From assembly GCA_002269645.1 (NCBI GenBank), contig NIVC01000576.1:124001-188000 (forward strand): DNA of 64,000 nucleotides, read 5' to 3'. A program made the position numbers and the translations under genes. The notes under the pieces are model-generated. The model saw nothing but the letters and a program-made list of their open reading frames with translations. It ran no database searches and was not told where the DNA came from. This stretch comes from Macrostomum lignano (lineage: Eukaryota). Below are positions 1 to 64,000 of this stretch, piece by piece (the first letter of the stretch is position 1; every line of letters starts with the position of its first letter).

Positions 1-214
1 TAGCTTATTTAAGCCTTTTTTCTCAAGTGCTCGTGAATTATGCATACTGATCGTTAGGGAATTTTTTTGTTTTAATCGCTAAACAGAAAATTTAATCACA
101 TTTTGAACTTCTGAAGCCGTGTTTTTAAAGACTCCAAACTTTTCTCCGAAGTTTGATCCTTGTATGGTGGCTGGGTGGGTCTTACAATTTTAATGTGGAT
201 CTTAATTCGGTTTC

Positions 215-1260
215 GAAGAAGCCGGGCACCACAAGGCTAAAGAGCATCAAGGCATCTATCTGTCTTCAGTCCTTCGCTGGAAAACCGTTCAACCGGATGC
301 TGTCTCGCGGTTGAAGCCCGTGCTGGATCCGTACCTGCGTCCTGAGCAAAAGGGGTTCCGGACCCATCGCCGCACATTGGCGCAGAACCTGGCTGTTTGC
401 CGAGCCATCGACAAGGAGCGGATAGTCGATCCTGATTGCTATCTTTGTTGATTTCAATATGGCATTCGACTCAGTTGTCAATGCCGTGCTGAAAATCGTG
501 CTCCGCGCGTAAAACGCACTAGAGCAGCTGATTTCCGCCATAATGGCGAAATACTTCGACACAAAAGCTGCTGTGTCAATAACAAACAGCCTATCGGACT
601 TCTTCAAGACATCCCCGAGACGCTTCAGGGAGATACGCCAGAGTCGTCCCTGTTCGTTCTGGTGCTTGACTGGGGAGGGGGGCGGCGGACTGCTCACCCT
701 TCTAATGACGACTGCTTTCTGCTGCAGCGACGCGTGGGTCGACGTTAACCGGAGAGGCAGCTCAGCGTACTTGGCTACGCCGAAGATCTCAACTTGCTGT
801 CCTCGAACATCCAGTGCGACCAGCGACAGCTGCACAGGCTGGTGCTGTTGCGGCGAGTGTCGGTCTGGTTTTTAACAGTCAAAAGACTGTCGTGCTCTTC
901 CCGCCGCGACTTCGAGGCTGCAATTTTGTGCCAAGGCGCTGACAAAACTTCCACGATATACATCGGCGGTCTGGTTCCTGAAGCACGGGAAGATTTGCGG
1001 CGTCGCCGAGGGCTTGCCAGGGCTGCCTTTCCTTCTGTGATTGCGATCCTGCAGTCAAAGCCCTACATGTACCTGACCTCCAGTGGGCGGCGTTGTTCCA
1101 GGTAGTTGTCGAAACCGTCCTGCTCTATAAGGGTGTGACTTGGATGCTGATGGATTTGCTCGAGCAGCAAGTTGACACGGCGAACGCTGTCCTGCTGTGC
1201 GCCGCCTTTAAGATGGGAACGAGTGAACCACTAACATCGACGCGCCAGCAACAGTCCGTC
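215..1260 (+). mobile_element. Decayed RT-domain fragment of an RTE-like non-LTR retrotransposon, same family as 50786-54028
   Basis: The DNA follows the intact element closely (gaagccgggcaccac, gtgctggatccgtacctgcgtcctgagca, gtcgaaaccgtcctgct). Peptide remnants such as IGGLVPEAREDLRRRRGLA and FQVVVETVLLY are broken by frameshifts and stops. Confidence 0.88.
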
Positions 1261-1952
1261 CAAGCAGACGGCAGCTCCAGCTGGCAGGCAACACCATTTG
1301 TGCCTGTTTTCGCGCTCAAGCCCTCAGGCAAGCCCTGTGATGTTGTTTTCACTGTTAATTTCAGGTCACTGACACTATCATCTGTCAAATGTCACGGCAT
1401 ACCCCGATAAAGTGACACTCTAAAAAGGTCTCGAACACCTACTGAATTATCACGACTATTCAAAAATTCATTCTCTAGCGTTTTAAACAGTGTTTGACAA
1501 CAGTCTGTAAACAAGAGCTTATCTGTTAATCAGCGTTAAGCATAGTAAAGATTTCAAGAGGCACCGTGCCGGGGCGTTTTCCCGTTTTTCTGAAAAAAGT
1601 TCAGACTTCTTCATTTTAACGTCGACGCCTTTGCCATCAACAGAATTGTGGATTTTCATTAACGATGCCCGTATTGGTAGCTCGTATTGGTAAGGCAATT
1701 TCAATTATGCCAGCAGATTGTATTTTTTAAACTGACCACTCATCGCGCCACTGTTTCAATCGACATAAAAAATCGAACAGCTATATATTTACACAGCAGT
1801 TGCTTCAGTTTAAAATATTGTTTAACCGCATCGCACATTATCCTTAACAGCGCAAGATAAGAATATATTCGTTTGGAATATGGCTCAATGCGGAAACATT
1901 CCAACAAATCTTCTCTCGAATTCTCCGTATCGTGTTATTGTAAGCCGATGAA

Positions 1953-4832
1953 CTAGACCGCCGAATCTCTATTTGCATTTTCGTCGACCGCCTGCTGTTC
2001 TTTGATCTCCTTGCCGACGTCTTGTGGCTCAACGGTGGCCCTACTGTGAGAAAAAAAGATTTTTAAAAGTTTTAATGAGTGAGCGAATAAATACGAGTAG
2101 TGAGTGAGTAATCGAGCAATGCAGCCTCACCTCCTCCAAGCCGCCAGCCTCCGGCAGTCCTCCAGCGTCTCAGGCAGCTCAATGCCCAGCGTCTCCGGCA
2201 GCAGCAGCGATGTCAGGCCGGCCAGCAAGGCGAGGCAGCCGGAGATCAGCAGCGGCAGGGCGGCGCCAAAGGAGCTGGCGATGAACTTGCGCTGCGGGGT
2301 TGCGGGAGGGTGTGCGAGATTCTTGGACATTCAACACTCAAAACCATACGTTTCAGAGCATAGCAGCATGCTTTAAACCTTACACCATATCTGCAAGGAA
2401 GAGACCCAGCAAGTCTCACTCAGGCCTCACCATATCTGCCAGGAAAGGAGCCAGTAGCGTCCCGGCTCGACCCGCAGTGCTGGAACTCCCTACAGCCATC
2501 TGCCGCACTCCGGTGTGGAACATCTCCGCAGTCCACAGGTACGCAACGCCGAACGCGGATGTGATCCCGATTTTCCCCAGCATCGCGAGCGTCACCAGCA
2601 GCCAGTCCAAGCCGCCGTCGGCTGGTCCGAACAGCTCTACGAAGATGGTGCTGCACAGGGCTGCGGCAGCGAGGAACATGCTGCCCGCGTGAGTGACTCG
2701 TCGACCAAGGCGACCCGCCAGAGCGTGCGGCACTACGTAGCCGATCAGCTCAGCCAAGGCGTTGAGAAACGAAGTCAGGTAGATGTCGCCAGGTAGGTTT
2801 CCGGAGCTCAGACTGAGGCCATAGTACACTAGAGCGATCACCCACCTATGACAGGCGGTTACAATACGCTTGTACAGGGAAGGACATAAACTTATTGTTC
2901 TTAGAACTGAGGCCAAGGAATCTCATGATCAAGCTGCTCACCACTGCAGGAACATGTTCATAGTCATCAGCGCTGTCTGCTTATTGGTGAAAACTCGAAG
3001 GAAGCTCGTCTGCTCGGAGCTGTCCGCAGCGGACGAAGTCGGTGACGAGCGGTCGCTGTCGTCAGCGGACTCGCTGTCTGGCGTCTTGGAGACATTCTCG
3101 CTTGGCGGCCTCAGCTCCAAATCCGTGGGCAGCTCGACGCCGTTGACTTTGGCCGCCTTTCTGATCAAAGCCTCGGCCTCAGCCAACCGGCCTCTTGAGA
3201 TCAGCCAGCGCGGCGACTCGACCAGTAGCCTGCGGAAGGATTGACGGACTGGATTAATAAGACTCATTCAACGGTTTCTCCTACTGCCGGCTCATTAGAC
3301 CTCTCACCAAATCAGCAGAATGGAAAAAAGTGGCAGAGCGCCGACCGCAATGTTTAGCCAACGCCAGTAGCGCAGCAGATGAGCAACGCCAACCAAGAGG
3401 ATCAAGCCGACAGCGTAGGCGTATTGAATCACGATGCCAGCGTGGATTCGAGCCTGGGGACCGATGAACTCGATACCTTTAAGCGAATAGAGCAGGCTAA
3501 GACGCATGACATGAAGAAATGAAACGAATGACTGCTACTTACCTACGACGAAACCGGTTGTTAAAGAGCTAGCAAAGCCAAGTCCAACGAGACACCGAAG
3601 CACCCAGAACGAATAGGGGTCCGAGGAAACGGTGGACGCCAGACCCGACAGGCCCATGAGCAGCATGGATCCAATTAGCACAGGTTTTCTACCGAACCTG
3701 TTCAGTATCAGATTCATGTTGTTGAAGATTTATTAGCATGCGAAGGCGTGACAAACGCTTTTGTTAAGCCTTCTAATATGACGACTATACTGACCGATCC
3801 GACAGAATCCCGGACATCCATGCTCCAATCAGGACGCCAATAAGTTGACTCTGAACCAGAGTGGTGACCAGAACTTCTCTGCCCGCGTCACAAACGTAAT
3901 TGAGCTGGCATCGAAAGGAAGCATGATATTTGTTGAAGCATGCATATTATTTACTATAGTTCCGTGAAGCTGACTGAATTTAACTCTAGCTTTGCTCTCT
4001 CTCCACACCAACCATACTCCCATGCACACTCCCTGCTCACCTCAGACGGAAACGTGTCAATAAACTCGGACTTGTCGAACACGAATCCTGCTGAGCAGCC
4101 GGTCGTTGAGTTGGTTCCGTTGCCACCGTTCAGGCGGCACGCCTCGAAGCAGTCCGCTGCGCCAGGAACTGCACATCCGGATTTCTTGAGCGGGACGTCC
4201 GCTTCAATCAGACTCGAGTTGATGCCCCAGTGATCGGCTGGGCCGAGACGAGGCACCCGACAGCGATGCTTGGGGACGTTGAGGATGTAGACCGGGACTA
4301 TTGCAGCCCAGCCTGTGAGCATTTTACGAGTAAACTCGCACTTGTTTGATTGAGATAAACAGTGTCAATAACTGCTACAATGAGCCAAAAACCTTCCTAT
4401 CTCAATCCTAACAGAACCTTTAGAAAAGCCTAATTCTGAGCCATTGTACCGGTAAACTTAAACACACCCTGAACCCAAAATTTGAACCCTACGTTCTGAA
4501 CTGTAAGCCCCGAAACTGTAACGAACTCTAAACGTCCAATCCAAGGCTTTCAAACCTGTACATGTATACCTGAAACATCCCGCAGAATCGCTATAAAAAA
4601 TCATGCTAACAAAATCACACCGCACATCATCACCCATCACTCTACACTGTATTCATTGACCCACCGAAATGCTCTACAGACCCGCCAGATGCATCACCTT
4701 GAATATGTAAATCCAATAACAAAAAAATTGAGTCTCACTGCAACAGACGGCGGCAAAGCAGGCCAGCAGATATTGGATCTTCTGGAATCGGCCAAAGGAG
4801 CCAATTTTCTCGATAATATCGTCCAGAGACAT
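1953..4832 (-). CDS. SLC22-family (organic cation/anion transporter-like) MFS transporter, 584 aa
   Basis: Exons 4832-4739, 4312-4041, 3904-3795, 3697-3543, 3476-3308, 3229-2942, 2845-2431, 2291-2131, 2043-1953; all GT-AG, phase-consistent, 1755 nt. Motifs: [14 protein letters not shown], Cys-rich first loop, [40 protein letters not shown]. Confidence 0.92.
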
Positions 4833-5954
4833 TTTTCAAGACAGTTGAATGCAAGAATCAGATATTCTCTAGTCCGGCTGCTATTGAGTCAGTTCGGACA
4901 GATTACGCTTCCACATTATAAGTACTCCGCGCATCTGTACTGCTAAAAGTGAGTACGTCTTTTGCATTATCATTAGCAATAGCATTCTTTCAAATGGAAC
5001 TTTTCCCTCAAGCACAGTGCGCATTTTGTACGTGTTTCGTACGCTTCGAAATTTGAACGCAGATCTCTATACTTACGAGCTACGCACAGCTAATCAATTT
5101 TTGAAACTTTCCATAAAGAAAATTTATTCTCAAATAAAGTGCTCTAAGCGTCGCTTATCAATGCTGGCAATGAAAGCTTGAGAATTTTCAGAATTTCTAT
5201 TTACATTTCAAATAAAAATTGGTTGACACTTCTATTTCTAAGGTATAACGGAATTTTCCCTCTTATCTGTTTTTATCTGATTCTATGCAGTTTTGTCGTT
5301 GCATAAATCATGCGCTCTGACTTGCATTCGTGTCTCGATGAAAGACAACGCAAGGCTAACGTTTTGTTTTGATTAACAGTTTGTGAAAATTATATTTTGA
5401 AATTTCGTTAGTGGCTGAATGATAGTGTTCTCGTAGATAGGAAATTTTCATTTTTCAGCACAAAAATTGTTATTGCTTTCGATTGGAGGCAGACCCAATG
5501 TTCATCTTTAGATATGTTAAGTCTATCTGATAGTTCTTTCGATATTCATAAAAGCTTTTCGTTCAGAAAATTAGGATTCTATGTTAATTTTTTATTGAAC
5601 GTGCAATTGCAATGTTCTGTGCCTAAAAACCATTAAAATGACACGGCTCGGCTCATTTATTTTATGAATCTATTTTGTCATTCTTAGCTGACTGTGTACA
5701 ATATGTGTTATAGAGATGATAAAATAGATTCATTAAACGAAAGATTCGAGCGTTTTTATGATTTTTGGGTACAGGAAATGTACCTATGTAGAATAAGAAA
5801 TTTCGGCGAAAAGTGGCCTTTAAAACTTTTTTTCTATGAAAAGTGAGTGTCGCGTCGTTTACGAGTATATACGTTGCTTAAGTTATCCTTGAGATTTGTT
5901 TATTTAGTTTATATTTTCTCACGGCTAATACTGAACAAGACGCGCCCTAATTCT

Positions 5955-6118
5955 CTATGATGCCTCACATACCGCCCTATGATACCTCACATACCACCCT
6001 ATGATTCACATAAATAAATCACCCTATGATCCTCACATACCCTATGATACCTCACATACACCCTATTATACTTCACATACCGCCCTATGATACCTCACAT
6101 ACCGCCCTATGACACCTC
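5955..6118. repeat. Minisatellite, about 22-23 bp unit (ccgccctatgatacctcacata)
   Basis: About 7 imperfect tandem copies read directly. Confidence 0.85.
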
Positions 6119-6767
6119 AAATAAGTTTTTGTTTTAATTTTTTAACGTTAAAACCTTGATAAAATTTAAAACTGCACTTAAGCAGCATGCGGGCGATTGT
6201 GTATTAAATAAATACACAATGAATATCATTCGCTTTGCATCAATAACAAACGTAAGACTTCCAAGCGTCACATGATCGCGCATAATCTTTGCACAAAAAC
6301 GAGACTAAGAGATTGATTTGGCTTCATTCGTATTATGAATATGAATATAGCAGCTGACGTTTTCATTACTGAAGATCAATTATATGCCAATGATTGATTC
6401 AGCCGTGCTAATGGTTGGAATATGATATGTCGATAGGTTTCCCCTTTTGTTGACTTTTCTGAGTCCGCTGATTGCAAAGCAGCTATGCATGCATTTCTCT
6501 CTCTAATCACGCATGTAACCTGGCTCTCCAACTCTATCACTGTCTTTCATCTCGCGCATTTGTCTCCATTGAGGCCGGATACTATAGGCCGCGCCGACAA
6601 CAGAATCCAGGACTGACGAAAGCGTCGACGAATCACCAAGTAACGCTCCGGTAAGGGCCTGTTTAAATTACCACTATAGTAGCTTCACGGGTCGAAGATT
6701 GTTCAAAGCAATTTTAAAATGGATTCGAACCAACTATACATTGATTTGAGTAATATTTGACCCGCAA

Positions 6768-6960
6768 TGTGAAGAGGCTTTTAGATGCCTCCAGCATCAG
6801 AACAGCATCTCCTGTGTACTGACTCAGGGCAGTACAACTCGGCACGAATGATACTGGATGACCACATCAGCTTGGTCAGCTTTCGTTGGGCGCCCTAAAC
6901 GATCAGGTACAGTAGGGGATCACACTGCCACCGGAAAGCATTCTTCGTTGGTTCAAAGGG
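6768..6960 (+). mobile_element. Possible highly decayed Gypsy RT-connection/RNase H remnant
   Basis: FDPQCEEAFRCLQ resembles W...C..AF..LK; HLLCTDSG in a shifted frame resembles F.L.TDAS. Short and frameshifted. Confidence 0.3.
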
Positions 6961-7984
6961 CAGTCCACGGAATCTAGTCAAGCACCAAGACGATCCGAAG
7001 CGGCCTAACCCCAGAGGCCGGCCTCGAAGAAGTCAGAGACCATTCGGTTTTGAGACAGCAGCTTTCGTGTTGCAGAACGTCGCCATGATAGTGGACATCA
7101 GAAATTGGAGTATACGTGTAGCATGTCATTAGGCTCATACAAAAAGTGATCTACTTTTCTCAGATCTCAGCCCCAAGTGACGCAATTTCCACCACGCCCG
7201 TGCTTCTCGTCTCAACTTCAACTGTGGGTGATGTAATTTGCGTCACAAGAGTAGGCTGGTTTATGGCTAGAGATGGATTAAAGATGCCCCTTTGACAATC
7301 GCACTGGTTTCGGGTGAAAACTTTAACATGTTGCTGAGTGTATGTGTATGTCTTGAGCCAAACCATCTAGCCTTATTAAAAAAACATAATAACTGCACAA
7401 CTGCACAAAACGAAAGGTGCCTATAAATAAATTTACTACATAAATGCCTCACAAACGAGCTAGACCACCGTGCAACTCATTTTAAATGGGCTCTTTTGTT
7501 CAAAGTTACTTGAGAGCTAGATCCAACTGGTTCAATCTTATGACGCATCTCAATCTCGGGGTCTGTGCTATTCTTTAAGCCTCCGTGCATTTCAAGCTAA
7601 AGCTGCCGCTCTCACTGCTCACAGTGTACGTGTATTTTTTGCGACAATTAATTAAAGCATAGAATTGCACAATTGAAAGTCTGGGAGAGACAACCGGCCT
7701 CTTATAAGCTGATTCAATTATTGTTTGTGTGCAGTACACGCAAGTACACTCTAATCTGCGAGTACACGTGCACAAAGTGCATATCATTCAGACCAGCACT
7801 GTACGTTCTTGAATCAGCTTTGGTCTCCCCCTTTCTCCCTTCTCTCCCTCCATTGCTCTCTCTCTCCCTCTCTCTCTCCTCTAAGCCTCTCTAATTCTCT
7901 GTCCAAACCAACCAGCTCTCTTAGCCCTCCCCCCCAGTCCCTCAAACTCTCCAGCAGTGCGCACAAGGTGGGAATAAGCCGGTT

Positions 7985-8125
7985 TCCCACAGCCAGTGCA
8001 AAATATATTTATACAGACCCCGCCCTTTAGTTCTACTCCGCTCTCTCTCTCTCTCTCCCAACGCTTTTTCTGTACCAAGCTATCGCATAGTCAGTCTGTT
8101 ACAGTCTGCTCCATCCGCAGTACGA
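7985..8125 (+). promoter_or_regulatory. Putative annexin core promoter / 5' leader
   Basis: TATA-like tatatttata at 8004-8013, Inr-like ttagtt at 8027-8032, flanking CT-rich tracts. An acceptor-like ccgcag lies 5 nt before the ATG. Confidence 0.3.
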
Positions 8126-10280
8126 ATGGCCGTCTCCAAAGTTGACCAACCGTTCAACGCTCTGGCCGAAGCCGAACGACTTCACAAGGCTATGAAGGGC
8201 ATCGGCACCAACGAAAATCTCATCATCGACGTCCTTGGACATCGTCCGTCGCATCAACGAGCCGAGATTGCTAAAGCATTCAAGACGTCCTACGGCAAGG
8301 AGTTGGACAGCGCGTTAAAATCAGAGTTGAGCGGCGACTTTCTAGAAGTGTGCGAAGGTTTGTGCTACTGTCTGAGCGAGTACGATGCCAAGTGTCTTTA
8401 CAGTGCCGTCAAGGTGAGAATTTGGATAGTATACTCTGACGCTTTGCTTAAAAGGGTATTGCTTACACTGTCTATCCAGCAATTTGGAGGGGTTAGAAAT
8501 ACATGTACTGCTATCGGGTCGCTTTCACAAGCGCTAAATTTCACAAGCGCTAAACTTCACAAACGCTAAGCACGAATGTCGTCTACTTTCACAAGCGCTA
8601 AAATAGTTAGTATATTAGTATAGTATATTAGTATTAGTATATTAGTATATATAGTAAATTAACATTTTAGCGCTTGTAAAAGAAACCGACATTCGTGTTT
8701 TGGGGATTGTAAAGGTTAGCTAATGTGAAGTTTAGCGCTTGTGAAAGTAGGCGACATTTGTGTTTTAGCGGTTGTGAAGTTTAGCGTTTGTGAAGTTTAG
8801 CGCTTGTGAAAGTAGGTGACAAATTCGTAGCTAATGTGAAGTTTAGCGTTTGTGAAATTTAGCGCTTGTGAAAGTAGGTGAGTTAGCGCTTATGAAAATT
8901 AGCGCTTGTGAAGCCTCCCCCTGCTATCATGGGTCGTAGACATTGGTCTGTAGATTGTGGGGTGTATGTTCATATTTTTTCCATCAAGTATCAAGAAAAT
9001 TTACTCATACTAATGCGAGACGAAATGTTCCTAAATCTTTTCCCAAGGGCGCCGGCACTGACGAGGAAGCGATAATCGACATCTTGTCTTCGAGAAATAA
9101 CGCTCAGATTCAGGCCATCAAAGCCTCTTATTCGAAGGTGCTGCACCGCGATCTCGAAGCCGACATCAAGTCGGACGTTAGCGGCAACTTCGGCCGTGTC
9201 CTGGTCGGGATCCTGACCGCCAACAGGGATGAGAATCCCAATGTTGATCCCAACTTGGTTGCGCAAGATGTTGAGGCTCTGTTTCAGGTAATTAAGATCT
9301 ATTTTGCATGCAAAAAGTTGCTTCTTACAAGAAAATCAATTCGGAAAAATAATTCACTACAACTTTCTTGACATTTTACCTATGAGCGGATATTCAGGAT
9401 GCCATGACTCTATTTGATCAATTCGATCACTTTATCAATTTTCTAAACCCGAAGAATATTATAACATTTGTAGATTGAAAAATCAGAGATATAATTTGGC
9501 TACTTCTTCGACACCTAAACTTTAAAACGTCTAAAAGTCTCTTTCGTTAGTAAAGTGACTTTTAGTTTTACACAATGAACTTGATTACAACATCGCAGCA
9601 AGGTATAAAGTTGCACTTTACACCTCAAAGGGGGTTATGTAGTCAACAATTGATCAAGAGATTTAACTATACGTGCATAAATATGTAGTTTTCGAGTAGT
9701 ACAAGACATAACTTTTTACTGTGATTCACATCGATCTAGAGAAGCGTCCATCAACACTAGAAAGACGTTCAAATACACATTTTGACGCGAATTGTGTCGT
9801 AAAATCTTTAGTGTATTGAGCCCGTATACAAGTTAGCAAATTAACCTCCATAAACTTACCAAGGCCGGTGAGAAGAAGCTCGGTACGAACGAGTCCACCT
9901 TCAACCGCGTGATGTGCAGCCGCTCCTACCCGCACATCGCTGCCGTGGCCAGCGAATACGCCAAGCGTCACAAAAAGAACCTATTGGACGTTATCGATAG
10001 CGAAACAAGCGGCAGCTATTGCAGCCTACTGCGCAGTATCGTCTCCTACGCCATTGACCCGGCTGCTCACGTCGCCGAACTGTTCTACAAGAGTATGAAA
10101 GGCCTCGGCACTAACGATCGCCGCCTACAGCGCACCGTGATCTCCCAGTGCGAGTCCGACCTGCCAGCCGTGAAGGCCGCTTTCCAGCGTTTGCACAACA
10201 AGAGCCTGGCCGAGATGGTACGCGGCGACACGTCTGGCGACTATCGCAAAATCTTGCTGGCTCTTCTAGGCGAGGCCTAA
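8126..10280 (+). CDS. Annexin, four repeats, very short N-terminus, 314 aa
   Basis: Exons 8126-8413, 9048-9287, 9864-10280 (GT-AG, phase 0). Four endonexin motifs (MKGIGTNE, KGAGTDE, KKLGTNE, MKGLGTND), each with a downstream acidic cap (SELSG, SDVSG, SETSG, GDTSG). C-terminus GDYRKILLAL. Confidence 0.95.
8521..8914. mobile_element. Foldback/MITE-like element in annexin intron 1
   Basis: Left arm has repeated ttcacaagcgctaaa; right arm has the inverted tttagcgcttgtgaa; AT-rich spacer between them. Confidence 0.7.
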
Positions 10281-11973
10281 GCGGTTGAAACAAAACCGGA
10301 AGCTTCGCGTTTGTTTTAATGAATGCGAAATTTTTTCCGAGAGATCTGTTTACACTAAGACAAAACATGCAAGCATGCAAACAATGCAGGCTACGAAATA
10401 TTATAGTCAAGTTATATACCAGTACAGTGTACCTTAACTGACAAATAAGTATCCGTTGTTGCTTTTATGTCGGTTTGGAAATGCAATAATTCTGATATTA
10501 TTCGTTAGTAATATTATTACAACTTACTTTCTAATTCACATAACAATTCACAAACTCTGGTATTTCACGAACGCTTTGAGTTTTGTCTGAACTTATATAC
10601 CGTAATTCTCTTTTTGTGGATTTTTTCGGAAGAACAGCTTTTTTTTTGAGCAAAAAATGATCTATTCTACAGGCTGCAGTATCCTTTATCTAAGGCATTC
10701 GCGTGCATGAACCAACGTCTATCAGTACTTTACTTAATTATCCAAAGTTTTTATCTCTTTGTCGTAAAAATGCGCGTGTCTATCTTAATAACTATTTCCG
10801 TTGTTCATTTGTCAAATCTTTTCACTTTTATAGTATTTTCTTTGCAGCAGAATTGCAGCTGCTATTTTGTTTATCCGCGTGACTTAAACACATTCTAAAA
10901 ATTGATAGAATAGCTAACTTAATATTTACCTATTATTTTCTAAACTTATTTATGCTATTCGGTGTATTTCGATTAAAACCACAGATTACCCAAAATGCAG
11001 AAAGATAATTTTTACTTTGTTAACACCATTTGTTAAATTGCAGTAATAACGCTTTTGATTTATCAACAAAAATATAAAAATCGTGCAAAGGTCATAAACA
11101 TGCTTAATTCTTCGATCTATTTGTTGATTGTGTAAGATAGATTCATGCTGGAGAAATTAGATTCAGAGACTTAACTTTCAGCTTAAAAAGAAATAATTCA
11201 ACGTTGAATCTTTCACGATAGCTACTAATCGGCACTCTAAACTCTCGAACCCGCCCAAAAATCCGCAGCGCAATTTCATCGCCATCTTTTGGCGCGGCCC
11301 TGTCTCTGCTGGTCAAGTCCTTAATTTTGATCTGCCTTGCTAATTTGCTGGCCGAGTCACCGATATATGTAGCTGCCGTTGCTCATGAAAGAGCGCTAGG
11401 GGCATGGGATCTCCTAATGGGATATCCTAAGTCTCTATTTTCCGCATAATTAGCTGGCTGAAATCAAAACTGGAGAACTAAGCAGAGAGCCTAGATAACT
11501 GATCAAGCTGAGAGAGTTATCTGTGCGGGGTTGATTTTTTTTATATGCTCTGGCTTTTTGAATTTTATAATTTTTTTTGGTTGATTTTTTGAATAGGCAT
11601 GCATTTAATGGTAAGCAATTCAAACTAGTAATTTTTTTGGTTCCAGTAGCATAAATTTTTTGTGCATTTTTGGACTCTCATAATTCAGACTTGAAAAGCT
11701 ATCGCAGCTGACTACTTACAGTAATCTAATAAGAAACCTAAATTCCCAATTTTGAAATCTAAACGGCGCAACTCGATTTTATTATTCTGTCACAATTTGC
11801 CATTTACCAGCTATCACCACCGGTGAGCACTTTACCACTTCTTACCGGCTAGTGTTTACCAAATCCCACCGCTGCCACCATTTGATGGGTTTCGACCTTC
11901 GGGCTCCTTGTTAGGGAAGCCTTCGGGCCTCAGGCTCAGAAATAAATCAATTAGAGACCTGGCCCCCCACTCC

Positions 11974-13319
11974 TGTCAGATGGTCAGCCCCATGGTAGCT
12001 TGATCGTGTGGCGAGCAGTCTAGGTCCTACAGCTAAGAGAGGGACAGCGAGAGACGAGCAGGGAGAATTTTGAAAGTAGAAATTAGCTAATCCGCAGATC
12101 AACTAACTTGCTGCCACCAGCCCGTGCGCCCTGGCTCACCACACCGGGACTCTCGAAATCGGGCTTCCGACTAGAAGGGGCTTTGCACTTACCTGCCAAC
12201 TAGTGTCTTTTTGCTGTCAATCTCGAAGTCATAGCCGATGATAAGGGACACTGCTGGGACTAGATCGCATTGGCCATGCAGGTACAGAGGGACTTGTGCA
12301 GGGGATTGTTGCGGTGGCGAGTCTATGGGGTAGCTACATGTACTATTACATTGCTAAATACGAAGATATGTACTTTTGGCCTTCAACGCGCCAACTAGCC
12401 TCTCATAGCGCTGATGATAGACTAACTCGAACTTCAGAGACCGCATGATTCATTTACCCGAGCCGCTTGGCTAGAGTGCACAAAGTACATCTCTGGCGCC
12501 GATTCTGCACTTCTGGCAGTTTTGCTCACTGATTTGATAGATTGGTCGACTGAGAACTGCCTTGCCATTGGTCCACTGTGACCGGCGCCTACTAGCTTAG
12601 CTACTCATCTGAGCCATCAGCGAACAAAGAAATAAAACCGACAAAAATAACTGTTAGATTTAACCTTCTCCTTAGATCACTTCACACTTCAGATTGAATT
12701 GGAGTCTTAGACTACTAGCAGTAATATTGAATGATTCCTGCCTCAGCAACAGCACTACTGAACAAAATGAGCAAAAGTGTGCGCCTAATCCAGCTACTGA
12801 AACAGGGGACAGATAAGGGATCACCCAATCAAGCAAGTCTAGGTAGCCTCTCACCCAACCAATCAGAAACTCAACAGCCGGAGACCAGGTAATCCACAGT
12901 GACCGAATCGGCTCGATGCTCTGCAGCTGTAGACTCGGGATGATGCTGTCACAATCTTCGCTGTTAGCTAGCAGGTGATGCTCTTAACTTGATGTTCGCT
13001 GCTAATGACCGGGGGACTCGTCCTTGATGATGATGGGGGAAGTCGCAATCCGGGGATCAAGAAACGACGGTCGTGCTCCGGGAACCAGAAGTTGCGCGCT
13101 GGGCCCGAGCCAAAGTTGAGTCCGAGCGGGCCAAAAACTCCGGTTTAAATAGCCGCCAACTGGACCGCAGTTTGTTATAATGGAACACGTCGATTCTGAT
13201 TGGCTGAGCCGTTTTGTTAAAATGAGCGCCGAATTTTCTGATTGGCTAAGCTTGTTGCTACCCAGAATCACGTGACCGAGAGATCCTATCAGTTCCCACA
13301 GGGTCGTAAAAAGATGACA
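11974..13319 (-). mobile_element. Possible LTR-like segment
   Basis: Bounded by TGTCA...TGACA. The minus-strand 5' part has an E-box, two CCAAT boxes and a TATA-like tatttaaa. It lies downstream of a same-strand Gypsy RT remnant. No TSD or PPT found. Confidence 0.3.
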
Positions 13320-13849
13320 GGTGCGGCCATAAATCACTCAAAATCGCAACAAAATGATTTATGACTTTTCGCGTAGGATTGACAGAAATTAATGAAAAAA
13401 TATACATTAGAAAGCTCTTATTAAATAGAAAGTGAAGATAATGAAGAGAAATCGCTAATCGCTAATCCCAAGGTACTTTTAGGGGTAAAACGCATAGCTG
13501 TCAAAGCTGTCACACGCTTGAGTGAACACGAACAATAGGCTCTGACCTCATAAATCTTGATGGCCTGTCAAAATGATGAGAAAAAAGCTACCGCCCGCAT
13601 CCTCTCAGACCATCTGGCGCCCACCTCAACACTGAGTGAGGCGCAGGTGGCTGTCAGACCAGCTTCGCAAGCGATGATTTATGACCCAAAAAGCTGCGCC
13701 TATGTTATTATGACTACTAGTATGGTCAGACATTATATCTAGTATAGATTCTATGAAAATTCGCAGAAAAAGGATAAAAATGCCCATTGCCCACTGTTAG
13801 TAGGCAAGTAAGTTTAGAGCCCATGTGGAGAACCAGTAGCACCCGACCA

Positions 13850-14065
13850 GAGCATTCATGCTTGCTGCATATAGTTGCAGCGGGTACGCGTCATCTTGGC
13901 CGTGCAGGCATTCAGCTTCCGCCAGTCCGTGCATTTTGCGGACCACCAACGCAGGTTGCTCGCCCATGGTGACGACGACGGCTCGGTGATGCAGCTGTCC
14001 AGCATCTGTACGATCTTTTTATCCACCTGGTCTCGCACAGACAGAGGCAGGCGGCGCTCCACCCG
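13850..14065 (-). mobile_element. Gypsy/Ty3 reverse transcriptase remnant
   Basis: QMLDSCITEPSSSPWASNL...DWRKLNACT matches the Gypsy RT pattern ML..GIIEPS.SPWASP...DYRKLN..T. Degenerate. Confidence 0.65.
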
Positions 14066-14770
14066 ACGGGGGTCTCGTGAGCTTGACTTGAAAAAGTTTG
14101 CTTTGCTAGAGGTTCTTCTGACGTTTGCCTTTACGAGCTAGCGAAGCTTTTCATTCATATACATGTACTCGTACATGTACATGTATCAGGCTCTATCAAT
14201 CATCAGACAGAGACTAAAGCCAAGCCTTTGTTGCATGCTCAATTCATAGACAATTGTGTTATAGTGATGCGTTTTATACCATATGCTACCATGTACGAGC
14301 TACATGTAGACAGAGGCCCTCTGACTGCACAAACACGCTCGTACATGTATAATTTGGCATTCGATCTCTATATAAAACACTGTGAAAAAAGGGGTCCTGT
14401 ACAAAAAAGCTTACTGCTCCTCTCAGAATGAATATTGACAAAAATCGAGTTTTGTATATCTTGTAGAGGGTTAAATTCTGTACAGGATTATGGCGATAAA
14501 CCAGCTTTCTACATGTGCGTTCAATAATAAGTTCGATCTAGGCCAGGGAGCACTTGAAAAAACCAGCCTCCCAAACTATATTTTCTGCATGATTAGGCCA
14601 GTTTTTTTATTCCCGTCCCTAGTTTAAGTGGTCTCTGCGTAGAAGTACATGTAAATGTATTTTATAGCTAGACCGGAGAGCTTGTCGACTTACATAATTG
14701 TTGGATTGTCTGTTGGTGCAGGCTTCGCTGGATCATGCTAAGAAATAATTGCTGTGTAGCGGGATAGCAT

Positions 14771-14772
<2 letters not shown>

Positions 14773-14839
<67 letters not shown>
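14773..14839. repeat. (CA)n microsatellite
   Basis: Perfect CA run of about 33 units. Confidence 0.97.
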
Positions 14840-14843
<4 letters not shown>

Positions 14844-14899
14844 CTACATGCGTGCACGTTTTGCTATGCGTACCTGTGAAATTGTAATGATGTTTCAAA

Positions 14900-15215
14900 T
14901 TTGAATGTGGCCGCGACGGCGTGGGGAGTTCTGCTGCGTCCCGCGTATACATGTACCTGTAGAGCGCAGCTGGAATATGAATTGCCATAGGCTTGGTTCG
15001 ATATCCAAATTCTGGCAGATCGATAATGGTGTGGGCTAAATAAAACCTGCTTCCGTTGAGCTGCCAGAGACCCTGGAGGACTGTAATAGGTTGAAAAGGG
15101 GCTTTAAGAAGGTTATCACCGACTGAATTCTTCTCGATCATGTGCCAATTCTGTACCAGATCATCGCACAGAGCCCGCCGTTCAATTTTAAACGTGTGTT
15201 GTAGAAGATACATAC
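14900..15215 (-). mobile_element. Possible CR1/L2-like LINE 3' remnant next to the (TG)n tract
   Basis: ERRALCDDLV...RFYLAHTIIDLP loosely resembles the CR1-type C-terminus (RR...DL / FF..R....WN.LP). Weak. Confidence 0.25.
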
Positions 15216-15711
15216 AGGTTAATTTTTACAAAAAGTTCTTCTGACGTTTGCTTCGATTATTCTGGAAACCTATAATCTTAATTTAATGAGTATAATTGAG
15301 CATTTTGTAAATTAGCGAACTTCCAAAATATCAATGGGTAAGCTTTAACGTTAGAATTCAATTCAGCAATAAGAAATCAAGAAATCGATTGTTTATGTAT
15401 TTCTATACATTCTAAGCATGAAAGTAACAATAGCAAAAGTTTTTTCGAAATTAGAAGAGTATTTTGCTTTACTTTGAATTAGCAACCTTTTTAAATTTTC
15501 CCTTACGCGAGATTTTTAAGAAAATCCTAATTGATTGCAAGATTCCTGTCGCTTAGATTAGACGTTCTGTTTGCTAATGATTTTTTCTTTAGTCTATTGT
15601 ATTTTATGCTGACCAATTGCTATACGGCACCCATATATATTATGTGACTGTATTAGATGTTCGTTTTTTACTTGCATTTTTACTGTCAATGATATAGAGT
15701 AGGGGTAGGCC

Positions 15712-17134
15712 TAGGGGGCGACCGGGACGGCCAAAGTCGGGCCCGGGTCGGGCCCGGGAATGAGGACTCGGGCCCGGGTCGGGCCTCGGGAATTCGGGAC
15801 AAGATCTTTAGGACAGCTCAATAATTGGAAAAAAATCATAATAAATCTTAATACTTTTAGCATATGCGGATTACTATTAAATATATAATAAATATATGAA
15901 TTTTTAAATTTAATATATTAAATGTATAATAAATATATGATAAACATCAAATATATTATAATATATAAATACATTAAATATATAATAATATATAAATATA
16001 ATAAATATTATTATTATTTAATACATTAGTTAAGACTTCAGAATAGATAAGAGTTACATTAAAAGACTTAATACTCAAATATCAAATATCAATACTCAAT
16101 AGTTCAAATTCAATGTCCCTGTGTGGCACAAGTACTGTGTGTGTGCCAGTGACAATGACACTAACAGGCAGTGAGGTAGGCAAGCAGGCACTGCGGCAGT
16201 GCGGCTGGCACTGGCAGTGGCAGTAATCAAAAAGAAAAAAAGCTGAAGCATTAAGTGTAAGGCACTTGGCATTGGAAGCAGTAAGGAAGTAAGAACCAAA
16301 TCAATTGATTGATTCTTTTATTTGAATTTTTAGTTCCTTTACATAGCTTCAATGTAAAGAGCCATGTACACAGTCAGTATTCAGTAAGACAACAAGACAA
16401 GACAACAGAGCAGAACACAAGTGAAGTGACAACACAACACAACACTCAACTGTCTCAACAGAACAGGCAAACAGACAATGGAAATACAAGTAATTAGCTG
16501 ATACCTGCCTACCTGCTCACCTACCCACCTAAACGAATATGATTACGAATACGATACTATGAGTCTACGACTACGACTACCTACGAATACGATACAAATA
16601 TGAACACGATTACAAACTCTGATACTGATAGATAGCAAACTTCTTGGAAAAATGGTTGCCTTGGCCCTTAATAGGTACTTCTTGGAATGTAAATAGGAAA
16701 TGTTATTTACAAAAGCTTAAAAATGACTAAATCAACTTTTTAAAGAATCATATTTTTGCTTTTAGGCTGCAGCCTGCAGCGTGTAAAGTGGAATCAATAT
16801 TGCAAAAAAGTATTGCAAAACTGTTTTAATTTTATCTTCCTGGAAAAAAATCCGATCTTCCTGGAAAGTGGAAACTGCTGTGGCTGACACTCACGGTCAC
16901 AGACAGTTGCAGTTGCAGTTGCATTTTCCTGGGGCTGGAATTAAACGTAAATTAGTGTGAATATGTTGAAAAATAATTTTATTCTTATTCGCACGCGGTT
17001 AGTGCCTTTAGGGAAAAAATACTTGTCCCGATTTCCCGACTTTTTTAGGGTCGGGCCCGGGCCCGGGTCGGGCCACGATTTCGGTCGGGATTCCCGACTT
17101 TTCGGGCCCGGGCCCGGGACTGGGTTGCCCCCTA
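15712..17134. mobile_element. Non-autonomous hAT-type DNA transposon, 1423 bp
   Basis: TIRs TAGGGGGCGACC / GGTTGCCCCCTA; exact 8-bp TSD GGTAGGCC at 15704-15711 and 17135-17142; clustered tcgggcccggg subterminal motifs at both ends; no transposase ORF. Confidence 0.88.
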
Positions 17135-17535
17135 GGTAGGCCCCTAGGGCCGAGTTCAAATAATCAATCGGAGTCGGAATAACGGTCGGAATATTCCGAG
17201 TCGGACAAAGTTTAAGAGGTCAATATAAAGAGACTCAGAGACTATAGTATGCCTATTAAGTAACACTCGTTGGGGTAAGGCTGTACTGTAGGTGTAGTAG
17301 GGCATGTCTAGTTTTTTGTATTTTATCATTCAAAGCATAGGCCTAATGTCTGAATCTGAGACTCTTTATTTCTTTTACTTTACTAAATATTTATCAATTA
17401 TAAGTTATAATTGTTGAAAGTAATAATATTTTATACAATTGCAAGTATTATCATATGTATATATATATTATTAGACATTTAGGTTGATAGCTTTGCACTG
17501 TTTTTTTCTAAACATTTAAATCTGGGTTAGGCCTA

Positions 17536-18996
17536 CACTGAATCTGTCAACATCTAATTTGTCAACAGACCTAAACTAAAAAAAAATCAAATTTTTCAAC
17601 AGTTGAAACAAGCTGAGCAAATTTGTCAATAACAAGACAGACTTACTATAAAGTTTTTTAATTAATGCAATAACCATAAATTTCTATAATGCAATGAGCA
17701 AAATATTGCAAAAGACTTCAACAAGACTTCATGAGTAAACATTCTAAATGCTGTTTTGCTTATATAACTCAAAATCTAATGGATTGGGCAGCAGTGTTAG
17801 GCACCACTGCACCAGTCTATTAATAAGTGTTAATCCGTTAATAAGCATTAAGATTTTTCATTAACGTTAACAGACGTTAACAGATAACAGATAAATTCAT
17901 CGTTAATGGTAGTGTCTATGTCAATGACCAAAGACGCAAAGAAGGAACGAAAAATAGAAGTCTTACAAGAAGTTTAAACATTACGAATGTATTTGAGCTT
18001 ACCTATATGCCTAAATATAATATCTTTATTTATGACGATGATCATATAGACATACATGTAATTAACAACTTCTTACAAATAAACTTTAAAATAATGAATT
18101 AAAATAGTGTGAAGCTTTATTTCTTGCGTGTGAGCATTAATTGCTTTGATTCACTTCTGTCCCAATCTTTCGCAACTTTCTGCTGCGCCTGCTAATGGTA
18201 CTGAAACAACCTTCCTATGCATATTTAATTATGAATTTCTTGTTATTAGCTTTTAAGTTTCAAATAAAATAAGTTACTTTTTTACCATATGCTTTACTTT
18301 TAGTAGTATTATGCATGCAAGTTTTTTAGAATGATTATTTATTACTTTTTTAGCTTTCAAATTGCTTAGATGACCTCTATGTTTCGCTAAAAAGATGGAA
18401 TAGCAAAGACATGCAATATGAAGTCTGTTTTGGAAAAAACATGCAAGATTTTCGTATTTTCTATGTTAACTTTAACAGATTAATGCTTATTAACGATAAT
18501 CAGTTAACTTTAAGTTAACTTAACAAAATTAGGAGTTAAAAAGTTAAGATTTTTTTGTTTTAACGCTAACGCTTTTGCTGTTAATGGAAGTTAAGATTTT
18601 CATTAACGGTGCCCAACACTGTTGGGCAGTCAATTCTATGTATATAATACAATATTCTATATAATTGAGTATCCAGATATAAGTATATCAAGAGCTAGTC
18701 TATTAGGTTTTTTGTGCTATGTAGCTTTATTAGACTTTATTGCATCATTAGAGTGAAGCAAATGATCACTTTAATTTAAAAATTAATCCCGTTTGTTTCT
18801 CTCCTAAATCATTAACAAAGGTTTTGTTTAAGTATAACTTTAGATTTCAAAATATATGCAAAAATTTCAATTTTCAATGTGTATAATCAATATATACTAG
18901 TTGGTCATTAGCATATTGTCAAGTAACCTAATTTGTCAATCATGCATAGTAAGTTAAACCCATGTTGGCCTTAATTAGATGTTGACAAATTCAGTG
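17536..18996. mobile_element. TIR element with CACTG termini (CACTA/Transib-like), host of the nested hAT element
   Basis: Left cactgaatctgtcaacatctaatt versus reverse complement of right end cactgaatttgtcaacatctaatt (23/24). No clear TSD. Confidence 0.6.
17792..18621. mobile_element. Non-autonomous hAT-type element, 830 bp, nested
   Basis: TIRs CAGTGTTAGGCACC / GGTGCCCAACACTG; exact 8-bp TSD TTGGGCAG at 17784-17791 and 18622-18629; ttaac/gttaa-rich subterminal repeats. Confidence 0.88.
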
Positions 18997-19741
18997 GCAC
19001 CCTTAATCTAATCTAGGTCTAAAATTAGAAAGCAAAAAGACAATGATAAATAAAACAATTCAAACAAACAATTAAACTTAGTTTTGTAAACTATTAGGCC
19101 CTAATGGTTTTTATTGTTCTCAACCTTAATTAAGGCCTATGAATTTTATGTAATATGCATAAAAATCATTTGTTTAAATAAAAACCAATGCCAAAATAGG
19201 CTTATATTATAAGTTTAAAGGCATCAAAACATTGTAATGTGCAAAAAATCAATGACAAACAAATTTGGCAACATGTCTTTTTATAGCTAAAGACAAGTTA
19301 AAGCAAATGACATATAAGAAAGGCTTTTCTAAAATGCTCATGAAAGTTTATAAATGTAAAATAATGGCCATATATATAAGCATATTAAAATGACCAAGAA
19401 AGTATATTAAATTGGATATCTCACATCTTTAAGAATATATTATTGGGGCCCACTTGACATTTTTTAATTTTATAATTTCTCTTTGCATGGTATATTTTTG
19501 AAAATACCTTTCCTTGAGATTATAACCAATACTAATAAGTAATAGAAGGATCCTTTTAGGCATAGGCCTACAAAAAATCATTTTTCTCATTTTTTCCAAG
19601 TTCCAACAAAAGTTTTTGCTTTCGAAGCTGCCTGTTAAATTAAAAAAACATTTTTTGGAAAGGACTTTAAAACTCACAAAGATGATTAAGTGATAGATAA
19701 AATAAACTCAATTCAAAAGGAAATCTAATATGCATTGAACA

Positions 19742-20036
19742 TACATGTGCAACAGTTGGCCAAGTCGGCCGATCCAGCCGACTGATTTGGCGGCCAACCA
19801 AGGAAGTCTGTCTCAAAAATGCCCACCCGAAAAAATACCAAAGTAGTATTACTAAGTAGCTGATGAGGCATTTTGTCTTAATAAGACGATCATAGTTACT
19901 CCTGCCGTTTACCCAAAGTTGCGTTAATTTTGCTTTAGGTTTTTTTACATAAGTTGCATTGTTGGCCAAAAACTATTTCACATTTTTGTTAAAACTAAGT
20001 TGCACAGCTGACCAAATTTTGGAGGTTGCGCATGTA
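19742..20036. mobile_element. MITE family A (TIR CATGCGCAAC, TA flanks; Tc1/mariner-like)
   Basis: ta|catgtgcaac ... gttgcgcatg|ta. The interior aligns in reverse with the copies at 59179-59428 and 60906-61172. Confidence 0.75.
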
Positions 20037-21877
20037 TGTGCATTGAAGAATACTATTTTACTAAAGGAGTTATTCAAATTATACACAATTGTTTTTCCTT
20101 TATTAATTGGTCCCAAATTTGCCTAGATTGTTGCCAAATTTGCTTTGACCAAATTGTTTAGCACCCAAAACATTGATATAATATTTTTACATATAGTATA
20201 TACTAATGTCTAAAAGAGTAGGGGGTAGTTAATATGAATATTACATGTTTAGATAATATAATTGAATATAATTTAATTTAATTCTAGTGCATAGGCCTAT
20301 ATGACAAATCTATATGCTAGACTATAGAACAAAAATTATACAATAAACTATATCATAAAATTAGGTCATAGGAAAATAGTGAAATGTGTATTTTAAATTC
20401 AAGCTAATAATGCCTAGCTATGAACTATGCCCAGGATAATGTTATTTTGCTTAGAAAATTCTAATGCACAAAAGCTTTCTCAGGTCAATACCTTGATATA
20501 TGCAGTTGTAATATAATAGTGCAATGTAGTATAGATCAACTGTAGTGTTGAAACTAATGTATATCAAACAAAGAGGCACTATTTTACAAAATTAAAAAAA
20601 ATTGCTATTTTAAGGTTTTTAGATATGATATTGACATTAATATTTATCATGATAAATCTTTAGTTACCTTTCATTTATTACCAAAACATGCTAATTAGTT
20701 TATTTAATAATTTTTTATAGACCTTTTTAAAGAAATTTGCAAATATGCATTGGCAACAAGATTAAAAAAAGATTTTTTCAATACTTGAATTTGCATAGAT
20801 TAAATTTTCTCATTTATTTAGAAAACTTTAAATTTTACTTTACCTAATATACAATGCTAATATACAATGGATATGATCATGACTATAGGCTATGAAATCA
20901 ATTTTATAATATATCAATATATGCAAATGAATGTTTTAATACAAGCTAAGGCAATGTACACACTTTATATTATATCACATCTACTCGTAGAATCATTTTT
21001 ATACCAAAGGCAATAAAAATGCCACTTGTAACTATGGAATCAATTTAACTAACATTAAATTATAGCTAAAAAACATTGAGAATGATAAGTTCTAATATAA
21101 AAAATCAATTATATCTAATAAAACAAATATGATTTAAGTCATTTTTCTACTTTTAAAATATTTTTATATGTGACTATACAAATATACTTATAACAAGAGT
21201 TGCTATTGCAACATTAATCTTATACAAGCACGTGTTCCTAGATGGTTAATATTTTTAGTCCAATTCTCCTTGACCCTTGTATATGTGTTGCTTTGTTTTC
21301 CCTATGTAAGAGATAATCTAGTCTTAAGAGCACTGAAATTTATGAATGATTCCTGCAATAAAAAGCTGAGAGAACATAGGACTTCAAGCAGCAAACATAT
21401 TGAGACACCTTCTCAGTGCAAAACATGATCTGGAACTGAACATTGAAACTTTTTAAAACAGTTTTTCAACTTAAAATGAGTTGTCTATCTATCTAGATTT
21501 ATTTATCTATAGTAAAATAATTTAAATGACTTTTGACTTTTAAGATATATAAACCTTAGGTTAAAGTATATTAAAATAGTAAATTGCAATTGTATTGTAA
21601 AAGTTTTTCATTTTTATACTAAAATTAAATCAGGTGCAATGATAAAGGTTTCTTGGGCATAATTTTATTATAATAAATAGTCTATTTATTAAAAGGTATA
21701 ATTGTATTACTTTAATGATAGTGGTTCATAATTTTTTGTGAACAATATATGATTGTATTGATAAGTTTTATATATTATTAAGTTTTATATAAGTAAATCT
21801 TAGAAGATAAGAGAAACAAGAAATTGATTTATTACTTTGCTACATGAATTCTTAAATTTTGTTAGTGACCTTTTCAA

Positions 21878-22082
21878 CAAAAGGTCAGCAAACTTCAGTG
21901 CACAGACCACATATAGCCTGTTAAGCCTCACAAAAGCAATCTAGCCTGCTCAATGTTTTTCTTCTCAGTTCTCTTCTCTCCTCTCTCTCCCCTCCTCTAG
22001 CCTGTAGTCATGTCTCATGTGCTGGATCTCTTCTCAATTTCTCAATCTGGCTCTCAAAGGTAAAAATGTTTGCTGGCCCCTG
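21878..22082. mobile_element. Possible hAT/Charlie-like MITE remnant just upstream of CNOT4
   Basis: caaaaggtcagcaaac versus reverse complement of gtttgctggcccctg (caggggccagcaaac). No TSD. Confidence 0.35.
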
Positions 22083-22408
22083 TTTTAGATTGTTTATCCT
22101 GATGTTTATTACTGCTCACTATGATATTTAAGAAAAACTGAAGAAATACCAGCGTGTTTTTTGAAGCTGAAGAATTGTTAATAAAATTTAGCTGGCTGGA
22201 GACCTAATTACCACTTAGGAGTTGAAATTGCAGGCCATAAATTGATGCTAGTTGCATAATTTTTTAATTTTAGTTTTGTTACTACTATCAATTGCTAGTA
22301 GTGTAGTAGTGGAGTTGAACATGCAAATTTAAATAAATAAAACTATACAAAACTTTGCAGATTTCCCTTTCGCAACTATTCCAAGCTAACCAGAATCAAA
22401 TGGTAACA

Positions 22409-25400
22409 ATGGCCGACGATGACCAATCAGAGTGTCCGCTGTGCATGGAACCCTTAGATTTTGATGATCTGGCGTTCTATCCGTGTCCATGCGAGTATCA
22501 GGTAATTTGTTGCAACCAACCTGCCCAGTGTGTCTGATATTTTGTAGTTAAATTTATATTGCAAACTATTCTATACATTTGTCAGATCTGTCGATTCTGT
22601 TGGACTAAAATCTTAGACGAAGGGAATGGTCTTTGTCCAGCTTGTCGGAATGTAAGCAGTTAAATCGATATTTTTGATTACTCGGCATTCAGGTTATTAA
22701 ATTGTAAAAAAACTACTGCTTGTAATTGTCCCAATCAGGCGTACAATTCAGAGCAGCCGGCGTCATTCAAACCATTGACGGAGGAAGAGTAAGTCAGTTT
22801 CCAACGTGACTAATTTGTTGTCTTTTTTAGGCGCAGTTTATCCCTATCAGAATCTTGTTACTGAGAATTGGGGGTCACAGTTGTGAGAGTGCCAATGCGA
22901 ATCCTGATGAGCTTGGAATCTTAAGCTTGAAGATTCTGAATCTGAATCGTGAGATGTCTGACCTAAATCATGAGATTCAGAATCTTAATCCAGAGATTTC
23001 TAACCTAAATCATGAGATTCAAAATCTGAATCGTGAGATGTCTGACCTAAATCGTGACATTCAGAATCTTAATCCAGAGATTTCTGACCTAAATCACGAG
23101 ATTCAGAATCTTAATCGTTAAATTTTTTCTGATCTAAATCGCAAGATTCAGAATCTAAATCTTGAGATTTCTGATCTAAATCGCAAGATTCAGAATCTTA
23201 ATCGTTAGATTTCTGATCTAAATCATGAGATTCAGAATCTTAATCGTTAGATTTCTGATCTAAATCATGAGATTCAGAATCTTAATCATGAGATTTCTGA
23301 TCTAAATCATGAGATTCAGAATCTTAATCGTGAGATTTCTGATCTAAATCACGAGATTCAGAATCTGAATCGTGAGATTTCTGATCTAAATCACGAGATT
23401 CAGAATCTTAATCGTGAGATTTCTCATCTAAATCACGAGATTCAGAATCTTAATCGTGAGATTTCTCATCTAAATCACGAAATTCAGAATCTTAATCGTG
23501 AGATTTCTGATCTAAATCACGAGATTCAGAATCTTAATCGTGAGATTTCTGACCTAAATCATGAGATTCAGAATCTTAATCGTGAGATTTCTGACCTAAA
23601 TCACGAGATTCAGAATCTTAATCGTTAGATTTCTGATCTAAATCATGAGATTCAGAATCTTAATCGTTAGATTTCTGATCTAAATCATGAGATTCAGAAT
23701 CTTAATCATGAGATTTCTGATCTAAATCATGAGATTCAGAATCTTAATCGTGAGATTTCTGATCTAAATCACGAGATTCAGAATCTGAATCGTGAGATTT
23801 CTGATCTAAATCACGAGATTCAGAATCTTAATCGTGAGATTTCTCATCTAAATCACGAGATTCAGAATCTTAATCGTGAGATTTCTGACCTAAATCATGA
23901 GATTCATAATCTTAATCGTTAATTACGAGATTCAGAATCTTAATCGTGAGATTTCTGATCTAAATCACGAAATTCAGAATCTTAATCGTGAGATTTCTGA
24001 TCTAAATCACGAGATTCAGAATCTTAATCGTGAGATTTCTGACCTAAATCATGAGATTCAGAATCTTAATCGTGAGATTTCTCATCTAAATCACGAGATT
24101 CAGAATCTTAATCGTGAGATTTCTGACCTAAATCATGAGATTCATAATCTTAATCGTTAATCACGAGATTCAGAATCTTAATCGTGAGATTTCTGATCTA
24201 AATCACGAGATTCAGAATCTTAATCGTGAGATTTCTGACCAAAATCATGAGATTCAGAATCTTAATCGTTAATCACGAAATTCAGAATCTTAATCGTGAG
24301 ATTTCTGATCTAAATCACGAGATTCAGAATCTTAATCGTGAGATTTCTGACCTAAATCATGAGATTCAGAATCTTAATCGTGAGATTTCTGACCTAAATC
24401 ACGAGATTCAGAATCTTAATCGTGAGATTTCTGATCTAAATCACGAGATTCAGAATCTTAATCGTGAGATTTCTGACCTAAATCATGAGATTCAGAATCT
24501 TAATCGTGAGATTTCTCATCTAAATCACGAGATTCAGAATCTTAATCGTTAAATTTTTTCTGATCTAAATCGCAAGATTCAGAATCTAAATCTTGAGATT
24601 TCTAATCTAAATCGCAAGATTCAGAATCTAAATCTTGAGATTTCTGATCTAAATCGCAAGATTCAGAATCTTAATCGTTAGATTTCTGATCTAAATCATG
24701 AGATTCAGAATCTTAATCATGAGATTTCTGATCTAAATCATGAGATTCAGAATCTTAATCGTGAGATTTCTGATCTAAATCACGAGATTCAGAATCTGAA
24801 TCGTGAGATTTCTGATCTAAATCACGAGATTCAGAATCTTAATCGTGAGATTTCTCATCTAAATCACGAGATTCAGAATCTTAATCGTGAGATTTCTGAC
24901 CTAAATCATGAGATTCATAATCTTAATCGTTAATCACGAGATTCAGAATCTTAATCGTGAGATATCTGATCTAAATCACGAAATTCAGAATCTTAATCGT
25001 GAGATTTCTGATCTAAATCACGAGATTCAGAATCTTAATCGTGAGATTTCTGACCTAAATCATGAGATTCAGAATCTTAATCGTGAGATTTCTCATCTAA
25101 ATCACGAGATTCAGAATCTTAATCGTGAGATTTCTGACCTAAATCATGAGATTCATAATCTTAATCGTTAATCACGAGATTCAGAATCTTAATCGTGAGA
25201 TTTCTGATCTAAATCACGAGATTCAGAATCTTAATCGTGAGATTTCTGACCAAAATCATGAGATTCAGAATCTTAATCGTTAATCACGAAATTCAGAATC
25301 TTAATCGTGAGATTTCTGATCTAAATCACGAGATTCAGAATCTTAATCGTGAGATTTCTGACCTAAATCATGAGATTCAGAATCTTAATCGTGAGATTTC

Positions 25401-28400
25401 TGACCTAAATCACGAGATTCAGAATCTTAATCGTTAGATTTCTGATCTAAATCATGAGATTCAGAATCTTAATCGTTAGATTTCTGATCTAAATCATGAG
25501 ATTCAGAATCTTAATCATGAGATTTCTGATCTAAATCATGAGATTCAGAATCTTAATCGTGAGATTTCTGATCTAAATCACGAGATTCAGAATCTTAATC
25601 GTGAGATTTCTCATCTAAATCACGAGATTCAGAATCTTAATCGTGAGATTTCTCATCTAAATCACGAGATTCAGAATCTTAATCGTGAGATTTCTGATCT
25701 AAATCACGAGATTCAGAATCTTAATCGTGAGATTTCTCATCTAAATCACGAGATTCAGAATCTTAATCGTGAGATTTCTGACCTAAATCGTGAGATTCAT
25801 AATCTTAATCGTTAATTACGAGATTCAGAATCTTAATCGTGAGATTTCTGATCTAAATCACGAAATTCAGAATCTTAATCGTGAGATTTCTGATCTAAAT
25901 CACGAGATTCAGAATCTTAATCGTGAGATTTCTGACCTAAATCATGAGATTCAGAATCTTAATCGTGAGATTTCTCATCTAAATCACGAGATTCAGAATC
26001 TTAATCGTGAGATTTCTGACCTAAATCATGAGATTCATAATCTTAATCGTTAATCACGAGATTCAGAATCTTAATCGTGAGATTTCTGATCTAAATCACG
26101 AGATTCAGAATCTTAATCGTGAGATTTCTGACCAAAATCATGAGATTCAGAATCTTAATCGTTAATCACGAAATTCAGAATCTTAATCGTGAGATTTCTG
26201 ATCTAAATCACGAGATTCAGAATCTTAATCGTGAGATTTCTGACCTAAATCATGAGATTCAGAATCTTAATCGTGAGATTTCTGACCTAAATCACGAGAT
26301 TCAGAATCTTAATCGTGAGATTTCTGATCTAAATCACGAGATTCAGAATCTTAATCGTGAGATTTCTGACCTAAATCATGAGATTCAGAATCTTAATCGT
26401 GAGATTTCTCATCTAAATCACGAGATTCAGAATCTTAATCGTGAGATTTCTGACCTAAATCATGAGATTCAGAATCTTAATCGTTAGATTTCTGATCTAA
26501 ATCATGAGATTCAGAATCTTAATCGTGAGATTTCTGATCTAAATCACGAGATTCAGAATCTGAATCGTGAGATTTCTGATCTAAATCACGAGATTCAGAA
26601 TCTTAATCGTGAGATTTCTGATCTAAATCACGAGATTCAGAATCTTAATCGTGAGATTTCTGACCTAAATCATGAGATTCATAATCTTAATCGTTAATCA
26701 CGAGATTCAGAATCTTAATCGTGAGATTTCTGATCTAAATCACGAAATTCAGAATCTTAATCGTGAGATTTCTGATCTAAATCACGAGATTCAGAATCTT
26801 AATCGTGAGATTTCTGACCTAAATCATGAGATTCAGAATCTTAATCGTGAGATTTCTCATCTAAATCACGAGATTCAGAATCTTAATCGTGAGATTTCTG
26901 ACCTAAATCATGAGATTCATAATCTTAATCGTTAATCACGAGATTCAGAATCTTAATCGTGAGATTTCTGATCTAAATCACGAGATTCAGAATCTTAATC
27001 GTGAGATTTCTGACCAAAATCATGAGATTCAGAATCTTAATCGTTAATCACGAAATTCAGAATCTTAATCGTGAGATTTCTGATCTAAATCACGAGATTC
27101 AGAATCTTAATCGTGAGATTTCTGACCTAAATCATGAGATTCAGAATCTTAATCGTGAGATTTCTGACCTAAATCACGAGATTCAGAATCTTAATCGTGA
27201 GATTTCTGATCTAAATCACGAGATTCAGAATCTTAATCGTGAGATTTCTGACCTAAATCATGAGATTCAGAATCTTAATCGTGAGATTTCTCATCTAAAT
27301 CACGAGATTCAGAATCTTAATCGTGAGATTTCTGACCTAAATCATGAGATTCAGAATCTTAATCCAGAGATTTCTGACCTAAATCACGAGATTCAGAATC
27401 TTAATCGTGAGATTTCTGACCTAAATCACGAGATTCAGAATCTAAATCTTGAGATTTCTGATCTAAATAGCAAGATTCAGAATCTAAATCTTGAGATTTC
27501 TGATCTAAATCGCAAGATTCAGAATCTTAATCGTGAGATTTCTGACCTAAATCATGAGATTCAGAATCTTAATCCAGAGATTTCTGACCTAAATCACGAG
27601 ATTCAGAATCTTAATCGTGAGATTTCTGACCTAAATCACAAGATTCAGAATCTAAATCTTGAGATTTCTGATCTAAATAGCAAGATTCAGAATCTAAATC
27701 TTGAGATTTCTGATCTAAATCGCAAGATTCAGAATCTTAATCGTGAGATTTCTGACCTAAATCATGAGATTCAGAATCTTAATCGTGAGATTTCTCATCT
27801 AAATCACGAGATTCAGGATTTATAGGATTTATAGGATTCATAGGATTTATTCTAGAATCAGTGAGTAAGATTTAGGGATCTAAAGCGCTATTGAAGAATT
27901 GAATCGGAATCGATACTTGAATTTTTATTTTTGTCTTGTTGTAGATTATAAATCGCTATCCAAACGTTGACAATCTGCGTCAATTTCAGAATAATGAAGA
28001 TTCGCAGAACTAAGAAAATGAAGGAGCAGGCTCGCAAACAGCAACAGAAAACAACTGACAATGTTAATAAGCGATCGCTAAACGAAGTCCGAGTTGTACA
28101 ACACAATCTGGTGTTTGTCATCGGCCTACCAGCTCGTCTAGCTGACGCCGACGTGCTTCGCGGCGCCGAGTACTTCGGTAAGTACGGCCGGGTGTACAAG
28201 ATCGCCCTGTCCAGGCCAACCAATGTCGGCGGCGGCGGGTCCAACAGTCAGGCTTCGTTTGGCGCCTACGTGACCTTTTATAAATCTGAGGACGCTATTC
28301 GAGCTCTGTTGGACTTGCGCAATACAGAGATTGATAGGCGGATGTTGAAAGCGTCGCTAGGCACTACCAAGTATTGCAGCTCGTATTTGAAGGGTCACAC

Positions 28401-30144
28401 GTGTCCTAAGCCTGACTGCATGTACCTGCACGAACTTGGCGATCCCAATGCCAGTTTTACTAAAGAAGAAATGAACGCCGGCAAGCACAACGAGTTTGAG
28501 GAGCGATTGGTGCAGCAATTTCTTAGTAATCAAAAGAAAAGCTCAGCCAATCATAATCAGAAGCAGGCGGCCAATGCTGCCGCTGCAGCCTCCGGGACGT
28601 CATCATCCGGAGCTGGCGCTGCCGCTTCTGGTGGCGGCGGCGGCGGCGGCGGCGGCGCTACTTCAAGCAAATCCAGCAAGAAAGCTTCGAAAAAAGCAGC
28701 CGCTGCCGCCGCGGCAGCGGCAGCCTCTGGCGGTTCAAATGGCGGCGAGAAAGCTGGCAAGCAGCAGCAGCAAGCTCCTCATCCACAGCCTAGGCACGTT
28801 TCCAGCAGTACTCAGGACACTTCTCAGGCTCATAGGCATCAGCAACAGCAGAGCCAGCGAACCAGAGGAGAATCACCAGTGTCAGCAGGTTCCACAGCTA
28901 TAGCTCCCCCTTCTTCATCATCAGTAACATCGTCTGTTGCGGTGGTTTCTGAATCAGCTACTACTGTTAGTAGTTCTATGCAGCACCTTCCCCATCAGAT
29001 ATTTGGCGGTATTGGCGGCGGCTTGGGCGGCTATTCGTTCAATGGCGCAGCCTCTTTGGGGTCGATCGTTCCAGCGCCGCTGCCTTCGTCACACGCGGCT
29101 TCGCCAGCATCGCCAAAGCATCTGTCTCTGGCGCCGGCTCCTCCGCCACCTTCAACCAGTCTGGCTGTGGGATCCGGCTCGGCTGCTCCGGGCTCTTCAT
29201 CATCTCCATCATCATTGAGAGTAGGGGCTACAGCAGCGCCGGCACCAGCAACAGCTTTCTCTTGCGACGATTTGGACTTTGATCCGTTTAGCGAGTCGCA
29301 GAGGGGATTAAGCGAGTGCCTGCAGTACGAGCAGCAGCAGAAGGCTATGCACCAGCAGCATCATCAGGCCCCGCCTGGCTTTTATCAGCATCATCAGCCT
29401 GGCCTGTCCTCACCGCAGCACCAGAATCATCTTCAGCAGCAGCACCAGCAGGTTAGTCGGGTTTCAGCGTCCACCTCAACATTGGCACCGCCGCCGGGGT
29501 TATTTCATCTTCAGCAGCAGCAGCAACAGCCATCGCTAGAAACTGATGTTCGTCATTTAGCGCAGACGTTGAGAAGTTTATTCCCCAATGCTAATATTAG
29601 CTACGAGGGTCAGGCAGCTTCTAATAATCAAAGCGCTCTGTTCGCTCCCGGCGCCGGCTCGCCAGCTTCAGCGGCGCCAACTTCAATGTTTGGCTACATC
29701 GGGTCCGGCCGGCCGCCCCAGTCTCTATCGTCTGCTGTTGGCGGCGGGCACCGATTCGTGCCCAGTGCCAGTTCGCCAATGTCTGGCACTGGCGTGATTT
29801 CCTCGCCAGTTGCCGCTTCTAAAGCGTCGGCGCTAAATCCGCTGCCGCCGCCTGGTCTCTGGTCGGACCCGGCCATCGTGTCTAGCCATCAGAGGCTTCA
29901 GCAGGAACAGCAGCAACAACAACAGCAGCAATTATTTGGCGGTAGCAGCAGCAGCGGCAGCAGTTTCTACAGCAGCAATGGCGGTGGCGGAGGCGTGTTC
30001 GGCGGCAGTCGCCTGTTTGGCGGTCTGGGCGGCGACCCAGTTTGGCCCCGTCTGTCGCCATTCACAATCGACGACCAGTCGTCTCAACAGCAGCAGCAGC
30101 AGCCGTCAACAGAGCATGCCGCCAGTTTTTTTAGAACCGCTTGA
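22409..30144 (+). CDS. CNOT4: CCR4-NOT subunit 4, RING E3 ligase, 787 aa
   Basis: Exons 22409-22501, 22586-22651, 22739-22788, 27990-30144 (phase-consistent). C4C4 RING CPLCMEPL...CPCEYQICRFCW...CPACR; RRM starting VRVVQHNLVFVIGL; C3H1 finger TTKYCSSYLKGHTCPKPDCMYLHE; long low-complexity tail. An in-frame ATG at 22400 is an alternative start. Confidence 0.93.
22930..27815. repeat. Intronic satellite, 42-bp unit made of two 21-bp subunits (gagatttctgatctaaatcac / gagattcagaatcttaatcgt), about 4.9 kb
   Basis: More than 100 tandem units filling CNOT4 intron 3 (22789-27989). Confidence 0.98.
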
Positions 30145-30687
30145 CAACTAAAAAAAACTGGATGGCGATGACTCATTGATTCAATTACCAAGCTAAAACG
30201 TAAAGGGGGGATTTCTTTGTCTAGCAACTACTATTAGTACTAAACTGTTGTTGTTGTCGCTGATGGTGAAACAATATTCTCTCCTGTCTGTGCGAGTTTT
30301 CTTCTTCAAAGAACAGCAAGCACCGAATTATTGTTTTAACAAAAACTGCATTGTTATTAAGGAGCGTATTGTCGATTATCATTATTTAAGCGGTTAGAAA
30401 TTGTAGCAGAGTATTTCTTTTTTTCCAAAATTAAAGTCTATCTGTCCTCTGTCATTGTGGTTTATTATTAGTCTCGAGTGCTGTAGGACCTTTAAGCAGA
30501 TTGGGCGATCAGTTTAATGATTTTCAGTGCCAATATCCTGGTATCCTTGTCGCATCTATTTAAGGTTTTCTTTAGCACCACTAGTGATTGATGTCTGCGG
30601 CGAGCTTTTGGGGTGGCTGAATGTTGAATGTTGAGAAACTTTAATCAATGAACTGCGAGTGTTTGATGCTGAATTATTGTAAGCTCA

Positions 30688-30688
30688 A

Positions 30689-30770
<82 letters not shown>

Positions 30771-30803
30771 GTCTGTCTCTCTGTCTGTCTGTCTGTCTGT
30801 CTC

Positions 30804-30838
<35 letters not shown>

Positions 30839-30907
30839 ATCTGTCTGTATCTGTTTGTCTGTGTCGGTCTGTCGGTCTGTCTGTCTGTCTGTGTCTGTCT
30901 GCCTGTT

Positions 30908-30956
<49 letters not shown>

Positions 30957-31128
30957 ATCTGTTTGTCTGTGTCTGTCTGTCGGTCTGTCTGTGTCTGTCT
31001 GTCTGTCTGTCTGCCTGTTTGTCTGTCTGTGTACCAAAGAATGACAGTTGCTGCACAAGTGGTGTGGTCACACGGAATTTGGCCATATTTTATGGCGGTG
31101 TGAATGAGCCTTTAGCTCAACGCAGTCT
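30688..31128 (+). mobile_element. (CTGT)n microsatellite plus about 100-bp unique core; dispersed element, copy 1
   Basis: The core gtaccaaagaatgacagttg...gctcaacgcagtct (31031-31128) is nearly identical to the reverse complement of 40776-40875. Confidence 0.75.
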
Positions 31129-31544
31129 CCAATGCTCACTAATGATGTTTAGAATGCCAAGCTTAAATATATGCTAGCTAGACCATAGTGCAGGAAATCT
31201 TTTAGCAGAAATTTATTTAATTTATAGATGAATAAACTTTACTATCTGGCACTGAGACACACGAATCAGACAGACGCAAACCCGCACCGCACTTGCAGGA
31301 GCCCCACCAGGTCGTTTAAGATTTCAAAAGCAAAGTATAATAATATTCCCCCTTTTAAAAAATAAACTGGATGGCGCTGTGCTGCTGTGCTGCGCAAACT
31401 TTCTCGATCCCCTGGAGCCAGTCTACTGTGCGTCCGACATGTGCTGAGCTGCTCCTCGAAAGTTTAACAAAACTAATTAACAATTTGCTGCCATATTTTG
31501 CTCTTGTGTTTGTTATTTTACAGTCTGCGTGTTTATTTAAATGC

Positions 31545-31692
31545 TGGGCCACCAGCCAGGCAGCCACCCGATCTTCAGACTGAGCCACCCAATACTCAGG
31601 CTGAGCCACCAGCCACCCAATCTTCAGGCTGAGCCACCAGCCACCCAATCTTCAGGCTGAGCCACCAGCCACCCAATCTTCAGGCTGAGCCA
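31545..31692. repeat. Minisatellite, 29-bp unit (ctgagccaccagccacccaatcttcagg plus variants)
   Basis: About 5 tandem copies. Confidence 0.85.
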
Positions 31693-33217
31693 ACGGCGAA
31701 ATGCTTAGTGACTCGTAAAATGACTGAAGCTTAACGATAACACAAATAATTGATTCTCAGATCAACTTTTTCATTCTAACGCTTAGGCAAAGCGGACAAA
31801 AAACGCTCGGCAGACTACTGGCACTACTACAGAAGTGATATATTTTCGATCTTTTGTACGTCATTTTCGTACAAATTTACAATGCAGGCAGTTTGTGTAA
31901 CTGACGAAAATATGGTGGCTATGACAGTTAAAAAGCTACGAAGAGAAAGAACACAATTAGCCTATGCCTATGCGGAACAAGTTTGAAAATTGAAATCCAG
32001 CATCCAAAATGTTAACAAAACAAAAACTGTAATGTGGGAAAAAAGAATTTTTGTTTAAATCTAGCATCCAAAAAGGAGAAAAATTCGCATTTAAAAGAGA
32101 TGATTTTGAATAGATCTATTTGTCTTTTTTGTTATACATGACGGCGCAACAAGTTTTTTTATGAATAAAATAGTTGTTTTAAAAACGACGGCACAAACAA
32201 CATAGCCTGAGGAAGCTGATACAATACAAACTAATGCATGAAAAATAAGTAACACATACCCCTGCAGTGCTACTGAAAGCAGACAGCTGCAAGTAGTGCA
32301 ACGTGTACGGCGATAAAACGCGTGAAGCATCGTCTAAGCAAAAAAGCGAGCATTTTGCTTACTGTAATAAATTGTTCTAAGCTGACAAATAACGTTTAAG
32401 TAAACAATAAACTCATTAACAAATGGGGGTTGATAAAGCTATCCTAATCGTTAATAACACAGTAGCTTTGATGAAAAGCGATGCCCGAGAAGCAATAAAA
32501 CGCTATGAATACTACTATTATCTATAAAGTGCAACTCAGTAGTTTAAAAGTTTTTTATGCACATTTTCCGACAAAAACGTTAAATAGTAAATACGATACG
32601 ATAAATAATGTCAAACAGGGATGCCAATAAGGACAGGCAGCTATGAAGACTGCAGGTTAACCTTAGCAGAAAGCGGTTATAATAATCTAATAAATATATG
32701 TCTATAAATTATCTACATACAATGCAGACACCCACATATAATGTATGAATCAGGGTTCTAAACTTTCGCCGACTTTTGAATGTTTTTTGAAATTCGAAAA
32801 CTATCTATGTTACTTGAAGTAGGTAAGAGATTTTTAGTTCTATAATTTGCTTCATACAGTTAATACATAGGTCCGCGAAAGCAAAATAACTGTGGATAAT
32901 AGCTGATCAATTTATAATGATATGGTTAAAATTTGCCAAACGTAGTAAAATCCATTTACTTTGATGGCGCGTAAACATTGATAACATCACAAGGTGACAG
33001 CTACTAAATGATACAAGTAAAGTCTCGCGCTATTTATAATCAAATGTCATGATGATAAAGAAATCAGAATATCACGCCATTAAATGATATAAAATATTAC
33101 TAGAGAAATCCCTATGAAAATTGGTAAATAATCAACATTGTAATTGAAGCTATAAAATTTTGTATTTTTCAATAATTGTTGTTGCCAACAAACGAAACCA
33201 CTGCAAAGCTGCATCTT

Positions 33218-36200
33218 TCAACGCTTCTTAACCAGCAGACAGGTCTCAACGTCACCCTTGCCTTTGACATAGGTAGTGCCGCGGTCTTCGAACTCGTAGC
33301 GAGACTCCAGCTTCTTCGCTACATCTTTGGTCACCTGTGTGAATGCGCCATATTACTGAATTTCTCATTTATGAATAATAGCATGTTGCTTTTGCTAATG
33401 AGGGCCGAAAACTCCATGGCAGCACCACAGAAACTAGAATAACTAAATGGGCCACTCATCACATTTGCGTATAAGCTACTTTCAGTTCAGTAGTAAGTTA
33501 AACCGAAGCATTTTCATTCATTTTCAAAGCCACGGCTCATTTATTGGCTCTTACCCACCAGCCTAAACCCTCCAACCGCGCCTTTCCACTCTACCCCCCG
33601 CCCCGCCCAAATTTTTATTGCCTTTCTCGGCATTCCAGCCTAAAGCTGCCTATGTACATTTCAGTGGACTGGCCAATGTACATTATGGCTGAACCAATTA
33701 GCAAGCTGTTTACGCCTGCAAGCTTGTGTGGGCTTCTAAACTTATCAAATTCATTACAACTGCCATATATGCCCGAGTGGCCCATCTAGTTATTTTAGAA
33801 CCTACAAAATTACAAAGTTACAAACAAATGCGTTTACGCACCTGAATACGCATCATCTCCCCAGTGGAGTACATACGCGAGCTGACATTAACCGTGTCGC
33901 CCCAGATGTCGTACAGCAGCTTAGTGGACCCGATAACGCCGGCCGTGACCTCGCCAATGTTATAGCCGATCTTTAATTTGAAATCGAAATTGAACAGGGC
34001 CTCATTGAATTCTTTAGTCTGTTCCAGCACGTCCAAGCAGAAGTCCATCAGGGCATACAGGTGATCCCAGTCCGGGTCTTTGTTTTTCTTCCGGGTCTTC
34101 GTGTTTAGCCCAGAGGCGGCCATGAGACAAGCGCCGACTGTTTTGATCTTCTCCACATCCTTATAATCGTCGTTGCTAAGCAGACCCTCGATGTCTGAGA
34201 AGTATTCGTTGAGCACGCGCAGCATCTCAGTGCCGCCTTGGAACTGTTCATCGTAGAATTCGCTAAAATTATAAATAGTTGAGAATACGACGCCAACGTT
34301 CTTCAAATTTCTGGAGTAGGTCTTCTTCTCTGACATCTCCGTCTCGATGTAGTAAGGAATGATGTTGTGCAGCAGCCAGTCAGCCTGCTCCTTCTCCTTT
34401 CTCATCTGCACCTTCTCCTGCGCCGCCTGATGCTCGCAGTGGAACGACTGCCTAAACGATATGTCGTATAGCCGATTGAGAAACACTACTAATAGTAGCA
34501 GTTCCAGCACACTGATTGTGAACTCGCCCTGCCTGATCAGCTCCGCAGGGTTGGTGGCGTTCCTTGACAGCGTTAAATTGCCGGCCGCCTCCGGCTTGGT
34601 GCTGCACAAGCTTGGGTTAAGAAAGGTCAACGCGATGGCGAGAATGACGGCTACGATGGCTGTGCAAGACTTGGTCCACGAGCAGAAGAATGTGAACAGA
34701 ACGAAGGCGCACAGGGCTAAGAGGAACACTTCGCGTAGAGTGACGGATTTGTCCACGATGGCTGGGGCACAGCTGGCCAAGTTGGCGATGGCCACAGCGG
34801 CTGGGGCCACCTGCGGATCAGGGGTAGAGAGCGACGTGTATTGGGCTTGTTGGTTGCTAGGGGAGACTGTTGCGGTTGCTAGGGGAAGATTGTTGCAGTT
34901 GCTAGGGGGAGATTGTTGCAGTTGCTAGGGGGAGATTGTTACAGTTGCTAGTGCAAGATTGTTGCGGTTGCTAGGAGAAGATTGTTCCAGTTGCTAGGGG
35001 AAGATTGTTGCAGTTACTAGGGGAAGATTGTTGCAGTTACTAGGGGAAGATTGTTGCGGTTGCTAGGGGAAGACTGTTGCAGTTACTAGGGGAAGATTGT
35101 TGCAGTTACTAGGGGAAGATTGTTGCAGTTACTAGGGGAAGATTGTTGCAGTTGCTAGTGAAAGATTTTTGCGGTTCCTAAGCCAGGGAGACATTGTTAC
35201 GGTTTTTAGGGGAAGATTGTTGCAGTTACTAGGGGAAGATTGTTGCAGTTGCTAGTGAAAGATTTTTGCGGTTCCTAAGCCAGGGAGACATTGTTACGGT
35301 TTTTAGGGGAAGATTGTTGCGGTTCCTAGGCCAAAAAGGATATTGCTGCGGTTGCTAGGGGGAAGATTTTTGCATTTGCTAGGGGAAAGATTGTTTCGGT
35401 TCCTAAGCCAGGGAGACATTGTTGCGGTTGCTAGACAAGATTGTTGCGGTTCGTAGGCCAAAAAGGACACTGCTGCGATTGCTAGGGGAGACTGTTGTGC
35501 TTCCTAGCTGATATTTGTGGTTGCTATATTGTTGCAGTTGCTACGGGGCTTTGGGGGAGAGTTTTTCAGTTGCTAGGCGATACGGGTAACTCATATAGCC
35601 TCATACTAACCATTACAAAGGCACCAATAGCATTGCGCGGATACCACGAGAACAGGCCGGCGTACAGGCCGCTGGCGCAGTTGCTGCACAGGTCGAAGCA
35701 AAACATCAGCAGGAATAGAATAAGGACCACGGCGCCAATGCAGCCCAGAGCGATGCCTGTTCAAGTAAAATTGAGAGGGCGATGTCAGCCAATAGACGAA
35801 ACGCAAATAGACTAAATAAATGAATGTGACCGTTTCGAATTGTACGTTTCATCTATCGCAGATTCTATCACAGAACTTTTCGTTCCTGCCTTTCTCCTTC
35901 ATTTACCCTTTCCCCTTCTTCCCTTCATCTCTTCTCCCTCCTTCATTCCCCTTCTTCCCTTCATCTCTTCTCCCTCCTTCATTCCCCTTCTTCCCTTCAT
36001 CTCTTCTCCCTCCTTCATTCCCCTTCTTCCCTTCATCTCTTCTCCCTCCTTCATTCCCCTTCTTCCCTTCATCTCTTCTCCCTCCTTCATTCCCCTTCTT
36101 CCCTTCATCTCTTCTCCCTCCTTCATTCCCCTTCTTCCCTTCATCTCTTCTCCCTCCTTCATTCCCCTTCTTCCCTTCATCTCTTCTCCCTCCTTCATTC

Positions 36201-39200
36201 CCCTTCTTTCCTTCATCTCTTCTCCCTCCTTCATTCCCCTTCTTCCCTTCATCTCTTCTCCCTCCTTCATTCCCCCTCTCCCTCCTTCATTCCCCCTTCT
36301 CCCTCCTTTATCCCCCCTTCTCCCTCCTGCATTCCCCCTTCTCCCTCCTTCATTCCCCTTCTCCCTCCTCCATTCCCCTTCTCCCTCCTCCATTCCCCTT
36401 CTCCCTCCTTCATTCCCCCTTCTCCCTCCTTCATTCCCCCTTCTCCCTCCTTCATTCCCCCTTCTCCCTCCTTTATCCCCCCTTCTCCCTCCTTTATCCC
36501 CCCTCTCCCTCCTTCATTCCCCTTCTCCCTCCTTCATTCCCCCTTCTCCCTCCTTTATCCCCCCTTCTCCCTCCTTTATCCCCCTTCTCCCTCCTTCATT
36601 CCCCTTCTCCCTCCTTCATTCCCCCATCTCCCTCCTTCATTCCCCCTTCTCCCACCTTCATTCCCCCTCTCCCTCCTTCATTCCCCCTTCTTCCTCCTTC
36701 ATTCCCCCTTCTTCCTCCTTCATTTCCCCTTCTCCCACCTTCATTCCCCCCTCTCCCTCCTTCATTCCCCCTTCTTCCTCCTTCATTTCCCCTTCTCCCA
36801 CCTTCATTCCCCTTTCTCTCTCCTTCATTCCCCTTCTCCCTCCTTCATTCCCCTTTCTCTCTCCTTCATTCCCCTTCTCCCTCCTTCATTCCCCCTTCTC
36901 CCTACTTCATCCCCCCTTCTTCCTCCTTCATTTCCCCTTCTCCCACCTTCATTCCCCCCTCTCCCTCCTTCATTCCCCCTTCTTCCTCCTTCATTTCCCC
37001 TTCTCCCACCTTCATTCCCCTTTCTCTCTCCTTCATTCCCCTTCTCCCTCCTTCATTCCCCTTTCTCTCTCCTTCATTCCCCCTTCTCCCTACTTCATCC
37101 CCCCTTCTCCCTCCTTCATTCCCCCCTTCTCCCTCCTTCATTCCCCCTTCTCCCTCCTTCATTCCTCCCTTCTCCCTCCTTCATTCCCCCTTCTCCCTCG
37201 TTCATTCCCTCTCTCCCACCCTCAGTTCCCCCTTCTCCCTCCTTCATTCCCCCTTCTCCCTCCTGCATTCCCCCTCTCCCACTCTCAGTTCCCTCCCGCA
37301 TCTCGCCAGGCCTCACCGGCGGGCAGCGGGGCGGCCAGGAAGCCGGCCGCAGCCACAAACAGCAGCATGGCCAGCTGCACGCAGGAATCAATCAGCGGCG
37401 ACACTCTCGGATTGCTCAAAGCCGCCGGCGCGTCCTTGCTGTCGGTGGCGTCTGGCAGAACGCCGTAGCGGCGGTAGGAGGACTCCAGCGAGCCCTGGCG
37501 AAAGTTCAGAGTTATCTGGGACACCGGCGGCGAGTAGAAGGCCTTCAGGTTGGAGTCGTCGGTGCCGATCATGCCAGTCAGCTCTTGGTCGGTGGGGCCC
37601 GACGCGGATGGGCCCGTCACCTCCACCACTACGTCGTCTTGCTGTGGATTTTTAAACAATGTTTTTTGACGTTTTTTATGCCTGGCTGCCTGTTTATCAG
37701 TGATTGACTCGCCGACCCACTGGTTAAGTGGTTGACTCATTGTTGACCCAATGATTGACTCGTTGACCTACTTATATTAACTCACTGACCTATTGATTAA
37801 CTCATTGACTTACTGATTGACTCGTTGACCAACTAACTGTCTCATTCACCCACTGACTGACTCAGTGACCTACTTATATTGACACAGTGACCTACTGATT
37901 GACTCAGTGACCTACTGATTGACTCACTGACCTATTGATTAACTCACTGACCTACTGATTGACTCACTGACCTACTGATTGACTCACTGACCTATTGATT
38001 AACTCATTGACTTACTGATTGACTCGTTGACCAACTAACTGTCTCATTCACCCACTGACTGACTCAGTGACCTACTGATTAACTCACTGACCTACTGACT
38101 AACTCACTGACCTACTGACTAACTCACTGACCTACTGACTGACTCAGTGACCTACTGATTGACTCAGTGACCTACTGATTAACTCACTGACCTACTGATT
38201 GACTCACTGACCTACTGATTGACTCACTGACCTACTGATTAACTCACTGACCTACTGATTGACTCACAGACCTACTGATTGACTCAGTGACCTACTGATT
38301 GACTCAGTGACCTACTGACTAACTCACTGACCTACTGATTGACTCACTGACCTACTGATTGACTCACTGACCTACTGATTGACTCACTGACCTACTGATT
38401 CCAGCAATTATTACAAACTAACGAATTAACTTACATCCACTGGCGGGGCTGAGGTGTCCTTCAGATCGTGAAACTTAATGACATTTTTCTAAAAAAACAG
38501 ACGATAAATACATAAAACATTTGATTATATTTAATCATAATATAACTAATATACACAAACCTTAGGCAGGGAGATGTGCGGCCTCCCATCGACTCGCTCG
38601 ACAACAAAATAGGTCTTTATCGCTGCCAAATGTAACAGTGAAATATTGTTAACTAACTAGCAGATAATTAATAATTATCATGTACGAGCGGATCATAAAT
38701 TATCTTACTCTTCTCATTTTGCGTATGCTTAATAGCGTAGCCCTTCTTAGTCTCATCGTAGTACTCAATCAGAACCTTCAATTCGCGAATATCTGCGGGA
38801 TAAAGTTTTGCCAATAATTTTTATTATTTTCTTTTATTGCTACTTGACAGTAGGATATTACGATTCTAAATTTTTTTTTAAACCGGTTAGAAAAAAACGG
38901 TTTTAGGTGAATCACAAAGTGCACAAAGAAGCTCAAGGTGCAAACGCATGCGAGAGCTTTGAGACAGAGACGGCTAAGTGGCAGAGAAAAGACCGCCATA
39001 GGAGTCACAATACGATGGCCGCTTCAAAAAAAGTGCGAAGCTCGCGTTTGTAACAAAATGAAAGCTGCAACTCAAGCTTTAATCTGTTCGAATAGACAGC
39101 AGCAGATTTGAGGTCACGGTCTGACAGACAGACGGACAGTCACAAAGACAGACAGACAGTCAAGCAGACGGACAGACAGATAGTCAAACAGACAGACAGA

Positions 39201-39298
39201 CAGTCAAGCAGACGGACAGACAGTCAAGCAGACAGACAAAGTCAAACAGACAGATAGACAGACACTAAGACATTAAGAAACTAAGACACTAAGACACT

Positions 39299-39362
<64 letters not shown>

Positions 39363-39391
39363 TAGACAGACAGACAGACACACAGACAAAC

Positions 39392-39464
<73 letters not shown>

Positions 39465-40208
39465 CACAGACAAACAGATAGACAGACAGACAGACAGACA
39501 GACAGCCAGACAGGGTCAAACAGCCAGACAGACTTAATTCCATTAAAAGCCGTTAAGCTTGTATACGAGTAAGTATGTATGTAGCATGACTACATAATAA
39601 ACCATGCGGGCAAAGTGCATGAATATAAAAATCGATTTAATAATAAGTTTTTCTACAATTTCCATAGCATTGAAGCTATAAGAAACTAACTGAAATATTC
39701 TGCCAGTTAAAATAAAAATTAGCAGCTCCCTATACCGCTGAGCAGGTTGAAAATGATTTATGAGAAATTGCAAGCAGGCGACAGGCACAATAGCTAGATA
39801 AGACTTCACCGCAGGGCAGCAGCGCACTTAAACACCCACTGAGTAGGGTTAGAAGATACACTAAATATATGAATAGAATAGCTTTTCTAACGTCACACGA
39901 ACCATCAGTTTCAGGCTGGATGAACTTCAACAGCTAAAAGCCCCTCGAACACACACAGACACCCCCCAGCTCTGCCATTCCGGCCTCCTGTCACGCCTTT
40001 CCTCTAATAAAAAACAGAGCCTATACTCCTAAAGATGAAGAGAAATGAAGATGAAGAAGAAGCTGTGAATAATAAGCACTATAAAACGGGGCCAATCTAC
40101 AAGCACATATAGAATATATATATAGAATATATGTTCAATCCTAACGCCTCACTGCAGCTCTCAGTACGTAAGTGAATTGCGGCTGTTGCTGCCGCTCCGT
40201 TCTCTCTG

Positions 40209-40271
<63 letters not shown>

Positions 40272-40938
40272 TCTCTCTCTAGCTGGCCTTTTTCTATTCC
40301 ACGGCACCTAGTTATATAGACGCATTCTAGATTCTACAGAATACATTAGCACTATAGTTGAATCTGCTGAGACTCAAGTCTGATAGATACTGTGAATATA
40401 ATTATCGACTATATCCATCTAGATATTAATTGCAATCCAGTGGCGCTGTAATGGATTGCTAATATAGTTAATATAATATAGATTCTATATTATAAAAGCC
40501 AATATAGGGAAGCTGCTACAAGGCACGGCGTTACATCCTAATAGCCTGCTGGATAGATAAAGGCGCTGTAGAATTAGTCAGTCACTACCAGATGCCGCAT
40601 AACTGCACATCGTTATCAGTTAGGGAAACTTAGCCCAATTAGACTATAGCTATAGCCAATTTAGACAGACAGACAGACAGACAGACGGACAGACAGACGG
40701 ACAGACAGACAGACAGACGGACGGACAGACAGACACACAGACAGACAGGCAGACAGACAGACAGGCAGTCAGACAGACTGCGTTGAGCTTAAAAGGCTCA
40801 TTCACACCGCCATCAAATATGGCCAAATTCCGTGTGACCACACCACTTGTGCAGCAACTGTCATTCTTTGGTACACAGACAGACAAACAGGCAGACAGAC
40901 AGACAAACAAGCAGACAGACAGACACACACAGACAGAC

Positions 40939-41029
<91 letters not shown>

Positions 41030-44000
41030 CACACAGTCAGACAGGCAGACAGACAGACACACAGACAGACAGACAGACACAGACACACAGACAGGCAGGC
41101 TCACCGGGCACAACGGGCCCTTCGTCCAGCTTGTAGATGTCCTTGACAAAGTTGTAGGTGTCGTCAGAGATGTGCACACGGCCTGGCTGGCCAGAGCTCT
41201 CCATCTCGTTAGCCAGGGTGACATCATTGGACCAGACGTCGAATTTAAATCGCATTTTTCCGACAATGCCGCAGGTGACCGTTCCTGCGTGACATTGAAA
41301 TGTTTAATCAATTAGAATGATTAATAAAAGTACATTCTAATAAATAACACATTCTACACACTTGACTTTATTCAAGGTCATCAAGGTCATAGATCGGTGT
41401 GGCGGTCAACTGCACTGCATTAGCGTGGCGCATGTACACTCGCCTTGGGTTGACTACGGATTATAAACTGGGTACTAACCGCAGCCAACGAAGCTTAACT
41501 TGCGTAGGAATGCTTAGAATGGCACTTAATAACGTTACCTGAATATATAACGTTTGGATAGAAACGATGCAAACCCGGAAATTAAGACTCATTATAACAA
41601 AGTTCGGTGCTGCGATAGCCCGCTTAAGCATCCCTCACCAGTGTGCACTCCCACTCGCATGTTGACGGCCTCCTCGTGATCCCTGTCGAATTCTCGAATA
41701 GCTTCAACCATGGCGCGGCCCATTTCAACGCAGCACTCGGCATGATCGGGCTTGGGCTCCGGACAGCCGGCCACGCAGTAATAACAGTCGCCGAGGGTTG
41801 CAATTTTCTCGCAGCCAGACTTGTCGCACAGGTCATCGAATCGGCCAAACAGATCGTTAAGCAGGTACACCAGGTGGGGTGCAGTCTTGCCCGAGCTCAT
41901 GTTAGTGAAGCCCACAATATCGGCAAACAGTACAGACACGTCCTGCAGTTGTTTGACGTAGAATTTGCGGAATTTGGCGTCGGATTTTCCCGGACCGCCG
42001 CTCGGTCCGTTCTCGGTGCCGCCTTCTCCTGTCTCAGTGATGGCCTTGGCAACTGACTCGGGCATCAGAGATTTAATCATTGCGTCCTTGGACTCTTTCT
42101 CGTGGGCTTGATCTCTTTTTAGGCGGGCGCCTTCGCACAGGCGGAGATAGGTGGAGCGGCGACGGACCTTAATGGGATCGAAATTAACCGAACGCTTAGC
42201 CCCTGAATCTAGATAATTTCTTAGAGGTTTGTGTAATCCCCTTGGGGTTTTAAAGTACAGTAGACTCGTAGAATTAAAAAAAACATTAATATTACTTTAA
42301 GATGCCTGATTCCGGCATAAACTTGACTTAGCTCGTAATTGATTAATTGTTCTGGTAAAATCAATTAAAAAGCTATAGCGAATGCACTGTACTTCGGGGG
42401 GGGGGTACAGAAAGGAGAGAGAGAGGCAGGGGGAAAGCGTCACTGTCCAATCAGTTTTATTTGCGAAAAAGATAGGAGGGCTAGAGAGGAACAAGTTAAG
42501 TGTTTTATTGCTCTAATCGATTCAAGCTTGGACCATAGACAACACAAACCGACTATGGGTAAAGGGGAGTGGTTATAAAGACAGAATAGATTTAATTTCA
42601 GAGGCTCGTTTGTTTTTTAATCGATCTAATAGTCTATGGCATTTTCACGACTCCGTACTGGAGCTCAGGCTCTACATAAGGAACTTCTGACTGACAAACA
42701 CCGATTTAATTATAGACTTTAAACAATACAACAAGACTTGGAAAACTCTAGGCTCTATCCAAAATAGGAAAAAAGGCAAGCATGCCACGCAAGTGCAGCG
42801 TGTTTAACTGTTATACAAACTATCAGAATAAGAAAGCCGGCGGCAGGCCTAAGACTAGTGTGTATTCGTTTCCGAAGGACTGTCAGGAAAGAGAATTATG
42901 GAGGCTGGCCCTGCCTAATCAGCCAACAGTGAGTACTGCTGTGTGAAGTAGATTGGATTGAGGGGGTGAATGGGTACAGGGATTGAGGAAGAAAGACAGG
43001 ATAGCAACTGAGAGAAGAGGGAAGGGAGGAGAGGAGAGGGAATGGTGGAAAAGAGAGAAGAGGGAAGGGAGGAGAGGAGAGGGAATGGTGGAAAAGAGAG
43101 AAGAGGGAAGGGAGGAGAGGAGAGGGAAAGAGAGGAGAGGGAAAGGGAGGAGAGGGAAAGAGAGGAGAGGGAAAGAGAGGAGAGGGAAAGAGAGGAGAGG
43201 GAAAGAGAGGAGAGGGAAAGGGAGGAGAGGGAAAGAGAGGAGAGGGAAAGGGAGGAGAGGGAAAGAGAGGAGAGGGAAAGAGAGGAGAGGGAAAGGGAGG
43301 AGAGGGAAAGAGAGGAGAGGGAAAGAGAGGAGAGGGAAAGAGAGGAGAGGGAAAGGGAGGAGAGGGAAAGAGAGGAGAGGGAAAGAGAGGAGAGGGAAAG
43401 AGAGGAGAGGGAAAGAGAGGACAGGGAAGGGAGTAGAGGAGAGGGAATGGTGGAGAGGGAAAGAGAGAAGAGGGAAGGGAGGAGAGGAGAGGGAAAGAGA
43501 GGAGAGGGAAGGGAGGAGAGGAGAGGGAAAGAGAGGAGAGGGGAGGAGAGGAGAGGGAAAGAGAGGAGAGGGAAAGAGAGGAGAGGGAAAGAGAGGGGAG
43601 GGGAGGAGAGGAGAGGGAAAGAGAGGAGAGGGAAAGAGAGGAGAGGGAAAGAGAGGAGAGGGGAGGAGAGGAGAGGGAAAGAGAGGAGAGGGAAAGAGAG
43701 GAGAGGGAAAGAGAGGAGAGGGAAAGAGAGGAGAGGGGAGGAGAGGAGAGGGAAAGAGAGGAGAGGGAAAGAGAGGAGAGGGAAGGGAGGAGAGGGGAGG
43801 AGAGGAGAGGAAAAGAGAGGAGAGGGGAGGAGAGGAGAGGGAAAGAGAGGAGAGGGAAAGAGAGGAGAGGGAAGGGAGGAGAGGAGAGGGAAAGAGAGGA
43901 GAGGGAAAGAGAGGAGAGGGAAAGAGAGGAGAGGGAAAGAGAGGAGAGGGAAGGGAGGAAAGGAAAGAGGAGGAAAGGAGAGAGGAGAGGAGAAGGGAGA

Positions 44001-47000
44001 GGAGAGGCAAGGGAGAAGAGGAGAGGGAAGGGAGGAAAGGAAAGAGGAGGAAAGGAGAGAGGAGAGGAGGAGAGGAGAGGCAAGGGAGAAGAGGAGAGGG
44101 AAGGGAGGAGAGGATTATAGGATAACGGGCACACAACCGGGGGATAAAAAACAACATGCTAAACAACCCATTACTACAGACGGTCACAGACCACATGGGC
44201 GTATGCGGCAAGCACTGGCCACCGAGCGCCCCAATGATCAAGAGACGCCGTCTAGAGAGGCCGAAACATCCTCCATCAGTTTTTATAACTGAGTATTCAA
44301 AGGAGTCAAACAGTTGTGGAGCCTGTAAGTCTAGCATATTTAAGCATCATTTATTCCACAAAATAAATTATAAATCCTGTTGGCTCAGAAAACATTTTCA
44401 AGCATAGAAACACGATACTAGAAAGAGCTGGAGAAAGAAAATATAGGCAGTTGCAGCTGCAAATTAGGCTTAAGAAATTCCCGGACTTAAGAGCCCGCGT
44501 TTTGCTTAATATACTGAATCAGTCATCCAAGGACAGGAAGTGTGTGACCATGGACGCCTGTCAGGATAGAAATCTGGATTTGAAACTGGGGCATTTTTCT
44601 GGATTAGGTTTAGTCAATAGAATCTTTTCCAAGCCTGAAAAATGGAGACTTCACCCCGCTAAATCGCTGTGGCACATTTTCAAATTCTTTTTATAAATTA
44701 TTAACTGACTATAAGTTTATCGATAGGACTGAAATATTGGAAACCAGAAAGCACAGAGTCAGTCGAGTCACTTTCACAAGCTTGAATCTTCACAAACTCG
44801 AATCTTCACAAGCTCGAATCTTCACAAACTCAAATCTTCACAATCTCGAATCTTCACAAACTCGAAGCTCCACAAGCTCGAATCTTCACAAGCTCGAAGC
44901 TTCACAAGTTCGAATCTTCACAAACTCGAAGCTCTACAAACTCGAATCTTTACAAGTTCGAATCTTCACAAGCTTGAAGCTCCACAAGTTCGAATCTTCC
45001 CAAGCTTGAAGCTCCACAAGTTCGAATCTTCCCAAGCTTGAAGCTCCACAAGTTCGAATCTTCCCAAGCTTGAAGCTCCACAAGTTCGAATCTTCCCAAG
45101 CTTGAACCTCCACAAGTTCGAATCTTCCCAAGCTTGAAGCTCCACAAGTTCGAATCTTCCCAAGCTTGAAGCTCCACAAGTTCGAATCTTCCCAAGCTTG
45201 AAGCTCCACAAGTTCGAATCTTCCCAAGCTTGAAGCTCCACAAGTTCGAATCTTCCCAAGCTTGAAGCTCCACAAGCTCGAATCTTCCCAAGCTTGAAGC
45301 TCCACAAGTTCGAATCTTCACAAACTCGAATCATCACAAACTCGAAGCTCTACAAGCTCAAAATTTCAAAAGCTCGAAACTCCACAAGCTCGAATCTTCC
45401 CAAGCTTGAATCTCCACAACCTCGAATCCTCACAAGCTCGAAAATTCAAACCGTCAAAGTTTAAGCTGAATAAACTTTGACTTTTGACTTAATAAAGTTT
45501 AAGAAACACAAACAGATAAATATTTGCGCCTTCCATTCCAGATTCCGTTTTTTAAAAAGTCCCTGAAACGTGACAGAGAATGAATGGGAGGGGAGAGTAG
45601 CGGAACAAGGAGCGAAAATACGGCTGGTTGGTCGTAAATTCTTTCAGCCCTCAGGGGTCCTCCCTAGAGGAGCACCAAAAGTGCACAACAGTCTGTGCCG
45701 GAGGTTGGAAAATCCGATTTCGCCCCGGGAAGGCAGAAAAGCCGAACTACTGAGAGAGAAAGTTGGTAGGGAGCGAATGCCAGGACCAATATATTCAGTC
45801 TCCGCAGGTTCTGCCTGAAGGCTAATATTAATCTGGCAGACTTTGTACTAGCTTAGCAGTAAAGCATTTTTCACGCTCTCTGGCGTGCGCGAGAGGTTCA
45901 TAAATATAGGCACAGATGCTGCAGGCTAATATTGCAACACATGCTTAGAGGATTTATATTTTAATTAAATAATTATAAACTGTGATGCAACTATTAAGGT
46001 CTTGGTAGCGGTTAGCTAAAAATAACTCACATTTTTTCTCTACTCCTCACCTCCTTTTCCTTACTCACCCCCTCTCTCTATCTTCCTCTCCCTCTCATCC
46101 CTCTCTTCCTCTCCCTCTCATCCCTCTCTTCCTCTCCTTCTCATCCCTCTCTTCCTCTCCCTCTCATCCCTCTCTTCCTCTCCCTCTCATCCCTCTCTTC
46201 CTCTCCCTCTCATCCCTCTCTTCCTCACCCTCTCATCCCTCTCTTCCCTCTCTCCCTCTCATCCCTCTCTTCCTCTCCCTCTCATCCCTCTCTTCCTCTC
46301 CCTCTCATCCCTCTCTTCCTCTCCCTCTCATCCCTCTCTTCCTCTCCCTCTCATCCCTCTCTTCCTCTCCCTCTCATCTCTCTCTTCCTCTCCCTCTCAT
46401 CCCTCTCTTCCTTTCCCTCTCATCCCTCTCTTCCTCTCCCTCTCATCCCTCTCTTCCTCTCCCTCTCATCCCTCTCTTCCTCTCCCTCTCATCCCTCTCT
46501 TCCTCTCCCTCTCATCCCTCTCTTCCTCTCCCTCTCATCCCTCTCTTCCTCTCCCTCTCATCCCTCTCTTTCTCTCCCTCTCATCCCTCTCTTCCTCTCC
46601 CTCTCATCCCTCTCTTCCTCTCCCTCTCATCCCTCTCTTCCTCTCCCTCTCATCCCTCTCTTCCTCTCCCTCTCATCCCTCTCTTCCTCTCCCTCTCATC
46701 CCTCTCTTTCTCTCCCTCTCATCTTCCTCTCCCGCTCATCCCTCTCTTCCTCTCCCTCTCATCCCTCTCTTCCTCTCCCTCTCATCCCTCTCTTTCTCTC
46801 CCTCTCATCCCTCTCTTCCTCTCCCTCTCATCCCTCTTCCTCTCCCTCTTAACACTTCCTCTCCCCCGCACCCGTGTAGTTTACTCCTCCAATTCTTGCC
46901 ATTGCTACTAAGCGATATATATTAATTGCCGCCACTGCCTAAGACATTAGCACTCAATCAGCAACTTATTTAGTGCAATTCCTACTGTGTCCTTAAAATC

Positions 47001-49514
47001 GACTCGTGCCCAAGCCAAACGTTGGGTGAAGTAATTGATAGATTTCATACAGGAATCAAGCGTGGCCCAGCTGAAGGACAACACGAGTCAAGGACTAAGA
47101 GAGACAGACAGAAAAGACAGAATTTCTCTCTTTTTAGACAGAAAGGCAGATTGAAAGGCAGATCTGCTGACCGTGTCCCCAACACACAATTGTCTATACT
47201 TATAAGCTTGCAAGCCCAAGTCCACACACTGTCTGTGAGTACACAGATGATTAACTATGCATTATTCAGTTTGTGCGATGCTCTCTGTACAAGATGTGTA
47301 TTCTTGTATACACAACTAGTGACCTCAGCTCTTATTATTAATTTATCAGGGTACAATGCAATCTGGATAACAGGATTGGCATCAACACTTAGTTAAGTAG
47401 AAATCAATGATGATGAAATAAACTCAATAATGTATTCTATAATATTAATTAAACAATATAAAGTGGAAAAAGCAACTATCTTCTTCAAATAAAAACTCCC
47501 ACACGCAGAAAAACTTATATTGTGAGCAAAAGGACTTCTATATAGACACACTGGCCTCCAATATATATAGACACACTGGCCCTCAATATACTCGTATATA
47601 GACACATTGGCCTCCAATTTACATAGACACACTGGCCTTCAATATATATAGACACACTGGCCTACAATATATATAGACACACTGGCCTTCAATATCTATA
47701 GACACACTGGCCTACAATATCTATAGATACACTGGCCTCCAATATATATAGACACACTGGCCTTCAATATATATAGACACACTGGCCTACAATATCTATA
47801 GATACACTGGCCTCCAATATATATAGACACACTGGCCTTCAATATCTATAGATACACTGGCCTTCAATATCTATAGACACACTGACAGCCTGACATCCAA
47901 TATCAATAGAATACACTGGCCCTCAATATCTATAGACACAGTAGCACTTACCCTAGACACAACCTCCCTGTATAGTACATAGTAAATGCAAACTACAGTC
48001 GCAGAACTCTCATCAGTCAGTTTAAATTTACAGAATTAAAACTCACCTGCGACATAATGTGCAACTGAAATCCAACAATTTGCACTCCAATTAGCATCAT
48101 AGCGTGAGAAGTTAGAATCAGTGGCGTCTCAACTCCAATGAAGAACACTAGGCAGAGTATGTACAAGCCGCTCAGCAGTATGCCGTAAAGAAGGCAAAGG
48201 TACAAGGGTATTGGTATCAGGGTGTACGATACCATTACCACCTGTTGGAGTTGAAATCGCAAGTTAAAAGGTTGAATTTTTTTCGAATATAGATAGCTCT
48301 TGCGAGAGGAAATCCTTTTCGTCTTTCCAAGGCCATTCCAAGAGAAAATTCCATTTGTTTTCAAGGTCATTTAAATGGAAAATTTAAGGTCATTTAAGTG
48401 ATTTAAAGGTCATTGTAAATTAAAAATCCATTTGTGTTCAAGGTCATTCTAAACGGAAGCCTAATGGTTTCGAGGTCATTCTAAATGGAAAGCTAATTGT
48501 TTTCAAGGTCATTTAAATCGGAAACCCATTTGTTTTATTTTTCAAGGTCATTCTAAATGGAAGCCTAATGGTTTTCAAGGTCATCCTAAATAGACATATA
48601 TTTGTTTTTAAGGGCATTTAAATGGAAAATGTGATTTAAAGGTCATTTTAAATTAAAAATCCATTTGTGTTCAAGGTCATTCTAAATGGAAGCCCATTTG
48701 TTTTCAAGGTCATTCTAAACGGAAGCCCATTTGTTTTCAAGGTCATTCTAAACGGAAGCCTAATGGTTTTCAAGGTCCTTCTAAATGGAAATCTAATTGT
48801 TTTCAAGGTCATTTAAATCGGAAACCCATTTGTTTTCAAGGTCATTCTAAATGGAAGCCTAATGGTTTTCAAGGTCATTCTAAATAGACATCTATTTGTT
48901 TTCAAGGGCATTCCTCGTCTTCACGGTAATAATGAATGGAGATTGCAATCGTCTGTCATAGACTGTAAGTCTATGTCCAGCCTCACCTGTAAAACTCCGG
49001 CAAAATCGAAAATCGGCAAATATCCATAGTCCTCATCGCCTTTCAAAGCGGCCATATTGGCCAGTAGTAGGCCGCCTTTAACCACCACGGCAATCAGCGA
49101 CAATACAAGAGAAAATCGCGGAAATAGCGCTCGAACGTAAGTAGCTCCAAGTAGTAGGACAAAGACGAGAATAGTAGCGACCTCAGTTAGCACCAAACCC
49201 CACCACATTGGAGTTTGGCGAATAGCAAAATAGATAACCCAGACCAGAGAGCACAGGGCCAGGTAGGCGCAGGCACATCTCAGCCTGCCCACCGACTGCT
49301 GGTAGCTGATTCTCTGATAGTGAGCCTCCAGCACGCTCGATGCAAAGCAGGGATTCAAAACCGAACCAGAGGAACGATCGAATAGTGTCAGTCGGCGTCC
49401 TTGACGGCCACCGCCGCCTTCTACTCGACGTTTTCCGCTAATTGGATCGATGTCCACTTCCTCGGTGTCTTTAGTAAACTTGGCCTTCTCGCTTGGCCCG
49501 GCCTCGTCAGCCAT
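33218..49514 (-). CDS. ADCY9: Transmembrane adenylyl cyclase, type 9-like, 1034 aa
   Basis: Exons 49514-48987, 48241-48047, 42167-41639, 41284-41105, 38622-38561, 38488-38435, 37641-37317, 35756-35611, 34810-33842, 33334-33218; all GT-AG, 3105 nt, phase-consistent. Two 6-TM clusters. C1: [12 protein letters not shown]...[10 protein letters not shown]....[21 protein letters not shown]2: VEKIKTVG and [17 protein letters not shown], the AC9-type signature. Orthology is inferred from these motifs. Confidence 0.88.
34850..35560. repeat. Minisatellite, about 22-23 bp unit (aggggaagattgttgcagttact)
   Basis: About 30 diverging copies filling the intron between AC exons 8 and 9. Confidence 0.93.
35885..37295. 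repeat. Pyrimidine-rich minisatellite (36-bp unit grading into a 20-21-bp unit)
   Basis: ccccttcttcccttcatctcttctccctccttcatt, then cccccttctccctccttcatt; fills the intron between AC exons 7 and 8. Confidence 0.95.
37745..38400. repeat. Minisatellite, 20-bp unit (gactcactgacctactgatt)
   Basis: About 30 copies in the intron between AC exons 6 and 7. Confidence 0.93.
39120..39535. repeat. (GACA)n-type compound microsatellite
   Basis: Read directly. Confidence 0.93.
40212..40280. repeat. (CT)n microsatellite
   Basis: Read directly. Confidence 0.95.
40662..41100 (-). mobile_element. (CAGA)n-embedded dispersed element, copy 2, inverted relative to copy 1
   Basis: Core at 40776-40875 with microsatellite on both sides; it abuts the AC exon 4 donor at 41104. 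Confidence 0.75.
42975..44112. repeat. Purine-rich minisatellite, 15-bp unit (ggagagggaaagaga)
   Basis: About 70 units, almost pure A/G. Confidence 0.96.
44130..44290 (+). mobile_element. Possible THAP-like zinc-finger fragment (DNA transposon remnant)
   Basis: [16 protein letters not shown]...RPKHPPSVF resembles the C-terminal half of THAP (VC..H[FW]...P..F). The N-terminal CxxxC is not visible. Confidence 0.4.
44775..45440. repeat. Minisatellite, 32-bp unit of two 16-bp subunits (aagcttgaagctccac / aagttcgaatcttccc)
   Basis: Homogeneous 32-mer core at about 44970-45300; 16-mer-type degenerate flanks. Confidence 0.95.
46080..46850. repeat. Pyrimidine-rich minisatellite, 23-bp unit (atccctctcttcctctccctctc)
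   Basis: About 33 near-identical copies. Confidence 0.96.
47540..47940. repeat. Minisatellite, about 25-bp unit (gacacactggcctccaatatatata)
   Basis: About 15 copies. Confidence 0.92.
48345..48915. repeat. Minisatellite, about 33-bp unit built on ttcaaggtcatt
   Basis: About 18 units filling most of AC intron 1. Confidence 0.92.
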
Positions 49515-50831
49515 TGCAGCTGGTTTTAGCAGAGTGGGCGCCGATTTAAAGAGATTCGATAATGCCAGTAAGGGAGGGTGAGTATGGGGGGGGCCAAGTG
49601 TGCAGGTGACAGGTTTCTCACACTACAAGTTCCACGTTCAAGATTTAAGCACAGTATTTCTGCAAATTGGGCCAATACAGCAAGGTGAGGTGGCTTGCTT
49701 GAAAATTCATATATAATAATAATTTCTTCAATTACTTGACATGTGCATGGCCTATGGCTGGCAGTTCAGATAGACTTATTAAGCATTTTATTCTTAGCAT
49801 ATGAAACAAGCATGTAGTAGATAAGAAAAAAGGAAGCATCAAGTTCAATCATGCATAGATGATTTCTTGCTATTAAATTAATCCTTATTGATTATTATTT
49901 AAGATTTACAATAAGCTATGCTTGTGCTTAATCAACTCTGCTTTTACAAGTGGATATGTAATTAGGCCAGATATGCAATTAATAGTTTAGCTACAGTTAT
50001 TGAGTAGTGCATAGGAAGGCTGCATATGGCTGTTTAGTCTAGGGACTATAGGGTGCCCATATATCCTCAATTATCCTAGCTAATATTGTTACCCATTTTA
50101 TAGTTAGGTGAACTAAAGCAATGTAGAGTAAATTACTGTGAAATGTCTTGCTCAAGGACATAAATTGTTCTAATAGAATTGGGAATTGAACCTTCAATCT
50201 TCTTCTTTAATCTTTATTAAATTATTGCTTTGTTTTTGTATCAATAAACTGATTAGATAATTTCTTTGATATATTATACTATATACTTTAAAAATAATTT
50301 TATTTTTAATTATAAAGAAAAAAGAAGGGGTTAGCTTTTTCTTTCTAGAAAACCTATAATTAAAGACCTATAAAAATACAATTAAGATATTTTTTTCTAA
50401 AATATAGACATAAACTTTTTGTCTTTTTGCCCCTAATGATTTATCATCTAAATCAAAAAATTAAATTATAAAAACCCCTAAACTAAATTACTTATATATT
50501 CTAGAAAAAGAAAAATGGAAAAAAGTTGTTTTAATAAAGTAAAAGTAAAATACTTCCTATAATCACTCTTTAGTTATTCAATAATATATTGTATTCATTT
50601 CAATCTAAACCTTAAGTTTTGTCTAAGATGCATACATAATTGGTATTTTTAATTATATTTTTCAATGTTCTTATTCTTAGAAAAAAGCTATAGATGCCTC
50701 AGTTTGCATTAAGGCGCACCAATGACCAATTTGCAAACAAGCTTTAGTTACCCTATGAGGCTCTACTAGAGGGTATACTTTTGCAACAACAACAACAACA
50801 AAATACGCTGTCATGATGGTAAAAGTCAGCG

Positions 50832-53800
50832 TCACAGGGCGCGCTTCATGGCTTGGGCGCGAACAAAGGCCGCGCCACCGGCAGTGTCCGGGGCGCCGGC
50901 GTCAGCCAGCAGACAGTCGACATAACGCCGAGTTCGCGCTTGACCTCGCCGGTAGGGTGCCTGCAGCGTGAGCAGCAGCACCTCCTGCACCGGCTGTGGG
51001 CAGTACGACTCGGCGCGGATGAGATGGCCTGCGAGCTGGAGTCGCCGACGGCGCAGTAGATCACTTGGACGTGGCAGGCCAGCGCGGCGATAGAGTGCCG
51101 CGTTGGTGACTCGCTCGACGCCGATGTTGAAGGCGGCGCGCAGCAGACCAGCGTGCGCCGCATCGACTTGCTGTTCGAGTGAGTCCGTCAGCGTCCAGGT
51201 CTCGGCGTTGTACAGCAGGACGGTCTCGATTACCGCCTGGAACAGCGCCGCCCTCTGGCGGTCCGGTAGGGCCTCGGACTGCAGGACTGCCCTCACAGAA
51301 CGAAAGGCAGCCCAGGCAAGCCCGCGGCGGCGTCGCAGGTCCTCGCGAGCGTCTGGAACCAGACCGCCGAGGTAGACGAACTGCTGACATCGCGGGAGTT
51401 CGGTCGCCTGCCCGTCAGCGCCTCGGCAAAATATTGCAGCCTCGATGTCGTCCGGCACGCAGAGCACAACGGTCTTCTGCGTGTTGACCACCAGGCCGAC
51501 ACTCGCCGCAACGGCAACCAGCCTGTCCAGCTGCCGTTGGGCGCCCTCGACGGTCGAGGACAGCAGGGCGAGGTCGTCGGCGTAGCCAAGCACGCTGAGC
51601 CGCTTCTCCGGTTGACGTCGACCCACGCGTCGCTGCAGCAGAAAACCGTCGTCGTCGGTAGGAAGAGCAGTCCGCAGCACCCAGTCAAGCACCAGGACGA
51701 ACAGAAACGGCGCCAGCGTATCTCCCTGAAGCACTCCGGAGGATGTCTCAAAGGAGTCCGATAGGCCGTCCGGTGTTGTCACAGCAGCTGTCGTATCACG
51801 GTACATCGCCATGACGGCGGAGATCAGCTGCTCAGGCACGTTGTACGCGCGGAGCACCATTGGAAGCACGGCTCTGACAACCGAGTCGAATGCCTTCTTG
51901 AAATCAATAAAGATTAAAATCAGTATCGACTGACGAATCCGCGCCTCCTCGATGACTCGGCGAAGAGCCAGGATCTGCGCCACTGTGCCGCGATGGGGCC
52001 GGAACCCGTTCTGCTCTGGGCGCAGGTACGGATCCAGCACGGGCTGCAACCGCGAAAGCAGCATCCGGTTGAACAGCTTCGCTGCACAGGACTGAAGGCA
52101 GATGCCTCGATGGTCTTCAAGCCTAGTGGTGCCCGGCTTCTTTGGAACAGCGACGATGTGCGCCGTGGTCCTTTCGTTGGGCGCCGCCTCACCGAAGAGC
52201 ACGCGGTTCATCACTCTGGCGACCTCAGCGGCCACACAGGGGATGCGCAGCGCCTCGATGGGCACCTCGTCCGGACCCAGCGCTTTCCCGCCCGGTGACT
52301 GCTGGGCGAGCTTGACAACGTCGGCTGCGTTGACTGGGGCTACGCTGAAACTCTCCTCTGCCGGCAGCGGCGTCTCCGGCGGCAGCGTCAGACTGTCTGG
52401 CAGCGGGGGTGGCGGCGCGTTGACGATGGCGGCGAAGAACTCGCGCAGCTCGTTCCTACGCTCGTCCGGCGTGTCACCAGCCAGGTTCAGCGGATTGCGC
52501 CGCTTTCGTCCCGTCAGAGCGTTGATGGCGGACCAGGCCACGCGCCCTCTGGCATCGGGCCCAGCGGCAGAGACAGCCTGAATGGCGTCATCGACAGCCG
52601 CTTGTTGGCGCTGCAGGTAGACAGCTGCCAGAGCTGCCTCTGCCTCGCGGGTTGGTCGCCTGCTCAAGCGGAGCTTCTCCAGATCTTCCCTCGCTGCCTG
52701 AATCGCGGGGTCGTCCTGCCAGACCGGCTGCCCACGTTGAGCCGGCTGCATCATCGGGACTGCTTGCTCCGCGGCGGTTCTGATTGCAGCGCACACTTCC
52801 GCATACTCGGCACTTCCACGCTTGTCGCCCAGCGCGGTGTTAAAGGCGCTAGCAAAGCGACGCTGCGTATCGGTGGCTCTGAGCGCGCGGTAGTAGCGCC
52901 GCGGTGGCCGCTTCGGCGGACGGTAGAGCGGATCGCGAAGGTTGAGGTCGCAGATGAGGAGCCGGTGATCGGACCGCAGAGCCAGCGGCGTGATGGTGCG
53001 GCAGTTGACGGCGCGACGACGCTCACGGAAACGCACGAGCACGTGGTCGAGCTGTGCTTGTCTCCGGGTTGCGTTCCTGCCACGCGCGTTCCGTCGCCTC
53101 CGCTTGCAGCCCACGAAGGTTGCGAGACCGCTCAGTGGCTTGCGGAAGCGGGTGTTGGCCGACACCATGTCCTGCCTCTCCAGGAAGTCCTCTAGTGCCT
53201 CGGTGTTGTTGTTCCCGCGTGGCGTCACGAACAGCGACCTCTCGGACCTACGCAGGACTGCGTTCAGGTCTCCGAGGGCGACCGCTGTGTCACGCTGCGC
53301 CGTCGCCTCTACCTGCACTGAGAGCTGCTCGAAAAACTCTTGAGCCTCGTCAGGGCGTGTGGCAGGGGGCGCGTACGCGCAGAACAGGCGAGCATTCCGA
53401 CCGCGTAGCCGGACGTCGATCCGAAGCAACCGGGGGGACAGGGAGATGCAGCGACAGCTCTGCTGCAGCCTCGGCCCGATCAGCGCTCCAACTCCTCCAC
53501 GGCCTCGCTGGTCCGCAGAAGTATAGTAGAGGGTCCACCCGGCGCCCAAGTCCTCACAATGAAGTCCCGGGTCGGCCTTGATAGACACCTCCTGCAGCGA
53601 GATGATGTCGCAGCTCAGGTCGTACGCCAGCTTCGCCAGCACCCCTCTACGCCAAGCAGCCTTGAGAGTGCGGCAGTTCAGCGTCCCGACCCGAAGCATG
53701 CCCTGTGGTACGGCTGGGGCTCGATGCAGTTGAGCCTCACGGTCCCCGGCGCCACCCGGAGGATCCGAGTGGACCCGCGCGGCAGCTCGACGGGCGGCGC

Positions 53801-53945
53801 CACGCAGCCGGCCTCGTCGGTTCCGCTCACGCCGGCGCTCAACACGCCGACGGGCGCTCCGCTGCCCTCGCTTGGTCCTGCCGCATTTGGCCGCCGCAGC
53901 AGTTAAGCGCGGCTCTCCGCTCTGACCACGAGGAGGTAGCGGCAT
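50832..53945 (-). CDS. APE endonuclease plus reverse transcriptase ORF, 1037 aa, uninterrupted
   Basis: APE: VGTLNCRTL, ISLQEV, LGDLNA, LDHVLV, SDHRLL. RT: EQNGFRPHR, IDFKKAFDSV, GVLQGDTLAPFLF, YADDLAL, FVYLG. C-terminal RRRLQLAGHLIR typical of RTE. Confidence 0.95.
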   Translation of the reverse strand: MPLPPRGQSGEPRLTAAAAKCGRTKRGQRSARRRVERRRERNRRGRLRGAARRAAARVHSDPPGGAGDREAQLHRAPAVPQGMLRVGTLNCRTLKAAWRRGVLAKLAYDLSCDIISLQEVSIKADPGLHCEDLGAGWTLYYTSADQRGRGGVGALIGPRLQQSCRCISLSPRLLRIDVRLRGRNARLFCAYAPPATRPDEAQEFFEQLSVQVEATAQRDTAVALGDLNAVLRRSERSLFVTPRGNNNTEALEDFLERQDMVSANTRFRKPLSGLATFVGCKRRRRNARGRNATRRQAQLDHVLVRFRERRRAVNCRTITPLALRSDHRLLICDLNLRDPLYRPPKRPPRRYYRALRATDTQRRFASAFNTALGDKRGSAEYAEVCAAIRTAAEQAVPMMQPAQRGQPVWQDDPAIQAAREDLEKLRLSRRPTREAEAALAAVYLQRQQAAVDDAIQAVSAAGPDARGRVAWSAINALTGRKRRNPLNLAGDTPDERRNELREFFAAIVNAPPPPLPDSLTLPPETPLPAEESFSVAPVNAADVVKLAQQSPGGKALGPDEVPIEALRIPCVAAEVARVMNRVLFGEAAPNERTTAHIVAVPKKPGTTRLEDHRGICLQSCAAKLFNRMLLSRLQPVLDPYLRPEQNGFRPHRGTVAQILALRRVIEEARIRQSILILIFIDFKKAFDSVVRAVLPMVLRAYNVPEQLISAVMAMYRDTTAAVTTPDGLSDSFETSSGVLQGDTLAPFLFVLVLDWVLRTALPTDDDGFLLQRRVGRRQPEKRLSVLGYADDLALLSSTVEGAQRQLDRLVAVAASVGLVVNTQKTVVLCVPDDIEAAIFCRGADGQATELPRCQQFVYLGGLVPDAREDLRRRRGLAWAAFRSVRAVLQSEALPDRQRAALFQAVIETVLLYNAETWTLTDSLEQQVDAAHAGLLRAAFNIGVERVTNAALYRRAGLPRPSDLLRRRRLQLAGHLIRAESYCPQPVQEVLLLTLQAPYRRGQARTRRYVDCLLADAGAPDTAGGAAFVRAQAMKRAL

Positions 53946-53964
53946 TTATCTGCACCGTGGTGCA
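53879..53964 (-). ncRNA. Candidate HDV-like self-cleaving ribozyme core (5' strand of P1 missing in this copy)
   Basis: P2 UGCCGC/GCGGCA; P3 ACC/GGU; L3 UCCUCGU; GG for P1.1; P4 GCCGC(GC)/(GC)U-GCGGC; J4/2 G-C-C-A-A. Folded by hand only. Confidence 0.6.
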
Positions 53965-55027
53965 AATAAATTAAGACTGCAAATAAATTAAGACTGCAAA
54001 TAAATTAAGACTAAATAAGATAAATTAAGTATACTTTTGCACTTTTGTAAATAAATGGTATTTGTGGGGAATGTGCATTATATTCTTTCTATTCTTTTGT
54101 TTACAATAGCCCTCCTCTTCTACTTGCTAAGGGTTTTTATACCTTGGTTTGAGCATTAGCTCTTGCATTCTCACTCTTGTTCTCTATTTAGCTATAGTCA
54201 TTTTAAAAATTAAATTAATACAAATAGGTCTATAAGTATAAGTATTAAATTATAAGATAATTATAGCTTATAATATGAATAAAAAAGTAATATACTAATT
54301 ATTAATTAAAAAACATAACATAAAACCATACTTAGACTAAATTGTATAATAAATACAAAGTGCACCTAATAAATGATTAAAAAGTTTAAAGTTATATTAA
54401 TTGATGACATACATACTCATAGCCTAGCCTACAGGCCTATCATATCAAATTAGGTCTAGTTACGAGCAAGTAAAACACATTGAAGCTGTGTCAAGTGGTT
54501 TTTTTATAAAACCATTCTGGGTACAGAACACCATACAGCAGCAACAGCCCAGGGACGGGTAGTCGTTTATGTTGTAGACAACTGACAACACTAGTCACTA
54601 GCTACTGTGGTGCATGTAAATGAAATAAGCTTTTAAACAGACATATAGAATTAACCATACAAGAATTTTTTTAAAAATATGTAGGTTTTTTCCTTGTAAT
54701 TTAGTCAGATAGTAATTAGCTAAGCTAAGATTAAGAATTGATTTTCGATAAAATCGTAAAAGTGCCTTGATTTTAAACGATTAAAAGTTCCATGACGCTA
54801 ATACAAATGTGAAAATGTTTATTTTTTCGTTTTTAATAAAATGCAACTGCTTTAATAATTAATGTTTTAAAAAAAGAAACAAAACAAAAAACAATATGCA
54901 TCACAAATTACCTTTAAAGAAAAGTTTCTACTTTGTTTTACCCAGCATTCATGCTTTTATTTGAACAAAAGTATTTCAGCATAATTTTAAAACGTGTATT
55001 AGTTATGAAATTATAAATAACTCTCCA

Positions 55028-56581
55028 ATGTTACTCCAATGTTTTAATCTTTACAACATTATAAACCAGTCCATCTACAACAAAAATGAACTCTTTATCG
55101 GTTTTGTTGACTATGAAAAAGCCTTCGATAGCTTAAATCAACCGACCCTTTGGCACAAAATGGATAACCAAGGTATTAAAGGTCAAATGACAGAACTTAT
55201 CAAGAACATGCATAAAAATGCCTGTTTCATTCTAAAGAAAGATGATGATGATGATGAAACCCAGCCAATCCCAATATCTAAAGGTGTTCTTCAAGGTAAC
55301 CCTCTCTCTACCATCCTTTTTGAACTATATATTGACGACATTGTTGAATATCTTGAACTCTCTAGCGCTAGGCGCTCTCTTACGAGATCTGCTTTCCCAC
55401 TCATCCTGCTCTTTGCGGACGATCAAGCCATTCTAGCTAAAAACAAAGATGAACTTCAAGACACATTTACAACTATGGAAAATTACTGCAAGCAAAACTA
55501 CTTGAAAGTTAATGCAAGCAAAACAAAGTTTATGCAGGGCAGTACCAGACAAAAAAATGACACAGAAAGTTTTGCTACAAAAATAATCTACGACAACCAA
55601 GAAATAGAGGAAGTAAATGAATTTAAATACCTGGGAATTATTTTTGAACCAAAAAACAGCTTTAAAAAATGTATTGAACATCAAACTAAGCAGGGTTATT
55701 CAGCTATGTTTTCCCTACTCCACAAGGTAAAAAATACGTCCCTGGACATCACACTCATTCGCAGACTATTCGACGCGCTTGTCACCCCCGTTATCACGTA
55801 CGGCTGTGAGCTCTGGGGCCCTCTGGCTACCATTTCTGAAACAAAAGCTATTGATAACATTCAGCTGAAATTCTACAAATATCTCCTCAATCTACCAAAA
55901 TTTGCTAGCAACAGTGTGATATCATCAGAACTTGAGCTTACTCCAATCTCCCAACGAATTGCTAAAACCTATCTTACCTACTGGCTGAAGATTAGACATC
56001 AAAAACTTTGCCAAACGACACTAGAAATTTTCTACTCAAACACCAGCCAAAAAAATCCATGGAAAACAAATATACTAAAGAAACTGGAAAGTATAGACTT
56101 AAAAGCACTAACTGAAGATAAACTTTCCCAAAGCTTTAATAACGAGAAATACCTAGTGAAAAAGCACCTCAAGATACACAGAGAAAGAGAACTTAGCCAA
56201 AAGCTAGAGAATCAGCAACATATTAAACTCTATAAAAACGCCTATCTCTACAAAAAAATCTGCAGGCCTGACCTTTCAGATTACTTTCCATGCACTTTTA
56301 GAAACAAAAAATTCCTAACAACCCTCCTAAAACTGAAATGCGAAATTACACCCAACATTTTCTCTCATGAACCATGTAGACTGTGTGGAGCGAGAAATGG
56401 TTCCGATATCCTACACTACTTGACCGAATGTCCACAAACCGAAAAGTTCAGAAAAAAATACTTCTGTCAGTACCTCCTAAATGACAAGCAAGTACACAAG
56501 TTAGGATATGCTACAAATGAAAAAAGAGTCAGAAAAGAGCTCACTGGTGTAGCTAAAATATATGAAGTCATGAATAGCTAA
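55028..56581 (+). CDS. Non-LTR reverse transcriptase C-terminal part, 517 aa
   Basis: FVDYEKAFDSL, KGVLQGNPLSTILF, LLFADDQAIL, FKYLGI, YGCELWG, and a C-terminal CxxC...HxxxxC (CRLCG...LHYLTEC). Confidence 0.9.
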   Translation: MLLQCFNLYNIINQSIYNKNELFIGFVDYEKAFDSLNQPTLWHKMDNQGIKGQMTELIKNMHKNACFILKKDDDDDETQPIPISKGVLQGNPLSTILFELYIDDIVEYLELSSARRSLTRSAFPLILLFADDQAILAKNKDELQDTFTTMENYCKQNYLKVNASKTKFMQGSTRQKNDTESFATKIIYDNQEIEEVNEFKYLGIIFEPKNSFKKCIEHQTKQGYSAMFSLLHKVKNTSLDITLIRRLFDALVTPVITYGCELWGPLATISETKAIDNIQLKFYKYLLNLPKFASNSVISSELELTPISQRIAKTYLTYWLKIRHQKLCQTTLEIFYSNTSQKNPWKTNILKKLESIDLKALTEDKLSQSFNNEKYLVKKHLKIHRERELSQKLENQQHIKLYKNAYLYKKICRPDLSDYFPCTFRNKKFLTTLLKLKCEITPNIFSHEPCRLCGARNGSDILHYLTECPQTEKFRKKYFCQYLLNDKQVHKLGYATNEKRVRKELTGVAKIYEVMNS

Positions 56582-57000
56582 AACAGTTATGCAAACTGAA
56601 ACAGACATATCAGCAGTGAAATAAATCCGCCTTTCCCATTTTTAATTTCCTACTAAATTAGCACTTAATTAGTATTTAATTAGTTTCCTATCTAATACCT
56701 ATTTAAATCGTCGTCATTCGCTTAACGTAAAGTCCCTTCGAAGTTCGTTTTTGTTCATTTTTCTTTCGTTTTTACTTTTATTAACTGCAATACTTTTTTT
56801 TAACTCCTTGCTTTTTCTTTCGCTTCGTTAGTCGTCCAAGTATCGTTAATAACTTTTCCGCGTTCTTTCAAATACCATTTTGCAAAACTCGTACTAATCA
56901 TAATTAAATAACTAGTGCTAAAATATTGTCTCCTATTCCTGAAGCAATCTTAAATACATAGAAATATATTGGCCAAACAGGCTTCTTGCCTGAGCCAACT

Positions 57001-57032
<32 letters not shown>
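55028..57032 (+). mobile_element. 5'-truncated LINE (CR1/L2-group-like; clade not resolved) with (TAC)n tail
   Basis: Uninterrupted RT ORF followed by about 420 nt and a (TAC)n run at 57001-57032. No endonuclease domain upstream; TSD not found. Confidence 0.75.
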
Positions 57033-57033
<1 letters not shown>

Positions 57034-59178
57034 ATTATATTAATTAGTTTTGGTATATCATCTTACACCTACCTCAGCTAAAAGTAGATATCACCTATTG
57101 ACAAAAGCGAGGCACAAAAAAGTACCAGTAGGTCTATATTCAACACTGTCATGTGAAGTTAGTTTTGTCTGTTTGACACCTTGACCTAGTCTAGGACTTG
57201 ATTTTGTACTTTTCGTCTTGTTTAGATCTTGAATTTAGTCTAGAGTCTAGATTACATTTTAGATGGATTTTGATCGCTTCTGTAACTACGACTAGATGCA
57301 GCAAAGTTGTTTCTTATAGAAAATCTTCAAGATCCGCCTTCAATAGAGTGGTGTTTTGAAAATTTGTCTGCTTAGGCCTATCTTTTTTAGATGTGGCTAG
57401 GGGGGCTGACCCAATAAGACGTGGCTTAAAATTGTACCATGTAGTCGTAGAGTCCTAACGAGTCTAGCATATTACTTATTTGAGTTAAGCTTGAGATGAG
57501 TAGGCCCAGTAGTAGTAGTAACAAAAATAGCGATCTTTTACTGTTGCACATTTTAAAATTTTACTTATTTTCTTAGAAATCTAATTAAAATGGGCGCAGA
57601 ATGGTATGGCTTGAAAGATTTGTCTCTAGCACAGTCTGACTATCAATCTGGTGGGTAAACCCAGACTAGTCAGTAGGGGTTAAACCAGATCTCAATCTTG
57701 ATCTCAATTGTTAAGACAAGATCTTGGCACTTTTCTCAATCTTGATCTTGGTTTTGAGATCTCAAAATCTAGGACTATGTGATGTGACTAATGTTGACTA
57801 TGATGAGATGATATTAATATTAATATTATTTCATCATATTATTTATATTTGATATATGTCAAGTTACTAACAAGCTTAATATTATGTATTAATTGTTTTT
57901 TCCTCTATTAGGCCTATTATCATTATGCATATTTAATAAATAAATAATAATATCTATTATTAGTAGGGCCTACTAAGCTAAATAAGATAGAATAATGTAA
58001 GAAGGCTTATTAGATGGCTAGATCCCAATTAAACTTAACTTGAATATTAATTGAATCTCTATTATTTTAAAAGTATAGATCTTAAGACTAAAAAATCTTA
58101 TAAATATAGGCCTATGAGATATTGTCTAATCTCTATTAGGCCTAGGCCTAGGTAATATAATAGGACAGATGTAATAGACTTACTTATTTATCATTAAACC
58201 AAATAGAAACTAATTAAAAATAAATTGCACTATTAAATCAATACAAAGTTATATTAAACAAAAGTTTCTAGTAAATTTTCTTTGTTAACATACATGTTCA
58301 ACCTATTTTATGGCATGAGCCTATGAGTAAAACTGCCATATACTAAGACTGCCACAGCTATTATTGGCTTTTGGTATAGTATTGAGATAGAATTACCAAT
58401 TTTCTAGCATTGCAATTCCTTTCATAAGTTTCTTTCTTGTAGTCTTGTCTTATTGGCTCTCTTATCTATTTGTCTCCTTTTAATTCTAGCACTATCTAAT
58501 AAAACATTAAGCCAAATTTCTCTACTAGATCCTCTAAGTATAGCAGTCTTGGTATGTGGTGGTCTTGGTCCAATACCAATTTCACCTGTCTGGTGCAACT
58601 TAGTTTTGTCTAGATTTGCAACTTAGTTCCTCTCAATTGCAATTTAGTTCGCCCCAATTGTGACTTAATTTTCATTTTGTATATGAATTTTCTTGCCTTT
58701 TTCTTTTTTCTTCTTTTTCTCTTTCTCTCTCTTCTTTCTCCTCAATCCTCACTCTCTTTTCCTTCCTTTCTTTTCCTTTTCTCTTCCTCTCCTTTCTTCA
58801 ACTTTTTGTGTTTTTGATTTTGTGACTTACCTTGGCCAGCAGCCATTTCACCTGTCTAGTTTAGACAAGACAGATGAGTGTTGGGCATGTATGTTTGTTA
58901 ATTAAAAATAGAACTATATTGTTTTTTTTCAAAAATCATCATATCTGTATTATAGATATAGACCAAAATATTAGTTGGATAACCTATGATAGGCTTAGTT
59001 TATTTAAAAATTCCAACTAAGCCTTTTCTACTATAAATTAATAGGTCTAGTCCATTTTGTTTTAGTAATAGCCATTCCAATAATAGCTATTGTGGTAATA
59101 TTAGCTACTTCAGTAATAGATAGGGCCTACTAGTAACAAATAAGAATAATTGCATATAATGATTAATATGCTTATACA

Positions 59179-59428
59179 TACATGCGAAACCCCCCTTATT
59201 TATACTAGCCATGCGACCAAAAATGCAACTTACCTGTAAAAGAAACCCTAACACAATTTTAGGTAAATGACAGGAGTAACTATAACTGTCTTATAAAGGC
59301 TAAATGCCTCGTCATCTAATTAGTACTACGTGTGTATTCTTTAGGCTGGGCATTTTTGCAACTTTCCCCTGGTCCACCACAATTTACGGTGGCCATATTG
59401 GCCAGGTCAGCCAGCAGTTGCGCATGTA
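59179..59428. mobile_element. MITE family A copy
   Basis: ta|catgcgaaac ... gttgcgcatg|ta; shared interior (ggtaaatgacaggagtaactat, gggcattttt). Confidence 0.7.
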
Positions 59429-60905
59429 TATGCTTATAGAATTATATTCTAAAAAAGCAAATAAACTTTTAAAAAAGAGAAAAAAATTAAGATAAGCCTA
59501 TACTCTTATATATTGAAAGATTTAGATTGATGTAAAAACTATATTATATTATAAGATATTGAAATTATTCAAGTGTTTTAATCAATCTATTTTACTTTCT
59601 AACTATATATTGCTCTGATGATGTTCGCGCAGGTGCCATTCGGGCCAAATTGCATATTTTTTAATTCCAAATATTATCTATAATGACCAAAAATCGTATA
59701 TACTAGAATCTCTAAGTTAGTGACTTGAAATTATAATATAATCTAATTAATTTTTCATTAGTTATTTCAATATTTAATGAAAATGCACCTAGTGTGTTTA
59801 TTCTTTTACAAAGTCAAAGTGAAAGTTTAAACAAATTATAATATATTTTAATTAGAAAATGAAACTATTTTTGGCAATAAAGTATTTGATATATCAATTA
59901 TTAAATTAATAGTTTCTAAAATCAATTTCCTAAAAGATTTAGTATTAATAGTTATGAATCTAGTTTGTTATCACAATCATAGCTATTATCAGTGTCCTAA
60001 TAAAGTAGATTATATTCTTTTCCACTGGGTTGACTAAGATCCCCATTGGAGCAAATAGGGTTTTTTTGCAAATAGCATCTGGCATGCTTGTGAAAAATTG
60101 CCTGCATGACTACGCAGAAAGAAATTTCTATTTGCGCATAAAGTGCATAGCATATGCGCAGCATGCGCTATGCACCTTGTGCATATAATGTCAGCATAAA
60201 TATGTAGATATATAACAACAATGGGCCCTTGTGCCCTTGCATTAGCATCTTTGCCATATTGAAAAAAGTATAGTATATACCAGAAAATTCCGACATACAT
60301 CTGGAGTACAAGTGCTTTATCTAGCATTTATTTGGCATAAAAAGAGGAAATACAACCTTCAAGCACAATCATTAGCTTATAATTCTTAACTATACTTGTT
60401 CAAGCTTTTGATGCAGTGTACAAAAGCATTTAATTATATGACATCATTGCGTAAATTATGCCAAACAATCTTTGCTATAAAGAGTTAATTTGCAAAGTCA
60501 TGACAATAAATTAGATTTTCAAACAATATACTAAAACTTTCTATAGTTTTTAGTAAGAAATATATCTTAATCAATAATAAAATGTAACTATTCTGTTTTA
60601 TTAATTCTTTTCATTTTTTTCAAATGATATATGTTCTCAATTTTATTTTTTCTTATGGTTAATTATTTGCTATGCCTAAGCTTGATTGTTTGATTGTTTT
60701 TTGCTTGTTAATCACACATTTTTAATTGGCATACAATTTACTAGAATGCTTAATTGGCATATATATAACACAATCTGCAATATGGGCATCTTGTGTGCTT
60801 TATAAATTTACATTTTCTAATATATTTGTACAATTTGCCACCTCCTGATTGGAGTGATTGTCCATTTGTGCTTTTTTTCTTGAAACCAATTGTGCGCCTG
60901 CGCCA

Positions 60906-61172
60906 TACATGCGCAACCTCCAAAATTCGGTTGGCCGTGCAACTTAGTTGTAACAAAAATGCAACATAGTTTTTGGCCAAAAATGCAACTTACTTGTAAA
61001 AAAACCCAAAAGCAAAATTAATGCAACTTTGGGTAAATGGCAGGAGTAACTATGACTGTCTTATAAAGCCAAAATGCCTCATCAGCTACTTAGTACTACT
61101 ACTTGGTGTTTCTTCAGGTGGGCATTTTTGCGACTTCTTGGTTGGCTGGATTGGCTGACTGTTGCGCATATA
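60906..61172. mobile_element. MITE family A copy
   Basis: ta|catgcgcaac ... gttgcgcata|ta; interior aligns in reverse with 19742-20036. Confidence 0.75.
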
Positions 61173-61504
61173 TGGCCCGCGCGCCTAGCTGGAGTGTCCG
61201 CAGCTTTTTTAAATTTGCTCCAATAGGGACTAGGATACAAAGCTAATTCAGTTATTTCATAACATTGTTTATTGTTTTGTATATTGGCTTATCCCCCTCC
61301 TGTTTTTAGGGAATAAGTAAGAATGGCCCATTACTATAAAAATAGACAAACTTTATATGCTTACCATTTTTTATCTTAATTAAATTAGAGTAAGATTTTT
61401 TAATTAGATAGAGAATAAGTTAATAAAGAATTGTATCAAATTTAAGGCTAATTGTTTTATATGGAACAAACTTACAGATACATGAGCACTCCCTCTGAGT
61501 TATA

Positions 61505-61755
61505 TGCTAGCTATGCAACTTACCTTTTGACCAAAAATGCAAATTACCTATGAAAGATACCTAAGAAAAAATTATGCTAATTTGAGTAAATGACAAGAGT
61601 AACTAACTGTATTATTAAGGCTAAATGCCTGCCTTATCATCTAATTAGTATTATGACTATTATTTTTGAATGGGCATTTATGCAACTTACCTTGGCTAGG
61701 CTCTTTGCCAGCCGGCTAGATTAGCTAGCTTAGTGGGGTGTTGTGCATGCATGTT
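61505..61755. mobile_element. Older, degraded MITE family A copy
   Basis: Interior motifs atgcaacttacc, gtaaatgacaagagtaacta, ctaaatgcct, gggcattt. Confidence 0.55.
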
Positions 61756-63155
61756 ATGGTAGCCAGAAGTTAGTCAATTTTAAAACCCTAGTGTATATAT
61801 CTGGCCAGATAAGGGAAAAAGAGGTAGATGGAGATTACAGTGGTTGTCTCAATGGCAAAAATACACTAAATTTAAAAGTTTACAGTGTCTTTCAAGATAC
61901 TCTTTAAGATGCACATTTTTATACAATTATGTCCAAGTTAAAGATATAAGGAATGCAATGCCACTTAGTATTAAGTATTGACTGTTATAATTTGCCATGT
62001 CTTCAAGTATATTTGCAACCTTAAAAGCCATGTCCCCAAGTCTTTGTGTGCTGACATCATTTACAAGTTCATATGATTGATGATTACAATGTTGTGAAAA
62101 TTAAAAATAGAGTATCAGGATAATGCTTGTTAAGATGGTTGTTTCAGCAGTGCAGATCCTATAGTGGGAGCTCAAGTTGCTTGGAAAGCCAGTTTGTGGC
62201 ACAGAATACTCTATCTCTCAATCAGATAGTAGGACAGAGGGGTTTTACTATAATGCTGTTGTAGCATAAGTTTAATTTTACATTGGAACTTTTACACTGT
62301 GGAGATAGGAGCTAAGAACAATCTTATTTTATGGTGGCTTTATAGAATGGGCCAAGTGTTTGGAATTTCCCACTAAACTGTCATTGCTTAAAATAGTCTC
62401 TTGCAAAGAAGGCTATATAACTAAAGTTATTCCACAACACAGCACATCTATGTTCACTGAGTCCTATCGCCCGACCCCTTCCTCTGGGGGAAATGAATGA
62501 GCGGCAAAAACATCTAGGCAAAAAACAGAGTTACAGAGCTGATACTTTACATTTAGAGACATGACAGTGAATGAGTCAATGAAGAATTTTGTCAAGTTTG
62601 AAGTCAATCATTTATGTGAAGCAAACTTATAGCAGCGCCAAAGTTTAGTCAATTTTAAAACCCCTTTTCCATATCTCGCCAAATAAGGCAAGGAGAGAGA
62701 GGCGGAGGTTGAGGTGGTTGCTACGCTGACAAAATCAGACTTTAAAAGTACACAGTGCCGTTCAGAATTAACTTTAAGCCTCGAAATTTTAAACGATTGT
62801 CTTAAAATAGTTGAAGATTGTTTGCGTCAAATTGGAAGACGATTAGTAGCTTAAGCTCAGTAGCTTAAATGAGTTCTTTTCTACTAACAATTTTTCTGGT
62901 TTCTACTAACAATCGTTTAAACTATTTCTACTTTCTCTTCAATTACTTTATAAAAGGATAGGGTGGAAGGGTTGGATTTTGTCATACTCTTGTCTAGTCT
63001 GTCTTTCCTTCATGTCTTTCCTTCACCTCATTGTGGTTGTGTTAATATCATCATTTACTGTTAAGCCCGCATCCAGTGAATAATGTTAGCAATTACTACC
63101 CCAAGAATAGTCCGTCTTGCCAGTTTCAGTTTGTTTTCTGTAAGTAGGGACTGCA

Positions 63156-63325
63156 TACATGCGCAACCTTGGGAATCACCCGGCCGTTTCTAATGGCAAC
63201 ACGCACATGTAAGTCGCTATTGGCTGAGAGCAGTCACGTGACTACTATTCCGTCCAATAGCAACTTACATGTGTGTGTTGCCAATAGAAACGGCCGGGTG
63301 AATCCATAGGTTGCGCCCAAGCATG
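63156..63325. mobile_element. Palindromic MITE sharing family A termini
   Basis: About 80-bp arms in near-perfect inverted orientation around agtcacgtgact. Confidence 0.8.
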
Positions 63326-64000
63326 GTAGGGAGTTTTCTAAAAGCTTCCACTGAAGAATCCCAGTCGTTTCTTTGTTTTGTTCAGAATCCAGATGTCTCT
63401 TGCTGGGGCTTTGTATAACTTTAAAAGCTATCCCTGTCCTTTCCTATTCCTCCTGTTTTGGCATTGACAGTGAAAAATAGGAAAGAGGATTTTAGTATTT
63501 TTTCCTGTCTGTACTCTTCCCCTATTGCTAGTCCTGAGAAGATCTGGCTAGAAAGTGAGGTAGGTGGTCTACGGTTTGCAAAAAATCAATTGGAGCCGGG
63601 ACACAGGTGATAGGCAGGCAAGAGATTGAGCCAGAGGATACAGAGAAATTGGGCAGGATATGTGGGTTTGAGCCGGGGAAGGAGGGGAGAGCAGACCTGG
63701 GGAAGGTGAGAAGGGGAGGGAGGCTTCATCGCGTGTGCTCACCGAGTAGACAGGCTCGCTGGCAGAAGCAGTGTCAGACTCACCTTGGATGCAGAGGGAC
63801 GAGAAATTTTAGCTTTGAAAAAAACCGGACGGACGCCTATGGGATGGTAGATGGCTTGTCTCTTCCCTCTTCTTCCCTTAGTGTGACTGTCTGCCCCCCC
63901 CCCTCTTTACTTCTCTCCTCTCCATCATGATCTGGCCCCGTGCCTCCATTATTTCAACCTGGGCTACCTGTCGCAGCCAGGGTGCTCTGTGGTCTCAATA

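What the first reader, a model, noticed from the sequence alone, without database searches (positions are those of the whole stretch)
53879..53964. HDV-like ribozyme core overlapping the first codons of an intact RTE-like retrotransposon ORF
Seen: the minus strand from 53944 to 53879 reads UGCCGC-U-ACC-UCCUCGU-GGU-CAGAGC-GG-AGA-GCCGCGC-UUAACU-GCUGCGGC-GG-C-CAA-AU-GCGGCA. This gives P2 (UGCCGC/GCGGCA), P3 (ACC/GGU), L3 UCCUCGU, GG for P1.1, a P4 hairpin and a J4/2 with a candidate catalytic C at 53890. A perfect UGCAC/GUGCA hairpin just upstream could be a J1/2 insert. The ORF's first ATG (53945) runs into P2 and the frame stays open through the whole fold, so the segment would be RNA structure and coding sequence at once. 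Established: antigenomic HDV has ACC-UCCUCGC-GGU at P3/L3, and HDV-like ribozymes sit at the 5' ends of R2, RTE and L1Tc elements, where they cut the element RNA out of host transcripts. Inference: this family uses that strategy. The 5' strand of P1 (expected GCUCUG, partner of CAGAGC) is absent here, so this copy may code an active protein but be unable to self-cleave. One P2 position next to P3 is imperfect.
Basis: partly seen in the sequence, partly recalled or inferred. Interest (0 to 1): 0.82.

Follow-up and report, generated by a model that had tools for sequence, protein, structure and literature searches.

The report
HDV-like ribozyme heading an RTE-like retrotransposon
The first ~100 nt of an intact RTE-like retrotransposon fold as a hepatitis-delta-like self-cleaving ribozyme that also holds the start codon, a known strategy shown here for an uncatalogued family, but in this copy the helix that defines the cut site barely pairs.

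Summary
Minus strand 53944-53879 carries P2, P3, a canonical 7-nt L3 (UCCUCGU), the two P1.1 G's, P4 and a J4/2 with C53890, all inside the reading frame that opens at ATG 53945.

Rfam gives a sub-threshold match to drz-agam-1 (28.8 bits, gathering 37). The stronger evidence is comparative. Seven related elements from metagenome contigs (53-75% protein identity) keep the same nested double pseudoknot, with compensatory changes in P1, P2, P3 and the J1/2 hairpin. They also keep invariant UCC in L3, GG, and the J4/2 pattern G-C-N-A-A.

It pairs perfectly (6 bp, four different sequences) in four relatives. In the window it reads GUCUUA against CAGAGC, with 2 Watson-Crick pairs, 2 G·U and 2 C/A mismatches (-0.8 kcal/mol). 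This copy therefore probably cleaves poorly or not at all.

- A 12-bp target-site duplication fixes the element at 54028-50785.
- The P1 strand plus the hairpin's 5' arm form a 17-nt unit repeated in tandem in four family members.
- The relatives carry an extra covarying helix inside L3.

Verdict: a real new member of a known kind, with some unusual traits.

The parts
50785..54028 (-). Whole retrotransposon copy, 3244 bp and about 65% GC, in flanks of about 25-30% GC
   Evidence: It is bounded by the 12-bp direct repeat GCAAAAGTATAC, read. GC profile.
54029..54040 (-). Target-site duplication, 5' copy (GCAAAAGTATAC)
   Evidence: Sequence read. Identical to 50784-50773.
50773..50784 (-). Target-site duplication, 3' copy. 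Its first G is shared with the last TTG of the tail.
   Evidence: Sequence read.
50784..50801 (-). 3' tail, (TTG)6
   Evidence: TRF. Relatives end in (TTG)n or (ATT)n.
50832..53945 (-). Single intact ORF of 1037 aa with an AP-endonuclease domain and a reverse transcriptase domain
53961..54028 (-). 5' tandem array. There are three exact 17-nt units GTCTTAATTTATTTGCA (54011-53995, 53994-53978, 53977-53961), preceded by two partial or degenerate units (54028-54012). Each unit is a P1 5' strand plus the 5' arm of P1.2.
   Evidence: TRF gives 3.1 copies at 100% match. The array lies inside the TSD. Homologous arrays occur in L002, L003 and L090.
53972..53977 (-). Candidate P1 5' strand GUCUUA, with predicted cleavage 5' of G53977. 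Against CAGAGC it gives G-C, U·G, C×A, U·G, U-A, A×C.
   Evidence: The position is homologous to the perfect 6-bp P1 strands of L003, L085, L086 and L090. Duplex energy is -0.8 kcal/mol.
53945..53970 (-). J1/2 hairpin (P1.2): 11 bp with loop CACG. The A of the AUG is its last paired base.
   Evidence: It covaries across 8 members.
53943..53945 (-). Start codon at the P1.2/P2 junction
   Evidence: An AUG sits at this position in 6 of 8 members. It opens the full ORF in 4 of them.
53939..53944 (-). P2 5' strand UGCCGC
   Evidence: It pairs with 53884-53879. Compensatory GUUGGC/GCCAAC in L002 and G·U in L090.
53925..53937 (-). P3 (ACC/GGU) and the 7-nt L3 UCCUCGU. C53933 and C53932 are the P1.1 partners.
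   Evidence: P3 covaries as ACC/GGU, GCC/GGC, GUC/GAC and GCC/GGU. UCC is invariant.
53919..53924 (-). P1 3' strand CAGAGC
   Evidence: It lies between P3 and the invariant GG in all members.
53917..53918 (-). GG of P1.1
   Evidence: Invariant in 8 of 8.
53893..53913 (-). P4 hairpin GCCGCGC-UUAACU-GCUGCGGC
   Evidence: The stem base GCCGC/GCGGC is invariant, and the upper pairs covary.
53885..53892 (-). J4/2, GGCCAAAU. C53890 is the candidate catalytic C.
   Evidence: The pattern N-G-C-N-A-A is conserved in all 8 members. It matches C75-N-A77-A78 of the HDV ribozyme (own knowledge).
53879..53884 (-). P2 3' strand GCGGCA

Best explanation
Window 54028-50785 (minus strand) is one target-site-duplicated, coding-intact copy of an RTE-like non-LTR retrotransposon. 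Its family carries an HDV-like self-cleaving ribozyme as the first ~100-140 nt of the element.

Layout: P1 5' strand | structured J1/2 hairpin (P1.2) | AUG | P2 | P3-L3 | P1 3' strand | GG (P1.1) | P4 | J4/2 with the catalytic C | P2 3' strand. The ORF starts at the P1.2/P2 junction and reads through the whole catalytic core, so the first ~22 codons are constrained by both the RNA fold and the protein.

Inferred mechanism, by analogy with R2, L1Tc, and mosquito RTE elements:
- The element is transcribed by read-through, or from its own 5' repeats.
- The ribozyme cuts 5' of the G that starts P1. This leaves a 5'-OH element RNA that still holds the complete ribozyme.
- That RNA serves as the template for target-primed reverse transcription, and perhaps as a cap-independent aid to translation.

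In this particular copy the core is canonical, but P1 is nearly unpaired. Self-cleavage at G53977 is therefore probably weak or lost. This fits the fact that the inserted copy retains several upstream repeat units.

Shown: the sequence, the fold conservation and covariation, the element boundaries and the ORF. Inferred: catalysis, the cleavage site, and the roles in processing and translation.
For: Sequence and ORF.

Rfam: drz-agam-1 match covering all 82 model positions, E=0.0013 in the local scan.

Family 5' ends, read:
- P1 is a perfect 6 bp in four relatives, with four different sequences: GUGCCA/UGGCAC, GAGCCA/UGGCUC, GUUCCU/AGGGAC and GUGUUG/CAACAC.
- In each of those four it is the only 6/6 complement in all available upstream sequence, and it lies 0-3 nt from the hairpin.

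Pair counts: 92.3% paired against 36-45% when slid. 14 pairs have changes on both sides, reached by 0 of 500 shuffles. P1 covaries at 5 of 6 pairs, P2 at 3 of 5 and P3 at 2 of 3. P1.1, UCC, GG and the J4/2 C are invariant.

RNAalifold recovers P2, which was not imposed on the model, together with P1.2, P3 and P4.

In L085 and L086, similarity to the other members ends exactly at the P1 G. An AUG sits at the P1.2/P2 junction in 6 of 8 members. The TSD places the array and ribozyme inside the element.

Literature:
- HDV-like ribozymes sit at RTE 5' ends and cleave at the element junction (PMC3774820, PMC6765202).
- A J1/2 helix accelerates drz-Agam-2-1 (PMC4908430).
Against: - No cleavage assay has been done.
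- The Rfam score is below the gathering threshold, and no Rfam model detects the seven relatives.
- The window P1 has only 2 Watson-Crick and 2 G·U pairs out of 6 (-0.8 kcal/mol). L002 (4 bp) and L084 are also poor.
- Only 8 sequences were available, 7 of them from unverified metagenome contigs.
- The alignment used for pair counts was fitted to a model that included P1, P1.2, P3 and P4.
- Part of the sequence conservation (GEPR, AAAAK) could reflect protein constraint.
- The nested MFE fold of the window RNA prefers an alternative pairing, CCGCU/AGCGG, over P2.
Confidence: 0.82

Rival explanations
1. This copy is still an active ribozyme. It would use the weak GUCUU/AGAGC helix, whose two mismatches are both C/A and so each one transition away from a pair, or a P1 strand from an upstream 17-nt unit. 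The strong P1.2 hairpin would help by clamping P1 and P2 together.
For: The core is fully canonical. The P1.2 hairpin has 11 bp, and such a helix accelerates drz-Agam-2-1 by up to ~1000-fold (PMC4908430). Three identical copies of the strand are available. The element is young: intact ORF and an exact 12-bp TSD.
Against: The P1 duplex is -0.8 kcal/mol, against -5.4 to -8.7 in the four good members. All three units are identical, so none pairs better. The inserted copy kept more than 3 units upstream of the proximal site, so its template RNA was not cut there.
Confidence: 0.2
2. The conserved 5' fold is not, or is no longer, catalytic in this family. It would instead serve as a structured 5' element for translation initiation, for binding the element's own protein, or at the DNA level as a promoter. 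The HDV-like appearance would be vestigial.
For: Relatives have an extra helix in L3 and an A where HDV has the metal-binding G. A G-to-A change at that L3 position abolished cleavage in a Nasonia R2 ribozyme (PMC3774820). No Rfam HDV-like model detects the relatives. HDV-like ribozymes have been proposed to act like IRESes (PMC6765202).
Against: P1 covaries strongly, and it matters only for defining a cleavage site within a double pseudoknot. UCC, GG and the J4/2 C-N-A-A are invariant. Element homology starts exactly at the P1 G in L085 and L086.
Confidence: 0.1
3. The resemblance is chance, or a by-product of coding. Pro-Pro-Arg-Gly and Gly-Glu-Pro-Arg...Ala-Ala-Ala-Ala-Lys codons happen to be self-complementary in a GC-rich gene.
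For: The region is 62% GC and coding. The Rfam hit is below threshold. The same 20-base core pattern occurs 19 times by chance in GC-rich bacterial genomes.
Against: Those bacterial matches do not score with the family model at the motif sites. The P1 5' strand and the 5' arm of P1.2 are non-coding, yet they covary with coding partners. P2 and P3 show compensatory double changes.
Confidence: 0.03

Closest known systems
drz-Agam-1 (Rfam RF01787), Anopheles gambiae HDV-like ribozyme
   Same: The P3-L3 core ACCUCCUCGUGGU is identical. The order P2-P3-L3-P1'-GG-P4-J4/2-P2' is the same, and the match covers the full model length.
   Different: The score of 28.8 is below the gathering score of 37. 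P2 is shorter. The Rfam alignment places P1 in what is really the P1.2 3' arm. Here the ribozyme lies inside an ORF at the 5' end of an RTE-like element.
drz-Agam-2 family: HDV-like ribozymes at the 5' ends of mosquito RTE retrotransposons (Ruminski et al. 2011, cited in PMC6765202 and PMC3774820; PMC4908430)
   Same: It is an HDV-like ribozyme at the extreme 5' end of an RTE-type element, with cleavage at the element's first nucleotide. A stable helix in J1/2 (P1.2) brings P1 and P2 together.
   Different: The sequence family is different and no Rfam hit links the two. Here the AUG is fixed at the P1.2/P2 junction, a 17-nt tandem array repeats the P1 strand, and the relatives have a helix in L3. 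I could not read the 2011 paper (not held), so the start-codon positions of the mosquito elements were not compared.
R2 element ribozymes (Eickbush & Eickbush; PMC3774820)
   Same: It is an HDV-like fold at the 5' end with highly conserved P1.1, P3 and L3. J1/2 is variable and sometimes long. P1 covaries between species. The function is to process the element RNA out of a co-transcript.
   Different: R2 is site-specific in 28S rDNA and uses a restriction-like endonuclease. In many species its P1 5' strand comes from the 28S target. Here the element is APE-type with a TSD, and its P1 strand is internal.
L1Tc Pr77 of Trypanosoma cruzi (PMC6765202, citing Sanchez-Luque et al. 2011)
   Same: The first ~77 nt hold an HDV-like ribozyme at the 5' end of an APE-type non-LTR element. 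A possible parallel is a 5' segment that acts at both the DNA and the RNA level.
   Different: A promoter role for the 17-nt units here is only my conjecture. The clade and sequence are different.
Twister-variant ribozyme of Perere-3, the RTE-clade element of the flatworm Schistosoma mansoni (PMC8501958)
   Same: It is an RTE-clade element with a self-cleaving ribozyme at its 5' end. TSDs lie next to the cleavage site, and the cleaved ribozyme supports downstream translation.
   Different: The ribozyme class is different (twister, not HDV-like). In Perere-3 the P1 5' strand is supplied by the TSD, and the AUG lies about 112-147 nt downstream.

Membership tests
HDV-like self-cleaving ribozyme (nested double pseudoknot) | P1 helix of about 6-7 bp whose first nucleotide (usually G) is the cleavage site, with its 3' strand lying directly after P3 | tested here: inconclusive
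   Window: GUCUUA/CAGAGC gives 4 of 6 positions pairable, only 2 of them Watson-Crick, at -0.8 kcal/mol. There is no better strand within 573 nt upstream. Family: a perfect 6 bp in 4 of 7 members, with four different sequences.
HDV-like self-cleaving ribozyme (nested double pseudoknot) | P2 pairing that crosses P1 and encloses P3, the P1 3' strand and P4 | tested here: met
   UGCCGC/GCGGCA, 6 bp. Compensatory GUUGGC/GCCAAC in L002. RNAalifold recovers it although the model did not impose it.
HDV-like self-cleaving ribozyme (nested double pseudoknot) | 3-bp P3 capped by a ~7-nt L3 that starts UCC and holds a G | tested here: met
   ACC-UCCUCGU-GGU. P3 covaries. Relatives differ: UCC, then an inserted helix, then A.
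HDV-like self-cleaving ribozyme (nested double pseudoknot) | P1.1: two L3 cytosines pair with the GG that follows the P1 3' strand | tested here: met
   C53933/C53932 with G53917/G53918. Invariant in 8 of 8, so there is no covariation to test.
HDV-like self-cleaving ribozyme (nested double pseudoknot) | P4 hairpin, then a J4/2 carrying the catalytic C followed by N-A-A | tested here: met
   P4 is 53913-53893. J4/2 is GGCCAAAU, and G-C-N-A-A is conserved in 8 of 8.
HDV-like self-cleaving ribozyme (nested double pseudoknot) | Site-specific, divalent-ion-dependent self-scission that is abolished by mutating the J4/2 C | not testable with these tools
   This needs an in vitro transcription and cleavage assay.
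Rfam RF01787 drz-agam-1 | Covariance-model score at or above the curated gathering score (37 bits) | tested here: not met
   28.8 bits. There is no hit in the gathering scan.
RTE-clade non-LTR retrotransposon | About 3.2 kb, with a single ORF holding an N-terminal AP endonuclease and a reverse transcriptase, and no ORF1 | tested here: met
   3244 bp between the TSDs. One ORF of 1037 aa with Exo_endo_phos and RVT_1.
RTE-clade non-LTR retrotransposon | Very short 3' UTR ending in a short tandem repeat rather than poly(A), with target-site duplication | tested here: met
   30-nt 3' UTR plus (TTG)6. 12-bp TSD. That this is typical of RTE is own knowledge; compare the reference to RTE-generated microsatellites in PMC6765202.
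RTE-clade non-LTR retrotransposon | Phylogenetic placement of the RT within the RTE clade | not tested
   No reference RT set or tree was made. The nearest named proteins are unannotated Macrostomum lignano predictions.

The most novel reading that the evidence does not exclude
This RTE lineage carries a structurally new sub-type of HDV-like ribozyme and a new 5'-end architecture. It would have three traits.

(a) In most members the two apical L3 nucleotides are replaced by a covarying helix, and the L3 G is an A. Current HDV-like models cannot see this variant.

(b) The P1 substrate strand plus half of P1.2 is amplified as a 17-nt tandem array. The unit junctions (TTTCA|GT) act as initiator-like internal promoters, so each unit is both a transcription start and a ribozyme cleavage site. 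This would let the element rebuild or tune its own 5' end.

(c) The start codon is held at the P1.2/P2 junction, so folding, cleavage and translation initiation are coupled.
Probability: 0.3. Interest if true: 0.65.

Novelty: new member of a known kind. Interest (0 to 1): 0.5.

Why it matters
It adds a comparatively well supported, uncatalogued family to the HDV-like ribozymes that head non-LTR retrotransposons. Its nearest named relatives are in the flatworm Macrostomum lignano and in marine metagenomes.

About 22 codons are read from a catalytic double pseudoknot, which makes this a clear natural case of sequence under both RNA-fold and protein constraint.

The window copy is a natural experiment: a canonical core, an intact ORF and a decayed P1. 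Its relatives raise two testable questions. Does an HDV-like core tolerate a helix in L3? Are the 17-nt repeats that duplicate the substrate strand a promoter, spare cleavage sites, or both?

For annotation, the result shows that current Rfam models miss this family entirely.

Tried and rejected
- Whole-window Rfam gathering scan: nothing found.
- Rfam E-value scan of six relatives: no HDV-like hit.
- Family covariance model R1 over 80 more distant RTE-like metagenome loci (25-45% identity), and over the sister subgroup with a different 5' module (L001, L087-L089, L091; N-terminus MTSSRR, TGACGTCA in the 5' UTR): no further members.
- R1 hit at window 28541-28656 (10.9 bits, E~0.9): treated as noise.
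- Core-motif scan of bacterial/archaeal genomes gave 19 hits in GC-rich genomes. None scored with R1 at the motif, so they are chance. The viral contig scan gave none.
- Alternative P1 partners for the window. No 6/6 site lies within 573 nt upstream. Pairing of the 5' strand with the 'tail' after P2 (GUCUU/AGGAC, seen in the MFE fold) is no better than shuffles across the family, so it is rejected.
- A 'near' P3 with a 4-nt loop in the relatives (for example GUC-UCCG-GAC) fits only 4 of 6 members. The 'far' P3 fits 6 of 6, so the near version is rejected as the main fold.
- L4/repeat-junction complementarity in the window is not conserved and is probably chance.
- TSDs for L085 and L086 could not be identified.
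- Host identification failed: no informative homologues for two neighbouring ORFs.
- Ruminski 2011 and two Lupták reviews are not held in the library.
Full report
**1. The observation**

On the minus strand the layout is:

| Coordinates | Feature | Sequence |
|---|---|---|
| 53945-53943 | start codon | AUG |
| 53944-53939 | P2 5' strand | UGCCGC |
| 53938 | J2/3 | U |
| 53937-53935 | P3 5' strand | ACC |
| 53934-53928 | L3 | UCCUCGU |
| 53927-53925 | P3 3' strand | GGU |
| 53924-53919 | P1 3' strand | CAGAGC |
| 53918-53917 | P1.1 | GG |
| 53916-53914 | linker | AGA |
| 53913-53893 | P4 | GCCGCGC-UUAACU-GCUGCGGC |
| 53892-53885 | J4/2 (C53890) | GGCCAAAU |
| 53884-53879 | P2 3' strand | GCGGCA |

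The ORF from 53945 is open for 1037 aa and has AP-endonuclease and reverse-transcriptase domains. The upstream hairpin is 11 bp, not 5: UUUAUUUGCAC-CACG-GUGCAGAUAAA (53970-53945). The A of the AUG is its last paired base. GCUCUG is absent.

**2. The element**

The copy is about 65% GC in flanks of 25-30% GC. It ends in (TTG)6. I found an exact 12-bp target-site duplication, GCAAAAGTATAC, at 54040-54029 and 50784-50773. The element is therefore 54028-50785, 3244 bp.

Size, a single APE+RT ORF, a 30-nt 3' UTR and a trinucleotide-repeat tail are what is expected of the RTE clade (own knowledge). I did not build a tree.

A second copy, 5'-truncated and decayed (78% nt identity), lies at 210-1217.

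**3. Test of this copy alone**

The Rfam gathering scan of the window finds nothing. A permissive scan of 53600-54300 gives drz-agam-1 (RF01787) over all 82 model positions at 53954-53881(-): 28.8 bits against a gathering score of 37, E=0.0013 for the 701 nt searched. Scaled to the whole window this would be about 0.1. The result is suggestive but not decisive.

**4. Relatives**

A protein search found 30 relatives at 53-79% identity. The only named ones are Macrostomum lignano predictions. The rest come from marine and other metagenome contigs of about element length.

I fetched DNA for twelve of these proteins (13 loci). Seven loci share the window's 5' module: L002, L003, L084, L085, L086, L090 and L093. 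Five others (L001, L087-L089, L091), together with proteins P0011, P0014 and P0015, form a sister group. That group has a different N-terminus (MTSSRR...) and 5' UTR, and no ribozyme signal.

**5. The family fold**

All eight sequences have the same order of parts: P1 5' strand, AU-rich hairpin, P2, P3, UCC..., P3', P1', GG, three nucleotides, P4 (GCCGC...GCGGC), J4/2 (N-G-C-N-A-A-N-N), P2'.

| Member | P1 5' / 3' strands | Pairing |
|---|---|---|
| L003 | GUGCCA / UGGCAC | perfect 6 bp |
| L085 | GAGCCA / UGGCUC | perfect 6 bp |
| L086 | GUUCCU / AGGGAC | perfect 6 bp (one G·U) |
| L090 | GUGUUG / CAACAC | perfect 6 bp |
| L002 | GUCUUA / CUGGAC | 4 bp |
| L084 | GAUUUG / AAGCUC | 4 of 6 positions, no stable duplex |
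| L093 | 5' strand cut off by the contig end | not assessable |
| window | GUCUUA / CAGAGC | 4 of 6 positions, 2 Watson-Crick |

In each of the four perfect cases, this is the only 6/6 complement of the 3' strand in all available upstream sequence.

P3 covaries: ACC/GGU three times, GCC/GGC three times, GCC/GGU once and GUC/GAC once. P2 has a fully compensated variant in L002 (GUUGGC/GCCAAC) and a G·U in L090.

On the model-fitted alignment A3, 92.3% of cells pair, against 36-45% when partners are slid by 1-3 columns. 14 pairs have changes on both sides, and 0 of 500 shuffles reach that number. P1 covaries at 5 of 6 pairs.

There are two caveats. The alignment was fitted to P1, P1.2, P3 and P4, and there are only eight sequences. 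P2 and P1.1 were not part of the model, however, and RNAalifold still returns P2, together with P1.2, P3 and P4.

UCC in L3, the GG, and the C of J4/2 followed by N-A-A are invariant. These are the hallmarks of the HDV active site (own knowledge: U20/C21/C22, G38/G39, C75/A77/A78).

In L085 and L086, similarity to the family stops exactly at the P1 G, and the sequence upstream is unrelated simple DNA. That is expected if the RNA 5' end is the cleavage site.

**6. This copy's P1**

The homologous strand is GUCUUA (53977-53972). Against CAGAGC it gives G-C, U·G, C×A, U·G, U-A, A×C. The predicted energy is -0.8 kcal/mol, against -5.4 to -8.7 for the four good members. No alternative 6/6 site lies within 573 nt upstream.

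Consistent with this, the inserted DNA retains more than three repeat units upstream of the proximal site, so its template RNA was not cut there. Both mismatches are C/A, each one transition from a pair.

**7.

(a) The 17-nt unit. The P1 5' strand plus the 5' arm of the hairpin form a unit, GTCTTAATTTATTTGCA. It is present as three exact and two partial copies inside the TSD. Homologous 17-nt arrays head L002 (at least 9 units), L090 (at least 7) and L003 (at least 1.7). The unit junction reads TTTCA|GT (TTTGCA|GT in the window), which resembles an initiator element (own knowledge). I suggest, without any test, that the units act as an internal promoter, as spare substrate strands, or both.

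(b) The start codon. An AUG sits at the P1.2/P2 junction in 6 of 8 members. It opens the full 1037-1060-aa ORF in the window, L002, L086 and L090. Coding through the ribozyme is thus a family trait and not an accident of this copy.

(c) The L3 helix. All seven relatives have UCC, then a covarying helix, then A, in place of the 7-nt L3. Examples are UGGCGA/UCGUCA, GGACAA/UUGUCC, UGGCC/GGCCA and GGGUG/CACCC. This is why no Rfam model detects them. Only the window copy has the canonical L3. I know of no described HDV-like ribozyme with a helix in L3. A G-to-A change at the corresponding L3 position abolished cleavage in a Nasonia R2 ribozyme (PMC3774820), so the activity of the relatives needs testing.

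**8. Comparison with what is known**

- HDV-like ribozymes at the 5' ends of R2, R4, L1Tc, Baggins, and RTE elements are established. They cleave at the element's first nucleotide and have been proposed to help translation (PMC3774820; PMC6765202, citing Ruminski et al. 2011).
[quoted passage not shown] The conserved hairpin here fits that role.
- In the flatworm Schistosoma mansoni, the RTE-clade element Perere-3 uses a twister variant instead (PMC8501958).

This is therefore a new member of a known kind. Whether the L3 helix and the repeat array make the lineage a genuine structural variant is open.

**9. Verdict**

The kind is already known. Interest is moderate (0.5). It comes mainly from the clean coding/ribozyme overlap, the natural P1-defective copy, the 17-nt array and the L3-helix relatives.

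Noticed in passing
window 210-1217 (+): A second copy of the same retrotransposon family. It is 5'-truncated and decayed, at 78% nt identity to 52653-53680 of the intact copy, with RT fragments in several frames. It has no 5' end, so it gives no ribozyme information.
   Followed up: partly
window 53961-54028 (-); L002 1-144; L090 1-127; L003 1-30: Tandem arrays of a homologous 17-nt unit head four divergent family members. The unit junction TTTCA|GT resembles an initiator motif. The window and L002 share the unit start GUCUUA although it pairs poorly with their different P1 3' strands.
   Followed up: partly
L002, L003, L084, L085, L086, L090, L093 (L3 region, e.g. L090 162-201): All seven relatives carry a covarying helix of roughly 20-40 nt inside L3. 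They also have A where HDV has the L3 G. No Rfam HDV-like model detects them.
   Followed up: partly
L001 600-720, L088 1-110, L087, L091; proteins P0011, P0014, P0015: A sister subgroup of the same RT family (53-66% identity) has a completely different 5' module. It has a long 5' UTR containing TGACGTCA and an N-terminus MTSSRR..., and gives no ribozyme signal. This suggests 5'-module swapping within the family.
   Followed up: partly
window 50785-54028 versus flanks: The intact element is about 65% GC while its flanks are 18-30% GC. The nearest named relatives are in the flatworm Macrostomum lignano, and the others are in marine metagenomes. This is compatible with recent arrival or horizontal transfer, but the host was not identified.
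   Followed up: partly
window 55028-56581 (+): An AT-rich 517-aa ORF with an RVT_1 domain. This is another, unrelated non-LTR-type reverse transcriptase fragment, about 30% identical to metagenome proteins, lying 1 kb from the element.
   Followed up: partly
window 33818-34810 (-) and 48921-49514 (-): Likely host coding sequence. One ORF of 330 aa has an adenylate/guanylate cyclase catalytic domain. A GC-rich 197-aa ORF with hydrophobic segments had no detectable homologues.
   Followed up: partly
window 46000-46900 (+): A pure C/T strand (GC skew -1) made of a tandem repeat of about 32 nt, CCTCTCCCTCTCATCCCTCTCTT....
   Followed up: no
window 27001-27825 (+) and 27967-30144 (+): One ORF has strong coiled-coil-type repeat matches to many Pfam families. 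It is followed by a 725-aa GC-rich ORF with no Pfam match. The weak R1 model hit at 28541-28656 lies inside this GC-rich stretch and looks like noise.
   Followed up: no
window 53901-53908 versus 53972-53981 (-): The L4 loop UUAACUGC is complementary to the repeat junction GCAG(UC)UUAA, as 4+4 bp with a 2-nt bulge. L002 has a 5-bp analogue, but L003 and L090 have none. It is probably chance.
   Followed up: partly
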